Notes under the pieces: generated by a model
The model's database searches: none
Told to the model about the DNA's origin: nothing
What the model saw: the letters and a program-made list of their open reading frames with translations, nothing else
Part shown: in pieces, positions 1-64,000 of the stretch
Position numbering within the stretch: the first letter of the stretch is position 1
Layout: each line of letters begins with the position of its first letter
Origin: Pseudomonadota bacterium
Lineage (GTDB): Bacteria > Pseudomonadota > Gammaproteobacteria > Steroidobacterales > Steroidobacteraceae
Direction of reading: 5' to 3'
Assembly (NCBI GenBank): GCA_025355245.1
Contig: JANXZZ010000043.1
Coordinates: 18,016 to 82,015 of the forward strand
DNA: 64,000 bases
Program-made: the position numbers and the translations under genes

Positions 1-51
1 CTCGCCGTGACCCCCAGGCGCGTGCCGCCGACCCAGCCGCTGGTGCTACCG

Positions 52-1854
52 ATGCGAATCTGCGCCCGCTCCGCCGCTCTTGCCTCCCTGCTGGCGATCG
101 CGAGTGCCATTTCACCTGCCGTCGCGGCGACCGCACCGGCGGCTGCAATCGCGTGGAAGACGCAGTGGAATTCGGCCGTCTTCGAAACCGCCGCGCGCGA
201 GCACCGCTACGTACTCCTCGACCTGCACGCGGTCTGGTGCCACTGGTGCCACGTCATGGACGAGGAGACCTATTCGGATCCGCACGTGCGTGCGCTCATC
301 GCGAAGCACTACGTGGCGGTCGGCGTCGATGCCGACGGCGACCCGGCGCTCACGAGTCGCTACGGTGACTGGGGCTGGCCGGCGACCGTGGTGCTGGCGC
401 CCGATGGCACCGAAATCGTGAAGCGCCGCGGATTCATCCCAGCGGCGCAGATGGCATCGCTGTTGCAGGCAATCGTCGACGATCCGACCCCCGGTCCGTC
501 GGTCGCGGCCTCCGCCGCCACGCGCGCGCCCGCGGGCGCGCAGCTAGGCCGCCTGACCCGCAAGGCGCTCGAGCTCACCTACGCCGGACTCTACGACGCC
601 GAGCACGGCGGCTGGGGCTCGATCCACAAGTTCATCGATGCGCCGGCCATGGAGCTCGCCTTCGAGCAGGGCGATTTCAAGGACGCGGGCGCGATCAGTC
701 GCGCGCGCCAGACGCTGGATGCGAACCTGAACCTTATCGATCCGGTATGGGGCGGTGTCTACCAGTACTCCGACGAAGTCGACTGGCACTCGCCGCACTT
801 CGAAAAACTAATGGCGTTCCAGGCCGATGACCTGCGCCTCTACGCCGAGGCCTACGCGCGCTGGGGCAGCAGCTCGTACCGGGATGCCGCGCAGGCGATC
901 CGGCGCTACATGACGGATTTCCTGACCGCGCCGGACGGTGCGTTCTACGTGAGCCAGGACGCCGACCTATCGGTCGAGCATCCGGGGAAGACCTTCTACG
1001 TGCTAGACGACTCACAACGTCGCACGCTCGGGATCCCGCGCGTCGACACACATATATATGCGCGCGAGAACGGCTGGGCGATCCGCGCGCTGTGCCGCTA
1101 CTACGAGGTCACGGGCGATGAACCGGCTCTCGCCGCCGCGACGCGCGCCGCGGGCTGGGTGCTCGAGCACCGCGCACGAGCCGGAGGTGGCTTCCGGCAC
1201 GACGAGATCGACAGCGGCGGGCCGTTCCTCGACGACTCGGTCGCGATGGGCGAGGCCTTCCTCGCGTTGTACCGTTCGAGCGGCGAGCGACGCTGGCTCG
1301 CGTCGGCGGAATCGGCGCTCGGCTTCATCGCGATGCGGCTGCGCAGCCCGACGGCCGGATTCATCGCCTCGCCGGTTCCCGCTGCGGCGCGCGGCGTGTT
1401 CCGCGAGCCCGTCCGCGCCATCGACCAGAACGTCGCGGTCGCGCGCTTCGCGAATCTCGCCTATCGCTACACGGGCACCAAGGCCTACCACCGGTTGGCG
1501 CTGCACGCGATGAAACTGCTGGCGATGCTTCCGGGCGACAACGGTCAGTTGCATGCCGACGTGCTGCTCGCGGACCGCGAGGTCACGGCGGCGCCGACCC
1601 ACATCACGATCGTCGGCGCGAAATCGGATCCGGTAGCCCGCGAGCTGCACACCGCGGCGCTGCGGATGCCGGCCACCTACCTGCAGGTCGATTGGTGGGA
1701 CCGAGCGGAGGGGCCGTTGCCGAATCCGGCGATCCAGTATCCGGTACTGCCTGTCGCGGCCGCCTTCGCGTGTTCCGAGAACGCGTGCTCGACGCCAGTC
1801 TACGAACCGGGCAAGGTCGTTGCCGCCGTGCTCGCGTCCCGCGACGCAGACTGA
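52..1854 (+). CDS. Exported thioredoxin-fold DUF255/YyaL-like protein with C-terminal (alpha/alpha)6 epimerase-like region
   Basis: ORF 7..1854. ATG at 52 opens a Sec-type signal peptide (MRICARSAALASLLAIASAISPAVAA). Thioredoxin-like block LLDLHAVWCHWCHVMDEETYSDPHV...GDWGWPATVVLAPDG is typical of the DUF255 family. The ORF is open toward the window edge, so an upstream start cannot be excluded. Confidence 0.8.
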   Translation: MRICARSAALASLLAIASAISPAVAATAPAAAIAWKTQWNSAVFETAAREHRYVLLDLHAVWCHWCHVMDEETYSDPHVRALIAKHYVAVGVDADGDPALTSRYGDWGWPATVVLAPDGTEIVKRRGFIPAAQMASLLQAIVDDPTPGPSVAASAATRAPAGAQLGRLTRKALELTYAGLYDAEHGGWGSIHKFIDAPAMELAFEQGDFKDAGAISRARQTLDANLNLIDPVWGGVYQYSDEVDWHSPHFEKLMAFQADDLRLYAEAYARWGSSSYRDAAQAIRRYMTDFLTAPDGAFYVSQDADLSVEHPGKTFYVLDDSQRRTLGIPRVDTHIYARENGWAIRALCRYYEVTGDEPALAAATRAAGWVLEHRARAGGGFRHDEIDSGGPFLDDSVAMGEAFLALYRSSGERRWLASAESALGFIAMRLRSPTAGFIASPVPAAARGVFREPVRAIDQNVAVARFANLAYRYTGTKAYHRLALHAMKLLAMLPGDNGQLHADVLLADREVTAAPTHITIVGAKSDPVARELHTAALRMPATYLQVDWWDRAEGPLPNPAIQYPVLPVAAAFACSENACSTPVYEPGKVVAAVLASRDAD

Positions 1855-1878
1855 GCGCGCCGGCGCCAGCCGCGGGCG

Positions 1879-2406
1879 CTATTTTGCGCGTGTGAGCGTG
1901 TAGGACGCGAACGTCGTGACGCGACCCGCCGTGTCCTTCGACTCGATCAAGAGCGATCCGCTCGCGCCGTCCGCCGCAATCGTCAGCGTGTCCCGGAACG
2001 TCGCTTCGGCGTAGGGAATCTCGAACACGAGCGTCTGCTGGTCGCGGTGGCCGGTACCCACGACGCGAGCGCCGGCGGCGCCGAAGCGATCGAGCCAGTG
2101 GACAACGTAATCGCCGGCCTTGGGGTCGAATCCGAAAAAGACGTCGGCGGCGTAAGCCGGTGGCCTCGCGGCATCGACCATCGACAGGCACAGCCAACCG
2201 TCGGCGAGCGTCCAGCGGCCCCGCGCGGAGTACGCGACCGGGGTGTGGCCGACAGCGCCGGTCATCCGCCAGCGCCCTTCCAGCCGGGCGAGGAATGGGT
2301 CGTGCGCAAGAGCCGGCGGGGCGGCGATCGACGCGGACAGGCCGGACGCGACGAGTAGGCCGCCACCGATGCAGCCGAGAAGTCTGCTCCGCACGCGCTC
2401 GGACAT
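1879..2406 (-). CDS. Hypothetical exported protein (possibly DUF1579-like beta-barrel)
   Basis: Distal part of ORF 1879..2646. ATG at 2406 (MSERVRSRLLGCIGGGLLVASGLSASIAAPPALA) gives a signal peptide. The upstream ORF extension is Arg-rich and overlaps the divergent gene. Family assignment is weak. Confidence 0.6.
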   Translation of the reverse strand: MSERVRSRLLGCIGGGLLVASGLSASIAAPPALAHDPFLARLEGRWRMTGAVGHTPVAYSARGRWTLADGWLCLSMVDAARPPAYAADVFFGFDPKAGDYVVHWLDRFGAAGARVVGTGHRDQQTLVFEIPYAEATFRDTLTIAADGASGSLLIESKDTAGRVTTFASYTLTRAK

Positions 2407-2620
2407 TGCGCATCTCTCCCCGAGCGGCGGGCGCGCGGCGCGCCGTCCAACGAGACTAGCGTACGCCTTCGGCTTGCTGCAACGCGAGATGGGACCCCGC
2501 AGCAGAGTACCGAGACGCCGGGTGCGGGGGACGCGCGCAAATCTGCACGAACGGGCCAATTTCCCGACTCGATTTTGCGGCCGGCTGGCGGCTGACTGGT
2601 ACCGCACCCCGCAGTGCAGG

Positions 2621-4186
2621 ATGGCGCAGCGCGCCGGGACCGCCATGTTCGCGCTTCACGGCTCGGCCGCTCTCGTGCTCGGGTATGGGATCGTGCTCAG
2701 CGCCGCGCTCGCGGCGGTGTGTGCACGCGGCGCAGGGCCGCGCGCACTCTTGCTGGCGCCGCTCGGCGCACTCGGCGGCCTGGTCGCGGGCGCGCTGGTC
2801 GGCGGACTCGCGCTGGCGGCGGCCGCTGCGCTGCTCAGCGGATCGCCGTCGCGCGGCGTCGCCGGCTTGGTGATGGCGACCGCCCTCCTGAGCGCGGGTG
2901 TCGCAACCGGACGGTGGCTGAGTCCCCGGCTCCAGGGCGACCGGCACAAGCGCGGCACCACCTTTGCCAACTCCGGCGCCCGCCGGCGCGCCGAGGCTGG
3001 CGCGGCGATCCGTTTTGCGGGCCTCGCCGTGACCGCCGCGGACGAGACCAAGCACTTCAAGCTCGTCGGCACGACGGGCACCGGCAAGAGCACGGCGATC
3101 CGCTCGCTGCTGGCGGCGGCGCTCGCGCGCGGCGACCGCGCGGTGTTTGCGGATCCGGACGGCGGCTACCTGGCGCGCTTCCACGACCCGGTGCGCGGTG
3201 ACGCGATCCTTAATCCCTTCGACTCACGCGCGCGCGCGTGGGACCTCTTCCAGGAGCTGCGCACACCCTACGATTTCGACCAGCTGGCGCGTTCCCTCGT
3301 CGGAGAAGGCACTGGCGCGGAGCAATCGTGGCGCGCCTACGCGCAGACGCTCGTGGCGGCCGTCATGCGGCGCGCGCACGCGAACGGGGTTCGTGACATC
3401 GGCGAGCTCTACCGACTGCTGACGGCCGCGCCACTCGAGGAGCTGCGGGCGTTGCTCGACGGCTCGCCCGCCCAGCCGTTCCTCGACGCCGGCAATGAGC
3501 GCATGTTCGGCTCCGGGCGCGCGGTCGCGACCGCGCGCCTGACCGCCCTCGACTACTTGCGGGTGCAAAGCGCTGCCGCTTTTTCAATCCGCGACTGGGT
3601 GGAGAAGGGCTCCGGCGCGCTCTTCCTGCCCTACCAGGCCGACCAGATCGCGGCGCTGCGCTCGATCATCTCGACGTGGATGCGGATCGCGATTTTCCAG
3701 ACGATGAGTCAGGGCGAGCGCGACCATCGGCTGTGGTTCGTTATCGACGAGCTAGATGCGATCGGCGCGATCGACGGGCTAAAGGACGCGCTGGCGCGAC
3801 TCCGGAAGTTCGGCGGGCGCTGCGTGCTCGGTTTCCAGTCGATCGCGCAGCTGTCGGCGCTGTACGGTCCGTCCGACTCGCAGACCATCATCGAGAACTG
3901 CGGCAACACGCTGATCCTGCGCTGCTCGGCGAGCGAGCAGGGCGGTACCGCGCGCTTCGCCTCGCGGCTGATCGGCGACCGGGAAATCGTGCGCGACACC
4001 GTCTCGCGCAGCCAGGGTGGCGGAATCCTCGGCGGGCGGCAGGGCTCGCTCAGCATCGGCAGCCAGCACGTGATTGAACCCGCGGTGCTGCCGTCGGAGA
4101 TCGAGCAGCTGGCGGATCTTCGCGGTTTCGCCAAGCTTGCCTCGCAGCCGGCCTGGGCGAGCGTCGTGCTCAACCCACTGGCCTAG
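2621..4186 (+). CDS. Type IV secretion coupling protein-like ATPase (VirD4/TraD/TrwB family, DNA-binding domain type)
   Basis: ORF 2243..4186. Plausible starts are ATG 2621 or 2645, followed by Gly/Ala-rich TM segments. Walker A FKLVGTTGTGKST, Walker B RLWFVIDELDAIG, and a GFQSIAQL block typical of T4CPs. Confidence 0.8.
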   Translation: MAQRAGTAMFALHGSAALVLGYGIVLSAALAAVCARGAGPRALLLAPLGALGGLVAGALVGGLALAAAAALLSGSPSRGVAGLVMATALLSAGVATGRWLSPRLQGDRHKRGTTFANSGARRRAEAGAAIRFAGLAVTAADETKHFKLVGTTGTGKSTAIRSLLAAALARGDRAVFADPDGGYLARFHDPVRGDAILNPFDSRARAWDLFQELRTPYDFDQLARSLVGEGTGAEQSWRAYAQTLVAAVMRRAHANGVRDIGELYRLLTAAPLEELRALLDGSPAQPFLDAGNERMFGSGRAVATARLTALDYLRVQSAAAFSIRDWVEKGSGALFLPYQADQIAALRSIISTWMRIAIFQTMSQGERDHRLWFVIDELDAIGAIDGLKDALARLRKFGGRCVLGFQSIAQLSALYGPSDSQTIIENCGNTLILRCSASEQGGTARFASRLIGDREIVRDTVSRSQGGGILGGRQGSLSIGSQHVIEPAVLPSEIEQLADLRGFAKLASQPAWASVVLNPLA

Positions 4187-5427
4187 ACGGCCGGCGAGAG
4201 CTCGAGTGGAAAGCGGCTCAGCACCTCGTGGCCGCTCGCGGTGATCAGCACCTGCTCCTCGAGTTTCACGCCCTCGATGCCGCCCACCTCGCCGAGGTAG
4301 CTCTCGATGCAAAGCACCATGCCGGGCACGATGATCCCGTCCTGGAGCGCCGGGTCGGCGGGATCGCAGCCGATCGCGGGCCACTCGTCCACGAGCCCCA
4401 CCCCGTGCGCGACGCAGCCGTAGTTCTGCGCCGCGTAGCGCGCCGGAATGGTCCACGCCCGCTCCGTGAACTCCCGAAAGGCGAGGCCGGGGCGGAGCAG
4501 GGCGCAGTTGTACTGAACCTGTTCCGCGGCCATGTCCACGAGCGCCTGCTGTGCCGCCGACGGCCGTCCGGGGCCGCACAGGAACGTCCGGCTCACGTCG
4601 CTGCAGTAGCCGTAAGGGCCGACCATGTCGGTATCGAAGCTCACGAGCTCGCCTGCCTCGATGACCCGGTCCGAGGATTCCTGGAACCACGGGTTGGTGC
4701 GCGGACCCGAGCTCAGCAGGCGCGTCTCGATCCACTCGCCGCCGTTCTCGATGTTGGCGCAGTGCAGCTGCGCCCACAGCGCATTTTCCGTGATCCCCGG
4801 TTTGAGCGCGTCGCGCATGCGCTGCATGCCGATGTCCGCGACCGCGAGGGAGCGACGCATACACGCGATCTCCTCGGCGCTCTTCACGGAGCGGGCGAGC
4901 TCGAGCATTCGCTGGCCTTCGACCAGGTTGAAGCCGACGCCGCGCAGCGCCTCGGCGCCGACCAGGTCCGCGCGGTCGATGGCGAGGCGCGAGTTGGCGG
5001 GGCCCACGAGCCGTGTGACGACGTCGCGGATCTCGGCGGCCCAACGCCGGCTCACGGGAGCGGCGTGCTCGGCGACGTCGAAGAACGCATGGATCGTGCC
5101 CGGGCGGACCTCCGCGACGGCGGGCATGCGCGGGATGCCCGCGAGGCAATTCCTGTTGGAGTACTCAAACAGCACCGCCGGCCCTTCGACCGGCACCAGG
5201 CAGTACCGCCCCATGTTGTGGAGCAACCAGACCGTCATGTTCCGGGAATCGGTCGCGTAGCGGATGTTGATCGGGTTGATCAACAAGGCCGCCGCGCAGT
5301 CGTTCTCGCGCAGCTGCTGCTGGACGCGCGCATAGCGGTAGGCGCGCAGCGCCGCGAGGTCGATCGGCGGACCGTCGCCCACCGCTTCCGGCCGATGCAA
5401 ATGTCCGGCGCTGATTCGATTGGACAC
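4183..5427 (-). CDS. M24 family metallopeptidase-fold protein (creatinase/prolidase fold; DddP-like subfamily by motif)
   Basis: ORF 4183..5427. Motifs INPINIRYATDSRNM, ARSVKSAEEIACMR, GGEWIETRLLSSGPRTNPWFQE, FDTDMVGPYGYCSDVSRTF, YGCVAHGVGLVDEWP, KLEEQVLIT. The pita-bread metal ligand pattern is present. Confidence 0.85.
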   Translation of the reverse strand: MSNRISAGHLHRPEAVGDGPPIDLAALRAYRYARVQQQLRENDCAAALLINPINIRYATDSRNMTVWLLHNMGRYCLVPVEGPAVLFEYSNRNCLAGIPRMPAVAEVRPGTIHAFFDVAEHAAPVSRRWAAEIRDVVTRLVGPANSRLAIDRADLVGAEALRGVGFNLVEGQRMLELARSVKSAEEIACMRRSLAVADIGMQRMRDALKPGITENALWAQLHCANIENGGEWIETRLLSSGPRTNPWFQESSDRVIEAGELVSFDTDMVGPYGYCSDVSRTFLCGPGRPSAAQQALVDMAAEQVQYNCALLRPGLAFREFTERAWTIPARYAAQNYGCVAHGVGLVDEWPAIGCDPADPALQDGIIVPGMVLCIESYLGEVGGIEGVKLEEQVLITASGHEVLSRFPLELSPAV

Positions 5428-5467
5428 TTCCCCTCCGCTGGCAGACCACCGCGCGCGACGCCGAATA

Positions 5468-6193
5468 CTAGATTACTGACGTGTCGAGGCTTTGTGTATG
5501 GGATGTGGGTCGCTTCGGCAGCGCTCGGGGTGCCGCGGGATGAGCGCGTGCCAAGGCCTCGGTAGCCTGCTGCGCCAGCGTTGCCGCTTCGAATGCGAGG
5601 AGATCGCGGACGCTCGCGCGCGCTTGCACGCGCTCGAAGTGTGCCCGGCAGGCGAGGAAGGGCGTCACGTCGACCTCAAATTGAATTCCCCGGCGAAAGC
5701 ACCAGAAGAAATACGCATCGGCGAGCGTGAAATGTTCGAAGAACCACTCGCGGCCGGCGAGTCGGCGCTCGGCGATCGAATAGTTCTCGAGCATGAGCCG
5801 CTGCGCGCAGCGGCGCACGCTCTCCTCGGAACCCGGCAGGTCGCAGTACCGATGCGGGAGGACGTTCGGCGTCAGGGTCGGGTGGATGCCCGACGCGAAC
5901 CAAGCGAGCAGGGCAATCGCCTCGAACTCGCCGTCGCCATTCGGCAGCAGCTGCGCAGCGGGAAAGCGGCGTGCGATCCATTGGAGGATGGCGACGTTTT
6001 CGGTCAACGCCAAGCCGTCAACAACGAGCACCGGCACCTTGTGCTTGGGGTTGAGTCGCAGGTACTCCTCGCTCAGGTGGGTGCGTCGCCGGAAATTGAC
6101 GAGCTGCACGTCAAATTCGGCTCCGGCCTCCTTGAGCGCGACGTAGGGAACGAGGGAGCAGGCGGTCGGTGCGTAGTAGAGAGTGAGTTTCAC
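5468..6193 (-). CDS. Glutathione S-transferase
   Basis: ORF 5468..6295. GTG at 6193 begins VKLTLYYAPTACSLVPYVALKEAGAEFDV...LNPKHKVPVLVVDG, a canonical GST N-terminal thioredoxin-like domain. It lies 40 nt upstream of the M24 gene on the same strand. Confidence 0.85.
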   Translation of the reverse strand: MKLTLYYAPTACSLVPYVALKEAGAEFDVQLVNFRRRTHLSEEYLRLNPKHKVPVLVVDGLALTENVAILQWIARRFPAAQLLPNGDGEFEAIALLAWFASGIHPTLTPNVLPHRYCDLPGSEESVRRCAQRLMLENYSIAERRLAGREWFFEHFTLADAYFFWCFRRGIQFEVDVTPFLACRAHFERVQARASVRDLLAFEAATLAQQATEALARAHPAAPRALPKRPTSHTQSLDTSVI

Positions 6194-6377
6194 GGGTGCG
6201 ACCTGTGTCCGAGTCCCGCGCGCGGCGCGATGGAGTCCGGGCCAGGTGCGGGTCGCGAGTGCGAAGTAGCTCGGGTTCTGGTTGCGCGGTGGCATCGTCC
6301 CCGAAGGAATGGCGTCGGCGCGGCAGTGGTCGACCGGCGGGGCGCCGTGCGCCGCCGCCGGCTCTCAAGCCCTTCGA

Positions 6378-6689
6378 TCAGGACTTTAGGCGATTGACGA
6401 TGTTCTTGAAGATAATCATGAGCGCGCCGCCCGCAACGAACAGGCCGAGATTGGCGATGATTGCGGTCAGGTAGGAGCCCACCGCCGGAGCGGCGTTGAA
6501 CGCGCCCGCGAATGCCGTCAAGGCCAGCGCCGAGACGATGACCCGTACGTGGCTGTCGGCCGGCGCCGCCCAACCCACGACCAAGCCGCAAATAGGCAAC
6601 GCGAGCAGCGCGACGGGAGGAATGGCCACGAAGGCAGCAATCACCGCCAGCGCCACTCCGATCAACCCAAAGATCCTGTAGACAGTCAT
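6378..6689 (-). CDS. Small integral membrane protein, unknown function
   Basis: ATG at 6689 (MTVYRIFGLIGVALAVIAAFVAI...) is preceded by an AAGGGGTGGGA SD-like sequence. About three hydrophobic helices. No family recognised. Confidence 0.6.
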   Translation of the reverse strand: MTVYRIFGLIGVALAVIAAFVAIPPVALLALPICGLVVGWAAPADSHVRVIVSALALTAFAGAFNAAPAVGSYLTAIIANLGLFVAGGALMIIFKNIVNRLKS

Positions 6690-6958
6690 TTCCCACCCCT
6701 TAGTTTCGATTGTTTTGCTTCGTCGAGCCGGGCGTTGCCACACGCGCATTGCGGAAAAGCCGCTCGTAGCGCTCGATCGTTTTGAGTTATGAAGCGCCGC
6801 CCGTTGACAGCGCCCGGTCCGTGCGATGGTACACCCAACGCGTCAGGCTGGAATCCGGGCAGCGCCGTGTTGCTCCGCGTCAAGCGGACGGCGCGGCTAC
6901 CGCCGGCATTTTCGGCGAAGAGGCGGCAACGTCGCGAATTCGCCGACCGCGGCGACTG

Positions 6959-8947
6959 TCAGCGGCCGGGGGCATCGGTCCTGAAAGGGACGGCCGGGAG
7001 GCCGGCCGCGTTGCAGAGATTCCCATCGGGAGTGCTGCCCCAGTCGTAGCGCACCCTCGTCGGTCTCGGAACGGCCTTGCTCGTGAGGCTGACGCTGTTG
7101 CCCTCGACCTCTGCGCGAGCCCAGGCATACCGGCCGTCCGTTCCCGCGATTGCGAATCCGCGAAGCTCTGCGCCGTCACCGGTGACGACCAGGCCCGATT
7201 CCGCGCCGGCGAAGCTGACGAGGATCCGATCGCCTGCGATCCGCATGGAACGAAATTCGGGACCCGTGTCTATGACATCGCGCCCGTACACGCGTCGTTC
7301 GGCGACGAGCGCGAGCCGACGCGCGACCTCCTGCTTGTTCTTCGGGTGATTCTCGGTATCGCTGCCGAGGTCGATGGCAGTCGCCATCGCGGTCCGCAGT
7401 AGTCGCAGGGCCGCGGCCTGGGCCTCGCGCAGTTCCGCCCGCGGGCTTTCGGCGGGTTCCGCAGTCACTGCGCCGTAGCCGGGCAGCTGCACGAAGAAGA
7501 AGGGGAGCTCGTCCGACCACGCGTAGCGCCACGCCTCGATGAGTGCTGGGAACAGGTCGCGATACTGCGTGGCGCGACCGACGTTGCTCTCGCCCTGGTA
7601 CCAGATCACGCCGCGAATGCGATAGCGCGTCAGTGGCGCGATAATGCCGTTGTAGACCACCGTCGGCGCCTGCGGGAAACGCTGTCTGAACTCGGTGAGC
7701 ATCGGCGGCAACGGCAACTCGCTGATGTCGGGGCCAGTCGCGTACAACCAGGAACCCGCGAGCGGCAGCTTGCCGGCGTTGGTCTCTGCGTACATTTCAT
7801 CCGCCTCGCCCAGCATGCCGACGTAGCCGTCGCCGGAGGCGTATTCACCCTCCAGGCGAACCGCGATGACGTTGTCGCCGCTGGCGACTGCCCGTCCCGG
7901 GACAAGATAGTCCCGCGCGACGCTGTCGCCGCGCGTTTCACCGACCAGCTCTCCATTGAAGTAGGTCGCGTCAGCCTGAAGCAGCTTCGACAGGTGTAAG
8001 CGCAGATCCTGGCCGGCGCTCGACGGCGGCAGATCAAGGTGCCGCCGAAACCAGACGGCTCCATCGAAGTCCTTGGCCACCTTGATGGGCGAGGGTTGCG
8101 GCTCGATCGCGCTCGCCCAGCCACGGTCGTCGAGCGTTCGCGAGGCCCACGGCGCAAGCGCGCCGTCGCGGCCGCGGTCCTCGTGCGCGTGTTGCTGGTA
8201 CCAGCGGTTTCGCTGCACGAGGTAGCTGTCGTAAGCCGCGATCGTGCCGTCGGTGATTTCGCCCTCCAGCGCGATGGCCGGGGAAAACTCGCCAAATCTC
8301 CGCAGCCCGTGTTCGCCTATCCAGGTTTCAATGGGCGTTCCGCCCCAGGCGGATTCGATCAGGCCGATCGGGACGCCGAGCTCCTGGTGCAGGCGGCGGC
8401 CGAAGAGGTACGCGACCGCAGAGAAGCTGCCGACGGACTGCGGCGTGACGGCGCGCCAGCCGTCCGACGCGACGTCTGCGCGCGGCGTGAGCGCGGTCTC
8501 GCGTCCGACCATGAACAGGCGGATACCCGGAAACGAGGCGCCTGCGATCTCACGCTCGGAAAATTCGACACCGCCGAAGCCGCCCTCACCGAGGAGCGGA
8601 AACTGCATGTTCGACTGGCCCGACGCGAGCCACACATCGCCAACGAGGACATTGCTGAGCATGATGCGGTTGCTGCCCGTGACCGTCATGGCGTCGGGGC
8701 CGCCCGCGCGCTGCGCTGGCCAACCGATCGCCCAGCGGCCGTCCGGCGCCGTGCGCGCGCGGACCGTTCGCCCCCGGAAACGAATTTCGATGCGTTCGCC
8801 GGGGTCGGCCCATCCCCAGAGCGTGAGCGGAACGTCCCGCTGCAGCACCATGTTGTCGCCGATCAGGCGCGGCAGGCGGACCTCGCTCGACGCGCCGTCT
8901 GCAAGGATCGCGAGCGTCAGGCCTAGCAGGATCCATCGGGCATGCAA
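6959..8947 (-). CDS. Sialate O-acetylesterase-like (SASA/DUF303, SGNH-type) carbohydrate esterase, exported
   Basis: Distal part of ORF 6959..9616. There is no in-frame ATG before the signal peptide. TTG at 8947 gives (M)HARWILLGLTLAILADGASS. Motifs VWLASGQSNMQFPL and WYQGESN. The upstream ORF extension overlaps the 3' end of the GH3 gene. Confidence 0.8.
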   Translation of the reverse strand: MHARWILLGLTLAILADGASSEVRLPRLIGDNMVLQRDVPLTLWGWADPGERIEIRFRGRTVRARTAPDGRWAIGWPAQRAGGPDAMTVTGSNRIMLSNVLVGDVWLASGQSNMQFPLLGEGGFGGVEFSEREIAGASFPGIRLFMVGRETALTPRADVASDGWRAVTPQSVGSFSAVAYLFGRRLHQELGVPIGLIESAWGGTPIETWIGEHGLRRFGEFSPAIALEGEITDGTIAAYDSYLVQRNRWYQQHAHEDRGRDGALAPWASRTLDDRGWASAIEPQPSPIKVAKDFDGAVWFRRHLDLPPSSAGQDLRLHLSKLLQADATYFNGELVGETRGDSVARDYLVPGRAVASGDNVIAVRLEGEYASGDGYVGMLGEADEMYAETNAGKLPLAGSWLYATGPDISELPLPPMLTEFRQRFPQAPTVVYNGIIAPLTRYRIRGVIWYQGESNVGRATQYRDLFPALIEAWRYAWSDELPFFFVQLPGYGAVTAEPAESPRAELREAQAAALRLLRTAMATAIDLGSDTENHPKNKQEVARRLALVAERRVYGRDVIDTGPEFRSMRIAGDRILVSFAGAESGLVVTGDGAELRGFAIAGTDGRYAWARAEVEGNSVSLTSKAVPRPTRVRYDWGSTPDGNLCNAAGLPAVPFRTDAPGR

Positions 8948-9006
8948 GGGCTCGCAGTCCTCCGCCGTCCGCGGCGAAATCCGGTCCCGCGCCGCGCGGG
9001 CTCCGC

Positions 9007-11643
9007 CTATTGCGTCGGGCACCCGCCCGCGTCCGTCGCGCGCGCGATGCGCACGTTCGCGATTGTCACCGCCAGCGCTCCTTGCGTCGACATCGCGAAC
9101 GGCGCCTCGACCGCGGTGAGATCCGCGCCTTTTCCGGCGAAGCACGACAGCGGAATCTCGAGCGTGCTCCAGCTGCCGGGCACTTTTGACGCAAGCACGG
9201 GCCCGACGTCGAAGGCCGGCGCGACCGGTCCCTTGCACTGCTCCCAGGTCGCCGCCGAAAGCTTCGTGCGGCTGCCGTCCGCCGGTACGTAGGCGCCGTA
9301 CGGCGCACCGCAGCGAATCCCGAGCGAGACTGCGGAGGTCGGCGCGCGTTCGACTTTGAGGCGAACGCTGAGGACATCGCCACGCGCCGCGAGCGCGCGC
9401 AGGTCGACCGGACGTCCGCCGATGCGAACCACTCCGGAACCGGTTCCGGCCCAGGTGACCCGGGCGACGCCGGGTTTGAGCGCGATCGCGACCGCACCGG
9501 TCGGGCTCGGCTGCGACGCTGTCGTCAAACGGACCTCGGCGCTCGAGTCCGACACGTAGATCGACCAGGGCGCGCGGACCCGTGCGCCTGCGAACAGGAT
9601 GCCCGCTGGCTGCCACGCGGCCGTCGCTGCGGCAGTCTCCGCCAGTGGCTTCGATGCGCCAGCGGGATGGGCGTAGTCGAGTCCAAAGCCCCGCGCGTGG
9701 AGCGCGCCCGTCGCGTTGTCGGACGTATCGAGGACCACCGGCGTCGGCGTCGCGGGCCAGGAAAAACTGAGTCGGCCGGAGAAATCGTAGCGCACCCGCT
9801 CATCCACGGAACGAACGAGGACGTCCGCGATCCCTTCGCCTTCGCTGCCGGGCAACCACGCGGCGACAAATGCATCGGATGCGTTCAATTCACGATTGAC
9901 CCACATGGGCCGGCCGGACAGGAATACGGCAACGACGGGAATGCCGCGCGCGCGCAGTCCCTGCATCAGCTTGAGCTCGCGCTGGTCCTCGGTCGAGAAC
10001 TCGAGCGTCTCGCGATCGCCCTGGAATTCGGCGTAGGGATGCTCGCCGAAGACGACCACGGCCGCCGTGGGCTTGCCCGCGAAGTTGCCTGCTGGACTCA
10101 GTACGGCCGTGCCGCCACCGGCCTCCATCGCCGCCTTGAGGCCAGCGAAGATCGAAGTCGCGCCCGGAAAATCCGCGTTGGTGTTGTGCGCGCCCTGCCA
10201 GTCGATCGTCCAGCCGCCCGTCTGCTGACCGATATCGTCGGCGCCGCTGCCGGCGACGAGCAGCGTGCCGTGCGGGCTGAGCGGCAGGGTGCCACGGTCG
10301 TTCTTGAGCAGCACCAGCGACTTGCGGACCGCCTCGCGGGCGATCGCGCGATGCGCCTTGCTGCCAAGCACGTCGAAGTGTCCGGCGTCCGGGCGTTGCG
10401 CCGGCAGGGGTCGCTCGAATAGTCCCGCGAGGACCTTGACCCGCAGGATCCGTCGGACCGCGTCATCGATGCGCGCCGGCGGAATCGCACCCGAACGCGC
10501 GTGTCGCAGCGTGTTCTGATAGAGCTCCTTCCAGCCGTCGGGCGCCATGAACATGTCGAGGCCAGCGCGCACGACCGCGGGGCAGTCGGACTTGGTGCAG
10601 CCGGGAATTTCCTCCTGCGCGTTCCAGTCGCCGACGACGAAGCCGTTGAAGCCGAGGCGCCCTTTGAGCACATCCGTCAACAGGTAGTGGTTGGCGTGCA
10701 TCTTCACGCCGTGCCAGCCGTTGTACGAGGCCATCACCGTCAGTACGCCGGCGGCGATCGCTGGCGGATAGCCGGCGGCATGCACACGCGCGAACTCCTC
10801 GACCGAGGAGTGATTGTCGAACTGGTCACGGCCGCCCTGGGTGCCGCCGTCTCCCATGAAATGCTTGACCGACGACACGGTGTGCCCGGGCGCGAGGAAG
10901 TCGGGGGAGCCGAGCGCGCCCTGCAGCCCCGTCACCATCGCAGCCGAGTACAGCGCGACCAGCCGCGGGTCTTCCGAGTAACTCTCGTAGGAGCGTCCCC
11001 AGCGAACGTCACGCACCACCGCGACGGTGGGCGCGAACGTCCAGTCGACGCCGGTCACCGAGACTTCCTCGGCGGTGGCACGACCGATTCGCCCGATCAG
11101 CTCCGTGTCGTGCGCGGCGCCGAGTCCGACGTTGTGCGGGAACACGGTCGCCCCCGGAATGCGCGCGTGGCCGTGCACCGCGTCGATGCCAAACATCACG
11201 GGAATCGACTCGTGTGCGGCGCTCGGGTTGTCGAGAGCGGCGCGGGCGTAAGCGTCGGTGAGCGCAAGCCACGCTGCCGGCGCGGCGCGCACGTCGCCGC
11301 CCGGTGCCGCGTTACCCCCCGCGAGAATCGAACCGAGCTTGTAGTCGTGCAGGTCCGACGGCACGACCGACCCGATGTCGGCCTGGATCATCTGGCCAAT
11401 TTTCTCCTCGAGCGTGAGCTTCGCGAGCAGGTCATCGACGAAGGCCTCGACCTCCGGCCGGATGAGCAGCGTATTCGGACCGCGGGGCCAGGGGTCGGCC
11501 TTCGCCGGCGGCGCCGCGTTGCCGAGCGGTGCGACGATCGCGAGCAGTGCCGCGAAGCCGAGGCCGATGCCAGGATTTGCGCGCAGCCGGCCGGCGGCGC
11601 TCTTCGGCGAAGTACGTTCCATTCGAACCGGCATGCCGATCAT
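9007..11643 (-). CDS. Glycoside hydrolase family 3 exo-beta-glucosidase-like enzyme, exported
   Basis: ORF 9007..11892. ATG at 11643 is preceded by GAGGAAG. The signal peptide ends ...APLGNAAPPAKA. Motifs LTLEEKIGQMIQ, GIDAVHGH and GFNGFVVGDWNAQ (catalytic Asp context). Long C-terminal extra domain. Confidence 0.9.
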   Translation of the reverse strand: MIGMPVRMERTSPKSAAGRLRANPGIGLGFAALLAIVAPLGNAAPPAKADPWPRGPNTLLIRPEVEAFVDDLLAKLTLEEKIGQMIQADIGSVVPSDLHDYKLGSILAGGNAAPGGDVRAAPAAWLALTDAYARAALDNPSAAHESIPVMFGIDAVHGHARIPGATVFPHNVGLGAAHDTELIGRIGRATAEEVSVTGVDWTFAPTVAVVRDVRWGRSYESYSEDPRLVALYSAAMVTGLQGALGSPDFLAPGHTVSSVKHFMGDGGTQGGRDQFDNHSSVEEFARVHAAGYPPAIAAGVLTVMASYNGWHGVKMHANHYLLTDVLKGRLGFNGFVVGDWNAQEEIPGCTKSDCPAVVRAGLDMFMAPDGWKELYQNTLRHARSGAIPPARIDDAVRRILRVKVLAGLFERPLPAQRPDAGHFDVLGSKAHRAIAREAVRKSLVLLKNDRGTLPLSPHGTLLVAGSGADDIGQQTGGWTIDWQGAHNTNADFPGATSIFAGLKAAMEAGGGTAVLSPAGNFAGKPTAAVVVFGEHPYAEFQGDRETLEFSTEDQRELKLMQGLRARGIPVVAVFLSGRPMWVNRELNASDAFVAAWLPGSEGEGIADVLVRSVDERVRYDFSGRLSFSWPATPTPVVLDTSDNATGALHARGFGLDYAHPAGASKPLAETAAATAAWQPAGILFAGARVRAPWSIYVSDSSAEVRLTTASQPSPTGAVAIALKPGVARVTWAGTGSGVVRIGGRPVDLRALAARGDVLSVRLKVERAPTSAVSLGIRCGAPYGAYVPADGSRTKLSAATWEQCKGPVAPAFDVGPVLASKVPGSWSTLEIPLSCFAGKGADLTAVEAPFAMSTQGALAVTIANVRIARATDAGGCPTQ

Positions 11644-11890
11644 CCTGAGTGCTTCCTCGTTGTTCGGACCGCGATCTCCCGCGGCTCCACTTTCCAGCCG
11701 CGTAGCGCGACGCGTTCGCATGCCGTCGGGCGGGCGGACAGCGCACCGAGATCCGGCGCGACTCGCCGGACAGCAGGGTGACATAGTTGTCGTCGTAATA
11801 GACCGGCAGGACGCGGGCGCCGTGCCGGGTCTCTGGTTCGACGAGCGGTTGCCGGCCGGGGTGATGAAGCCGGGACCCGCGCCCGCGAGC
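11640..11890 (-). pseudogene. C-terminal remnant of a glycoside hydrolase (GH2-type Ig-like tail), 5'-truncated and frameshifted
   Basis: Minus-strand frame A reads ...LVEPETRHGARVLPVYYDDNYVTLLSGESRRISVRCPPA. A second frame continues ...ERVALRGWKVEPREIAVRTTRKHSG and ends in a TGA that overlaps the GH3 ATG (ATGA at 11643..11640). There is no room for a full-length gene before the DUF885 gene end at 12024. Confidence 0.45.
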
Positions 11891-12023
11891 ACGCTCTACC
11901 ATCTGGTGTCGGCAATCGGTGAGATCGACAGCGCGCGGCACCGCGGGCGAGTCGCGCGCGGTCACCGCGCGGCGTAGACCCGCTCGCCCGAAGCCCGCAG
12001 CGAAGCGGCGCGCCGTTCGCGTG

Positions 12024-13781
12024 CTACTCCATATCGGGGTAGGGTCCCTTGCCGCCCTCGGCGATGAAGCGATCGACGCGCGCCTCGAGAACCGGAAGCG
12101 GTACCGAGCCCATTTGGAGGATCGCGTCGTGGAACGCGCGAATGTTGAACTTCGCACCGAGGGCTTTCTCGGCCTTTGCGCGGCTCTTCAGGATCGAGGT
12201 TTCACCGAGGTAGTAGGAGAGCGCCTGGCCGGGCCAGGAAATGTAGCGATCGACCTCGGTCGAAATCTCGTGCTCGGGTAGCGCCGTGTATTCGCTCAGG
12301 TACGCGATGGCGCGATCCCGCGTCCAGCCCTGCGCGTGCATCCCCGTGTCGACGACGAGGCGGGCGGCGCGCCACATCTGGTAGCCGAGCATTCCGAAGC
12401 GGTCGTAGGGCGTGTCGTACATTCCCATTTCCACGCCGAGCACCTCACAGTACAGCGCCCAGCCCTCGCCGTATGCAGATATATAGGTGTGCTGGCGGAA
12501 CTCGGGCTGGGCCCTGTGTTCCGCTGCGATCGAGGTCTGGAAGGAGTGGCCCGGCGCCGACTCGTGCAGGGTCAGCGCGGTCAGGTTGTAGAGCGGTCGC
12601 GTCTCGACGTGGTAGGTGTTGAGCAGGTACAGCGTCGGCCCGCCGCGGCCGGCCGTGTAGAAAGGGGCCATTTCGTCCGGCACGGGCTTGATGGCGAATC
12701 GCGCTCGCGGCAGGTAGCCGAAGAACTGCGCCGCCTTGCCGTCGAATGTCTTTGCGATCCACGCCGCGCGCATCAGGAGTTCTTCCGGTGTCTTCGCTGC
12801 AAAGCGCGGATCGGTGCGCAGGAACTTGAGGAAGGCGGGGAAGTCGCCCTTGAAGCCGGTCTCTTTCATCGCCGCGAGCATTTGCGCATGGATCCGCGCG
12901 ACCTCGTCCTCGCCGAAGGCGTGGATCGCATCGGAAGTCATATCGAGCGTCGTGAATTCGCTGATCTTCGACTGGTAGTACGCTTTGCCGTCCGGAAGCT
13001 CGTAGGCGGCGAGCGTCTGGCGCGTGCCGGGTACGTACTCGGTGCGGATGAACTTGAGCAGCTCGACGTAGGCAGGTTGGACCGCGTCGTGGATCGCGGC
13101 GACCGCGTCCGCGCGAAGCGTCGCCTGCTCGGCCGCCGCGATACCGGGCATGTCCTTGAACGGTGAGTAGAAAAGGCTCGCCTCCGGCGTCGCGTCGGTG
13201 ACCGGAGTGATCGAGGCCTCGAGTCCGCCCATCGTCACGCGCGGCGGCGTGAACCCGCGCTTGAGACCCGCGCGCATCTCCTCCGTCTGCTCGTGAAAGT
13301 ACCGCGGCAGGTCCCGCATCAGGGAAATCCAGTTCTTGTATTCCTGCTCCGAGCGATAGCTACGCCGCGCCATGTAGCTGAGATCGGTCCAGAACATCGA
13401 GTCGGCGTTGACCGGCATTTCGTAGTCACGGAAGCGCTGGCTGGCGATGAGCCCCTCGATCTGCGGACGATAGACGTCGTAGTTGACCTGCTCGTCGGCG
13501 GAAAGCTCCGCGCGCGGGATATCCTTCAGCTTCGCGAGCACGTCTTCCCAGTGGTGCAGGCGCGCTTCCTGCGCGGCGGCGTCGACCTTCGGAAAATGGT
13601 CGGGGACCGGCTTCTGCGAGTCCTCGCCGTCGGGAAGCTGCTCGAGGCGCCACTTCCACTCCTCCGCGTAAAGGGACTGCAGCCGCGCGTCGGCGCTTGG
13701 TGGCTTCTCGGCACAGCCACCGGCCAGGAGACTGAGGGCGAGGACGGCCGCGAGTGAGGCGGCCTGGTGACGGGTGCGCAT
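12024..13781 (-). CDS. DUF885 family exported protein (lipoprotein-like), paralog 1
   Basis: ORF 12024..13913. ATG at 13781 gives MRTRHQAASLAAVLALSLLAGGCAEK (lipobox-like LAGGC). Conserved blocks LTLHESAPGHSFQ, GEGWALYCE, EVDRYISWPGQALSYYLGE. Confidence 0.85.
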   Translation of the reverse strand: MRTRHQAASLAAVLALSLLAGGCAEKPPSADARLQSLYAEEWKWRLEQLPDGEDSQKPVPDHFPKVDAAAQEARLHHWEDVLAKLKDIPRAELSADEQVNYDVYRPQIEGLIASQRFRDYEMPVNADSMFWTDLSYMARRSYRSEQEYKNWISLMRDLPRYFHEQTEEMRAGLKRGFTPPRVTMGGLEASITPVTDATPEASLFYSPFKDMPGIAAAEQATLRADAVAAIHDAVQPAYVELLKFIRTEYVPGTRQTLAAYELPDGKAYYQSKISEFTTLDMTSDAIHAFGEDEVARIHAQMLAAMKETGFKGDFPAFLKFLRTDPRFAAKTPEELLMRAAWIAKTFDGKAAQFFGYLPRARFAIKPVPDEMAPFYTAGRGGPTLYLLNTYHVETRPLYNLTALTLHESAPGHSFQTSIAAEHRAQPEFRQHTYISAYGEGWALYCEVLGVEMGMYDTPYDRFGMLGYQMWRAARLVVDTGMHAQGWTRDRAIAYLSEYTALPEHEISTEVDRYISWPGQALSYYLGETSILKSRAKAEKALGAKFNIRAFHDAILQMGSVPLPVLEARVDRFIAEGGKGPYPDME

Positions 13782-14204
13782 GAAAGGTCCCTTGGTTCTT
13801 TTTGTCGCGGCACGGTGGGCGTGCGGCGACGCCGACTTTAGTCCGATCGCCGCGAGCAAGTCCAACGGCAGCGCGCCCGCTGCGGCGGCACGGCGCTCGC
13901 GGGTCCGCTCCATATATGAAGCGTGGGCGCGCTCGGATCCGCGACCGGAGGGCCCCGACCGGCAATGCCTTCAGCCCCAGGGGCTTAATTCCTGCAGTGA
14001 CGGCGCCTCGGGCGCGGAACCCGGCGAAGGCTCCAGGAGCCTCCAATTGAGGGCTCCCGGCCCGATCCGCCGCGTGAAGAGAAGATTAAGCGCCGGATTC
14101 TGCGTCAGCGACTCGCCGGGGCGTGCGTTACCTCTCAGTGAACGGTACAGGTCCGACCGACAATCGCCACCCTGCACCGAGCAGTACCAACCGGGAGGAA
14201 TCGA

Positions 14205-14783
14205 ATGAAAACCTTGATCGGAATCGGCGCCGTTAGCGCGCTCTTGTTCGCCACCACCGCTCTCGCCGCCGGCCCGAATACCGACGAAGTCACGCAGCGC
14301 GACGTGAACCAGCAGAATCGCATCGAGCAGGGCCTGAAGTCGGGCCAGCTCAACACGAAGGAAGCCGGTCAGCTCGAGCACCAGGAAGCGAAGATCGATC
14401 GCACCGAGGCGCGCGACGAGAAGAACGGCAAGCTCTCGGCCGCCGAGACTGCCCACATCAACCAGATGCAGAATAAGGCCAGTGCCGATATCGCCGCGGA
14501 TAAGCACAACTCGGTGAAGGGCAACCCGAATTCGGCGTCGTCGAGGCGCATGCAGGCTGACGTGCAGCGCAACGCGAACCAGGAATCGCGCATCGAGCAG
14601 GGTGCGAAGTCCGGGTCGCTGACCAACAAGGAAGTGGGCTCGCTGCAGCGTGGCCAGGCGCACGTTGATCAGAAGGAAGCTCGCGCGGCGAAGGACGGCC
14701 ACGTCGGAGCCGGCGAACAGGCCGGTATCCAGAAGTCGGAGAATCGCCAGAGTCGCAAGATCTATCGCAAGAAGCACAATTGA
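14205..14783 (+). CDS. Exported charged repeat protein, unknown function
   Basis: ORF 14205..14783, preceded by GGGAGGA. Signal peptide MKTLIGIGAVSALLFATTALAA. The mature part is two copies of a ~70-aa Q/E/K/R-rich unit. Confidence 0.75.
   Translation: MKTLIGIGAVSALLFATTALAAGPNTDEVTQRDVNQQNRIEQGLKSGQLNTKEAGQLEHQEAKIDRTEARDEKNGKLSAAETAHINQMQNKASADIAADKHNSVKGNPNSASSRRMQADVQRNANQESRIEQGAKSGSLTNKEVGSLQRGQAHVDQKEARAAKDGHVGAGEQAGIQKSENRQSRKIYRKKHN
14295..14780 (+). repeat. Intragenic tandem duplication (two ~70-residue units, each ending KHN)
   Basis: Unit 1 is QRDVNQQNRIEQGLKSGQLNTKEAGQLEHQEAKIDRTEAR...ADKHN. Unit 2 is QADVQRNANQESRIEQGAKSGSLTNKEVGSLQRGQAHVDQKEAR...RKKHN. Aligned by eye. Confidence 0.7.
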
Positions 14784-14798
14784 TCTGACCGAAGCGAG

Positions 14799-14833
14799 CG
14801 CGCGGCGATGCGAATCGCCGCGCGTTTGTTCTT
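14799..14833 (+). terminator. Rho-independent terminator
   Basis: Perfect 11-bp stem CGCGCGGCGAT/ATCGCCGCGCG (14799-14809 and 14814-14824), loop GCGA, followed by TTTGTTCTT. It sits about 15 nt after the stop of the repeat-protein gene. Confidence 0.8.
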
Positions 14834-14909
14834 GAGTGGATGGCGCACGACGAGGGTACGTCGAGCGCGCAAGCTCGCGGCACCGCGGCCGATGCGCTAA
14901 CCTTATTCG

Positions 14910-15317
14910 ATGGTTGCGCCAAAGTTTCGGCTGCGAATCGATTTCGGCCCGCACGCATCGCTCGGTCCCGGAAAAATCGCGCTCCTCGAAGCCGTCCGCG
15001 AGATGGGCTCACTGTCAGAGGCCGCCCGCAAGCTCGCGATGAGCTACCGGCGCGCCTGGTTGCTGCTCGCCGAGATCAACGGGTCCTTTGCGGAACTGGC
15101 CACCCTGAGCGCCGTCGGCGGCAGCGGCGGCGGCGGCATGCAGGTCACGGCATTCGGCCGCGCGCTCATCTCAAGCTACCGTGAATTCGAGCAAGCGGTC
15201 GGGGCGATCGGCACGCGTCGGTTTGCCGCGATCGCGGCGCGCGTCGTGAAGCAGAAGACGCCCGGACGCACTGTCTCGCCGCGGCCGTTGAAGCGGCGGG
15301 TCGCGATCCGCGGGTGA
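14910..15317 (+). CDS. Stand-alone ModE N-terminal-like winged-helix (LysR-type HTH) regulator
   Basis: ORF 14910..15317. GPGKIALLEAVREMGSLSEAARKLAMSYRRAWLLLAEIN matches the ModE/LysR-type HTH pattern. No Mop/TOBE domains follow. Confidence 0.7.
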   Translation: MVAPKFRLRIDFGPHASLGPGKIALLEAVREMGSLSEAARKLAMSYRRAWLLLAEINGSFAELATLSAVGGSGGGGMQVTAFGRALISSYREFEQAVGAIGTRRFAAIAARVVKQKTPGRTVSPRPLKRRVAIRG

Positions 15318-15343
15318 ACGTCGGGGTCGGGCTCACGCGCCGG

Positions 15344-16207
15344 TCATGTGGTGGAGCGCCGCGCCGAGCGCAGCATCGCGAAAGCGGCATATGCGACGAC
15401 GATGATCACGAGGTAGCGCAGCCACTCGAGCGGCAGCGACTTCACGATGAACGCGGCGATGCCGACTCCGAAAAGTCCCGCCAGCGTCATGCTGATCGCC
15501 GCCGAGAAGTCCAAGCGCCGGGTGGCGAGGAACTTGATACCGGCGATCGGTTGCAGAAGGGCGCACGACCCCATCATGATCGGGAACGCGGCGATCGGCT
15601 GCATGCCGAGGAGTGCCAGCAGAATCATGCACGGCGCGTAAAGGCCGATGCCGAGCGTCATAAGCGCACCGAGCACGAAGTTCGCGCCAACCGCGACGCC
15701 GAACTTCCAACCGCTGAGTGCGAGTGCGTCGCCGCCGCCCGGCAGCATGTGGCGGGTGACCGCGGCGAATACGCACGCGGCAATCAACAGTGCGACGCCC
15801 ATGCCGATCTGGATCGCGCGTCTCGGCAGCCGACTGACGACGCCCGCGCCTAGCCACGCGCCGAGCGCCGCGCTCGAGATGGTCGCCGCGAGCAGCGCAG
15901 GATCGATCTCGATGGACTTGACGAATATCGTCGCCTCCGCGACCCCGGACGCGGCCAGCCCGACGTTGAGCGTGCCGGGGATGAGCTCGTCCTTCACCAT
16001 GTGGAACAGCTTGAACAGGGCGGTCGTCGGCGCGAACGAGCCGATGCCGAGCGTGTCCAAGAAACTTGTGAGGGCGCCGACAGCCATCGCGCCCAAGGTC
16101 GGCCGGTTCGACTCCGGGCCGAGCCGGGCGGCGCGCACCCACGCCATCGCCAGGAAAAGTGCACTGACGCCGAGCGCGATGAAGAATCCGATCTGAGCAG
16201 CATTCAT
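15344..16207 (-). CDS. TauE/SafE family sulfite-exporter-like membrane protein
   Basis: ORF 15344..16207. Polytopic, Gly/Ala/Leu-rich, with the two-halves architecture typical of TauE/SafE (DUF81) permeases. Confidence 0.8.
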   Translation of the reverse strand: MNAAQIGFFIALGVSALFLAMAWVRAARLGPESNRPTLGAMAVGALTSFLDTLGIGSFAPTTALFKLFHMVKDELIPGTLNVGLAASGVAEATIFVKSIEIDPALLAATISSAALGAWLGAGVVSRLPRRAIQIGMGVALLIAACVFAAVTRHMLPGGGDALALSGWKFGVAVGANFVLGALMTLGIGLYAPCMILLALLGMQPIAAFPIMMGSCALLQPIAGIKFLATRRLDFSAAISMTLAGLFGVGIAAFIVKSLPLEWLRYLVIIVVAYAAFAMLRSARRSTT

Positions 16208-16371
16208 GTAATAACTGTCCGTGGATGACAGCTCGGGAACCCATTCTCGGTACGTCTCCGGGCGGTCCAGCCGCCGTCGCCGCCGTGTGCGTTCGAGAGT
16301 TTATTGCGCCGCAACAAGAACCTTCGTTTGATGCGATGACACCGCGTCGATATGCGCACGATATCGGAAAT

Positions 16372-17757
16372 TCACCCGGTCGCCCGCGACGCCTTGGGCG
16401 CGGCGCCCAAGCCCGCCACTGCCGCGTCCTCGACGTCACCGGCGAGACGCCTTTGCCGGGTCTCGGGCGCCCAGAGGTAGCAGATCCCGCCCCCGATCAC
16501 GAGCACGCCGACACAGACGCCGAGTGCCGCGCGCACGCCGACGTCGTCCACCAATACCGGCAGCAGAAAGGTCCCGATTGCCGAGCCGATCCTGCTCGCG
16601 GCGATCGCGAGGCCGATTCCGGACGCTCGCAGGTCGGTCGAGAACAACTCGGGAAGGTACACGTACACGAGGTTCGAGGCCGCCGACAGCGCGATCGCGA
16701 AGAGTGAGAAAAGCCCGAACATGATCCCGGCGGGCAGTCGCGGAAACACCGACAGCACCAGCATCGCGGCGGCCGCGACCGCGAAGCTGCCGACGAGAAA
16801 GTTGCGTCGGGACACGCGATCCACCAGCACGAGACCGAAGACGGCACCGCCTAGCAGGGACGCGTTGTAGAGGAGCCCGCCTGCGTGGCCGCCGTGAGCA
16901 TTCAGCGCCGCCATGACCTGCGTTACGAACGTTCCCACCGCGAAGTACGGGATGACCTGGCATGTGAAGAATGCGCACCCTACCAATGTGCGGCGTCGCC
17001 AGGTCGGCGAGAAGAGCTGCCGCCAGCGGCCCCGGTGGCGATCGCCGACCGGTCCGCGGAGCGGCGGCAGCACGCACTCCCCGAGGCGGGTGCGGACCAC
17101 TTCCGCGGCGCGTGCTTCGTGGCCGTGATCGACGAGCCACAGCGGTGATTCCGGCAGGGTCACGCGCACCGGCCAGATCAGGAGACACGGGACTGCGCTC
17201 GCGAGCAGCATCCATCGCCAGGACTCCGGATCGCCGCTCGACAGCGCAACGCCGACAGCGAACGCTGCCGCAAAGCCCCCGGCCCACGCGACCGAGAGGA
17301 GGCTCATCACTGCGCCGCGCAGGCGGCGTGGCGTGAACTCCGTCAAGAGTGCCTTGCTGACGACGTAGTCGGTGCCGAGCAGAAACCCGATCACCAGGCG
17401 CAGGCCCAGAAGCTCCGCGCTCGTCGCCACGAAGAACTGCAGGACCGAAAGCACGCCGAGCGCTGCCATGTTGAACGCGAAAATGCGCCGTCGCCCGTAC
17501 TGGTCGGCTACCGGTCCCGTCAGGAGCGCGCCTGCAAAAAGGCCTGCGAGCGATGCGCCACCCACCAGGCCGAGCCAGAGCGGCGAAAGCTGCAACTCGA
17601 CGTGTGCGGCGCCGAGCGCGGTGCCGATGATCCCGAGGCCAAAGCCGTCACTGAACACGCCACCCGTGCTCGCGAGCGCGACGCGCAGATGGAATCGTCC
17701 TAGGGGAACGTCGTCGTACTGAATCGGCGGTGAGGCCGAAGGAGATTCCAGGCTCAC
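16372..17757 (-). CDS. MFS transporter (sugar-porter/metabolite:H+ symporter-like)
   Basis: Distal part of ORF 16372..18024. The GTG at 17757 overlaps the upstream TGA (GTGA). Motifs GPVADQYGRRRIFAFN and LPESPLWL. About 12 TM segments. Confidence 0.85.
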   Translation of the reverse strand: MSLESPSASPPIQYDDVPLGRFHLRVALASTGGVFSDGFGLGIIGTALGAAHVELQLSPLWLGLVGGASLAGLFAGALLTGPVADQYGRRRIFAFNMAALGVLSVLQFFVATSAELLGLRLVIGFLLGTDYVVSKALLTEFTPRRLRGAVMSLLSVAWAGGFAAAFAVGVALSSGDPESWRWMLLASAVPCLLIWPVRVTLPESPLWLVDHGHEARAAEVVRTRLGECVLPPLRGPVGDRHRGRWRQLFSPTWRRRTLVGCAFFTCQVIPYFAVGTFVTQVMAALNAHGGHAGGLLYNASLLGGAVFGLVLVDRVSRRNFLVGSFAVAAAAMLVLSVFPRLPAGIMFGLFSLFAIALSAASNLVYVYLPELFSTDLRASGIGLAIAASRIGSAIGTFLLPVLVDDVGVRAALGVCVGVLVIGGGICYLWAPETRQRRLAGDVEDAAVAGLGAAPKASRATG

Positions 17758-18422
17758 CCGGGCCCGTCCGCCGGGTCGAGGTGCGCGCGCTGTGCGAGAT
17801 CGTCGCTGCGCCAGACGTAGAGGGCGGCCAAGGCTGCGGCGCCCGTCCGCATGGCGTGGGGCTCGTGTCGCGCGTGATGAATGACGGTGCCGGGCTCGTG
17901 CCGCCGCCAGCGCGCGTCTCCCTGCAGCCATTCGGCCGTTCCCGACAGCGGCACGTAGATCTCTTCCGCTTCGTGGCGATGGCGTGGATAGAGCGTCTTC
18001 GGACCGAGCAACAGTATTCCGCATGCAATCCGGTCGCTGGTCGCGATACCGTCAAGTCCCACGATCTCGGTCCATCCGTAGGACTGCAGGAACTCAAAGC
18101 CTGTCTCGCCTTCCGAGTAGCTCTGCCGCCACGCCAGATGCGATTCCGCGCGGCGCAGGCTCGCCAGCAGGTCGGCGCAATCCCCGCCCGCGGCGCGCTC
18201 GAGTTCCGCCAGCCAGCGGACGACGGGCAGCGAGGCCGGGACGACTTGGCGCTGCGCAGGCGTGCGCGGCCACCCCGCGAGAAACGGTGCGAGTTCCGCG
18301 GCGTCGCGCGTGAGCAAAAAGTCGCGGCACGCCGAAATCAGGCCGATCACGGGCGAAGCGGCTCCCGGGGTTCGACTGCCGCCGTCATCTGACTTCTGCC
18401 TGCTCCCGACGTCGGCCGCCAT
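17754..18422 (-). CDS. Cupin protein of the DMSP-lyase (DddL-like) family
   Basis: ORF 17754..18422. HLAWRQSYSEGETGFEF...YGWTEIVG...LYPRHRHEAEEIYVPLSGTAEW...HEPHAMRTG...LYVWRSDDL follows the DddL-type cupin pattern (HxHxxxxE plus distal His), as recalled from the family. Confidence 0.7.
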   Translation of the reverse strand: MAADVGSRQKSDDGGSRTPGAASPVIGLISACRDFLLTRDAAELAPFLAGWPRTPAQRQVVPASLPVVRWLAELERAAGGDCADLLASLRRAESHLAWRQSYSEGETGFEFLQSYGWTEIVGLDGIATSDRIACGILLLGPKTLYPRHRHEAEEIYVPLSGTAEWLQGDARWRRHEPGTVIHHARHEPHAMRTGAAALAALYVWRSDDLAQRAHLDPADGPG

Positions 18423-18518
18423 CCTGCTGTACCCCGAGAAGAACCCGGCTCCGGGACCCAGAGCTGATGATAGGCGACCGGCACGGTGCGTCCAATCGAC
18501 CGCGCGCAGAACCGCGCC

Positions 18519-19022
18519 CTACGAAACGAGGGGCGTGAAGTAGGGATTGCCGACGCTCGCAAGCGCCAGGCGCAGGTCCGCGCGACTCGGCGCGACATCG
18601 CTCATCGCGCGCTGCGCGGCGAGAAGCGTCGCGTCTTGATTGTTAGCGTAGAGCAGCTCGAGGTCCTCCGCTGCCGGGTCGACCCAGACGAGGGCAACCG
18701 CCAGCCACTCGGCCTCGGCGCCTTCGGGAAAAACGTCCTCGAGCAAGGCGCGCGTGATTCCGGCAGCGACTCCGGCCTGCGCCGGTCCCCACGTCAGGCG
18801 CTCGTGATGCGCATCGCGCAAGACCGCCTTCGCGATAAAAAGCGTCGGCGGTTTCACCGGCACGTTGGGCTTGAGGACCACCTGGAAAGGAATGTGACCA
18901 GGGCGCGGGCTCGCCGCCGCGAGCACGAACGCACCCGCGAGGATCGCGTTCGGGGCAAGCAGCAGGCTGACGTGCGCGGAGTGCGCGCCGGTGCCCGCGA
19001 AGCCTTCACCGATCCGCAGCAT
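18519..19022 (-). CDS. Formaldehyde-activating enzyme (Fae) family protein
   Basis: Distal part of ORF 18519..19064, ATG at 19022. MLRIGEGFAGTGAHSAHVSLLLAP...VPVKPPTLFI...WGPAQAGVAAGI...VALVWVDP...NPYF parallels the Fae pattern [21 protein letters not shown]...PCKPNTLMF...FGPAQHGVA...HPF. Confidence 0.8.
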   Translation of the reverse strand: MLRIGEGFAGTGAHSAHVSLLLAPNAILAGAFVLAAASPRPGHIPFQVVLKPNVPVKPPTLFIAKAVLRDAHHERLTWGPAQAGVAAGITRALLEDVFPEGAEAEWLAVALVWVDPAAEDLELLYANNQDATLLAAQRAMSDVAPSRADLRLALASVGNPYFTPLVS

Positions 19023-19103
19023 CGAGTCTCCCGTTGAGCACGAGCGTAGCCGCGCACGCGGCACCGCACCCCGCCATCGTCGCGCGAGGGGCCGTCCAGC
19101 ACG

Positions 19104-19454
19104 TTAGCCGATCTTGGGCTCGAGGTGTCGTTCGAGATCGCGCAGTCGATCGTCCCAGCGCTGCGACATCATGTCGAGGTAGCGGCGCGCGACGTCGAGG
19201 CGCCGCGGCTCCACCGTCCAGCGGCTCTCGCGCCCGGCGGCGGCGCGGCGTACGAATCCCGCCGATGCGAGAACGCGCAGGTGCTTCGACACCGCCTGAC
19301 GGCTGAGGCCGAGGCCAGCGGTCAGGCGGGTGATCGACTGGGTCTCGTCCGCGGCGAGGCGCGCGACCAATTCGAGGCGCGTGGGGTCACCGAGCGCCGC
19401 GAACAGTGACGCCGACCGTTCGAGGTCAGCACGGCGGCTGGCCGCTCTGCTCAC
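19104..19454 (-). CDS. ArsR/SmtB family transcriptional regulator
   Basis: Distal part of ORF 19104..19502. The GTG at 19454 overlaps the upstream TGA (GTGA). LFAALGDPTRLELVARLAADETQSITRLTAGLGLSRQAVSKHLRVLASAGFV is a canonical ArsR HTH. Confidence 0.85.
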   Translation of the reverse strand: MSRAASRRADLERSASLFAALGDPTRLELVARLAADETQSITRLTAGLGLSRQAVSKHLRVLASAGFVRRAAAGRESRWTVEPRRLDVARRYLDMMSQRWDDRLRDLERHLEPKIG

Positions 19455-19912
19455 GGATGCCGGCGCAGGTAATCGCCGATCGCCGTTACCTGGTGCGCCC
19501 ACCCCGAGTCGTTGCCCTTGAGCGCCTCGGCGCGGCGCGTGAGCGGGATGCCCTCGAAGCCGGATTCAGCGACGGTGAGCGTGGTCCCGCCCGCCGATTC
19601 CTCCAGCGTGAACTCGACCAGCGTCCGTGGTTCCCGTGAGTAGTCGTGGGTCGGATCGACCGCGTGCGGGTGCCACCGGTAGGAAAAGTAACGCTCCGGT
19701 TCCATCTTCTCGACCAGTAAGCCGATCACGAGGTGTTCGTAGCCGGGGTGAGTGATGCGCCCCTTGATCTCGACTCCCGGCACGAAGGGTTGTTCAAAGC
19801 TCACTTTGAACCACGCGCCGAACTCCTGCGATTCCGTCAGCGCCCGCCACACGCGCGCGCGCGGTGCGCGCAAATGCACGCGCTTCTCAATTCGGTCCTT
19901 CGGTCCATCCAT
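19451..19912 (-). CDS. SRPBCC (AHSA1/Aha1-like) domain protein
   Basis: Distal part of ORF 19451..19993, ATG at 19912. RIEKRVHLRAPRARVWRALTESQEFGAWF...TLVEFTLEE..GGTTLTVAESGF is typical of the SRPBCC partner of ArsR regulators. Confidence 0.85.
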   Translation of the reverse strand: MDGPKDRIEKRVHLRAPRARVWRALTESQEFGAWFKVSFEQPFVPGVEIKGRITHPGYEHLVIGLLVEKMEPERYFSYRWHPHAVDPTHDYSREPRTLVEFTLEESAGGTTLTVAESGFEGIPLTRRAEALKGNDSGWAHQVTAIGDYLRRHP

Positions 19913-19943
19913 CGCCTTCCGCCATCGTGAATACGCCACCAAT

Positions 19944-19992
19944 GGGTTGCATGTTGAACCGGGCTGCGCAGACATGCAACCTGAATGTTGCA
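19944..19992. promoter_or_regulatory. Candidate operator: 10-bp perfect inverted repeat plus a third half-site
   Basis: GGTTGCATGT (19944-19953) and ACATGCAACC (19971-19980), separated by 17 nt. GTTGCAT recurs at 19986-19992. The site lies just upstream of the SRPBCC-ArsR start. Confidence 0.45.
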
Positions 19993-20029
19993 TATAGGCG
20001 TGAACCCCGGGCGCCCTGCCCGGCGCCGG

Positions 20030-21094
20030 TTAGCGACGCGCTTTCAGTTCAAGTTCGAGATTGGCGCACTCGCACCGCACGACCGTGCCGCCGTGTGCCG
20101 CGGAGCTAACCGTGAGCCGCGCGCGGATCGCGCGCGCGCGATCGCGCATCGTTTGCAGCCCGATACCGCCGCGGTGCGCCGGATCCGGCGGAAGACCGCG
20201 GCCGTCGTCGCTGACCTCGATGAGCACGCGTTCGGCGGCGACCACGAGCTTCACCCGCACCTTGCGCGCCGACGCATGCGACAGCGCGTTCGCCAGCGCC
20301 TCCTGAGCAATCCGAAAGAGCTGATTGCGGGTCTCAAGGGAGATTGCGAGAGGCGCCGAGTTGTCCTCGGTGTAGGTGATCCCGAGCGTACTGTTCTGCC
20401 GCACGAGGTCGGCGGTCAGCCCGCGCAGCGCGTCGGAGAGGCCGCTTTGCGCCTCGGCGACCGGGGCGAGGCCGCGCGCGATGTTCTTGCAGCTGGCGAT
20501 CGTCCGTGAGGCGATCGCCGAAAGCTCCTCGAGCTCCGTCGCAAGCTTCGGGTCCTTGGCGGCATGCGCGCGCGCAAGGCTGGCTGCAAGCATCGCGACT
20601 CCGGTCAGCTCCTGGCCGAGACCGTCGTGGAGTTCGCGCCCAAGGCGTCGTTGTTCACGGAGCGTCGCGTCCCGCAGCGCATCCTCCAGCCGCCGTCGCT
20701 CGGTAATGTTGATCCCGATGCTCCACTCGAGCCACCCCGGAATCTTCAGCCGTGCGCCGACATTGAACCACTCGATCGTCCGCAGCGAGCCGTCCTTCGC
20801 GGTCAACTCCCAGACGCAGCTGTACTCCACCGTCCGGCGTCGATCGGCCTCGGCCTGCATCACTTCGCGGTACTTCGTGTCGGGGTACAGGGTCTCCATC
20901 GCCTTCGGATTGCCGATCATCTCCGCCGCGGTATAGCCGGTGGCGCGCTCGCACTCGCTGTTCCAGGCAACGATCAGCCCGCGATCGTCGTAGGCGTCCA
21001 TGAGAACGGGCATTCCCTGCACGATTGTCCGCAGCCGGCGTTCACTCGCCAGCAGCGCAGCGTGCTCACGCGCGTGCTCCGAGGTGTCACTCAT
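20030..21094 (-). CDS. Cytoplasmic PAS-domain sensor histidine kinase (HisKA_3 / HATPase_c)
   Basis: ORF 20030..21094, no TM segments. PAS block ERRLRTIVQGMPVLMDAYDDRGLIVAWNSECERATGY. H-box RELHDGLGQELTG. ATPase block VSDDGRGLP...GGIGLQTMRDRA. Confidence 0.85.
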   Translation of the reverse strand: MSDTSEHAREHAALLASERRLRTIVQGMPVLMDAYDDRGLIVAWNSECERATGYTAAEMIGNPKAMETLYPDTKYREVMQAEADRRRTVEYSCVWELTAKDGSLRTIEWFNVGARLKIPGWLEWSIGINITERRRLEDALRDATLREQRRLGRELHDGLGQELTGVAMLAASLARAHAAKDPKLATELEELSAIASRTIASCKNIARGLAPVAEAQSGLSDALRGLTADLVRQNSTLGITYTEDNSAPLAISLETRNQLFRIAQEALANALSHASARKVRVKLVVAAERVLIEVSDDGRGLPPDPAHRGGIGLQTMRDRARAIRARLTVSSAAHGGTVVRCECANLELELKARR

Positions 21095-21118
21095 CTGTCT
21101 TTCCGCTGATCATTGTTC

Positions 21119-22048
21119 TCAGGTGAGACCTAGGCCGCGCTTGTCCTCGTACCCCAGGGATTCGGCAAAGACCTTGAGGGCGGCCGACAGCATCTTCTGC
21201 CGGTGGTGGACGAGCGCAAAGCGTCTGCTCAGACGGGGTAGCGTCGTCGTGAGCACAACGAGCCGCTTCGCGTCGACATAGTCCTGCACGACCCACCGCG
21301 ACAGGCAACTGAGGCCGAGCCCCAACGCTACGCTGTTTTTGATCGCCTCGGAACTGCCGAGAGTCATGTCGGCGCGCAGGTGATTGAGATGCGGGAGCAG
21401 GGCCTGCTCCGCCGCCTCGCGAGTGCCTGATCCCGGCTCGCGCAGCAGCCAACGAGCCTCGCGCAGGTGTTTGAGGGAGAGCCGGCCGCGAGCCGCCGCG
21501 CGGATCAGCGGATGCCCCGGTGCTGCGACGATGACGAGCTCATCGTCGAGCCAGGGAACCACGGTCAGTTCGGGCGCGTGACAGGGGCCCTCGATGAGGC
21601 CGAGATCGGCCTCGAAGCTGCCAACGGCGGTCGCAACCTCGAGCGTGTTGCCGATGCGCACGTGCAGCCGGGCGTTGGGAACGGCTGCGCGGAATCGCGC
21701 GAGCATTGCCGGAAGCACGTAGTTGCCGATCGTCGTGCTGGCAGCGAGGCGTAGATCGACCTGCAGCCCGCTGTGTTGACCGAGGAAGCCTTCCTCGACG
21801 GTCTTCGCGCCATCGAGCAGCGCGCGCGCGGACGGCAACAGCACGCGGCCGCTGTCGTTCAGCAGCAACCGCCGGCCGACGCGGTCGAAAAGACGTACGC
21901 CGAGCACGCGCTCGAGCTCGTTGATCGCCGCACTGGTGGCGGACTGCGACAGGGAGACCGCCGCTGCCGCCGCGGTCGTCGTACCCGTCTGGGCGACCGC
22001 TCCGAAGATCTGCAGTTGGCGAAGCGTGAGGCGCATCGCGCGGCTCAT
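21119..22048 (-). CDS. LysR family transcriptional regulator (YeiE-like, divergent from a YeiH-family gene)
   Basis: ORF 21119..22048 (alternative ATG at 22036). MRLTLRQLQIFGAVAQTGTTTAAAAAVSLSQSATSAAINELERVLGVRLFDR. Confidence 0.9.
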   Translation of the reverse strand: MSRAMRLTLRQLQIFGAVAQTGTTTAAAAAVSLSQSATSAAINELERVLGVRLFDRVGRRLLLNDSGRVLLPSARALLDGAKTVEEGFLGQHSGLQVDLRLAASTTIGNYVLPAMLARFRAAVPNARLHVRIGNTLEVATAVGSFEADLGLIEGPCHAPELTVVPWLDDELVIVAAPGHPLIRAAARGRLSLKHLREARWLLREPGSGTREAAEQALLPHLNHLRADMTLGSSEAIKNSVALGLGLSCLSRWVVQDYVDAKRLVVLTTTLPRLSRRFALVHHRQKMLSAALKVFAESLGYEDKRGLGLT

Positions 22049-22065
22049 CTAGCTAATAGATAGGT

Positions 22066-22085
22066 AGATTATACAGACATAATCT
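22066..22085. promoter_or_regulatory. LysR-type T-N11-A dyad in an AT-rich divergent promoter region
   Basis: AGATTAT-ACAGAC-ATAATCT (22066-22072 and 22079-22085) contains T(22070)-N11-A(22082). It lies in the locally AT-rich 22049-22166 spacer between the LysR and YeiH-family genes. Confidence 0.5.
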
Positions 22086-22166
22086 GGTTTACGGCTATAT
22101 CGGGCGACTCTACAGTCTGGCGGAGCGTTTGCGCGCCAAGCGGCGGTCACGGAGTCGAACACCAAT

Positions 22167-23228
22167 ATGAGCCATTCTCCGGCCGACACTCGACTACCAG
22201 GACTCGGTCTCGCGGTCGCGATTGCGGTCGCGGCGTTCGTGCTCGGCAAGGTGGGCTGGTTCCTCGCAAACGGGATCAGCGTCCTGACGCTCTCGATAGT
22301 GCTCGGCATGATCGTCGGCAACACGCTCTACCCGCGCATCGCTGCCTCGAGCGCCGCCGGCGTGACATTCTCGAAGCAGTACCTGCTGCGCGCCGGAATC
22401 ATCCTCTACGGGTTCCGTCTCACGTTCCAGGACATCGGCCGCATCGGTGTGGCCGGCGTGCTGATTGACGCGATCGTGCTGTCGAGCACCTTCGTGCTTG
22501 CGGTTGTCATCGGCACGCGGGTCTTCGGGCTCGACAGGAAAACCGCCATGCTGATTGGCGCCGGCAGCTCGATCTGCGGTGCCGCCGCGGTCATGGCCGC
22601 CGAGCCCGTGGTCCGCGGCCGGGCCGAGCAGGTCACCGTCGCCGTTGCGACCGTCGTCGTGTTCGGGACGCTGGCGATATTCCTGTATCCCGCGCTCTTC
22701 CACCTTAATGCCCGCATCATGCTGCTGCCGGTGTCGGCGACCGCCTATGGCCTCTACGCTGGATCGACGATCCACGAGGTCGCACAAGTCGTCGCGGCCG
22801 GGAACGCGATCAGCGACGCCGCGGCGAACACCGCCGTCATCGTGAAAATGACGCGCGTCATGATGCTGGCGCCGTTTCTAATCGTGCTGGCGGCCTATCT
22901 CGCGCGGCGTTCGGACGTCGACGGCGCGACGTCGTCGAGCGGCGGGCAGAAGAGCCGGCCGGCGCCGGTGCCGTGGTTCGCGGTCATCTTCGTGGCGGTC
23001 GCCGGTTTCAACTCCTTGGCGTTGCTGCCTGCGGGAGTCGTCGCAGGGATCATCGACGCGGACACGATGCTGCTGGCGACGGCGATGGCCGCGCTCGGTC
23101 TCAGCACGCACTTGTCGGCCATTCGGATGGCGGGCGTGAAGCCGCTGGCGCTCGCGGCGACCCTGTTCATCTGGCTGGTCGTTGGCGGCGCCGCGATCAA
23201 CGTGGGCGTTGCGGCGCTGCTCCGCTAA
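22167..23228 (+). CDS. YeiH/UPF0324 family putative sulfate-exporter-type membrane protein
   Basis: ORF 22167..23228. Polytopic, with blocks [32 protein letters not shown] and [16 protein letters not shown] typical of the YeiH family. The divergent LysR neighbour mirrors the E. coli yeiE-yeiH arrangement. Confidence 0.85.
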
Positions 23229-23281
23229 GCGCTGCCGGTACTGGCTGAGGCGCCGGAGTCCGCGCGCAACCGAAGGCGACT

Positions 23282-23310
23282 CCGGGGCGGAGCGTGGCGC
23301 TCCGCCCCGG
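23282..23310. terminator. Strong GC hairpin between convergent genes (no U-tract)
   Basis: Perfect 13-bp stem CCGGGGCGGAGCG / CGCTCCGCCCCGG with loop TGG, between the YeiH-family stop (23228) and the S10 peptidase stop (23319). Confidence 0.5.
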
Positions 23311-23318
23311 GGACGCGA

Positions 23319-24983
23319 TCAGTTCGTCACGTTGCTGGTGCGGCGGATGAACGCCGCCACGTTGTCGTGAAGACTCTTTAGCGAGGAGTCCTTCGCGTAC
23401 ACCATGTGGCCGGAGTCGTAGAACTTGTAGTCGATGTTCGCCTGCAGATTGGCCGGGATCGGCAGGTGATGCATCTCGTACACACCCTGGTAGAACGGCG
23501 TCGCCAGGTCGAAGTAGCCGGCGTGCAACTGCACCTTGAGACCGGGGTTGGTCTTCATCGCATTGGCGAGATCCGGCATAACGTTTGAACCCTGTCGTCC
23601 GGTTCCCGCGGCCGTCGAGCCAGGCTGCTGGTGCGTGAAATTCCAGGTCCTGAACGTCGGGATGCTCGGCTTAAAGGCCTTGCCGTCGCCGTAATGCAGG
23701 TCCTTGCGCGCGTACTCATTGAATGCCGACACGTAGGCAGAACTGATCGCTGTCGATTGAGGGTCATAGTCGGCACGCTGGCTTAGCGGGTCGAGGAGTG
23801 GACCGGAAAAGCGGGTATCGAGGCGCCCGGTCGCCGCACCCGTGTCACCCTGCAGCGTCTGGCGGAATTCACCGCCATCGATGCGCAAGTCCGCCTTGAG
23901 GATGTAATCGACCGAAAGGCCCGTGTACTGGTGCAGCTTGTCGGCCACTGCATTTCGCTTCGCGGCGCTGAGCTCCGATCCCGCGGAGAGTGCGAGCGCG
24001 TAGTCGCCCATCGCAAACTGCTCGACGTCCGCGAGAAACGCCTCGAGGTCCGGGTGCTCGCCCGGAAGCTTGTGGTGATACCACGCGGTCGCTGCGTAGG
24101 TCGGAAGCACCGTTTCGTAGGGCACGTCAATCCCGGGATTGCCGGTCGGCCGGTCCGGACTCAGATCGAAATTCAGGATCTGCGAAAGGAGTATCACGCC
24201 GTTGAAGTCGATCAGGCGCTCGGACTGTAGCTCGTTGACGAGAACGGCGGCGCGCGGCGTGCCGTAGCTCTCACCGAAGATGTACTTGGGTGAATTCCAG
24301 CGGCCGTATTTCGTCAGGAACTGCGAGACGAACTCGGTGAATGCGTAGGCGTCCTGGTCGACGCCAAAGAACGCCTTCTCTTTGTCCTTGCCGGCGATTC
24401 GGCTGAAGCCCGCTCCCGGCGCGTCGATGAACACAAGATCGCTCGCATCGAGCAGACTTGAGCTGTTGTTGACGAGCGCGTAGGGAGCCGCCGGCGTGTG
24501 CGCATCGGTCGCGGTGACCACCCGCTTCGGGCCGAACGCGCCCATGTGCAGCCAAAGCGTCGAGGAGCCCGGACCGCCGTTGAAGATAAACGTCACCGGT
24601 CGTGGGCCGCCGCCGGACTTGAAGTAGGCAACGTAGAACATCGAGGCTTCCGCGGTCGGGTTCTTCGCATCCGCGCCATCGCCCGGCGCCGCCGCGGCGT
24701 CCTTGTCGGACTTGGGCTCCTTCGCGGCGTCGTCCCAGTCGCGCGGATGGACGATCAGCGTCCCGGCGACGGCCTGGTAGGCGACGACCTGGCCGCCGAT
24801 ATTCACGGTGCCGGTGCTGGTGCGCGACTCGGCCTTGAAGGGCTGGAATCGGCCATCACCGTCAGCGTCGGGCGTCTTTTCCGTCGAAACGGATGATGCC
24901 GCGGTCGCCGCGCGTGTCGCGCCACCGGCCACAAGAGCAGCGATCGCGAGAAACGCTGCGACAGTCAACTTAAGCATGCTCAT
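23319..24983 (-). CDS. Serine carboxypeptidase, family S10, exported
   Basis: ORF 23319..24983. Signal peptide MSMLKLTVAAFLAIAALVAGGATRA. Motifs FIFNGGPGSSTLWLHMGAFGP and nucleophile FGESYG. Confidence 0.85.
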   Translation of the reverse strand: MSMLKLTVAAFLAIAALVAGGATRAATAASSVSTEKTPDADGDGRFQPFKAESRTSTGTVNIGGQVVAYQAVAGTLIVHPRDWDDAAKEPKSDKDAAAAPGDGADAKNPTAEASMFYVAYFKSGGGPRPVTFIFNGGPGSSTLWLHMGAFGPKRVVTATDAHTPAAPYALVNNSSSLLDASDLVFIDAPGAGFSRIAGKDKEKAFFGVDQDAYAFTEFVSQFLTKYGRWNSPKYIFGESYGTPRAAVLVNELQSERLIDFNGVILLSQILNFDLSPDRPTGNPGIDVPYETVLPTYAATAWYHHKLPGEHPDLEAFLADVEQFAMGDYALALSAGSELSAAKRNAVADKLHQYTGLSVDYILKADLRIDGGEFRQTLQGDTGAATGRLDTRFSGPLLDPLSQRADYDPQSTAISSAYVSAFNEYARKDLHYGDGKAFKPSIPTFRTWNFTHQQPGSTAAGTGRQGSNVMPDLANAMKTNPGLKVQLHAGYFDLATPFYQGVYEMHHLPIPANLQANIDYKFYDSGHMVYAKDSSLKSLHDNVAAFIRRTSNVTN

Positions 24984-25127
24984 GCCCCCACCTTTCTATG
25001 GACCCATTCCAGCGCGCCTGCCACTCCGCTGTCGCGAGGCGAAACCGCGACCGGTACACAAGCCGTCAATCAGCACCCCGGGGCGCTCCGGCCGCGATGG
25101 CCTCCACCGCGGACGGCGACCAAGGCG

Positions 25128-26843
25128 TTATCTGGACGCGGCGGCTTCGCGCGCCTTGGCATCCACGACCATGCGCCGAACATCGGCAAGCAAGGACGGC
25201 GCGTCGTAGACGATCCCGTCATGGATCGTGTAGCGCACACCGCCCGTTCGCGTCACCTTTCGCGTCGCATCGTCGAGGTGCAGCGCCCCGGTGCCGTACA
25301 GAACCTTGAAGTTCGCGAGCGGATTCTCCGGCACGATCACGAGATCCGCGATCTTGCCCGCTTCCACGGAGCCAATCTTGTCGGCCATGCCCAGGAGCTC
25401 CGCGCCCGACAGCGTCGCCGAACGCACGACCTCGAGCGGATGGAAGCCGGCTTCCTGCAGGAGTTCGAGCTCGCGCACCCACCCGAAGCCGAACAACTTG
25501 TAGATGTATCCGGCGTCGTCCCCGACCGCGATGCGACCACCCGCATTCTTGTAGTCATTGATGAACGACATCCAGATCGCGTAGTTCCGCTTCCAGGCGA
25601 TCTCGTCGGCGGTCGTCCACCCGAACCAGTAGGCGCCGTGCGCCTCGCGGTTGGGCGCGTACCAGCGCATCAGCGTCGGCAAGGTGTACTCGTCGTGCCA
25701 CTCGGCGCGGCGCTCGCGCATCAGGTCGCGGCTGGCTTCATAGATCGTGAACGTAGGCACCATCGTGAAGTCGCGCGACACGAGCGTCTTGATCACGCTG
25801 TTCCAGCGCTCGCTGCCGCGCGGTGCCGCCTGTTCCCACAGGCGACCCGCCTCGCCGAAGCGATTCGACTCATCGTTGTAGTTGTAGTCGACCGGGAAAT
25901 TCTGCACGCGGCGATCGGTGAACAGTGCCTCCGGCAGTCCGTACCAGTGCTCCATGCTGGTGAGGCCCCACGAGGACGTGTCCATGACGTTCATTCGCGA
26001 CACGGCCAGTTGCGCGTGGTGACAGGCGCTGCGCAGGTTCTTAAGCTTGGCCTCGGCGAGCGCCGCCTGCATCACGTCAGGCGGCGAACCCAGGAACTTG
26101 ATGCCATCGGCGCCCGCCGCGGCAACCGCGTCAACCCACTTCCGCGCCTCATCGGGAGTCCGTACGCCCCCCGGCACCTCGACGCCGACTGGGAATCCCG
26201 CGTAGACCGCGATCCGCGGTGCCACGATTTCGTGAGCGGCGCTGCGGCGACGCTCGTTGAGCGTCCAGTGCAAGCCGTTGAACGCGCCGACCTCGCGCAC
26301 CGTGGTAATGCCGTGACCGAGCCAGAGCTTGTACACGTACTCCGCGGGGGGTACGTCGCCGACGATGCCCTGGTTCGCATCGGCAATGTGCGCATGCGCG
26401 TTGATGAAACCGGGCAGAACGTACATGCCCGTGGCGTCGATTTCGTAGTCGCCCTTATCAGGACGGCGTGACTCCTTGATGGGCACCTTGGGGTAGCCGA
26501 CGCTCGAGACGCGAGTGATGCGGTCCTGTTCGATGACGATGTCAACCGGGCCGAACGGGGGTGCGCCCGTGCCGTCAATCAGGGTCGCGCCGCGAATCAC
26601 GAGCCGCCTGAACGGGCCCTTGCCCTCGTCCGGGCCGCGGTTCGGCGCTGGCGCTGGCGCCTTCACTGCTCCCCCGGCTGACGCGGAGATGTATTCCTCT
26701 CCCGGCGCGGGGCGTGGCGCGTCCGCCGCCTGCGCGATCGCGAACGCGCCGAGCGCGAGCGCTGAGGCAAGCCAATGGCGGCGGGCGGCGGAAGGTCCGG
26801 GCTGAAGGCAGAGTCCGGCGAATTGTCGCATTGCGAACCTCAT
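25128..26843 (-). CDS. Amidohydrolase family protein, exported
   Basis: Distal part of ORF 25128..27038, ATG at 26843 (or 26831). Signal-like region HWLASALALGAFAIAQAADA. Metal motif GFINAHAHIAD. The C-terminal part GKIADLVIV is typical of amidohydrolases. Confidence 0.8.
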   Translation of the reverse strand: MRFAMRQFAGLCLQPGPSAARRHWLASALALGAFAIAQAADAPRPAPGEEYISASAGGAVKAPAPAPNRGPDEGKGPFRRLVIRGATLIDGTGAPPFGPVDIVIEQDRITRVSSVGYPKVPIKESRRPDKGDYEIDATGMYVLPGFINAHAHIADANQGIVGDVPPAEYVYKLWLGHGITTVREVGAFNGLHWTLNERRRSAAHEIVAPRIAVYAGFPVGVEVPGGVRTPDEARKWVDAVAAAGADGIKFLGSPPDVMQAALAEAKLKNLRSACHHAQLAVSRMNVMDTSSWGLTSMEHWYGLPEALFTDRRVQNFPVDYNYNDESNRFGEAGRLWEQAAPRGSERWNSVIKTLVSRDFTMVPTFTIYEASRDLMRERRAEWHDEYTLPTLMRWYAPNREAHGAYWFGWTTADEIAWKRNYAIWMSFINDYKNAGGRIAVGDDAGYIYKLFGFGWVRELELLQEAGFHPLEVVRSATLSGAELLGMADKIGSVEAGKIADLVIVPENPLANFKVLYGTGALHLDDATRKVTRTGGVRYTIHDGIVYDAPSLLADVRRMVVDAKAREAAASR

Positions 26844-27174
26844 GAGCCCAGACGCGGGGTCGCGCCGGAATTTGTTGCTCGAGGCGCTGCCAGCGTCGAC
26901 GCCGGTGCGTTCTATTATGGGTCTCTGCGTCATCCGGTTCCGCGGCGATCGGAGCGGCGGGAGACCGGGAGTGCTGCCGACGCATCCGAAAGGCGGCGCC
27001 GGTGTGCCTCGGACGCGTGCGGATGATTCTATGAGCATTGGCGGCGAAAGTGAACGTGCGCCGGGACGGTTCGCGGCGCAACGGCGCGCCCCAGGCCAGG
27101 CGGTCCCGCAGGGATCGGCCGATGGCCGGCGTCGGGGCGCCTACTCGTCGTCCGGGGTCGGACCGTCTTCACAC

Positions 27175-27184
27175 TTGTATACAA
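27175..27184. promoter_or_regulatory. Perfect 10-bp palindrome TTGTATACAA in a divergent intergenic region
   Basis: A self-complementary decamer in a locally AT-rich patch of the 453-nt spacer between the amidohydrolase (start 26843) and the HMG-CoA-lyase-like gene (start 27297). Confidence 0.3.
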
Positions 27185-27296
27185 TCGTCCCGCCGCAGGA
27201 GCGTGGCGTCGGGTTGCGCCCTTGGGCGAACGCCCGGGCCCGCGGCCGGCTATATCCGGCGTGCTGACGTGCCATCGATCGAGGAGGCCAACGGCT

Positions 27297-28205
27297 GTGA
27301 CGCGCATTGAAATCGTCGAGGTCGGCCCGCGCGACGGACTGCAGAACGAGGCGCGAACCCTCAGCGCCGCGACCAAGGTTGAGTTCATCCGTCGGGCCGT
27401 CGCTGCCGGTGTGCGGCGAATCGAAGTTGCGAGCTTTGTGAATCCGAAGAAAGTACCGCAGATGGCGGACGCCGAAGAAGTGCTGGCGGCGTTGCCGCGG
27501 CGCGACGACGTTGTGTACGTTGGGCTGGTACTTAATCGCCGCGGCTTCGAGCGGGCGCTCGCGGCGGGATGCCGCGAGATTGGCATGGTCGTTGCCGCCA
27601 GCGACAGCTTCAACCAGCGCAACCAGGGCGCTGCGACCGAGGAATCGATCGCGGCCTGGCTCGACATTGCAGAAGCTGCCCATGCAGCCAACGTCCGCGC
27701 CCAGATCACGATATCGACGTCCTTCGGGTGTCCATTCGAAGGCGAGGTGCCGCCGGAGCGCGTCATTGCCATCGCCCGTCGAGTGGCGGCCGGCCGGCCG
27801 CTCGAGATTGCGCTTGCCGACACCATCGGTGTCGCCGTTCCCACGCAGGTCCGCGATCTGGTCGCGAGAGTCCGCGCGGCGCTGCCCGGGACGACGCTGC
27901 GTTGCCACTTTCACAACACTCGAAACACCGGCATCGCCAACGCCTACGCGGCCGTGGAGGCCGGCGTCAGGGTCCTCGACGCGAGCATCGGCGGCATTGG
28001 CGGCTGCCCGTTCGCGCCGGCGGCCACGGGCAACATTCCGACGGAAGACCTGATCTACATGCTCGAACGCATGGGGATTGAAACGGGGATCGACCTCGAG
28101 TCCCTGATCGGCACCGGACGCTGGGTCGAGTCGCAGCTTGAGCGCGTCGTGCCTGGCATGCTGATCAAAGCCGGCGGATTTCCCGGGCGCGGGTCCGCCG
28201 CCTAG
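27297..28205 (+). CDS. Hydroxymethylglutaryl-CoA lyase-like (HMGL family) enzyme
   Basis: Part of ORF 27222..28205. GTG at 27297 lies 9 nt after GAGGAGG. VTRIEIVEVGPRDGLQNE...RIEVASFVNPKKVPQMAD...CHFHNTRNTG. Confidence 0.85.
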   Translation: MTRIEIVEVGPRDGLQNEARTLSAATKVEFIRRAVAAGVRRIEVASFVNPKKVPQMADAEEVLAALPRRDDVVYVGLVLNRRGFERALAAGCREIGMVVAASDSFNQRNQGAATEESIAAWLDIAEAAHAANVRAQITISTSFGCPFEGEVPPERVIAIARRVAAGRPLEIALADTIGVAVPTQVRDLVARVRAALPGTTLRCHFHNTRNTGIANAYAAVEAGVRVLDASIGGIGGCPFAPAATGNIPTEDLIYMLERMGIETGIDLESLIGTGRWVESQLERVVPGMLIKAGGFPGRGSAA

Positions 28206-28273
28206 GTTCCGGACTTTTCTCACAGGATTGATCGCCAGCCCCGTCGTGGTAAACGGCGGGGCCCGCCGCCGCG

Positions 28274-28483
28274 CTACCAGTGCGAACTGTAGTTATGTCC
28301 GCAGTTCGAACAAAGATCCGCCTGCCCGCCGTACTCGGGGCAATTGCAGCCGCTCACGCCACAGCGACCGTAGCCCGCGCGAAGCGGCGCCGCGGGTGGC
28401 GCATCCTCGGTCGGGAACAGCACGGCAATCCGGTCGACGGACGGCGGAAGTTGCGAGCCGGGTTCAGGATTGAAGGTCGTCAT
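28274..28483 (-). CDS. Small Cys/His-rich protein (69 aa), putative zinc-binding, unknown family
   Basis: ATG at 28483 is preceded by AAGGGGAAAGAG. MTTFNPEPGS...GRCGVSGCNCPEYGGQADLCSNCGHNYSSHW, with the pattern C-x4-C-x-C-x9-C-x2-C-x-H-x4-H. Third-position G/C bias fits a coding sequence. The upstream part of ORF 28274..29146 is Arg-rich noise. Confidence 0.55.
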   Translation of the reverse strand: MTTFNPEPGSQLPPSVDRIAVLFPTEDAPPAAPLRAGYGRCGVSGCNCPEYGGQADLCSNCGHNYSSHW

Positions 28484-28738
28484 CTCTTTCCCCTTTTCGT
28501 TTGGCAAGCGCGAGACTTCATTCGCCCATCGCCGCAGGCCGGGTCCCTGGGCGGTGGCTGGAGCGATTCTGGAAAGCTTCGCACGAACGCGGGCCCGCTG
28601 GAAGTTGGTCGGCGCCAGCGGCATCGCGGCGCCTCGCGCGGACGGCGGGAATCGCCTCCGGAAATGGTAGCGCCTATTGTCCGGCCGTGGGGGCGTTCCG
28701 AACGCCGCCGCGCCGCGCGCGAAGACTGAGGAAGCGCC

Positions 28739-29185
28739 ATGGCGTCGATACCGGTGCTGCCGATTCTCTGTCTTGCAGCGAGCGCCTTGTGCGCCGTCGC
28801 GGCTGCACAGGCGCCCACCGCCGGGTCGGGTGCGGCATCGGCGGGCAAGATCGCGCCGAGTCCGTTCGTTGGCGCGTGGGCGCACACCGAGCCGGCAACC
28901 CGGAACTCGTCCGCGATGGTTGCGTTCCTCGCGATCATGCCGGACGGCACGTGGAGCGAGAAGCTCGAGATCGCAGCGCGTGGCAAACTCGTGCCGACCG
29001 TCGCGATCGCCGAGGGGCGCTGCTCGATCGCCGGCGCCGATTCCATCATCTGCGCGAGTCTGCACGCGGCCCGCAGCCGTGACGGCACGTCGTGGACGCC
29101 AACGAAACCACAGCCGCCGACCTTCGTCCAGCTGCGCGGCAAGCAACTCATTTCAGGCGGGTGGCTGTTTCACCGCTCGCAGTAA
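28739..29185 (+). CDS. Hypothetical exported protein
   Basis: ORF 28739..29185. GAGGAAG upstream, signal peptide MASIPVLPILCLAASALCAVAAAQA, and strong G/C at third codon positions, unlike the competing overlapping ORFs. Confidence 0.55.
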   Translation: MASIPVLPILCLAASALCAVAAAQAPTAGSGAASAGKIAPSPFVGAWAHTEPATRNSSAMVAFLAIMPDGTWSEKLEIAARGKLVPTVAIAEGRCSIAGADSIICASLHAARSRDGTSWTPTKPQPPTFVQLRGKQLISGGWLFHRSQ

Positions 29186-29243
29186 GGCGGGTCGCCGGAC
29201 GGATCGGCCTCGCGACCGTTCGATTCGCCGCTTTATGCGTCGC

Positions 29244-29921
29244 TCACGCGGCCTGCGGGTTCGGCGACGGCGAGGGGCGTGGCGGCAGGGGAATCGTCCC
29301 CTCGTAGCGGTGAATCAGTAGCGCCGTCAGCAGCACACCGGCGCCGAGCGCGACCGTCACGACCGCGACGGCGGCCATCACGCCCAGCACGGTCGCCTTG
29401 CCCTTGGCATCCCCACGACCCGTTGCTACCGAGGAGAACATCTTGCCCACGGACCGGAATGCGGGCCCGAGGCTGTTGACCGCGCCCATGGTGTTATGGA
29501 CTTGGGCCATCGTGTTGTAGGCGGCGACGCCCAGGTTCGCGAGACTGTGCTTGCGGTACGCGGCGGTCCACGACTCGATCGTGATGAGGATTCCCGTCCC
29601 GAGGGCCGGAAAAATGATCGTCAGGTACCAAAGGCTGAGCGCGCCTTCGAGGTAAGCGTCGGTGAGGTACTGCGGGTAGAGGGCGTGCGCCGCGAACATC
29701 AACGGGAACAGGAACACCGAACTGAAACCGATCGCGCTCTGGATCGCGCCGCACCAGACCATGACGCGAATCATTCCGCCGGCCGCCTTGGCCTCCACCC
29801 ACGCACGGCCGCAGGTCCTCGCGTTCCACCACGAGATTGCGAAGTTGAGCGCCAGGATCAGGTAGATCCAGATCGACACGGATCCGTTCACGAATGCCAA
29901 CTCCCAGTCCCGAGTTTCCAC
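29244..29921 (-). CDS. Hypothetical integral membrane protein
   Basis: ORF 29244..29921. Several hydrophobic helices (SIWIYLILALNFAISWW, VMVWCGAIQSAIGFSSVFLFPLMF, LWYLTIIFPALGTGILITI, VLGVMAAVAVVTVALGAGVLLTALL) and a Pro-rich tail. No family recognised. Confidence 0.6.
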   Translation of the reverse strand: METRDWELAFVNGSVSIWIYLILALNFAISWWNARTCGRAWVEAKAAGGMIRVMVWCGAIQSAIGFSSVFLFPLMFAAHALYPQYLTDAYLEGALSLWYLTIIFPALGTGILITIESWTAAYRKHSLANLGVAAYNTMAQVHNTMGAVNSLGPAFRSVGKMFSSVATGRGDAKGKATVLGVMAAVAVVTVALGAGVLLTALLIHRYEGTIPLPPRPSPSPNPQAA

Positions 29922-30050
29922 AGCGTTGCGTGGCGAAGCGCCATAGGCCGGCAGCCCCGCCGCGAAAGCTTCTCACACTCGGCGAACGATGTCAGAAGAG
30001 AGCCCGCGCGCGGACGTTCCCGCCGCGGAGGGCCGACACCCGCACCGTCG

Positions 30051-31520
30051 CTAGGCTGCGGGCCGGGGCGCCGGAAACGCGAAGCGGATGCGCGTGCCGT
30101 TCGCGTCGCTAGTGACGGTGAGGCTACCGCCGATGATATTGGCGCGGTAGTGCATCAGGCGCAGGCCCATGCCTGAAGACAATGAAAGCTGCGCGGTGTC
30201 GAAGCCGTTGCCGTCGTCCTCGATCTCGAGCAGGAAGGCCGGCGAGCCCCGCAGACGGACATCGATTCGGTCGGCGCGGCCGTGGCGCGCCGCGTTGCCG
30301 ATGGCTTCCTGGGCCATTCGGTAGAGATGAACCGCAACGAACGGGTCCACCGGCAGGTCGCCCGCCAGCGGGCCATCGAAGCGCACGGGCACCCCGAACA
30401 TCTCGGCGCTGCGCGCTGCGAGCGTCGCGAGGGCAGCGGCCAGCCCCGCCGCCTCGAGATCGACCGGAGCGCGCCCTTTCGCCAGCCGCCGGGCCGTTTC
30501 CATCGCGTGGCGCAACAATTCCTGGGCGCGCAGCAGGTTCGTGCGCGCGTGGGGCGCGACGGTGCCCAAGCTGCGTTCGACGACCGCGAGCAGCAGGCTG
30601 AGGCCGGTCAGTTCCTGACCCAAGCCGTCGTGCAGATCGCTGCCGATCCGGCGTAGTTCGCGCTCGCTCGCATCCAGCACCGCGCGCTCGAGCCTGATCC
30701 GTTCCGTGACGTCGCGGGCAACTGCAACGAGGCTGCAAAGCGCACCGCTGTCGAGGTCCCGAAGCAGCGTCTTCGAAACGTTGAGGTACGTCTCGGCGCC
30801 GTCTGCGTCGATCACGCGGCGTTCCTGGTTGTGCATTTCGCGTGCGGTCGCCATGAGCGCGCGGTTCTCGGCCGTCTCTGCCGCCAAGTCGATGTCGCGG
30901 GACCCGAATTCGGTCAGAAGCACGTTTTCGAGTGATGCGGCTGACTCGCCCCGCAGCAGCTCGGCTGCGCGGCCGCTGTGGGCGATTACGCGGTTGTCGA
31001 GGTCGACGGCATAGACGTAGTCGGGCAGGGCTGCGAGCACGCAGGCGAGCAGTCGTCGATGATGCGCAAGGGCGCGCGCCTCCGATTCTTCGTGTCGGCG
31101 CAAATCGGCCTCGCGCAGCGCCCGTGTAACGGCGGGAATCAGTCGCGCCAGTCGATCCTTGAGGACGTAATCGGTCGCGCCCTGTCGCAGCGAATCGATC
31201 GCGTTCTCCTCGCCGATCGTGCCGGAGACGAAAATAAACGGAACGGTCGCGCCGTTCTGCCGAGCGATCGATAGCGCGGTCGGTCCGCCGAAGCCCGGCA
31301 CTGTGTAGTCGCAGAGCACGAGATCGGGGTGGTCGAGTTCAAGCGCTTCCCGAAACGCGACCTCGCAGGTGACCCGACGGTAGGTGATGGCCGGTCGCCA
31401 GCGCCGCAGCGCCCGCTCGATGACAACCGCGTCGTCAAGGGAATCTTCACAATGGAGCACGCGCAGCGACGTGCTCGTGGAAAGAGCGCCGACCGGCGCA
31501 TCGGTCGTTTCTAGCTCCAA
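30051..31520 (-). CDS. Hybrid sensor: N-terminal receiver (REC) - PAS - HisKA_3 histidine kinase
   Basis: ORF 30051..31520. REC block LRVLHCEDSLDDAVVI...DLVLCDYTVPGFGG...PFIFVSG. H-box SDLHDGLGQELTG. ATPase block IEDDGNGFD...SGMGLRLMHYRA. Confidence 0.85.
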   Translation of the reverse strand: MELETTDAPVGALSTSTSLRVLHCEDSLDDAVVIERALRRWRPAITYRRVTCEVAFREALELDHPDLVLCDYTVPGFGGPTALSIARQNGATVPFIFVSGTIGEENAIDSLRQGATDYVLKDRLARLIPAVTRALREADLRRHEESEARALAHHRRLLACVLAALPDYVYAVDLDNRVIAHSGRAAELLRGESAASLENVLLTEFGSRDIDLAAETAENRALMATAREMHNQERRVIDADGAETYLNVSKTLLRDLDSGALCSLVAVARDVTERIRLERAVLDASERELRRIGSDLHDGLGQELTGLSLLLAVVERSLGTVAPHARTNLLRAQELLRHAMETARRLAKGRAPVDLEAAGLAAALATLAARSAEMFGVPVRFDGPLAGDLPVDPFVAVHLYRMAQEAIGNAARHGRADRIDVRLRGSPAFLLEIEDDGNGFDTAQLSLSSGMGLRLMHYRANIIGGSLTVTSDANGTRIRFAFPAPRPAA

Positions 31521-31838
31521 AACAGCCCTCCGGGCCTAGTCCCTGGCCGCCTGCCGATTGTGCGCGCTTTGCGTTTTCTCGCCAACACCGGCGGCGCGTG
31601 CGTTCGCGAAGGCACGTCGGGAAAAAAATCTCGGTAACAGTGGCGGGCGAGGGTGAACGGGTGACGTAAGAGGGCGGGGGCGTCACGTTCCCGTCGAGCT
31701 TCAGGAATTTCGTCTACGTGTCAGCGACGACCTACAGGCTATTGCGACGCAGCAGGAGATTCAAGCGATGGGCGATGCGTCGCCTCGCTCGCGGCGCCGC
31801 GCGCAACGGTCAAGCGCGATGGAATTACCGATCGACCG

Positions 31839-32669
31839 TCAAGTCTTGAATAAATCGTTGAGTTCCTGCCCCGACGCCGCGTCCGCGAATCCCGTGAACA
31901 CGCCCTTCTCGGCAAGTGATTGCGCGGCGCGCATGAACCCGCCCCACGCCGAGCGGGCGAGCGCGCCACCGACACTGACACGCCGTACGCCGAGCGCCGC
32001 GACGTCGTGCATCGTGAATTCGCTGGCCCAGCTGAGGAGCAGATTGACGGGCTTTGGAGCGACCGCCGCGACCACCGCCGCGATCTGCTCGCGGGTGCGG
32101 ATGCCAGGTGCGTACAGGCAATCGGCCCCAGCGGACGCATAGGCCCGCAGCCGCGCGATCGTCTCCTCGAGATCGGGTCGTCCGACCAGGAAGCACTCCG
32201 CCCGCCCGACCAGGAGCGCGTCGCCCCCGGAGTCATCGATCGCCTTGCGCGCCGCGCGCAACCTCTCGACGGAGTCGGTCAGGTCGTAGAGCGGCTGCTT
32301 CGGATTGCCGGTCGAATCCTCGATCGACAGACCCGCGATGCCCGTTGCGACGGCGAGCCGGACGCTTTCCGCGACGCCCGCAGCGCGCGGCGCGTAACCG
32401 CTTTCGAAGTCCGCATTGACGGGAAGGTCGGTGGCATTCACGAGCTCGGTCAAGTGCTCGAGCACCTCGTCGCGGGACATCCCGCCGTCGTGACGGGCCT
32501 GCGACCACGCAAATCCGGAACTCGTGGTCGCGAGCGCCTTGAAGCCGAGGCGCTGCAGGTAACGTGCGCTGCCCGCATCCCAGGGATTGGGGATCGCGAA
32601 GCAGCCGGCCTCGTGGAGGCGGTGGAAGTTGCGGCGCTTGTCGGCGGTACTGATGCGTGTGTCGGCCAT
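31839..32669 (-). CDS. Isocitrate lyase / PEP mutase family protein (2-methylisocitrate lyase / carboxyvinyl-carboxyphosphonate phosphorylmutase-like)
   Basis: Distal part of ORF 31839..32714, ATG at 32669. FHRLHEAGCFAIPNPWDAGSARYLQRLGFKALATTSSGFA and GLSIEDSTG. Confidence 0.85.
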   Translation of the reverse strand: MADTRISTADKRRNFHRLHEAGCFAIPNPWDAGSARYLQRLGFKALATTSSGFAWSQARHDGGMSRDEVLEHLTELVNATDLPVNADFESGYAPRAAGVAESVRLAVATGIAGLSIEDSTGNPKQPLYDLTDSVERLRAARKAIDDSGGDALLVGRAECFLVGRPDLEETIARLRAYASAGADCLYAPGIRTREQIAAVVAAVAPKPVNLLLSWASEFTMHDVAALGVRRVSVGGALARSAWGGFMRAAQSLAEKGVFTGFADAASGQELNDLFKT

Positions 32670-32780
32670 CGCGGAGGTCCTCGTGACGGAGACTGATCGG
32701 AGCCCTGCGCGCACGGCTCGTGAAGGGGATCGGTGAGCGACTCTACCGCGGCGCTGCGCCGATCGCTTGCGGTGCTTCGA

Positions 32781-33167
32781 TCAACGTGGTTTGGCACGGG
32801 AGGCGGTGCGCGGCCGGCCGTGCGGCGGCGCCGTCGCTCCCGTTGCGAGCGCGAGCAGCGCTCGCGGCGCTTTTCGCGTCCAGGCTTGCCTCAGCAGGGT
32901 CTGAACGGCGGCCGGGGCGGCGCGTCGAAGCTCGACCCGCAGGCCTTGCACCCTGCTACCCCACCAGAGCTTGGACACAGCCTCCGGGTCGAGCCTTAGC
33001 GCTTGCTCGCGCTCGGCTTCGGCGATGAAGACGTGCAGCCATTCGCCGTCGGGCGGCGCGGTCGCGAATATCTTGCCCCCGACCCGAAACGACGTGTACG
33101 CAAAATGTGGCGACTCCATGACTTCTGGCAGTGCCATCGCGAGCCGCCGGACTTGCGCTAGCTGCAT
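32781..33167 (-). CDS. MmcQ/YjbR family protein
   Basis: Distal part of ORF 32781..33335, ATG at 33167. MQLAQVRRLAMALPEVMESPHFAYTSFRVGGKIFATAPPDGEWLHVFI. Confidence 0.65.
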   Translation of the reverse strand: MQLAQVRRLAMALPEVMESPHFAYTSFRVGGKIFATAPPDGEWLHVFIAEAEREQALRLDPEAVSKLWWGSRVQGLRVELRRAAPAAVQTLLRQAWTRKAPRALLALATGATAPPHGRPRTASRAKPR

Positions 33168-33324
33168 GCGCCAATTGTGCCGGTCCGCGTACCGCGTTGT
33201 CGATGTGAGCCGGCGGCCGGCGGCTGCTGGCGGGCGCGCGGAGCTGGATACTGCGGCGATGGTGGCGAAGCCGGGCATGGCGACACGACGAGGGGCTCTC
33301 GCGGGTGTGCTCGGAAAGGGCGTG

Positions 33325-33563
33325 ATGCGGCGCACGGTGACTCAAGGATGGGTGACGGCGGATCGACTCGAGCGGAACAAGCGGGCCGCGATGGCTTTCT
33401 ACGAGCTGATTTTTAATCATTACAGGTCGGCCGAGGCGGTCGCGAAGTTCGCTGGCGCGACGTACACGCAGCACAATCCAGGCATCGCGTCCGCAAGCTC
33501 GTTGAAAACTGGGACGTGCTGCAAATCGTCCCTGAGAAGGCGGCGAACACGAACGGCATGTTC
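33325..33563 (+). pseudogene. SnoaL-like (NTF2-fold) gene with internal deletion and frameshift
   Basis: One frame carries the N-terminal part (..RLERNKRAAMAFYELIFNHYRSAEAVAKFAGATYTQHNPGIAS). From about 33495 a different frame carries the typical C-terminus KLVENWDVLQIVPEKAANTNGMF. The central ~60 residues of the fold are missing and no stop follows MF. Confidence 0.6.
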
Positions 33564-33596
33564 CAGCAGAGCGCGCTCGCGACGCTCGGCGACCGC

Positions 33597-35525
33597 TCAG
33601 GCGATCGTCGGCAGCAGGACGTGCGAAGGACGACCGCGATCGAGGAAGACGGAGTTGGTCGCGACGCGGCTGTCGATCGCCTTGCCTTCTGGTTCGCCGG
33701 TGTTCGGATTGCGGTCGAAGTGTGGATAGTTGCTGGAGGAGATATCGAGCCGGATCCGGTGCCCCCTCTTGAAGAGGTTCGACGTCGGGAACGCTGCGAC
33801 GGTGACGGCGTAGATTTCGCCCGACTTCATGAGCGCGGGATGTTCCCACGATTCCCGGTAGCGGCACCGTAGGATGCCGTCCGTGAGGTTCATCGCGTAG
33901 CTCTGCGGGTAGTCCTCGTTCGGCGGATGCACGTCGATGAGCTTGATCGTGAAGTCCGTGTCGGGACAGTCGGACGCGATCCACAGGCGTGCCTCGATGG
34001 GTCCCGTGACCTCGAGGTCGGCGCCGAGCGGCGCGCTCAGGAATACGAGGACGTCCCGGCGGTCGGCGAGCGCGCGATAGGGCGCCCGAGAGCCGAAGAA
34101 TTGCGACGACTCGCGCTGGTCGAACGCTCCACCGACCATGATCGGCAGGCCTGAGGTTACCGTGCCGCCGATGGTCGGCACCGGTGTCGCGGGGATGTAG
34201 CGAAACGAGCGTTCGGGTGCGTTCGCGGCGGGCAGGTGCTCGCCGAGCGTACCGTCGGCGTGCAGGTAGAAGGGCTTGACGACGGTTCGCGCGAGCGGCC
34301 ACGTCGATTCCGCGCGCCAGCGACCGCCGTGGTCCATGCGCCCCTCGCGCGTGCGCCGGCCTCTGCCGCCGCCCATGACGAACAGGCGCACCGTCGGATC
34401 GTGATCGGCGCCGTTCGGTTCGTCCTTCAGGAACCGGTCGAACCAGCGCAACTTTAGGTCCACGTAGCTCAGCGCGACGTTCCCGGCGAAGGTCGCGGTC
34501 GGCCCGAAGTCGACGTCGCCCGCGTAGCTTTGCTCGCGGTTACCGTGAGTCCACGGGCCCAGGATCAGGTGAATCGGGCTGCGCTTCAGTTTCGAGAGCG
34601 CAACGAAATTGTCCGTCGCGGTGCGCGGGTAGGGGTCATACCACGACGAGATCAGGATCATGGCCGCGTCGCAATAGGCCTCGTAGAAGCCTTTTGCGTA
34701 AATGCCAAGCTGCTTCCAGTAGGCATCGAACTCGCCGTGCTCCCACTGGTCGAATACGTAGTCCTCGTAGTCCGGCACCGGACTCAGCGGGGAGTGCCCG
34801 CGCGTCCACGGCATGCGCGCAAACCACTGCCGCAGGTCGATCGCCTGCATCGCCGCGAGCTTGCTTGGATCGTTTTTGATCTCGGGGGCCTCAAGCGCTT
34901 CGTTGAACGCCCAGGTCACCTGCTTGAGTTCGAAGGCTCCTCCCTGGCGGATGCCGCCCTGGTACGCGTCCGCGAAGCCACCGGAATCCACGACCATCGC
35001 GGCGACGCCAGGCGCGCCGGCGCTCGCGAGGGCGCCCTGCGTGTGTGCGGCGTACGAAAGGCCCATCGTGCCGACGCGGCCGTTGCTCCAGGTCTGGCGA
35101 GTCAGCCATGCGCAGCAATCGTAGCCGTCGAGTCCGTCGCTGAGGTACTTGACGTACTGACCCTGGGACTTGCCTCGGCCGCGGCAGTCCTGAAACACGA
35201 CTGCATAGCCGCGACTCGCGAACCAGGTTGCTACTTCGATGCTGGCATGGCGCGTTCCAGACTGCGACTTGCCGTAGGGCGTTCGTTCCAGGATTACCGG
35301 CCAGCGCACGGCGGAGCCGTCGGCCGGTGCGGCCGGCCGGTACACGTCGGTCGCGAGGAGCACACCATCGCGCATTGGAACCATCAAGTCCCGGTCGACG
35401 GTAACTTCGAGAGTTCCCGGCACCAGCGCCGCCGCCGCGCGCGGCAGCGCGAGTAGCGCCGCGAGCTGCAGGAAGCGCGCGCCGAATTCGCGACGGTCGA
35501 TCGATCGGCGGTCGGTAGGGGGCAT
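33597..35525 (-). CDS. CocE/NonD family hydrolase (S15 X-Pro dipeptidyl-peptidase fold), Tat-signal-like N-terminus
   Basis: ORF 33597..35525. MPPTDRRSIDRREFGARFLQLAALLALPRAAAA. Motifs WPVILERTPYGK and GRVGTMGLSYAAH. Confidence 0.85.
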   Translation of the reverse strand: MPPTDRRSIDRREFGARFLQLAALLALPRAAAALVPGTLEVTVDRDLMVPMRDGVLLATDVYRPAAPADGSAVRWPVILERTPYGKSQSGTRHASIEVATWFASRGYAVVFQDCRGRGKSQGQYVKYLSDGLDGYDCCAWLTRQTWSNGRVGTMGLSYAAHTQGALASAGAPGVAAMVVDSGGFADAYQGGIRQGGAFELKQVTWAFNEALEAPEIKNDPSKLAAMQAIDLRQWFARMPWTRGHSPLSPVPDYEDYVFDQWEHGEFDAYWKQLGIYAKGFYEAYCDAAMILISSWYDPYPRTATDNFVALSKLKRSPIHLILGPWTHGNREQSYAGDVDFGPTATFAGNVALSYVDLKLRWFDRFLKDEPNGADHDPTVRLFVMGGGRGRRTREGRMDHGGRWRAESTWPLARTVVKPFYLHADGTLGEHLPAANAPERSFRYIPATPVPTIGGTVTSGLPIMVGGAFDQRESSQFFGSRAPYRALADRRDVLVFLSAPLGADLEVTGPIEARLWIASDCPDTDFTIKLIDVHPPNEDYPQSYAMNLTDGILRCRYRESWEHPALMKSGEIYAVTVAAFPTSNLFKRGHRIRLDISSSNYPHFDRNPNTGEPEGKAIDSRVATNSVFLDRGRPSHVLLPTIA

Positions 35526-35540
35526 GGCGGTCCGGTCGCC

Positions 35541-35783
35541 TCAGCCCGCGTCCTCTGCGGGGCGGCGCCGCGCGCGGCCGGTGCTGACGACGATGTCGAC
35601 GGATTCCGAGGCCGGGTCGAACAGGATATGCGCGTCCCCACGCTCGAGTTGGCGCAAGACCTGGGCGACCTTTACCCCAAGCTCGACGTCACGCTCGCCG
35701 TATTCGGTGCCTTCGCGCAGCACGAACGACTCGAGGACCGCGCGCAGGATCTCCGGCGAGAGCGCGTCGTGCGGGACCCGCAC
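35541..35783 (-). CDS. YheU (UPF0270) family protein
   Basis: Distal part of ORF 35541..36224. (V)[64 protein letters not shown] parallels E. coli YheU ([30 protein letters not shown]...). The start is uncertain (GTG 35783 or GTG 35822). The stop lies 15 nt before the CocE/NonD start. Confidence 0.7.
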   Translation of the reverse strand: [80 protein letters not shown]

Positions 35784-36021
35784 CGGCGGAGGGCGTTCGG
35801 GGTCGGGCGTGTCCTCAGCCACGCTGGCACCGGCGAGAGGGTTGCGTTCGGCGGGGGTCCGCGAGCGCTTTCGGGAGTTCGTACACGGTAGACATCTTGG
35901 CGGGGGCGTCGACGCGCGTCCACACCCGACGCACAGGGCCATGGTTGGCGGGCGTCCGGGGTACCGGAGTACGCTTTGGGACTGACGTGAACGGGCGAAG
36001 TACCGCCACGCGGGACCCCTC

Positions 36022-36543
36022 ATGGCGCCTGGCGCCCGAAGGATATTGACCGATGACACCGTACCGGGTCTCGAGCAGAGGTCCGTGACGCCCCGAACGC
36101 GATCGACGCTCGCAGGCGTCGTCGTTGGCGGAGTCGTCGCGGGGACCGTCGATATTGGCGCCGCCTGGGTTATCAACGGCCTCGGCCCGCTCGTCATAGT
36201 CGAGGCCGTCGCGAGCGGTCTCATCGGGTCGCCCGCGTTTCACGGCGGTGCAGTCGTCGCGCTGCGTGGCTACCTTCTCCAATGCCTGATGTCGGTGCTG
36301 ATCGCCGGCTGTTATGTTGTCGCCGCCATTTGGCTGCCCGCGCTTCGCACGCGGTGGATCGCCGCCGGCATCGCCTACGGGGTTGTGGTCTTCGCAGTGA
36401 TGAACTACGTCGTCATGCCACTGTCGGCAGTCGGGCACGTGCCTCACTTCGACGTGCGGGCGTTCGTCGAGAACATGGCCGCAATGCTGCTATTCGGACC
36501 GATCGTCAGTTTTTTTGCCCGCGATCCGAGCGGACGCTTGTAG
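36022..36543 (+). CDS. Hypothetical integral membrane protein
   Basis: ORF 36022..36543. Four hydrophobic segments (LAGVVVGGVVAGTVDIGAAWVI, LLQCLMSVLIAGCYVVAAIWL, IAAGIAYGVVVFAVMNYVVM, MAAMLLFGPIVSFF). The start may be internal. Confidence 0.6.
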   Translation: MAPGARRILTDDTVPGLEQRSVTPRTRSTLAGVVVGGVVAGTVDIGAAWVINGLGPLVIVEAVASGLIGSPAFHGGAVVALRGYLLQCLMSVLIAGCYVVAAIWLPALRTRWIAAGIAYGVVVFAVMNYVVMPLSAVGHVPHFDVRAFVENMAAMLLFGPIVSFFARDPSGRL

Positions 36544-36553
36544 AGGAGCCGCC

Positions 36554-36745
36554 ATGACCCCGCCGAATCCGCCCGCCAAGCCACGAAGCAATCCCGCCAA
36601 CCGGTCCGAGCTTGCGGCGCCGCCGGGCGATCCGGCGCTCGATGAAGCGCTCGACGAGTCTTTCCCGGCGAGCGACCCGGTTGCGATTCACATTGATAGC
36701 GAGACACCGGAACCGCACGCGCCGTCGACCTCCGGCAAGAACTGA
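36554..36745 (+). CDS. Small acidic/Pro-rich protein with an ESFPASDP motif, unknown function
   Basis: ATG at 36554 lies 5 nt after GAGGAG and 10 nt after the preceding stop. MTPPNPPAKP...ALDEALDESFPASDPVAIHID.... Confidence 0.6.
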   Translation: MTPPNPPAKPRSNPANRSELAAPPGDPALDEALDESFPASDPVAIHIDSETPEPHAPSTSGKN

Positions 36746-36796
36746 ACCGCGATCGCCGATGCGCGCGGCCCGCCGCTGGCGCGACAGGAGCAAATC

Positions 36797-37477
36797 ATGA
36801 GCAAGGCACCCAAGATCACCGTCACCAAGGACGGCCCCTATCTAGTCGACGGCAATCTGCCGCTCGCTCACCAGCACGTCGTCGTGAACGAAAAAGGCGA
36901 GTCGCTCGACTGGCGCGAAGGCGCCGCCGTCGCGCATCCCGAGTCGTACGCGCTGTGCCGCTGCGGGCACTCGCGCACCAAGCCATTTTGCGACAGCTCG
37001 CACAAGCGCGTGCATTTTGATGGCACCGAGACCGCCAGCCACGCTCCCTACGAGCAGCAGGCCAAGAAGATCGACGGGCCGACAATGGCGCTCGAGGATG
37101 CTGAAACGCTCTGCGGCTTTGCGCGCTTCTGTGATCCGCACGGGCAGGTGTGGAATCTCGTCGGGCAAAGCGATGAGCCGCGCGCCGCCAATCTCGTCGA
37201 ACAGGAGGCCGGCCACTGTCCTTCGGGCCGGTTGCGCGCGAGGCGCGGCGGGAAGGTACTCGAGCCCGTGCTTCCGGCGTCGCTTGGACTCATCCAGGAC
37301 ACGGCACAAGAAGTCAGCGGAGCGATCTGGGCGCGCGGCGGGATTCCGGTAATCGGTGCCTCGGGGTGCGCCTACGAAGCACGCAATCGCGTAACGCTGT
37401 GCCGCTGCGGGGCATCGAAGAACAAGCCGTTTTGCGATGGATCGCACGCGTCCATCCGCTTCACGGACAAGAACTGA
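36797..37477 (+). CDS. CDGSH iron-sulfur domain protein (two CDGSH motifs)
   Basis: ORF 36797..37477. CRCGHSRTKPFCDSSH and CRCGASKNKPFCDGSH. Confidence 0.85.
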   Translation: MSKAPKITVTKDGPYLVDGNLPLAHQHVVVNEKGESLDWREGAAVAHPESYALCRCGHSRTKPFCDSSHKRVHFDGTETASHAPYEQQAKKIDGPTMALEDAETLCGFARFCDPHGQVWNLVGQSDEPRAANLVEQEAGHCPSGRLRARRGGKVLEPVLPASLGLIQDTAQEVSGAIWARGGIPVIGASGCAYEARNRVTLCRCGASKNKPFCDGSHASIRFTDKN

Positions 37478-37533
37478 GCGCCGCAGCCGCACCCAAGTGG
37501 CCGCTCGCGTATCGAGCCGTCGATTCCGGTCGC

Positions 37534-37564
37534 AGCCCGGCCAAACGGTGGGGTTGGCCGGGCT
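37534..37564. terminator. Hairpin between convergent genes
   Basis: 11-bp stem AGCCCGGCCAA / TTGGCCGGGCT with a 9-nt loop, between the CDGSH stop (37477) and the DUF3761-like stop (37610). No clear U-tract. Confidence 0.45.
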
Positions 37565-37609
37565 CTGCGGTTGGATTGAATGCGCCGTCGTTCGCGGCGC
37601 CTCGCTAAG

Positions 37610-38110
37610 CTACTGACACGCCTTGCCGTGGTCCGGGCGATAGCCCGCGGCCTTCGCATCGGCCTCCGTCATGTACTTGCCGTTCTTGGTCTTGCCGTAC
37701 CAACGATCGGTCGAGCAGTGATAGACCTTGGAGCTTTCGTTTCCCCAGACGAGGCCGGGTCCGCCGCCCGGGGCCGCAGTGGCCGGGGGAGTGAACGCGG
37801 TTTTGGCCGCCGGCTTCGCGGGCGCGGTGGCTGGTGCCGGGGTAGCTGCCGGTGCAGTAGCCGCTGCGGGGGCGGCCGCCGGGGCGGTCACCGCCGGGGC
37901 TACGGGGGTCGCCGCAGCCGTCGCGCCGTACCAGTCCTTCACGCCCTTGTGACCGTGGCAGGCACCGCGCTTCGTCGCGCCGGTGTAGTAGGTGCCGTCG
38001 TTGCAGAGCCCGGTGGAGCCGGCGGGCGCCGTAGCGGGAGTCTGCGCCAAGGCGAAGCTGGCGGCGAGGAGGCCGGCCGTCGCGATAATCGTCTTAATGG
38101 ATAGGGTCAT
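37610..38110 (-). CDS. Exported DUF3761-like protein with Ala/Pro-rich linker and C-terminal Cys-containing domain
   Basis: Distal part of ORF 37610..38329, ATG at 38110. Signal peptide MTLSIKTIIATAGLLAASFALA. CNDGTYYTGATKRGACHGHKGVKDWYG (DUF3761 pattern), an (A/P/T)-rich linker, then VYHCSTDRWYGKTKNGKYMTEADAKAAGYRPDHGKAC. Confidence 0.7.
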   Translation of the reverse strand: MTLSIKTIIATAGLLAASFALAQTPATAPAGSTGLCNDGTYYTGATKRGACHGHKGVKDWYGATAAATPVAPAVTAPAAAPAAATAPAATPAPATAPAKPAAKTAFTPPATAAPGGGPGLVWGNESSKVYHCSTDRWYGKTKNGKYMTEADAKAAGYRPDHGKACQ

Positions 38111-38252
38111 GGGGAGCCTTTTACGTTGGTGACTACGATCTGGAATCGCTCTCCCCCAACCGGGAGGAGGAGAGCCTTTCACGAGCTGCGCAAGCTTAAG
38201 AGGACACGGTCGAGGCGCGGCGTCTGTGGCGCTTCCCGGCGCTTGCGCGCGC

Positions 38253-38645
38253 TTAGCGCTTCGCGAGGAGGTTGCGGATCTCCTCGAGCAGCACTTCCTG
38301 ACGGGGCGGCGGCACGGCGACGGCGGCAACCGGCGGCTTCTTCAGGCGATTGATGGCCTTGATCGCGAGGAAGATCACGAATGCCACGATCAGGAAATCG
38401 ACAACCGTCTGAAAGAACGCGCCGTACTTGAGGAGCACGGGCTCGCCCTTCGGGCTCATGCCGATCGCGACGGCGAGCGTGGAGAAATTGACGCCGCCCG
38501 TGAGCAGTCCGACGACCGGCATGATCACGTTCTCAACCAGAGAGGACACGATCTTGCCGAACGCGGCACCGATCACGACACCGACCGCGAGGTCGACGAC
38601 GTTGCCCTTCATCGCAAACTCTTTGAATTCAGACGCGAAACTCAT
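38253..38645 (-). CDS. mscL: Large-conductance mechanosensitive channel
   Basis: ORF 38253..38645. [46 protein letters not shown] is canonical MscL. Confidence 0.95.
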
Positions 38646-38660
38646 GAGCGTTCTCCCCGA

Positions 38661-39428
38661 TTACTTGATGTTATAGACGACGTTCACCGTCGTCAGCTGA
38701 TCGACCTTTTTCGTTCCCGGTGCCGGATCGCTGTTGTAACGCACCCCGTAGCCGACGCTGAGCGCCAGACGCTCCGACATGCTCACCTGCACACCGAAGT
38801 CGTTGGCGACCGCGGTATCGTTCGATCCCGACTGGATCGCCAGCTTGTCGATGAGCTTAGTCGTCGCCGTAAGTTTCTGCTCAAGATTGACGCCAGCCGT
38901 GATCACCGCGCCGCCGCTCGCCTCCAGCGACGTGCGCACGGTCACCTGCCCGGCGGCATCCTTTGTCAGAGTTTCCGGCCGGAGACGGCGATAGCCGACG
39001 CCGAGCGTCGTCGACAGTTTGGTGTCGGCGCTGTCGAACCACTTGTAGCCAATGCCGGTCGAGAGAGTCGCCTGGTACTGAAAGCCGTCGAAAAGGTCGT
39101 GCTCCGCGTTGACTCCGACGAAGCCGTAGAGCTGCTCGGAGATCTTGCGGTCGAGCTCGTACTGGCCCTCGAGGCGCTCACCGGTCGCGAACACGGCGTT
39201 CTTCCCGTACAGGCCCGCGACGTGCACGATGTTCTTCCACGGGCCGTCCTCGCGCGCAATGTCGAGCTTGGCGTTCATCGAGGTCGAAGTCGAGTTGCCG
39301 CTCGAAATCAGCAGTCCGCCTTCGCCCTTGCCGGTCCAGTCCGCGAGCGCGAGCGGCGTCCACGCCAGGCCGACGAGAGACGTCGCCGCGGCGGCTGCGC
39401 GCCAGGTCCTGAGATCATGATGATTCAC
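38661..39428 (-). CDS. DUF481 (YdiY-like) outer-membrane beta-barrel protein
   Basis: Distal part of ORF 38661..39491. GTG at 39428 follows GGGAAAG. The signal peptide ends LALADWTGKGE. Alternating beta-strand pattern ending in ...NVVYNIK. The stop lies 15 nt before the mscL start. Confidence 0.8.
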   Translation of the reverse strand: MNHHDLRTWRAAAAATSLVGLAWTPLALADWTGKGEGGLLISSGNSTSTSMNAKLDIAREDGPWKNIVHVAGLYGKNAVFATGERLEGQYELDRKISEQLYGFVGVNAEHDLFDGFQYQATLSTGIGYKWFDSADTKLSTTLGVGYRRLRPETLTKDAAGQVTVRTSLEASGGAVITAGVNLEQKLTATTKLIDKLAIQSGSNDTAVANDFGVQVSMSERLALSVGYGVRYNSDPAPGTKKVDQLTTVNVVYNIK

Positions 39429-39868
39429 GTTGTCTTTCCCTAGGTTTTGCCGACCGCGACCCCGCGCGTGGTAACACGTGCGCGACGGCAAGTTGATTGA
39501 ACCGCATCAAAAGTCATCGAGCGCGGGCACCGCGCATCGCTCATAAAGGCTTGTTGTATTTTCCGCTATCCCACCGAGCCCGCGTTCCACCGCGCGGCCC
39601 TGCGTACCAGACGGGTACTGCTAAAGGGCTGGCGCGCAAGCTATACAGGTTGCTTCCCGCAGACAACCCCATGTGCATTAAGAAACCTGTATCTGAAAGC
39701 GATTCAGGCCTCGGCCGTGCCCCAGGACGGGGCATCGATGCTGTTAGAGCGCGGCGGCGGCCTGGCGCGATTGGAATCGAGCGCGCTCTCCGAGATTTAA
39801 CCCGTTGGACAGCCCGGCAACACCTAGGGGTGCGCGGGTCGTGAATCTCGCCCGCCGCCGACCGCGGG

Positions 39869-41293
39869 CTACTTCGAGGGTGACTCCTGCCAGCCGCCGC
39901 CGAGCACCTTGTAGAGCGTGACTCGATTGCTCTGCTCGGCAAGGCGCGTCGTGACCAGCGATTGCCGCGCTGCGTAGTCGCTGCGCTGCGCGTCGAGCAG
40001 CGCGAGGTAGCTGTCCTTGCCGGCCCGGTAGCGCGCATCCGACAACTGAAACGCCGTTCCTGTCGCCGTCGCGAGTGCCTGCTCGGCGTCGACCTGGCGA
40101 TGCAGCGTCTCCGTCAGGGCGAGCGCATCGGCCGTCTCGCGGAATGCCGACTGGATTGACCGCTCGTAGCGCGCGAGGGCGATATCGCGATCGGCTTTCG
40201 CGGCATGCAGGTTGGCCCGCAGCCGGCCGGCCGCAAAGATGGGGAGCGTGACCTGTGGCATGAAGCTCCACGTGCCGGTTCCGGACTTGAAGAGCCCCGA
40301 CAGCTCGCTGCTCGTGCTGCCGACATTGCCCGTCAGCGTGATCGACGGGAAAAACGCAGCGCGTGCTGCGCCGATCGAGGCATCGGCCGCGCGCAGTGTG
40401 TGCTCCGCCTGCCGGACGTCAGGTCGCCGCAGCAGCACCGATGACGGCAATCCCGCGGGCAGCGGTTCGACGCCGGTGACGCCGGAATCGAGCGCCGCGG
40501 GCAGCAACGCGCTCTCGATCGGCGCGCCGACGAGAAGTGCGAGCGCATTCCTGTCGAGGGCGACGGCGCCGTCGTAGCGCGCGGCATCGGCGCGGGCCGA
40601 CTCGACGGTCGTCCGCGCCTGGCTGAGCTCCAGAGCCGACACCGCGCCGAGCGCGTGGCGCTGATCCGTCAGCTTGTACGATGCCTGCTGGCTGTCGAGC
40701 GTCTGCGCACCGAGTCGCTCGTGCTCAATGTCCGCCGCGAGTGTCAGGTAGGCGTTCGCAACTTCGGCGATGAGGCTGAGCTGCGCCGCTCGACGCGCGT
40801 CGGATTCGGCCAGGTACTGCTGCAGCGCCGCGTGGCTGAGACTCGCGACTCGACCGAAGAGGTCGAGCTCGAAGCTCGATACGCCGACACCCGCCGAGTA
40901 GTACTGCACCGTCTCTCCGCCACCCGACGCCGGAAGTCCGAGTTGAACGGGCGAAATGCGCTCCTTGGTCAGCGCCCCGCTCGCGTTGACTTCGGGCAGG
41001 CGCGCGGCACGCTGAACCTGATAGAGCGCGCGCGCTTTTTCGACGTTTAGAACGGCGACGCGAAGGTCGCGGTTGTTCGCGAGCGCAATGCCGATCAGCT
41101 TGCGAAGCCGTTCGTCCTGGAAGAAATCGCTCCAGCCGATGTCCGCAGTGACAGCGTCGCTGGTCGTGGCGGGAATCGGCCACGCGTCGGGGACGGGTAG
41201 CGGCGGCTGGTGGTAGCGCGCTTCGAGGCCTTTGCACGCGCCGAGCGCCAGAATCGCTCCGACCGCGACCGCTGCGCGCAGGAACTTAAGCAT
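39869..41293 (-). CDS. RND efflux outer-membrane factor lipoprotein (NodT/OprM family)
   Basis: Distal part of ORF 39869..41320. ATG at 41293 overlaps the RND stop (ATGCTTAA). Lipobox ILALGAC. Typical OMF repeats. Confidence 0.9.
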
Positions 41294-44200
41294 TGGCCGT
41301 CCCCCCGCGTCGCGCGCCAAACATGCGCAGGATCACGACGTAGAAGACCGGGATGAAGAAGACCCCTAGGAAGGTGCCGGCGAGCACGCCGCCGACGACT
41401 CCCGTTCCGATGGCGCGCTGCGCGCCGGCGCCGGCGCCGGAGGCGAGAGCGAGTGGCAGAACACCGAGCCCGAAGGCAAGGGACGTCATCAGGATCGGCC
41501 GCAGGCGGTCCTTGACGGCGTGCAGGGTCGCCTCGAGCAGCTCCATGCCGGCGTGGAGATTCGCTTGCGCGAACTCGACGATCAGGATCGCGTTTTTGCT
41601 GGTCAATCCGATCGTGGTCAGCATGCCCACCTGGAAATAGACGTCGCTCTCAAGTCCGCGTGCGCTCGAGGCCAGCACCGCACCGATTACGCCGAGCGGA
41701 ACCGCGAGCAGGATCGAGGTCGGAATCAGCCAGCTCTCGTAGAGCGCCGCCAGACACAGGAAAATCACGATCAGCGAGAGCGCGTAGAGTGCAGGCTTCT
41801 GCGAGCCCGCCGAGCGCTCCTCATACGACTGCCCGGCCCACTGGACTCCGAAACCGGGCGGCAACTGGCCCACGAGGCGGTCGATCTCTGCCATCGCCGC
41901 GCCCGAGCTCACGCCGGGCGCCGCGTCGCCACCGATCTCGATAGCCGACGCGCCATTGAATCGCTGCAGACGCGGGGAACCGAATTCCCAGTGCGAGCGT
42001 GCGAACGCGGATACCGGCACCATCCCGCCAGCCGCGTTCCGGACGTACCAGCGGTCGAGGTCCTCCGGGTTCATGCGAAACGGCGCATCCGCCTGCAGGT
42101 AGACGCGCTTGACTCGCGCGCGATCGATGAAGTCGTCGATGTAGCGACCGCCCCAGGCGACGGCGAGCGTGTTATTGACGTCGTTGAGCGAAAGTCCGAG
42201 CGCACTCACCCGGGTCTCGTCGACGTCGATCCGGAACTGCGGCGCGTCCTCCTGGCCGTTAGGGCGAACGCCCGCGAGCAGCTTGCTCTTGCTCGCCATG
42301 CCGAGCAGCTGATTGCGCGCCGCCATCAGTGCCGCATGCCCCTGGCCGAGGTTATCGCGCAAGAAAAAATCGAAACCGCCGGTGGTGCCGAGGCCCTGAA
42401 CCGACGGCGGCGCGATGACGAATGCCATGACGTCCTTGAGCTGCATCATCGCGCCCATCGCGCGGCCGGCGATAGCCTGTGCGCTCAGCGCTTGTGTCTT
42501 GCGCTCTTCCCAGTCCTTGAGGAGGATGAAGCCGAAACCCATGTTCTGACCGGCGCCGTTGAAGCTGAACCCGCCGACCGTGAAGATCGACTTGATTGAA
42601 TTCTTCTCGTCATCCAGGAAGTAATGCTGGATCTGGTCGAGCGACTTGAGAGTCCGTTCCTGCGTCGCGCCCGCGGGCGCCTGCACCAGCGCGAAGAGAT
42701 ATGCCTGGTCCTCGACGGGGATGAACGACGTGGGCATCCGCAGCAGTAGGAATGCCATCACGGCGGCGAGCGCGAGAAACGCGAGCATCCAGCGCCGCGT
42801 CCCCTGCAGCATGCGTCCGACAAAGCCCTGGTAGCTTTCCTTGGCCCGCTCGAAATGCCGGTTGAACCACACGAAGAATGCGGGGACCGCCTCGTGACCC
42901 GACTCGGGCAGCGGCCTGAGCAGCGTTGCGCAGAGGGCAGGAGTCAGGATCAGCGCGACGACAACCGAGAGCGCCATCGCTGACACGATCGTCACGGAGA
43001 ACTGCCGGTAGATGACGCCGGTGGATCCGGCAAGGAACGCCATCGGCAGGAAGACCGCGGAGAGGACCGTCGCGATGCCGACGAGAGCCCCGGTGATCTG
43101 CCCCATCGACTTGCGCGTCGCCTCGAGCGGCGAGAGGCGTTCCTGGCTCATCACGCGTTCGACGTTCTCGACGACCACGATCGCATCGTCGACCAACAGG
43201 CCGATCGCGAGGACCATGGCGAACATGGTCAGCATGTTGATCGAAAAACCGAACATGGCGAGCACGCCGAAGGTGCCAAGCAGCACCACGGGCACCGCGA
43301 TCGTCGGGATCAGCGTCGCGCGGAAGTTCTGCAGAAAGAGGTACATCACGAGGAAGACGAGGAGCACCGCCTCCAAAAGTGTCTTAATGACCTCGTGGAT
43401 CGAGGCGCGCACGAACGGGGTCGTGTCGAACGGGAAGATCACCTTGAGGCCGGCCGGGAAGCTTGGCTTCAGCTGTTCCATCAACGCCTCGACGCCGCGG
43501 GCGGTGTCGAGCGCGTTGGCGTTGGTCGCGAGCGAGACCGCGACTCCCGTGGCCGGCACGCCGTTGTAGCGCGCGGAGAAGCTGTAGTCGGCCGAGCCGA
43601 GCCCGACGCGGGCGATGTCGCCGAGCCGCAGCGGCGCCGCGCCTGCATTGCTGCGGATCACGATCGCGCGAAACTGCTCGGCGGTCTGCAGGCGCCCACG
43701 CGCCGTGATCGTCGCATTCAGTTGCTGGCCGGGAACGGCCGGGACGCCGCCCAGCTGTCCCACCGACACCTGCGCGTTTTGCGCGGTGATCGCCGCGGTG
43801 ACGTCGGCGGGAGTCAGCGAGTAGGTCGCGAGTTTATTGGGATCGAGCCAGATACGCATCGCGTACTTGGCGCCAAACTGCTGCAGGTTGCCCACGCCCT
43901 GGACCCGTCCGAGCGGCTCGATGACGTTGGAAGCGACGAAGTCCGCCATATCCGAGGCATCGAGCTTGCCGTCCTCCGAAATGAATCCGACGGCCATCAG
44001 GAAGCTGGCGTTGGCCTTCGTGACGACGAGCCCTTGTTGCTGGACGATCGCAGGCAGAAGCGGCGTCGCGTTCTGGAGCTTGTTCTGGACCTGGACCTGG
44101 GCGATGTCGGGATTGGTATTGCTCGAGAACGTGAGCGTCACCGTGACGCCGCCGTAGGCGTCACTGATCGATGACATGTAGAGCAGGCCGTCGAGCCCCG

Positions 44201-44408
44201 TCATGCTCTGTTCTATGATCTGCGTGACCGACTCCTCGACCGTCTGCGCTGCCGCGCCCGGGTACGACGCCGCGATCGTCACCGCAGGCGGCGCGATCGT
44301 CGGGTATTGCGAGATCGGCAGACGCGCGATCGAGACGGCGCCGCCGATCATGATCAGGATTGCGATCACCCACGCGAAGATCGGCCGGTCGATGAAGAAC
44401 CGAGACAT
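41286..44408 (-). CDS. RND multidrug efflux permease (AcrB/MexB, HAE1 family)
   Basis: ORF 41286..44408, 1040 aa. [23 protein letters not shown] is the canonical N-terminus. Confidence 0.95.
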
Positions 44409-44423
44409 CCGGTGCCCCTCGGC

Positions 44424-45605
44424 TTACTTGGCCGGCGGCGCGGGCGCCGCGCCCGACGCCGTGGCGCCGCGCTCAACCGCCTGGACCGGCGCACCCGGGC
44501 GCACCTTCTGGAGCCCCTCGACGATCACCCGGTCGCCCGCCTTGAGCCCGGACTCGACCAGCCACTGATCGCCGATCGTGCGCGAGGCGGTCACGTTGCG
44601 AAGCTCGGCCTTGTCCTCGGCGCCCACGACCAGTGCCGTCGCACCGCCCTTCGGGTCGTGCGTGATGCCTTGTTGCGGCGCGAGGACCACGTTTTTCAAA
44701 TTGCCCTCGTCGATCACCGCCGTCACGAACATGCCCGGCAACAGGCGGCCCTCGGGATTCGGCACGACCGCGCGCACCACGAAACTGCCCGTGGTGGGAT
44801 CGACCGTCACGTCGGCGAACTGCAGGCTCCCCTCGTGCGAGAAGCGGGAACCGTCCTCGAGAACGATGGAAACGCGAGTGCCGCTACCGCCCGCGGTAAG
44901 GCGTCCCGCATCGATGTCCCTGCGCAGTCGCAGCCATTCGGCGCTCGACTGGCCGACCTCGACGTAGATCGGATCGAGCTGCTGAACAGTCGCGAGCGTG
45001 CCCGCCTGATTCGCGACCACGAGCGCACCCGGCGTTACAAAGGACTTGCCGATTCGGCCGGTGATGGGCGAGGTGATGCGTGTATAGGCGAGATTCACCC
45101 GGCTGCTCTCGACCGCCGCGCGCGCCGATGCCGCATCGGCTCCGGCCTGTCCGAGCGTCGCGACCGCGTTTTCGTTGTCTTGCGTGCTGACGGCCTCGAT
45201 TTTCACGAGTTCGGCCGAGCGCGCTGCCGCGAGCCGCGCCGATACGAGCGTCGCCTCGGCCTTCGCGAGGGCCGCGACGCTGCTGTCGTACTGGGCGCGG
45301 TAAGCCGAGTCGTCGAGCTGGTAGAGCGTCTGGCCGGCCTTGACGGCGGCGCCCTCGTTGAATAGGCGCGCCTTCACGATGCCATTGGCCTGCGGGCGTA
45401 CATCGGCGACCAGGAACGCGCTCGTCCTCCCGGGCAGCTCCCGGGTTAACGTCACCGTCGCAGTCTTCAACGTGACGACCGTAACGGGCGCCGCGCCGCC
45501 CTGCGGGAAGCCGGGTCCCTTCGCACCACACGCGGCGATCAGGCAGGCGAGGACGCCGAGGCCCGGAAGGAGCGAGGCTTTGCGGGACATTCGGGAGGCG
45601 CGCAT
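44424..45605 (-). CDS. RND efflux periplasmic adaptor (AcrA/MexA family) lipoprotein
   Basis: ORF 44424..45605. Lipobox LIAAC. Coiled-coil hairpin and beta-barrel blocks. The stop lies 15 nt before the RND start. Confidence 0.9.
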   Translation of the reverse strand: MRASRMSRKASLLPGLGVLACLIAACGAKGPGFPQGGAAPVTVVTLKTATVTLTRELPGRTSAFLVADVRPQANGIVKARLFNEGAAVKAGQTLYQLDDSAYRAQYDSSVAALAKAEATLVSARLAAARSAELVKIEAVSTQDNENAVATLGQAGADAASARAAVESSRVNLAYTRITSPITGRIGKSFVTPGALVVANQAGTLATVQQLDPIYVEVGQSSAEWLRLRRDIDAGRLTAGGSGTRVSIVLEDGSRFSHEGSLQFADVTVDPTTGSFVVRAVVPNPEGRLLPGMFVTAVIDEGNLKNVVLAPQQGITHDPKGGATALVVGAEDKAELRNVTASRTIGDQWLVESGLKAGDRVIVEGLQKVRPGAPVQAVERGATASGAAPAPPAK

Positions 45606-45755
45606 CGAATTTCCTTATTCAGCGGTGTCCCGGCGTGTTCGCCGCAGTTCCGCGCCGGATCAGCGTCAATCGGCTCTCAATCGCCGACAAAATTGGAGGA
45701 CCCAAGAGCGCGAACTTCCTAGGGACCACCCGTAGAGTGCCGATTTCGAGGCATC

Positions 45756-45781
45756 TTGACAATATGGTCTAATATTGTCAA
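45756..45781. promoter_or_regulatory. Candidate TetR operator overlapping a TTGACA -35-like hexamer
   Basis: TTGACAATAT-GGTCTA-ATATTGTCAA: perfect 10-bp arms with a 6-nt spacer, in the AT-rich divergent region between the adaptor gene and the TetR gene, 11 nt upstream of the TetR ATG. Confidence 0.6.
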
Positions 45782-45791
45782 TCATGTACAA

Positions 45792-46397
45792 ATGGATCTA
45801 GAGGAAGTCGCGAGTCCGCCGGCCGCCGCGGAGAATCGACGCGGGCAGCTACTCGAAGCGGCGCTGGGCGTGTTTGCGCGACACGGTTACCGCAAGACCT
45901 CGATGGACGACGTCGCGACCGTGGCGGGCGTCTCTCGGCAGGGTCTCTATCTCCACTTTCCGAACAAGGAAGAGTTGTTCCGAACCGCCGTCCAGCATGC
46001 GCTCAGGCGTTCGCAGCTCAACGTCAGCGAGGTACTGGCAGCGCCCGGCGTCTCCCTCGAAGAGCGTCTGGTCGGTGCCTTTGATACCTGGGTCGGCCAG
46101 TTCGTAGAAGCCGTCGGCTCCGATGTCGATGATCTCGTATCGGCGTGCCGCACGCTTCTCGGTGAGGCGGTCGACGAGGAAAAGCGGGTGTTTGCCGACA
46201 AGATCGCGTCGGCTCTCGACGCGGCGGGGCTCGCGAAGCGCTACCGTCGGGCGGGCCTCACGGCGGCTGATCTGGCCTCGACGCTCTGCGCTACCGCAGA
46301 CGGCCTCAAGGGCACGCACACGACCCGTCCCGCGTTCGTGGACGCCATGCGCGTCGCTATCCGGGCGCTCTGCCTGCCGCTTCGCTCGCCCGGATAG
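45792..46397 (+). CDS. TetR/AcrR family transcriptional repressor
   Basis: Part of ORF 45756..46397, ATG at 45792. RRGQLLEAALGVFARHGYRKTSMDDVATVAGVSRQGLYLHFPNKEELF. Confidence 0.9.
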   Translation: MDLEEVASPPAAAENRRGQLLEAALGVFARHGYRKTSMDDVATVAGVSRQGLYLHFPNKEELFRTAVQHALRRSQLNVSEVLAAPGVSLEERLVGAFDTWVGQFVEAVGSDVDDLVSACRTLLGEAVDEEKRVFADKIASALDAAGLAKRYRRAGLTAADLASTLCATADGLKGTHTTRPAFVDAMRVAIRALCLPLRSPG

Positions 46398-46414
46398 CGG
46401 GTCCTCGATTCTCG

Positions 46415-47671
46415 CTATTTCGAGAGCGTCGCCCCCGTGAGCCGCGCGATCGCGCCGAGCGTCGTCTGCGCGGCGTTGAGACCGAGCCTGAAGTCCGAAT
46501 CGCCGAAGCTCGTATACACATCGGTCGGCTGGTGCCAGTGCGGATCCCAGCCGGCGCCGATCTCGCGACCGCGCTCGTTCTCCCGCAAGCTGATCGCAGG
46601 CACTAGGTCCATGAACGGCGTGCTGTCGGTGTTGGTCATGTGCGGACCGACGGCCGCCGGATAGTCGGTCGCGTAGGTCTCATTGGCCGCGACGAAAGCC
46701 CACGCGAGCCTCTGCGCGGCCTCCGCCTGCTTCGCACTCTGCTGGAATTCGACGTTCACGTCGGCCTCCGGCCGTTGCTCCTTCGCGACGCTGCCGTCCG
46801 CGCGCGGCATGCCGTGATCGAACATCATCATGTCGTGCTGGATCATCCCCAGCCAGCGGGGCTCGGGATACTTTCCGGAGGCGGCCGGATCCTCCTGGCC
46901 CTGCAGGGCGGCACGCTGCGCCACGTACGCGCGCGCGCCATTCAGCCCCGTTTCCTCGTTGTTCCACAGCGCGAACCGAATCGAGCGCTCGGTCGTGACG
47001 TCGGGAGAGGCAAAGATCCTCGCGAGTTCCATGACGAGCGCGGTCCCGGAACCGTCATCGTTTGCGGCTTCGCCCCAGCCGTGGCCGTCCATGTGCGCAC
47101 TCACGATGTACATCTCATCGGGGTGCGTCGTGCCCACTTTCGTGCAATAGACTTCCTCGCGCTCGCCGTCGGTGCTCGGCTGAGAGTTCAACGCGCGAAG
47201 CGCGGCATCGGGTTGCAGCAGAGGATCGGCGTTGACACCCGTGTGGGCACGAACGCCGCGGAAGCGCGCGCCGCCCTGCGCCGCGTCAGGACTGCGCGCG
47301 ACCGCCGGGCCACTCGGCGCGCGGGGTTCCGCCGCCGCGTATTGGTAGCGGATGCGGCTTGTGTTCGCGCAACCGTAGCTCTTCAGCTGCGTCTCGATCC
47401 AGTCGACCGCCGCCCGGTTGCGGTCCGTCCCCTGGCGGCGATCACCGAATTTAGTCAGGCCCTTGATCGTGGCCTTGTATTTTTCGAGATCAAGCCGACC
47501 CACCATCGCCTTGATTGGATCATCGCCGCTATCGACCGGTGCAGGTGTCACCTGGGCGGAGGCGAGCGACGCGAACGCGACGCCCATGGCCGATGTAAGC
47601 CACTGGGCCCGCACGCGGGTCTCCGCGCGGCTCCGGCGGGCGCCGCCGCGCTGATGTTCATGTGAGGCCAT
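46415..47671 (-). CDS. M28 family aminopeptidase, exported
   Basis: ORF 46415..47671. Signal-like WLTSAMGVAFASLASAQ. Motif YIVSAHMDGHGWGEAANDDGSGTALVMELARIF. Confidence 0.85.
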   Translation of the reverse strand: MASHEHQRGGARRSRAETRVRAQWLTSAMGVAFASLASAQVTPAPVDSGDDPIKAMVGRLDLEKYKATIKGLTKFGDRRQGTDRNRAAVDWIETQLKSYGCANTSRIRYQYAAAEPRAPSGPAVARSPDAAQGGARFRGVRAHTGVNADPLLQPDAALRALNSQPSTDGEREEVYCTKVGTTHPDEMYIVSAHMDGHGWGEAANDDGSGTALVMELARIFASPDVTTERSIRFALWNNEETGLNGARAYVAQRAALQGQEDPAASGKYPEPRWLGMIQHDMMMFDHGMPRADGSVAKEQRPEADVNVEFQQSAKQAEAAQRLAWAFVAANETYATDYPAAVGPHMTNTDSTPFMDLVPAISLRENERGREIGAGWDPHWHQPTDVYTSFGDSDFRLGLNAAQTTLGAIARLTGATLSK

Positions 47672-47785
47672 CGCGACTCCCCTTACGCTGCAGCGGTTTT
47701 GCCGCGATTGGGTTCGCGGAGCCGCGCACGACTATAGCCGCAAATCCGGGCCGCGCAGAGAGCGGCTCGCCGTATGCCCGCTCGG

Positions 47786-49546
47786 CTACTCGATTGCGGC
47801 GACCCACACGCCAAAAGGCGGCACTTTCGCGTCGTGCAATGACGCGGTCTTCGACGCTGCATTGGCGCTCGACATCAAGGTCTCCGTGACGATGCCTTTC
47901 AGACCGGCCCCGCCGACGTCGAGTGAAACCGTCTGCGGTGTCGCCGACATGTTGAGGACGACGACAACGGCGGCTCCGGAAGGTGCGACGCGCAAGTAGG
48001 AGAGAACATTCGGGTTCTGCTCATCGAGCATCGCGGCCGTGCCGTCCCGCAATGCCGGGTTCGTGCGCCTTAGGTCGATCAGCCGTCGGTGCCAATTCAA
48101 AAGCGACTCCGGGTCCTTAAGCTCCGACTGTACGTTGATCGTCTTGTAGTTCTGCGGGACCGGCAGCCACGATTTGGCGCCTGTGCTGAAACCCGCTTGC
48201 CCATTGGTTGCGTCCCACTGCATCGGCGTGCGCTCGCCGTCGCGTCCCTTCTCTTTCGGCCAGCCGGTGACTCCGATCGGGTCGCGCACGTCCTCGATTC
48301 GCGTTGGGACCATCGTGCGCTGGCCGATTTCCTCGCCCTGATAGAGGAGAGCAGTGGCCTTAGACGTCAGCAGAAGCGCCGCGACGAGTCTTGCGATCTG
48401 CGCATCGTGAAACCCGTCGCCGTAGCGCTCCCAGCTGCGCTGATTATCGTGGTTGTCGAAAACCAGGAGAGGTTGCGAGCCATGAATTTGGCTATAGACC
48501 TCGGCCAGTAAGCTGCGAAAGTGTGGAGCGCTCAGCTTGTTCGAGAATCCGACCAGCATGTCCATCGGCAGTTGCAATTCGTCATGGTTTGCACCGCCAT
48601 ACCACTTGTCGAGCGATGCCGTATCGGGCAGGTAAGTTTCACCGACAAGCACGCGCTCGCCGGGATATGCGCTGACGAGCGACCGCATGCGGCGCATCGT
48701 GGCATGCAACTCGGGCAAGTTTTCGGTGTAGATGTGATCGAGATTCGCATCGCCCTGCGCATTAATGCCTGGCAGCACCGGCTCGTCCTTGAGCGCGGGG
48801 TCTTCGAACAGAGTCGGCACGGCATCGAGGCGGAATCCGGCCACACCGCGATCGAGCCAGAATCGCATTGCCGAAAACATTGCGTCTTCAACGGCGGGAT
48901 TTCGCCAGTTGAGGTCCGGCTGCTGCTTGTAGAATTTATGGTAGTAGTACTGTTTCACTGCGGGAACCCATTCCCACGCCGAGCCGCCGAACAGGCTCAC
49001 CCAGTTATTGGGCGGGTGCATCGCGCCGTCCGGGCCCCGCTTGCCGTCGCTCCACACGTACCAATCGTGCTCGCGCGCGGTGCGCGAGCGCGCCGAGTTG
49101 ACGAACCAGGGATGCCTGTCCGAAGTGTGGTTGAGCACCATGTCGATGATGACGCCGATGTGCCGCTTCCTTGCCTCGGCGATCAAGCGATCGAAGTCGG
49201 CGAGTGAGCCGTATTGTGGATCGACGGCCTCGTAATTTGAAATGTCGTAGCCGAAGTCGACCTGCGGTGACGGGAACATGGGCGAGACCCAGATCGCATC
49301 GACGCCGAGATCGCGCAGGTAATCGAGCCGCTGCGTGATTCCGTTAACGTCGCCGACGCCGTCACCGTCGGAGTCCTGGAAACTGCGCACGTAGATTTCG
49401 TAGATGACGGCGCGTTTCCACCATTCAAGCTCCCGCTGCTTTGTCGCACCTGAATCCGCGACGGGCGGGCCCGGCGGGATCTGTGACGGTGCGCTGCCGA
49501 CGACGAACGCAAGGAGCACGGCGGCAAGCGGAGCAAAACGGGTCAT
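47786..49546 (-). CDS. GH13 alpha-glucosidase (oligo-1,6-glucosidase/trehalose-6-P hydrolase-like), exported
   Basis: ORF 47786..49546. Signal peptide MTRFAPLAAVLLAFVVGSAP. GH13 regions DMVLNHTS, GFRLDAV, VGETY, FDNHDN. Confidence 0.9.
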   Translation of the reverse strand: MTRFAPLAAVLLAFVVGSAPSQIPPGPPVADSGATKQRELEWWKRAVIYEIYVRSFQDSDGDGVGDVNGITQRLDYLRDLGVDAIWVSPMFPSPQVDFGYDISNYEAVDPQYGSLADFDRLIAEARKRHIGVIIDMVLNHTSDRHPWFVNSARSRTAREHDWYVWSDGKRGPDGAMHPPNNWVSLFGGSAWEWVPAVKQYYYHKFYKQQPDLNWRNPAVEDAMFSAMRFWLDRGVAGFRLDAVPTLFEDPALKDEPVLPGINAQGDANLDHIYTENLPELHATMRRMRSLVSAYPGERVLVGETYLPDTASLDKWYGGANHDELQLPMDMLVGFSNKLSAPHFRSLLAEVYSQIHGSQPLLVFDNHDNQRSWERYGDGFHDAQIARLVAALLLTSKATALLYQGEEIGQRTMVPTRIEDVRDPIGVTGWPKEKGRDGERTPMQWDATNGQAGFSTGAKSWLPVPQNYKTINVQSELKDPESLLNWHRRLIDLRRTNPALRDGTAAMLDEQNPNVLSYLRVAPSGAAVVVVLNMSATPQTVSLDVGGAGLKGIVTETLMSSANAASKTASLHDAKVPPFGVWVAAIE

Positions 49547-49764
49547 GCAAACTCCTCAGTGCCGCTGTGCGCCGAAGCCCGGGCGATCGGCGACCAGTGC
49601 TGCACGCATGGTGAGTCTAACCTCGGCTTGGTCGGTCGCGGGCTACATTGACGCGCCGACCGGAGCCAGCCAGCACTCTTTCTTGTCGATCTAGACCGCC
49701 GAGCGGCGACCGGCCGAGCCGGTGCGCGCTCGATCGGGTTCTGGGCGACGCCGAACGCGGCCGG

Positions 49765-50307
49765 CTAGCGGCTTGCGCTGACGCGCTCGTGCGCGGAGAG
49801 TTTCCGGCATTCTTTCGCGAGCTGCCCGGCGAATTGTTCGATCGCGAGATGTGCGTCGCCCCACGGTGTCGCCGCCATCGAGATCGTCGAGAGGTCGGCG
49901 GCATAATGGCGCCAGCTAACCGCTCCAAGCACGCGTCCGTCCGCACCTTCGAACTGAGCTTCGAGCGAAGCGCCACCCCGGGACTTCGACCTCAAAAAAT
50001 CGAGTGCCGGGTTGGCAGCGAGCTGTGCCCGAGTGGGATGCGTCGGCGTCGCGTCCACGATCGCAATCCTGATGGCGATCGCCTCACCGCATTCCGACGT
50101 CAGCAATGCGGTCCGCACTGCCAAACCGACGTCGGAGCGCAGGGCGTCCGCCTCGGGAGCACCGTAAATTGAATGCAGTCTGGCATCGAGTGCAGGAGAT
50201 ATCGTCGCCGGTTCGATCTTGGCGCTCTCCGCCGCGAGCGACGAATGCGCCACCGTCGAGCAGACCAAGACCACCGCCATCCAATGAATTTGTACGCGAA
50301 TATCCAT
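49765..50307 (-). CDS. Hypothetical exported protein
   Basis: Distal part of ORF 49765..50373. ATG at 50307 follows GGAGAG. Signal peptide MDIRVQIHWMAVVLVCSTVAHSSLAA. Confidence 0.55.
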   Translation of the reverse strand: MDIRVQIHWMAVVLVCSTVAHSSLAAESAKIEPATISPALDARLHSIYGAPEADALRSDVGLAVRTALLTSECGEAIAIRIAIVDATPTHPTRAQLAANPALDFLRSKSRGGASLEAQFEGADGRVLGAVSWRHYAADLSTISMAATPWGDAHLAIEQFAGQLAKECRKLSAHERVSASR

Positions 50308-50520
50308 CGGCGTTCTCTCCGGACACGACAAATCAGCGAGTCGCTGAACGCGGGAGTCGCAGTTGGCCAACACAGTCTGCCTGGAGCGAGGCCGCCGCGT
50401 CTCGAATCATAAGCCGAGGCGGGCAGCGTGGAAATAGCGGTTAGACGCAGCACCGCTCCGGGCTATGCGACGTCGGTCAGCCTCGCCTGCCTGCCGGCCT
50501 GCACCCGGCAACCTTAACCG

Positions 50521-52356
50521 TTATTCGAGGGCAGGGTACGGCCCCTTGCCGTCTTCGGCGATGAAACGATCAATCCGCGCCTCGAGGACTGGCAGCGGGA
50601 CCGAGCCGAGCTCGAGCACCGTGTCGTGGAATGCACGAACGTTGAATCTCGACCCAAGCGCCTGTTCGGCCTTCGCGCGCGCCCGCTCGATGCTCATCTC
50701 GCCGAGGTAATAGGAGAGCGCCTGCGCCGGCCAAGCGATGTAGCGGTCGACCTCCGTTTCGATCTCGTGATCCGCGAGTGCGGTGTTGTCGTGTAAGTAT
50801 TTCTGCGCCTGCTCCCGGGTCCACCCCTTGGCGTGGATTCCCGTGTCGACGACGAGCCGGGCAGCGCGCCACATCTGGTAAGTGAGCATGCCGAATCGGG
50901 AATATGGCGTCTCGTACATGCCCATCTCGATTCCGAGCTTCTCGCAGTAGAGCGCCCAACCCTCGCCGAAGGCAGAGATATAGACTTTCTGGCGAAAGTC
51001 TGGCTGGTCCTTGTGTTCGAGCGCAATCGACATTTGAAACGCGTGGCCGGGCGCCGACTCGTGCAACGTCAGTGCTGTTTGCACGTAAAGGGGCCGGGAC
51101 GGCAAATCGTAGGTGTTTACCAGGTAGATTCCGGGCCCGCCGCGACCGCCCGTGTAGAAAGGCGCGAGATCCGCCGGTACCGGCTTGATCGCGAAGCGCG
51201 AGCGCGGCAGGTAGCCGAAGTAATCCTTGGCCTTGCCGTCGAATTCCTTCGCAATCCACGCCGCTCGCATGAGCAGCTCCTCCGGAGTCTTCGCGTAGAA
51301 CTGCGGATCGGTCCGAAGGAAGTGCAGGAAGGCGGGAAAATCACCCGTGAACGCGGTTTCCTTCATCACGGCGAGCATCTGCTCATGAATCTTCGCTACT
51401 TCCGACAGGCCAATCTGGTGGATCTGCTCGGGCGTCAGGTCGAGCGTCGTGAATTCCCTAATCTTCGCCTGGTAGTAGGCCTTTCCGTCCGGCAACCGCT
51501 CCGCGGCGAGCTCGCCGCGCGCGCTGGGAATGTATTTCTCGCGCATGAACACGAGCAGCGCCGCGTGCGCCGGAACCACCGACTCGCGGATTGCCTTGGC
51601 GCCCGCAGCGCGCAGCTCCGCCTGCGCGCCGGCCGGAATCACGGCGGGCATCTGCTTGAATGGCGCGTAGAACGGATTGGCCTCGACGCTCGGGGAGTCG
51701 GTCACGATCGTGATGGAGCGGTCCCGCCCAACGAGCGTGATTGCCGGTGGCGTGAAGCCGCGCGCAAGGCCGGCAGCCATGTTGGCAGTTTGCTCGCTGA
51801 AGTATCGCGGGAACTCGTTGAGTTGGCTCAGGTAGCGGGCGTAGTCCTGCTGCGTGTGAAAGGTCTTGCGCGCAGTGCTGACGAGGCTCGACCAAAACGA
51901 CGAGTCGGCGTTGAGCGGCTTCTCGTAGTCCTTGTATTCCTGCGCCGAAATCAGCACTTCTATCTGCTGGCGGTAGATTCCGTAATTTATGGCCTGTTCG
52001 CCCGACAGCTGCTGAACCGGCAGCGCCTTTAGTCTTCCGAGCACGTCCTTCCAGCAAGCGAGGCGCATATCCTGGGTCTTGAGGTCGACCCGCGGCAGGT
52101 GGCCGCTGATCGGCGCCGTCTCGTCGTCTTCTTCCTCGCCGCGGAACTCGGCCGAGCGCCACGCCCACTCGCGCGCGTAGACGGTCCTGAACTGAGCGTC
52201 GGCGGCGCCTTCCGGACGGGTGAGAACGATGCTCGCTCGGGGAGGCTTCCCGCAAGGGGCCGCGATCGCGGAGCCCGGAAGTCCCAACACCGTCAGGAGC
52301 AGCGGCGCGGCCGCGTACCGCAAGCCGCTGGAAATCGAACGAACCGAACGCGGCAT
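50521..52356 (-). CDS. DUF885 family exported protein, paralog 2
   Basis: ORF 50521..52356. Colinear by eye with 12024..13781 over the whole length (LTLHESAPGHAFQ, GEGWALYCE, EVDRYIAWPAQALSYYLGE, and a C-terminus GKGPYPALE versus GKGPYPDME). Confidence 0.85.
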   Translation of the reverse strand: MPRSVRSISSGLRYAAAPLLLTVLGLPGSAIAAPCGKPPRASIVLTRPEGAADAQFRTVYAREWAWRSAEFRGEEEDDETAPISGHLPRVDLKTQDMRLACWKDVLGRLKALPVQQLSGEQAINYGIYRQQIEVLISAQEYKDYEKPLNADSSFWSSLVSTARKTFHTQQDYARYLSQLNEFPRYFSEQTANMAAGLARGFTPPAITLVGRDRSITIVTDSPSVEANPFYAPFKQMPAVIPAGAQAELRAAGAKAIRESVVPAHAALLVFMREKYIPSARGELAAERLPDGKAYYQAKIREFTTLDLTPEQIHQIGLSEVAKIHEQMLAVMKETAFTGDFPAFLHFLRTDPQFYAKTPEELLMRAAWIAKEFDGKAKDYFGYLPRSRFAIKPVPADLAPFYTGGRGGPGIYLVNTYDLPSRPLYVQTALTLHESAPGHAFQMSIALEHKDQPDFRQKVYISAFGEGWALYCEKLGIEMGMYETPYSRFGMLTYQMWRAARLVVDTGIHAKGWTREQAQKYLHDNTALADHEIETEVDRYIAWPAQALSYYLGEMSIERARAKAEQALGSRFNVRAFHDTVLELGSVPLPVLEARIDRFIAEDGKGPYPALE

Positions 52357-52624
52357 TGGGTCACCTGTTGCTTTCAGGTTGGCGCGCAGCGATGTGTTCG
52401 CGCGACGGCCGGGTAGCGAGACGGCGTTGACCAGCGTCGACCGTCGCGGCGAATTATGCCCTCGCGCCGCCGCTCGCGGTGGCGATTCGCGGCCACCCGC
52501 GCGGTGCCGGGCGGCTCGTCAAGACCGAAGGGATTGCCGCGCGTGATGTAGACCCTGTGTCGGGTGGCTGCCGCCCGAGCGGATCGTGCATGATGACCGA
52601 CTGCGTGGTGGATGCCGGTTGCCG

Positions 52625-54733
52625 ATGAAAGCGTGCCCCCATTCGATTGGACTCTCGCTGGCCCTGCTGGTCGGCCTCACGCCGGCGGCGCGGGGAGACG
52701 TCGGACCCGTCGTCGTCACCGCCACCCGGCAACCGCAGGCGAGCGGCGATCTGCCGGTGTCGGTCGATCGCATCGACCGCGAGCAGATCGCGGTTGGCCA
52801 GTTACAGGTCAACCTCTCCGAGGCGCTCGACGAAGTACCCGGGGTGGTTGCGCAGAACCGGCAGAACTACGCGCAAGACCTGCAGCTGTCGGTGCGCGGC
52901 TTCGGGGCGCGCTCAAGCTTCGGCGTCCGCGGCGTGCGGCTCTATTCCGACGGAATTCCGGGCACCATGCCGGACGGCCAGGGACAGTTTTCGCAGTTCG
53001 ATCTGGGCTCCGCGGCCCGAATCGAGGTGCTGCGCGGCCCGTTTTCGGTCCTCTACGGGAATTCGTCCGGAGGCGTGGTTTCCCTCTTCACGCAGGATGG
53101 CGGGCCAGGGCAAACGCTCGAGGGAAGCGTGGCGGGCGGAAGCCTGGGACTCGAGCGCTACTCGCTGAAGGCCGGCGGTGACGTCGGCGCTGCCGACTAC
53201 ATCGTCGACGCCGCGCATTTCCAGCTCGACGGCTACCGTGACCACAGCTCCGCCGAGAGAAACAACCTCAATTCCAAGCTGCGCTTCGACCTCGGCGCGG
53301 GCGCCTCGCTGACGCTGGTCGCCAATGCGGTCGAAACGCCGTTCGTCCAGGACCCGCTTGGACTCACCCGGGCGCAGTGGCTGGCCGACCCCGAGCAGGC
53401 CGGTACGAATGCGTTCCTCTACAATACGCGCAAGGCCCTCGACCAGGAACAGCTGGGGGCGAGCTACTCGCGCCCGGTCGGCGGTGACGGCGAGATCGTC
53501 GCGACTGCGTACGGTGGCCATCGGCAGACCGTGCAGTTCCAGGCGATTCTCGCCTCCGGCGAGGCGCGAGCTACGCACCCGGGCGGCGTCATCGACCTAA
53601 GCCGCGGCTACGGCGGCATCGACGTGCACGCGACCGAACGCCTCGCCGTCGCCGGCGGCGAGTTCCGGTTCACGGCCGGAGCAAGCTACGACGATCTCGA
53701 CGAGGCACGGCGCGGTTTTCTAAATTTCGTCGGGGCGGAGCTCGGGGTGCAAGGCGCGCTGCGGCGGGATGAGGTCAATCGCGTCCACGATTTCGACCAA
53801 TACCTCGAGGTGCAGTGGCAGCCGCTACTGCGTTTGCGCGCCATCGCCGGCGTCAGAAACAGTGTCGTCGACGTGCGCTCCACGAACCAGTTGGCGTCAG
53901 CGGGCGTCTCGCCGTTGACGAGCGTCCGCTACGCGGCGACGAATCCGGTCGCGGGTGTCGTCTTCCGCGCCACCTCGAACCTGAACGCATACGCAGCCTA
54001 CGGCAAGGGATTCGAAACTCCGACGCTCAACGACCTATCGTACCGGTCGACGGACGGCAGCCTGCCCGGGCTCAATTTCGCCCTGAGGGCCGCGCGCAGC
54101 GACAACTTCGAAGCGGGTATCAAGGCGCAGGGGCAAGGAGTAGCGGCGACGCTGGCCGCGTTCTACGTTAAAACCCACGACGAGCTCGCCGTGGAAACGA
54201 ATTCCGGCGGGCGTTCCGTCTATCAGAATATCGATGGGACACAACGTACCGGAGCCGAACTCGCGCTCAGCCTGCACGGTCCAACTGCATGGTCGGCGCG
54301 CCTCGCCTATACGTATCTGCGGGCGGTCACGAGCACAGCGTACCTGACGTGCGTCGGTATACCGTGCGTGTCCGTGACGATCCCGGCGGGCAACCGGCTC
54401 CCCGCCGTGCCCGCAAGTTCACTGTTTACCGCGCTGACGTGGCAGCCGGCCCCTGACCGTCTGTCCGTGACGGCAGAACTCATCGGCCGTGCGCAGATTT
54501 ATTTCGATGACCGCAACAGCGACGCGGCGCCCGGGTACTGGGCCGCAAACCTGCACGCGACGCTCGAGCAGCGGCTCACGCGCTGGCGATTCGCGGAAAC
54601 CGCGCGTGTCGAGAACGTCACGGATAGACGCTACGCCGCGACCGTTATCGTTAACGAGAGCAACGCGCGCTTTCTTGAATCGGCGCCCAACCGTACGTTC
54701 TACGTCGGAATCACGGCGTCCTTCGGTCGTTGA
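52625..54733 (+). CDS. TonB-dependent outer-membrane receptor
   Basis: Part of ORF 52586..54733, ATG at 52625. Signal peptide MKACPHSIGLSLALLVGLTPAARG. Plug blocks VVVTATRQPQ, LSVRGFGARSSFGVRGVRLYSDGIP, IEVLRGPFSVLYGNSSGG. Beta-barrel C-terminus. Confidence 0.9.
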   Translation: MKACPHSIGLSLALLVGLTPAARGDVGPVVVTATRQPQASGDLPVSVDRIDREQIAVGQLQVNLSEALDEVPGVVAQNRQNYAQDLQLSVRGFGARSSFGVRGVRLYSDGIPGTMPDGQGQFSQFDLGSAARIEVLRGPFSVLYGNSSGGVVSLFTQDGGPGQTLEGSVAGGSLGLERYSLKAGGDVGAADYIVDAAHFQLDGYRDHSSAERNNLNSKLRFDLGAGASLTLVANAVETPFVQDPLGLTRAQWLADPEQAGTNAFLYNTRKALDQEQLGASYSRPVGGDGEIVATAYGGHRQTVQFQAILASGEARATHPGGVIDLSRGYGGIDVHATERLAVAGGEFRFTAGASYDDLDEARRGFLNFVGAELGVQGALRRDEVNRVHDFDQYLEVQWQPLLRLRAIAGVRNSVVDVRSTNQLASAGVSPLTSVRYAATNPVAGVVFRATSNLNAYAAYGKGFETPTLNDLSYRSTDGSLPGLNFALRAARSDNFEAGIKAQGQGVAATLAAFYVKTHDELAVETNSGGRSVYQNIDGTQRTGAELALSLHGPTAWSARLAYTYLRAVTSTAYLTCVGIPCVSVTIPAGNRLPAVPASSLFTALTWQPAPDRLSVTAELIGRAQIYFDDRNSDAAPGYWAANLHATLEQRLTRWRFAETARVENVTDRRYAATVIVNESNARFLESAPNRTFYVGITASFGR

Positions 54734-54752
54734 GCCGAACCCGCCACCGCGG

Positions 54753-56279
54753 CTACGGACGAATCACGGCCGTCTGTTTCGTCAGCGTGACCTTAAGTTT
54801 GGGTAGTCCCAGTCGCGCCGTTTGATCGACGATCTGCTTGACGATGTTCGCCGCCGCCGCATCATCGGTCACGAGCCGCGGGACGCCGCTCCTCAGCAGG
54901 CGGTCACCGTAGCCTTGCTCGATGGGGTGCAGCACGATTCGTGCGAGCTGGTTGTGCTCGAAACGGCATTCGGCGATGACGCTCTCGAAAGTGAACGCAT
55001 GCGCGAACGCAGCCTTATTGAGCGGCGCGGTGAGGTCGTAGTCCGTCGCCTTGGCAGGATCGACCCAGGCTTCTGCCAGCAACGAGCGGTTGGACTGGAA
55101 GAGGTCATGTGACAGGAGTTCCTGGACGTCGCTCCAGAAAAAATTGCCGAGGCCGTAGAAGATGGGCCGGTAGCCCCGCGTCGGCGAATTGTAGATCTCC
55201 ATCGGGCCCAGGTTGTGATTGCCGGTCGCTACGAACATGTCTGCGCCCGCGTCCACCGCCCCGTGGGCGAGCTCCTTGAGGAAGCGCGCCGCGCCGCGCG
55301 GCGCATTGTCATCGTCGCAGCCAGTCGAGCATTCGTGCGAGTGGATCGAGACGATGACGAAGTCGGCATTCTGGCGGGCGGCCCGGATGCTCTGGTAGAT
55401 CTCGGCGAGGTCCTCGGGATCCATCACGTGTTCGTACGAGAACGCATCGGCGAGGCGGTATTTATTGTCGAAGAGCGAAAGACCCGCAGGCAACTCGTTG
55501 CAGGTCCTTCCATACAGCGTGCAATTTGCGTCGGCGAGCGACTGCATTGCCGCGGGCGGCACGGCGACGGTCATCGTCAGGTGCAGGGCGTTGAGGCCCG
55601 GACGGCCGGGCGCGGCGCCGTGCGCGGGCAACGCATCCGTGGTTGGGCGAAAAGTGGAGGCGAGCGAGATCAAGGCTACGCGGCCGCTCGCGGTCTCGAT
55701 GTAGCGCGGCGCGCGCGCGAGGCCGCGAGATTCACCAACCCCGGAATGCGCAATTCCCGCATCGTCAAGCCAGCGGCTCGTTTCGCGCATTCCCTCTGGC
55801 CCCCAGTCGAATGCGTGATTGTTGGCGCGCGAGACGATTGAGAAGCCCATCGCGCGCAGGTCGCGGGCGACGCCCGGAAGCGCGGCGTTGGTCCAGTCGC
55901 CGTCCCACGAATAAGGCGATCCCTTGAACTCGCGGACGTCGAAGATCGCGGTCTCCATGTTCCCGTAAAGGACGTTGAACGGCTTCAGCACTTCGAGCAG
56001 CGCCTTGAACGCTGGCATGGTCGTCGCGTACTGCGACAGCGGCCGCGATATGATCAGATCGCCCACGGCCCCGATCGAAAAGCCATCCGGGACGTTTGTC
56101 CGCAGCTCCTGCGCGACGGGCCGCTTCGGGTCGAACCTGCTTGCATCCCGGACCACGGGGTCGCTGCTGGAGATGCTGTCGCCGGCGCCGGCAGCGGGCC
56201 CGAGCCAGACGAGCGGAATGAGCGTGACTGCGACCAGGACCAGCTTACGGCTCACTGCGGCTCCGTTAACGCGAGGCAC
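54753..56279 (-). CDS. CapA (PGA_cap) family metallophosphoesterase-fold protein, exported
   Basis: ORF 54753..56279. Signal-like KLVLVAVTLIPLVWLGPAAGA. Blocks IGAVGDLII, GNMETA, SRANNHAFDWG, VSIHSHE, ATGNHNLGP. Confidence 0.8.
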   Translation of the reverse strand: MPRVNGAAVSRKLVLVAVTLIPLVWLGPAAGAGDSISSSDPVVRDASRFDPKRPVAQELRTNVPDGFSIGAVGDLIISRPLSQYATTMPAFKALLEVLKPFNVLYGNMETAIFDVREFKGSPYSWDGDWTNAALPGVARDLRAMGFSIVSRANNHAFDWGPEGMRETSRWLDDAGIAHSGVGESRGLARAPRYIETASGRVALISLASTFRPTTDALPAHGAAPGRPGLNALHLTMTVAVPPAAMQSLADANCTLYGRTCNELPAGLSLFDNKYRLADAFSYEHVMDPEDLAEIYQSIRAARQNADFVIVSIHSHECSTGCDDDNAPRGAARFLKELAHGAVDAGADMFVATGNHNLGPMEIYNSPTRGYRPIFYGLGNFFWSDVQELLSHDLFQSNRSLLAEAWVDPAKATDYDLTAPLNKAAFAHAFTFESVIAECRFEHNQLARIVLHPIEQGYGDRLLRSGVPRLVTDDAAAANIVKQIVDQTARLGLPKLKVTLTKQTAVIRP

Positions 56280-56319
56280 CCGTTCGAGTCGAGCGCCTCG
56301 ATGTCACCCCGAAAGAAGC

Positions 56320-57183
56320 TCAGGCGTGTGCAAAGCGCCAGTAGAGTTCGCGCGCGCGGCTGTACAGTGGGCCAGGCTCGAGGGCGCGGCCTTCGATGCG
56401 GGTAACGGGCGCGACTTTCGCGAAATTTCCGCAACTCCAGATCTCGTCGGCTTCCTGGAAGAACTCGTAGCGAAGGACGCTTTCTTCGACGCGCACGCCC
56501 GCACCGCGCAGGAGGCCGACCACGCGCTGGCGCGTGATGCCGTTGAGAAAGGTGCCGTTCGGCATCGGCGTGTACACGATGCCGTTCCTGGCCATGAAGA
56601 TATTCGCGGAGGCGAGCTCCGCCACGTTGCCGAGCAGGTCGCGAAGCACGCAGTTGTCGAAACCACGTCTTGCGGCCTCGGTCATCGCACGCGCGTTGTT
56701 GGGATAGAGACAGCCGGCCTTCGCGTCGACCGGCATCGTTTCGAGCGACGGCCGCCGGTACGGCGAGAGCGTGATCGATGTGTTGCCGGGCGCGGGCATC
56801 GGCGCCTCGTACATCGTCAGGCACCAGCGGGTGGACAGGGGGTCGGCCGGCAACGCGAGCGCATTGCCGCTCTCGGCCCAGTACATCGGCCGGATGTAGA
56901 GCTCCGGCTTCGGGCCGAAGCGCTTGAGGCCTTCGCGCACCAGTTCCAGCCAACGGGCGACGGGTACCGAGGCTTCGAGACCGAACTTGCGCGCCGAGTC
57001 GTTGATCCGCTCGCAATGCCGGTCGAGGTCGGGAGTCACGCCCTCGAAGGCGCGCGCTCCGTCGAACACGGACGAGCCGAGCCAGACCGCGTGGGTGCGT
57101 GGACCGAACAGCGGCACGTTCCCGTCATGCCATTCGCCGGCGTAAAAAGTCCAGGTCGGCGAGGGCGTGCTCGGGTGAGTCAT
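56320..57183 (-). CDS. Class IV aminotransferase (branched-chain amino acid aminotransferase type)
   Basis: Distal part of ORF 56320..57225, ATG at 57183. TWTFYAGEWHDGNVPLFGPRTHAVWLGSSVFDGARAFEG. Confidence 0.85.
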   Translation of the reverse strand: MTHPSTPSPTWTFYAGEWHDGNVPLFGPRTHAVWLGSSVFDGARAFEGVTPDLDRHCERINDSARKFGLEASVPVARWLELVREGLKRFGPKPELYIRPMYWAESGNALALPADPLSTRWCLTMYEAPMPAPGNTSITLSPYRRPSLETMPVDAKAGCLYPNNARAMTEAARRGFDNCVLRDLLGNVAELASANIFMARNGIVYTPMPNGTFLNGITRQRVVGLLRGAGVRVEESVLRYEFFQEADEIWSCGNFAKVAPVTRIEGRALEPGPLYSRARELYWRFAHA

Positions 57184-57291
57184 AGTGTCCACACGGTGGC
57201 GAAGTTGTCGACTGGTCGCCGCCAATTCTAGCGCAAGCGCGTCCAGCAGCGGGGCAGCCCAAGCTTAGTCGCGGCGACTCGCGCGGTGCGA

Positions 57292-58920
57292 TCAGCCGCG
57301 GAGAATTTCAGGATACTGGCGGCGCCAGAACGCGCAGTGATGGGCGGCGCCCGCGTCGAACGGGCGCACCTTGCCAGGCTCGAAGCGCATCACGGCGCCG
57401 GCCGACGTGAAGCGGCCCCAGGCAGGCAGCCCGGCCGCGCCCGGGCGGCCGCTGCGGGCGAAACCACTCCAGTAGCCGGCCATCTGGTCGGCCAGGCGCT
57501 GGGCCGGTGGCGCAAGATCGGGACCGTCGACGCGATAGGTGTGAGAAATGTGCGGGAACTGGTAGGGAAGCTCGGCCGCGTGCACCGCGCCGAGCTCGAA
57601 ACCCGGGTCCGGCATCTCGGGTGGCGCGTCCCGGTCCGCAAATTCGTATTCGTAGACGGGCACGAAGTGTGCCGCCAGCCGGCCGCTTTCCAGGAACAGG
57701 CAGTTGCTGAGTCCGCCGCCGGGCATGAAGTCGGACATCGCGGTGCCGAGTGCCGCCGGTGCGGAGGAATAGGACGCCGCAGGATATGCGGCGAGCACGG
57801 CGGGTGCCGCGTCGCCGTAGATCGCTCGGAGCTTGGCTGCGTAGTTGTCCGGTGTCACCGCGCGGCCCGCTGCGACGTCATAGCCGACGTAGAGGCGCAT
57901 TTCGTCGCGATTGCCACCGTTGAGAAGCGGTACGTGGACGAATTTCCCGGAGGCGAGGGCATCCGCGCCTTGCATCGGTAACGTGTCGTTCCCGACGCTC
58001 GGCGCGAATGCCAGAAGCTCGCCGGCGCCGACCGAAGTCGCCGCCTCCAGCAGGTCCTTGACCGGCTTCGCACGCAGGCAGACAAGCGCCGTCGCGGGAT
58101 CGTCGCATCCGACGAGCGCAGCGACCTTGCGACCGACTTCGCTCGCGTCCGCGACGCTTCGCAGGTGTACCGCACACGCCGCGCTCTGTACGACCGCCTT
58201 CTCGAAGAGACCAGTGGCCTCGCGAGGCGCGAACAGGTGCATGCAGACGCTTGCCGCGCCGGCCGACTCGCCGGCCACGGTCACGTTCCCGGCGTCGCCG
58301 CCGAAGGCGCCGATGTTCCGCTTGACCCAGCGCAGGGCCGCTCGCTGGTCCTCGAGTGCATAGCCACCGTTGTGAGCCGGGGCGAAAGCCGGATGGGGCA
58401 TGAAGCCGAACACGCCGAGGCGGTAGTTGATCGAGACGACGACGAGGTCGCCGTGCCGCGCGAGGTAATCGAGAGGGTAGAGATTGCTGGAACCGCCGAT
58501 AAAAGCGCCGCCGTGAATCCACACCAGCACCGGATGCTTCGTTGCCGGCCCCGCGGTGCTCGGTACCGTCACGTTGAGGTACAGGCAGTCCTCGTCATCG
58601 CTTGCATCGGTGAGCCCGTATCGAGACGGCTGCGGGCAGGCGCTGCGGTATTGGGTCGCGTCCCGCACGCCGGACCAGGGGCGGGCCGCGACCGGCAACT
58701 CCCAGCGCAGCACTCCGAGCGGCGGCGCGGCATAGGGGATGCCCTTAAACTCACGGACTCCGGTGCCTTCGCGTCCGCGGACTGCGCCGTTGTCGACGGT
58801 GACGACCAACGGGTCGACGACCGGCGTCGCCACCGCCCCGACGGCGTCCAGCGATAGCGATAGCAGCAAGGCGAAGCCGCCCAGCGCCGCGCCGCGGACC
58901 ACGAGACTCCCAATATTCAA
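57292..58920 (-). CDS. Type-B carboxylesterase/lipase family protein, exported
   Basis: ORF 57292..58920. Signal-like N-terminus. FKGIPYAAPPLGVLRWELP, nucleophile GESAGAAS. Confidence 0.9.
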   Translation of the reverse strand: MNIGSLVVRGAALGGFALLLSLSLDAVGAVATPVVDPLVVTVDNGAVRGREGTGVREFKGIPYAAPPLGVLRWELPVAARPWSGVRDATQYRSACPQPSRYGLTDASDDEDCLYLNVTVPSTAGPATKHPVLVWIHGGAFIGGSSNLYPLDYLARHGDLVVVSINYRLGVFGFMPHPAFAPAHNGGYALEDQRAALRWVKRNIGAFGGDAGNVTVAGESAGAASVCMHLFAPREATGLFEKAVVQSAACAVHLRSVADASEVGRKVAALVGCDDPATALVCLRAKPVKDLLEAATSVGAGELLAFAPSVGNDTLPMQGADALASGKFVHVPLLNGGNRDEMRLYVGYDVAAGRAVTPDNYAAKLRAIYGDAAPAVLAAYPAASYSSAPAALGTAMSDFMPGGGLSNCLFLESGRLAAHFVPVYEYEFADRDAPPEMPDPGFELGAVHAAELPYQFPHISHTYRVDGPDLAPPAQRLADQMAGYWSGFARSGRPGAAGLPAWGRFTSAGAVMRFEPGKVRPFDAGAAHHCAFWRRQYPEILRG

Positions 58921-58965
58921 TGCCGCCTCCTCACCTGACCACCACCGATCTCAATGGTCCTCGCA

Positions 58966-60168
58966 TCAGTCGCCTCGGGGAGTCGGCTGTGCCTTGTAGA
59001 TCTTTCCGCCCTTCATGACGAACACGACATGACGAACCGCGGTGATGTCCTTGAGCGGATCGCCCTCGATCGCAACGAGATCGGCCTCGAAACCGGGCGC
59101 AACCGTGCCGATTCGGTCGCCGAGGCCTAGCGACGCGGCGGCCGTCGATGCACCGCTCGTGAGGGCGTCCATTGCTGTCTCGCCGCCGTCCTTCACCCGG
59201 TAGATGAATTCCTCGGCATTGCGTCCGTGGGCGCCGGCAACCGCGTCGGTGCCAAGCACGATGCCTACCCCCGCGGCGCGCGCGCGCTTGAGCACGGCGG
59301 CCGTGGTCGGCAGCGCCTGCTCGAGCGTCGCAACGGTCGACGCCGGAAAATTGAATCGCGACAGCTGTTCCAGGTAATTGTGCAGAACCAGGAAATTGGG
59401 GTCGAAGTAGGTCCCGCGTTCCCTCATCAGGCGCAGCGACTCATCGCTCACGAAGGTGCCGTGCTCGATCGACGTGCAACCCGCCAGTACGGCGGCATGG
59501 ATACCGGAATCGCCGATCGCGTGCACGAGCGTTCGCAGCCCGACGGCCTTGGCCTCACCGCAGGTGGCCTCTATCTGAGCATCGCTCATGGTCTGGGCGC
59601 CACCGGCGCCAAGACCCGAGGTCGCAAACAGCTTGATCAGGTCGGCACCGTCGGCCTTGAGCTTGCGAACCAGCGCGCGCAGCGATTCCGGGTCGCCCGA
59701 ATCCTTGGTGATGGGCGTCAGCGACGTCAGCACACGGGGACCCGGCAGGCTGCCTTTCGCGATGCGGTCTCTGACGCCGGCGTCCACGTCGGAGCCGACG
59801 CTCTGGACCGTCGTGAATCCGCCTTGCAGCGAAAGCCGGGCATTCTCCGCGTCGTAGAGCGCGGCCTCCTCCGGGGGCTCGCCGTCGCGCTTCGCGAGCG
59901 TCCCGTCCTTGCCAAAGTGCCACTCGAGATGGACGTGGGTATCGATCCATCCGGGCATCACCGTGTAGCGACTGAGATCGACGGTGGCCTTGCGATGGCG
60001 GCTGCCGATGCTCGCGATCCGACCGTCCTCGATCGTGATCTGCTGGTCGTGGCTGACGCCGCCCCTACCGTCGAGCAGGAGCCCGGCGTTGATGATGGTG
60101 GTCTCGGCGAGCGCCGGAGCCCCGGCCAGCGCTAAGAGCATGAACCCCGTCGTCAGGGCGACGGCCAT
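58966..60168 (-). CDS. Amidohydrolase family protein (prolidase/imidazolonepropionase-like), exported
   Basis: Distal part of ORF 58966..60255, ATG at 60168. Signal peptide MAVALTTGFMLLALAGAPALA. GWIDTHVHL and VHAIGD. Confidence 0.85.
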   Translation of the reverse strand: MAVALTTGFMLLALAGAPALAETTIINAGLLLDGRGGVSHDQQITIEDGRIASIGSRHRKATVDLSRYTVMPGWIDTHVHLEWHFGKDGTLAKRDGEPPEEAALYDAENARLSLQGGFTTVQSVGSDVDAGVRDRIAKGSLPGPRVLTSLTPITKDSGDPESLRALVRKLKADGADLIKLFATSGLGAGGAQTMSDAQIEATCGEAKAVGLRTLVHAIGDSGIHAAVLAGCTSIEHGTFVSDESLRLMRERGTYFDPNFLVLHNYLEQLSRFNFPASTVATLEQALPTTAAVLKRARAAGVGIVLGTDAVAGAHGRNAEEFIYRVKDGGETAMDALTSGASTAAASLGLGDRIGTVAPGFEADLVAIEGDPLKDITAVRHVVFVMKGGKIYKAQPTPRGD

Positions 60169-60229
60169 CGAACCACCGGGCGGGCATGCCGCACGCGGGT
60201 CCCCGCCGCCGTTGCCGTCGGAAGCCCGT

Positions 60230-60733
60230 TCAACGACTATCGGCGGCCGCGGCACGTACGGGCGTCTTGATGGTGACGTAGAGACACGACTCGCCCGCGC
60301 GCAACGATACCTTGTGGGGGAGCCCGGCCGGGATCAGCAGTACGTCTCCCGCGCCGAGTTCGAAATTTTGCCCGCCGGCGATCTCGCCGCCACGCCACTC
60401 CGTCGGCCGAATTTCATGGTTGTCCTTCACCTCACCGCCCACTGTCACGGTCGCGTGGCCGCTTTCGACGACGAAGATGTCGTTGATGAGCGTGTGGACC
60501 TCCACCTCGCCGCTCTTGTCGCGTCGAATGATGAGCGTCGTCGCGCTCGGGTCCGTCGCTACCTGATGCAGCGCAACACCGTTCTCGGTCAGCTTGACGT
60601 AGCCGGCGAGTTGCGCGGCCGAAACGTACAACGCCAGCCTTCTGGGCTCCTCTGCCGCCGACGTGCCTGCCGCTCCCAGCGCCACGAGAACAGTCGCGAC
60701 GGCAAAAACGTGCGGACGCAACGAAGTGCTCAT
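60230..60733 (-). CDS. Exported cupin-domain protein
   Basis: ORF 60230..60733. Signal peptide MSTSLRPHVFAVATVLVALGAAGTSAA. Cupin blocks EVEVHTLINDIFVVESGHATV and GDVLLIPAGLPHKV. Confidence 0.65.
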   Translation of the reverse strand: MSTSLRPHVFAVATVLVALGAAGTSAAEEPRRLALYVSAAQLAGYVKLTENGVALHQVATDPSATTLIIRRDKSGEVEVHTLINDIFVVESGHATVTVGGEVKDNHEIRPTEWRGGEIAGGQNFELGAGDVLLIPAGLPHKVSLRAGESCLYVTIKTPVRAAAADSR

Positions 60734-60818
60734 GATCGATACTCCTTTCAGATTGATCCGAGTCGTTCGGGAAAGGATGAGGTGCGGCGCGGCCCGGCTG
60801 CGATCCAGCTATTCCGCA

Positions 60819-62147
60819 TCATTCGCCCAGAACGTTGAGGACCGCGAGGCTCATGGCCTCTACGCCGAGCCGGATCGAGGGCTCCGGTACCGGCGCGAAA
60901 TACGGTGAGTGATTGACGGCGACGGGAGTGTTCGTCGCCCGCGCCCTTGCCAGAGCCGCAGGGTCGAGTCCGCCAATCGTGAAAAAGGTCGACGGAACAC
61001 CGGCGATGATGAACTCGGAGAAGTCATCGCTCGCCGCACCGGGAGCCGGCTCGGCCTCCGCGCGATCGCCGAAGGCGACCTTGAATACCGCGGCGGTGCG
61101 GGCCGTGAGCGCGGAATCGTTGACGACGGCCGTCGCGCCCGCCTTGATAACGACGTCGGGCGGTGGTGCATCCGCCATAGCGGCTACCGCCCTCGCGGTG
61201 CGCTCGATGCCGGCCGCCAGCTTCGCCCGCACCGTCGCGTCGTAGCTACGAATCGTGCCGCGCAGGCGCGCCACGTCGGGGATCACGTTGCCGGCGTTGC
61301 CGGCTTCGAGGGCGCCGATCGAGATGACTCCGAACGCGGCCGGGTCCTTCTCGCGACTGACGACCGACTGCACGTCGACGATGAAACGCGCGGCCTCGAG
61401 CACCGGATCGATGGTGAGATTCGGCATCGAGCCGTGACCGCCGCGGCCGTGGAACACCACCTCGAGCGAGTCGGAGTTGGAGCTGAACGCACCGGCGCGA
61501 TAGCGCACCCGATCGTCCGGTTCCGGCCCGACGTGCAACGCGAAACCGAAATCCGGCCTGGGGAAGCGCGTGAATAGACCGTCTTTGAGCATCGCGCTGG
61601 CGCCGGAGACGATCTCCTCCGCGGGTTGGCCAATGAACATCAGCGTGCCGTGCCAGCGACTCTTCATGTCAACGAGCGTCTTGGCGACGCCGACCCAGAC
61701 GGCCATGTGGAGGTCGTGACCGCAGCTGTGGGCGACGAAGGTCTGATGGCCGTTGGCGGTTTGCTTGTCGGTGCTCGCGTAGGGGAGTCCCGTCAGCTCC
61801 TGCATTGGCAGGGCGTCGAGCTCGGTGCGGACGAGAACCGTGGGGCCCACGCCGTTGTGATAGATGGCGACGATGCCCGTCTTGCCCACTTCCTCCGTGA
61901 CCGTGAATCCGAGCGCGCGCATTTCCTTCGAAAGACGCGCCGCTGTCGCTGTCTCCTGGAAAGCGATCTCCGGGTGCCGGTGGATATCCTTGTAAAGACC
62001 GTCGAGGTGCGGATAGCCCGAGTCGAGTTCGCGGTCGATCGCCGCCTTGGTCGCGCCGACATCGAGCGCGGTCGCAGCGCCCGATGCCCAAAAGCCCATC
62101 AGCACGCCGGCGAGCGCGACCGGGACACCAGACAAAGTCCAGCGCAT
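60819..62147 (-). CDS. M20/M20D family amidohydrolase (aminoacylase/hippurate hydrolase-like), exported
   Basis: Distal part of ORF 60819..62276, ATG at 62147. Signal peptide MRWTLSGVPVALAGVLMGFWASGAA. IHRHPEIAFQE, AHSCGHDLH, GQPAEE. Confidence 0.85.
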   Translation of the reverse strand: MRWTLSGVPVALAGVLMGFWASGAATALDVGATKAAIDRELDSGYPHLDGLYKDIHRHPEIAFQETATAARLSKEMRALGFTVTEEVGKTGIVAIYHNGVGPTVLVRTELDALPMQELTGLPYASTDKQTANGHQTFVAHSCGHDLHMAVWVGVAKTLVDMKSRWHGTLMFIGQPAEEIVSGASAMLKDGLFTRFPRPDFGFALHVGPEPDDRVRYRAGAFSSNSDSLEVVFHGRGGHGSMPNLTIDPVLEAARFIVDVQSVVSREKDPAAFGVISIGALEAGNAGNVIPDVARLRGTIRSYDATVRAKLAAGIERTARAVAAMADAPPPDVVIKAGATAVVNDSALTARTAAVFKVAFGDRAEAEPAPGAASDDFSEFIIAGVPSTFFTIGGLDPAALARARATNTPVAVNHSPYFAPVPEPSIRLGVEAMSLAVLNVLGE

Positions 62148-62317
62148 CACGACTCCTGCGGTTGAGGTCGCTGGCAACTTTAGCCCAGAACGCCAACCTC
62201 GGGTTGCGCTCCTCGGTGTGCCCGCGGCGGCCCGGATCTGACCCGGAGTCGCCTCTCGCCAAATGCCGCGACGCAACGTACTGTCGGACGTCGGGCGGGA
62301 CCAGCGGGAGCTGCGAT

Positions 62318-63118
62318 ATGGGCAGGAATGCGGGTGACACTCACTTGCTGCAGGTTTGTTCAGGTCCGGGGCTGCCGTTGTACGTCGCGGTCTGCCTGCT
62401 TGCGCTTCTGGGGCTGTCGCGACCGGCCGCCGCGACCGACACCGTGCGGGCGGCGGCGGTGACGGCGGAGCTTCGCCAGCACACCCGGGAGCTTCTCGAT
62501 GCCATCGCCCCGGGCCGCGTCGCGGTGTGGGATCGCCTGCTCGATCCGCGCGTCATCCAGGTCGATGAGAACGATGTCGTCCACGACAAGGACCAAATCC
62601 TGGCCGAACTCAAGCCGCTGGCTCCCGGCCTTGTCGGCAATCTCGAAATCGCGGAATTTCGAGTAGCGCTCGCCGGCAACGTGGCGGCGGTCACTCACGA
62701 GGATGCCGAGTTCCTCGACTACCACGGGCAAGTCATCCGCAGCCGCTTCAGGATGACCGACACGTGGATCAAGACTCCCGCGGGGTGGCGCCTGCTCGCC
62801 TCGCAGGTGCTCGCCGTGCTCCAGGATCCGCCGGCGATCGCTCTCGATCCCGCGGCGCTGTGCGCGTATTCGGGCCAGTACGAGTTGACGCCCGAGCTCA
62901 CCGGGACGATCCGGTGCCAGGGCGGGGAACTCAGCTTCGAACGTCCCGGTAAGTCCGCACGGCGTTTTCTTGCCGAGGTACCGGACGTCTTTTTCGAGCC
63001 GGGAGCGCCGCGGACGCGGCGCATATTCCAGCGCGACCCGAGCGGTCGAATTACCGGATTCGTCGACCGTCGCGAGGCGCGCGATATTCACTGGAAGCGC
63101 GTCGCGCCGACGCCGTAG
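62318..63118 (+). CDS. DUF4440 (NTF2-like) protein with DUF3471-like C-terminal domain, exported
   Basis: Part of ORF 62084..63118. ATG at 62318 lies 7 nt after GGGAG. Hydrophobic N-terminus LPLYVAVCLLALLGLS. NTF2-like block VIQVDENDVVHDKDQILAEL...DTWIKTPAGWRLLASQV. C-terminal YSGQYELTPE...FFEPG...GRITGFV. Confidence 0.7.
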   Translation: MGRNAGDTHLLQVCSGPGLPLYVAVCLLALLGLSRPAAATDTVRAAAVTAELRQHTRELLDAIAPGRVAVWDRLLDPRVIQVDENDVVHDKDQILAELKPLAPGLVGNLEIAEFRVALAGNVAAVTHEDAEFLDYHGQVIRSRFRMTDTWIKTPAGWRLLASQVLAVLQDPPAIALDPAALCAYSGQYELTPELTGTIRCQGGELSFERPGKSARRFLAEVPDVFFEPGAPRTRRIFQRDPSGRITGFVDRREARDIHWKRVAPTP

Positions 63119-63264
63119 CCCGCGCGCGGCTTCAAGCCGCGGCGATCGGATCGTCTGCGTCAGAGCGTCGGCGAGTCGTCGCCGAGCAGCGCGCGGCGCA
63201 CGATGCGGATCGGCGGGAAGCCCTGTTGCAGGAAGCGGTCATGGAAGCTCTTGAGGCTGAACGC

Positions 63265-64000
63265 AGCGCCTTCCCGCGCCTTGAGGTCGGCGCGACGTAC
63301 CGGGTCGTCGCCGGCATGACGCTTTTCGGGGGCTATTCGACCAACAACCGCGCGCCGACGCCAAGCGAAATCGAATGCTCCGACCCGTCGCGACCGTGTC
63401 TGCTGCCGCCTAACCTCGCCGGCGATCCACCGACGCTAAGGCAAGTGGTCGCGCGTACCCTTGAGTTCGGCGCGCGCTGCCACGCGCAAGTGGCTGCGGG
63501 CGAGGACATTTCGTGGAATGCGAGCGTCTTTCGTGCGAATCTCGTCGACGACATCTACGGAGCCGCCACGTCCGCGAGTACTGGATTCTTCCAGAACATC
63601 GGCTCGACGCGGCGCCAGGGATTCGAAAGTGCAATCACCTTTCGGGACGCGAAGTGGTCGCTGTCCGGTCAGTTCAGTCTCGTGGACGCGACCTTTCGAT
63701 CGCCGCTGACACTCTATTCGCCCTCGAATCCGCGGCAGGATGCCGGCGGCGATATCCACGTGCAGCCGGATGACCGGCTGCCGCTGGTGCCGCGCGGCTG
63801 CTGGAAGCTTGCCGTCGAGTACGCGGCGTCACCCGCACGGTCGCTTGGCGCGACGCTCGGTGTCGTCGACGGCTCGTTCTACAGGGGTGATGAGTCGAAC
63901 CAGAACGCGGCGCTGCCGGGCTTCACCGTCGCCGGAATCCATACGAGCTTCCGCGTCAACAGGCGGACGCAACTTTTCGCCCGCGTTCAGAACCTGTTCG
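63265..64000 (+). pseudogene. 5'-truncated TonB-dependent receptor (C-terminal barrel only), continues past the window end
   Basis: An open frame not listed in the ORF track reads SAFPRLEVGATYRVVAGMTLFGGYSTNNRAPTPSEIECSDPSRPCLLPPNLAGDPPTLRQVVARTLEFG...FQNIGSTRRQGFE...RLPLVPR...FARVQNLF, typical of the distal half of a TBDR barrel. Only about 150 nt separate it from the preceding gene stop (63118), so plug and proximal barrel are absent. Confidence 0.6.

Follow-up and report, generated by a model that had tools for sequence, protein, structure and literature searches.

Among the described proteins, the closest to those of the present locus are Fae of Methylorubrum extorquens (PDB 1Y5Y/1Y60; EC 4.2.1.147), the cupins DddQ (PDB 4B29, 5CU1, 4LA2) and DddL, and the ArsR/SmtB repressors that are paired with SRPBCC proteins. 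Methylotrophs also carry Fae homologs of the groups 2-4 (Fae2, Fae3 and Fae1-2), whose role is stated to be unknown and for which sensing, regulatory or folate-linked C1 transfer functions have been suggested, fae3 having failed to complement a fae mutant (PMC11748545). DddQ acts on DMSP with a kcat/KM below 1 M-1 s-1; this activity is regarded as promiscuous and the native function of the enzyme is considered unknown (bioRxiv 10.1101/161257). Two further kinds of gene cluster, both known from annotation only, are fae-AKR-SSADH-MFS operons on replicons of Burkholderia, Caballeronia and Ralstonia and AKR-Fae-ALDH clusters in Rhizobiales, Comamonadaceae, Meiothermus and Streptomyces.

The locus analysed here lies in a 64-kb stretch of DNA, hereafter referred to as the window. 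It probably combines a regulator pair with a rare form of a nutrient-uptake cluster that is itself widespread and uncharacterised, and is probably not a DMSP-splitting or methanopterin-linked formaldehyde system. It offers a modest starting point for work on two orphan enzyme families.

Organisation and conservation of the locus

Five co-directional genes on the minus strand, the coordinates of which were re-checked, encode in order an SRPBCC/AHSA1-family protein (19451-19912; 153 aa, PF08327 60 bits), an ArsR/SmtB-family winged-helix regulator (19104-19454; 116 aa, PF12840 (HTH_20) 48 bits), a Fae-like protein (18519-19022; 167 aa, PF08714 112.9 bits), a DddQ-like Cupin-DLL protein (17754-18422; 222 aa, PF16867 (DMSP_lyase) 111.4 bits) and a YaaU-like MFS transporter of the Sugar_tr type (16372-17757; 461 aa, PF00083 169.5 bits). 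The tight spacing described in the earlier note agrees with the sequence in its coordinates, overlaps and gaps: the SRPBCC stop overlaps the ArsR start (GTGA at 19451-19454) and the cupin stop the MFS start (GTGA at 17754-17757), and gaps of 81 nt and 96 nt separate ArsR from Fae and Fae from the cupin, respectively. The second gap measures 168 nt with the cupin start at GTG 18350, which is used by the public gene calls; the first ~25 cupin residues are not conserved, and the protein may accordingly have 222 aa or, from that GTG, 198 aa. Terminator-like sites were not found within the intergenic gaps of the block. The Fae-cupin gap carries a sigma-70-like promoter match on the minus strand, TGGACG-16-TATCAT (18467-18494), this being one match against 0.2 expected and a consensus match only. 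GC3 is 0.80-0.84 across the five genes and their codon-position GC resembles that of the remainder of the window. A gene for a TauE/SafE-family membrane protein (15344-16207, minus strand; PF01925 53.6 bits), located 164 nt downstream of the MFS gene, is a possible sixth co-directional gene of the locus. YeiH and TauE anion-exporter-like genes are seen near the block.

Five diverged relatives share the order SRPBCC-ArsR-Fae-cupin-MFS(-TauE), with identities of 68-77% for the Fae-like protein, 48-60% for the cupin and 63-70% for SRPBCC. The 4-nt overlap between the cupin and the MFS genes is preserved in all the relatives, and the TauE gene lies 3' of the MFS gene in L006, L007, L008 and L098. 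The block is also retained in L098 with a different upstream flank and a Fae-cupin gap of only 21 nt. Conservation extends to the flanking genes (YeiH, LysR, PAS kinase, TauE, DUF885); since the synteny of the lineage reaches well past the five genes, a large part of it may reflect inheritance of the gene order.

The Fae-like protein and its clade

Assignment of the third gene product to the Fae family was borne out by the HMM check and by the presence of the Fae motif blocks, the score against TIGR03126 being 100.8 bits, below the cut-off of 118.05. It has PF08714 in common with M. extorquens Fae (PDB 1Y5Y), with which it aligns over residues 2-142 at about 30% identity (E = 5e-16) and shares the blocks GE..G.G..AH, PN..KP.TL and GPAQ.GVA. 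The D of the AH-I-D motif of Fae is, however, replaced by S in the window protein and by N in most of its clade. The gene neighbours also differ from those of M. extorquens Fae, being a cupin and an MFS transporter in the window and AKR/ALDH in the relatives, with no H4MPT-pathway genes. The absence of such genes, already remarked upon from the letters, holds for the about 40 ORFs of the window, and fhcABCD homologs were found neither in the window nor in any of 136 related loci (137 sequences).

Unlike Fae2, Fae3 and Fae1-2, which are described in methylotrophs, the clade of the window protein is large and occurs mainly in non-methylotroph genera, within catabolic-looking clusters. In 80 representative genomes its neighbours include an AKR in 64, an SSADH-type ALDH in 53 and MR_MLE in 40, along with OpuAC, Dpp or MFS transporters; fhc genes were never found beside its members in these genomes. 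The AKR/ALDH/transporter neighbourhood recurs on Burkholderiaceae and Streptomyces replicons. The Fae-like proteins of the AKR/ALDH-linked clusters belong to the same clade as that of the window (39-66% identity), and a YaaU-like MFS (40% identical to the window's) or another importer is encoded in the same gene string. In the phylogenetic tree the lineage of the window protein forms a monophyletic group that branches from within the AKR-linked homologs, but it carries the cupin-DLL and SRPBCC-ArsR genes instead of AKR and ALDH, neither of which was found within the 64-kb window. The association of the whole clade with AKR, ALDH and transporters, not with C1 genes, fits the earlier proposal that the Fae fold has been recruited to other chemistry. 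The proposed link to transported onium-type solutes may exist, as many sister Fae-like clusters contain OpuAC-type betaine transporters and GMC (choline-dehydrogenase-like) oxidoreductases. GFA and Zn-dependent ADH genes were observed near one sister Fae-like locus (L099).

The MFS transporter is 40% identical to the one that ends the Burkholderiaceae fae-AKR-SSADH operons. Comparable YaaU-like transporters without a Fae-like gene are known in Cupriavidus (54%), Priestia (40%) and E. coli (YaaU, about 40%), and therefore this similarity is not specific. The transporter also matches the organic-cation transporter model TIGR00898 with 131.6 bits.

The cupin and its pairing with the Fae-like gene

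The cupin had been described as following the DddL pattern. Its family membership (PF16867) and the motifs HRHEAEEIY...PHAM were found as claimed, but the motif spacing is that of DddQ. Residues H148, H150, E154, Y156, H189 and W204 are invariant, and all six residues of the cupin-DLL active site are present in the window protein. The best solved-structure matches are DddQ (E = 6e-17), to which the cupin is 31% identical in a gapless alignment of 162 residues (72.8 bits), sharing PF16867, the HxHxxxExY spacing (HQHPAEEIY in DddQ), the second-motif His and the terminal Trp; unlike DddQ, it groups with sequences from soil metagenomes in a clade of its own and does not come from a marine Roseobacter setting. 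DddL of the acuR-acuI-dddL type has the Pfam family and the kind of metal site in common with the window cupin. However, annotated DddL is 27% identical in a gapped alignment (52.8 bits), its motif 1 (HSHVDIEESY) is one residue longer, its second motif also differs, and the window locus lacks an acuR/acuI neighbour. The DddL-type label was rejected on the motif spacing and the lower identity. The homologs of the window cupin come from soil and freshwater metagenomes and form a rare subfamily, with 59 clusters found at E <= 1e-30 in a search of 1.84 billion representatives, the closest being stand-alone genes that adjoin a divergent MatE gene.

Pairing of the cupin with the Fae-like gene is kept in the five relatives, all of which belong to a single, monophyletic group of uncultured Proteobacteria from soil, and occurs independently in Aureimonas flava. 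It is not general, since in 75 of the 80 representative genomes of the Fae-like clade no cupin was found within 10 kb of the Fae-like gene. The A. flava cupin belongs to the same subfamily (52% identical) and is encoded at the end of an AKR-Fae-ALDH-LysR-DppABCDF string, where its TTG start overlaps the stop of the ABC ATPase gene, giving a 4-nt cupin-transporter overlap as in the window lineage. Given the rarity of the subfamily, two independent adjacencies to Fae-like genes are unlikely to have arisen by chance.

The regulator pair and the proposed role of the locus

SRPBCC proteins are ligand binders. The SRPBCC-ArsR pair shares with the known ArsR/SmtB-SRPBCC pairs the HTH_20/HTH_5 winged helix, the overlap with the AHSA1 gene and a probable dyad operator upstream; a similar pair is found in Caulobacter in an unrelated setting. 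The perfect inverted repeat of 10 bp noted earlier (GGTTGCATGT/ACATGCAACC, at 19945-19954 and 19972-19981) is present, but it combines the left half of a proximal dyad with the right half of a distal one, and the functional unit is predicted to be two tandem dyads of the ATGCAAC-N6-GTTGCAT type, 41 nt apart from centre to centre. The distal dyad is a perfect 7-6-7 (ATGCAAC-ATTCAG-GTTGCAT, 19974-19993, letters given for the minus strand) and the proximal dyad (ATGCAAC-CCATTG-GTGGCGT, 19933-19952) lies 21 nt upstream of the SRPBCC ATG. Both are conserved in the five relatives: the core bases of the proximal dyad are invariant columns in the five-way alignment A3, and the distal dyad is kept 5' of SRPBCC in L006, L007, L096 and L098 while the flanking intergenic sequence has diverged. 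The two dyads are probably the ArsR operator, and SRPBCC and ArsR are most likely a translationally coupled regulator pair, auto-repressed through them. The ArsR protein scores 64.1 bits against NF033788 (cut-off 55) and contains two His and no Cys; lacking cysteine, it cannot sense metals or metalloids through thiolates. Copies of the operator were not found 5' of Fae or the cupin, the dyads being located only upstream of SRPBCC, and in L006 SRPBCC and ArsR are pseudogenes while the Fae-cupin-MFS trio is intact; control by ArsR is thus dispensable for the trio. On these three grounds, the lack of cysteine included, the earlier view of one ArsR-controlled unit was judged overstated.

The reading we prefer, tentatively and at somewhat less than an even chance, is that of a composite locus in which the two regulator genes precede three genes, perhaps with TauE as a fourth, for importing and cleaving a small polar compound independently of H4MPT. 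The Fae-like, cupin and MFS genes would form an uptake-and-conversion unit derived from the widespread module of Fae-like protein, AKR, SSADH-type ALDH and transporter, from which the two dehydrogenases are absent in the window lineage and in which a rare DddQ-like, putatively metal-dependent cupin lyase appears to have been inserted between the Fae-like and the transporter genes and coupled translationally to the latter. The compound taken up by the MFS symporter would be a small polar acid or an onium compound. Elimination by the cupin, in which the His/His/Glu/Tyr/His/Trp site is complete, might cleave it, and the Fae-like protein may handle a product at the carbonyl level, be it formaldehyde or another aldehyde, with no need of H4MPT. 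Read-through may extend the control by ArsR, possibly with SRPBCC as its ligand-binding partner, to the downstream genes, the locus then being co-transcribed. Conservation of the block and its overlaps, the A. flava case, the clade neighbours, the nested position in the tree, the Burkholderiaceae MFS, the conserved dyads and the terminator-free gaps were counted in favour of this composite reading; the confinement of the two enzymes' association to one lineage and one species, the extended synteny, the promoter-like site, the lack of an operator before Fae or the cupin, the L006 pseudogenes and the unspecific MFS similarity were counted against it.

Several of the latter points fit a coincidental juxtaposition, in which one ancestral rearrangement placed a cupin-MFS pair and an orphan Fae-like gene beside SRPBCC-ArsR. 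Inherited gene order alone would then hold these three unrelated units together, with no common pathway. The pairing limited to one lineage and one other genome, the syntenic flanks, the occurrence of the Fae-like gene and the cupin mostly without each other, the promoter-like site between them and the Caulobacter pair all agree with such an origin. It is nevertheless unlikely, as in A. flava a member of this rare cupin subfamily lies, independently, within a Fae-like cluster, the block outlasts the changes of flank and gap in L098, and the trio is intact where the regulator pair has decayed.

That the genes serve the breakdown of DMSP, or of a sulfonium or methylated osmolyte akin to it, as the earlier note had it, is quite improbable. 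The cupin would release DMS or an amine and an acrylate-type product, and Fae would transfer formaldehyde onto a methanopterin- or folate-type carrier. The complete PF16867 active site, the OpuAC transporters, GMC oxidoreductases and ALDHs frequent in sister clusters, the TIGR00898 match, the nearby TauE and YeiH genes and the folate-linked C1 transfer proposed for Fae-like proteins (PMC11748545) are in keeping with it. DMSP as the implied substrate is nevertheless disfavoured by the DddQ-like spacing and best matches of the cupin, the poor activity of DddQ itself (bioRxiv 10.1101/161257), the soil and freshwater origin of the homologs and the lack of an acuI/acuR-type partner; the absence of H4MPT and fhc genes and of any formaldehyde-producing demethylase or oxygenase in the cluster argues against the formaldehyde step.

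An alternative is a stress or detoxification module, with ArsR/SRPBCC as the sensor of a toxic electrophile or aldehyde, the Fae-like protein and the cupin as the proteins that render it harmless, and MFS and TauE as exporters of what is formed. It would suit a ligand-binding SRPBCC, a repressor with conserved predicted operators at the head of the block, the MATE efflux gene that always adjoins stand-alone members of the cupin subfamily and the GFA and ADH genes near L099, but is very unlikely, as the MFS is not a DHA-type drug exporter but belongs to the Sugar_tr/YaaU/aromatic-acid symporters, among which those characterised take up their substrates, and most clusters of the Fae-like clade contain solute-binding-protein-dependent ABC importers and catabolic dehydrogenases.

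Gene block and its regulatory elements

The block is composed of five co-directional genes on the minus strand, encoding an SRPBCC/AHSA1 protein (19451-19912; Pfam AHSA1, 60 bits), an ArsR regulator (19104-19454; Pfam HTH_20, PF12840, 48 bits; PF01022, 32.5 bits), a Fae-like protein (18519-19022; Pfam Fae, PF08714, 112.9 bits), a cupin (17754-18422; Pfam DMSP_lyase, PF16867, 111.4 bits) and an MFS transporter (16372-17757; Pfam Sugar_tr, 169.5 bits). The junctions in this order measure -4, 81, 96 (or 168) and -4 nt. Rechecking of the coordinates confirmed the arrangement described in the earlier note, including both GTGA stop/start overlaps and the gaps of 81 and 96 nt, and the Pfam matches bear out its assignment of the third and fourth proteins to the Fae and DMSP-lyase families. 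The longer Fae-cupin gap of 168 nt follows from public gene calls, which place the cupin start at GTG 18350 and give a protein of 198 aa; either start may be the true one, since the first ~25 residues show no conservation among the homologues. The GC content at third codon positions of the five genes (0.80-0.84) equals that of the remainder of the window. A co-directional TauE-family gene, also kept in relatives, lies 164 nt past the MFS gene. No terminator-like sites were found in the intergenic gaps of the block and no riboswitch or leader RNA was matched in Rfam between 15000 and 20600 (E <= 1), while a single sigma-70-like promoter match, judged by consensus, was observed in the gaps, between the Fae-like and cupin genes.

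The 10-bp perfect inverted repeat reported upstream of the first gene (19945-19954 / 19972-19981) is present but arises incidentally from two tandem dyads and is no functional unit in itself. The distal dyad, ATGCAAC-ATTCAG-GTTGCAT (19974-19993), and the proximal dyad, ATGCAAC-CCATTG-GTGGCGT (19933-19952), are spaced 41 nt apart upstream of the SRPBCC gene. Four diverged relatives keep both dyads 5' of this gene although the remaining intergenic sequence has changed, a phylogenetic footprint that marks a real operator, which would presumably be that of ArsR. No further copies of the motif occur upstream of the Fae-like or cupin genes, the putative operator being found solely before SRPBCC. The ArsR protein scores 64.1 bits on the ArsR/SmtB model NF033788 (cut-off 55) and thus belongs to this winged-helix subfamily; its 116 residues include no cysteine, which rules out a Cys-based site for metals or metalloids and thus a role as thiolate metal sensor.

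In one metagenomic relative (L006, 2100-2910), the SRPBCC and ArsR genes carry several in-frame stops, through decay of the pair into pseudogenes or through errors of assembly, and the downstream Fae-cupin-MFS-TauE genes are intact. Caulobacter also has an ArsR-SRPBCC pair, in an unrelated position. Taken together, these two cases lead us to read SRPBCC-ArsR as a self-contained pair. The earlier proposal that ArsR controls the whole unit is weakened by the intact trio of L006 with its apparently decayed regulators; the pair may drive the downstream genes through read-through, though it is dispensable for them. The proximity of ArsR and SRPBCC genes to a Fae-like gene in Caulobacter (L012, L057) was considered as a related case and rejected, since a ClpP gene intervenes. 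The locus reads as a 2+3(+1) arrangement, namely a probably auto-regulated SRPBCC-ArsR pair, a Fae-like/cupin/MFS unit and TauE.

Family placement of the Fae-like protein and the cupin

Fae-like groups besides the canonical and archaeal Fae are regarded in the literature as functionally unknown (PMC11748545). The Fae-like protein of the window matches the solved structure 1Y5Y with an E-value of 5e-16 and has the conserved blocks of the family; its PF08714 match, far above the cut-off of 27 bits, covers positions 1-147 of the 159 in the profile. In the AH motif the His is invariant, and it is followed by V-S in the window protein and by I-N in most of the clade; the corresponding active-site positions in the 1Y60 complex we take to be the AH-motif His and the following I-D of M. 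extorquens. The protein misses the equivalog cut-off of TIGR03126 (100.8 vs 118.05 bits; 96 in the relative L007). This model was rejected as a discriminator of H4MPT-linked Fae, and its cut-off is uninformative here, because aldo-keto reductase (AKR)-linked relatives from Burkholderia, Streptomyces, Meiothermus and Polaromonas, which occur in plainly non-C1 contexts, pass it at 128-157 bits. A 'fae' gene beside fhcBADC on a plasmid of Azoarcus sp. KH32C (L109, 1061-6333) represents another Fae group, with AMPE replacing the AH motif and an insertion; it also passes TIGR03126, so that several groups of distinct function are pooled in this NCBI model. The observation that no H4MPT-pathway gene is visible in the window holds, with fhc, mch and mtdB all missing among its about 40 ORFs; homologues of fhcABCD, the only such genes sought in the relatives, are likewise missing from 136 related loci within ±10 kb or less.

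The cupin had been described as DddL-type. Its best solved relatives are all DddQ (4B29, 5CU1 and 4LA2/5JSO; E about 1e-16), and in BLASTP it aligns without gaps to DddQ 4B29 at 31% identity (72.8 bits), as against a gapped 27% (52.8 bits) to an annotated DddL from a classic TetR-oxidoreductase-DddL arrangement, the single DddL sequence in this comparison. The spacing of motif 1 in the cupin (HRHEAEEIY) is identical to that in DddQ (HQHPAEEIY), whereas the DddL motif (HSHVDIEESY; HxHxxxxExY) is longer by one residue. The six residues that define the cupin-DLL superfamily, which contains both DddL and DddQ, are all present and invariant across the subfamily: the two His, the Glu and the Tyr of motif 1 (H148, H150, E154, Y156), the His of motif 2 (H189) and the terminal Trp (W204). 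Both motifs, as defined in bioRxiv 10.1101/161257, are thus found, placing the protein in the superfamily. In a neighbour-joining (NJ) tree the clade of the window cupin is separate from the two solved DddQ sequences. No acu genes of the acuR-acuI-dddL type of context surround it, its neighbours being the Fae-like and MFS genes. According to that preprint, which defines the superfamily, dedicated DMSP lyases are apparently DddY and DddL only, DddQ acts on DMSP promiscuously and most cupin-DLLs have no known native function. The DddQ-like motif and similarity, along with the promiscuity of DddQ on DMSP, leave the 'DddL-type' label unsupported; judged from its sequence, the accurate name for the protein is a DddQ-like cupin-DLL of unknown substrate.

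The cupin subfamily is rare: 1.84 billion representatives contain 59 clusters that match at E <= 1e-30. Its nearest members (54-62% identical) are stand-alone genes on soil-type contigs with an adjoining divergent MatE gene and no Fae-like or MFS gene nearby. At the stand-alone loci L009, L091, L092 and L094 the cupin is always divergent from the MatE efflux gene, often followed by DUF2147, within a conserved glycogen-synthase/glycosyltransferase neighbourhood; the subfamily adjoins a transporter gene in all three of its contexts. The Fae-linked members form a basal grade in the NJ tree of the cupins, which does not decide between replacement and fast evolution.

Genomic contexts of the Fae-like clade and its pairing with the cupin

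A scan of one genome per species, with the neighbouring genes clustered de novo, yielded 80 loci of the Fae-like clade, spanning Rhizobiales, Caulobacteraceae, Steroidobacteraceae, Collimonas, Comamonadaceae, Aquitalea, Meiothermus and others. The Fae-like gene neighbours an AKR in 64 of the 80 loci, an aldehyde dehydrogenase (ALDH) of the SSADH subfamily in 53 and a galactonate-dehydratase-like MR_MLE enzyme in 40; LysR regulators, OpuAC-type or Dpp-type ABC importers, GMC oxidoreductase and Fe-ADH are also found. Replicons of Burkholderia, Caballeronia and Ralstonia carry fae-AKR-SSADH-MFS and those of Streptomyces a betaine-type ABC transporter followed by fae, an oxidoreductase and SSADH (Fae-like proteins 39-44% identical in both). 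Across the related loci (L005, L011-L089, L100, L102-L108, L113-L135) a large clade of Fae homologues from non-methylotroph genera occupies conserved clusters, in which a core of AKR, Fae and SSADH-type ALDH, in some cases extended by MR_MLE, GMC oxidoreductase and Fe-ADH, is joined by a regulator gene and by genes for an importer (OpuAC ABC, Dpp ABC or YaaU-like MFS). Such gene content has the look of a catabolic pathway not yet described; a literature search brought up nothing on Fae-AKR-SSADH clusters or on Fae plus DddL. Homologues of AKR, ALDH, MR_MLE, GMC, OpuAC and Fe-ADH are absent from the 64-kb window. In a sister of the Fae-like lineage of the window (L099, 2172-8504), the Fae-like gene shares an overlap with a Peptidase_M14 gene and is convergent with one for an S-methyltransferase; a GFA (glutathione-dependent formaldehyde-activating) gene and a Zn-dependent ADH pair are found 4-6 kb away.

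The tree of 120 Fae-like sequences groups the window protein with its cupin-linked relatives (L096/97, L006, L007/8/10, L098) in one clade nested among AKR-linked sequences; the association thus arose once, out of the AKR-type module. Within this lineage the trio is always intact, the 4-nt cupin-MFS overlap is always kept and the cupins are 48-60% identical; L098 has a different upstream flank and a Fae-cupin gap of 21 nt. Flanking synteny is also conserved in the lineage, so that inherited gene order contributes to the constancy of the pairing. Outside it, a cupin within 10 kb was found in one other genome of the 80, that of Aureimonas flava, where the cupin (52% identical) ends an AKR-Fae-ALDH-LysR-DppABCDF string. 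Its TTG start overlaps the ABC ATPase stop as TTGA (L020, 18100-18700; strain M2BS4Y-1), and Devosia and Rhizobium have a second ALDH where A. flava has the cupin. A DNA-methyltransferase-like gene follows the A. flava cupin, and this end of the cluster may therefore have undergone remodelling. As the cupin subfamily is so rare, we infer that chance is an unlikely source of two independent insertions into Fae-like clusters, both with translational coupling to a transporter gene. Against a link speak, besides the flanking synteny, the 75 of the 80 genomes that have no cupin within 10 kb of the Fae-like gene, a scan of JGI metagenomes that gave 24 further Fae-like loci, none with a cupin, and the lack of an AKR or ALDH in the window.

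The window MFS is full-length 40% identical to that of the Burkholderiaceae operons. Orthology of the two as proof of descent from such an operon is weakened by YaaU-like transporters of equal or greater similarity that lack a Fae-like neighbour. The MFS-Fae-like association is a recurring one, which is not a proof of orthology.

Working model and surrounding genes

In the favoured reading of the locus, the transporter would import a small polar compound, the metal-dependent cupin would cleave it and the Fae-like protein would handle a carbonyl-level product independently of H4MPT. The sulfonium or osmolyte catabolism proposed in the earlier note is partly kept alive by onium- or osmolyte-like hints, namely OpuAC and GMC/ALDH in the sister clusters, the score of the MFS on an organic-cation transporter model and the TauE and YeiH genes nearby, but none of these hints points to DMSP. 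That note is essentially correct in its observation and partly supported in its interpretation. We consider it rather unlikely that the DddQ-like cupin and the Fae-like protein act on one imported compound in a new H4MPT-independent catabolic route. For example, a beta-substituted or onium carboxylate, such as a soil or plant beta-alanine-betaine or DMSP analogue, could lose a leaving group by elimination, with the carbonyl product then handled by the Fae fold; if true, such a route would provide the first native function for a non-DMSP cupin-DLL clade and for a non-methylotroph Fae-like clade.

The novelty of the locus lies in the combination of two known orphan families; it is a variant of a widespread, uncharacterised cluster type, and the system is not new in category. 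Both families are recognised orphans: DMSP research still asks what DddQ-like cupin-DLLs natively do, and research on methylotrophy what Fae-like proteins do beyond canonical Fae. The window locus and the A. flava case tie both families together and to a transporter, and both questions become experimentally approachable in Caballeronia, Ensifer, Collimonas and A. flava, the last being the sole culturable organism with both enzymes in one gene string. Of more general use is the map of contexts for the Fae-like clade, which regularly belongs to AKR/SSADH/transporter clusters in many non-methylotrophs that can be cultured. Caution is advised in annotating such genes in soil metagenomes as 'DMSP lyase' or 'formaldehyde-activating enzyme'.

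Two genes kept beside TauE in relatives encode a secreted 192-aa protein with the repeats Q..N..RIEQG.KSG.L..KE...L and no family match (14205-14783, plus strand) and a 135-aa ModE-N-terminal-like HTH protein (14910-15317, plus strand; TIGR00637 66.5 bits, under the cut-off). The region 20030-23228 carries a PAS-HisKA_3 histidine kinase gene, with no adjacent response regulator, after a YeiE-type LysR gene that is divergent from a gene for a YeiH-family putative sulfate exporter; this trio is syntenic in relatives, and L098 has a polysaccharide deacetylase gene instead. The gene for a TrwB/TraG-type type IV coupling protein (2243-4186, plus strand) stands alone, no other conjugation genes being visible nearby, and has a similar counterpart in L006. 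Two DUF885 paralogues (12024-13913 and 50521-52356, both minus strand), each scoring >500 bits, are located amid many peptidase and amidohydrolase genes.
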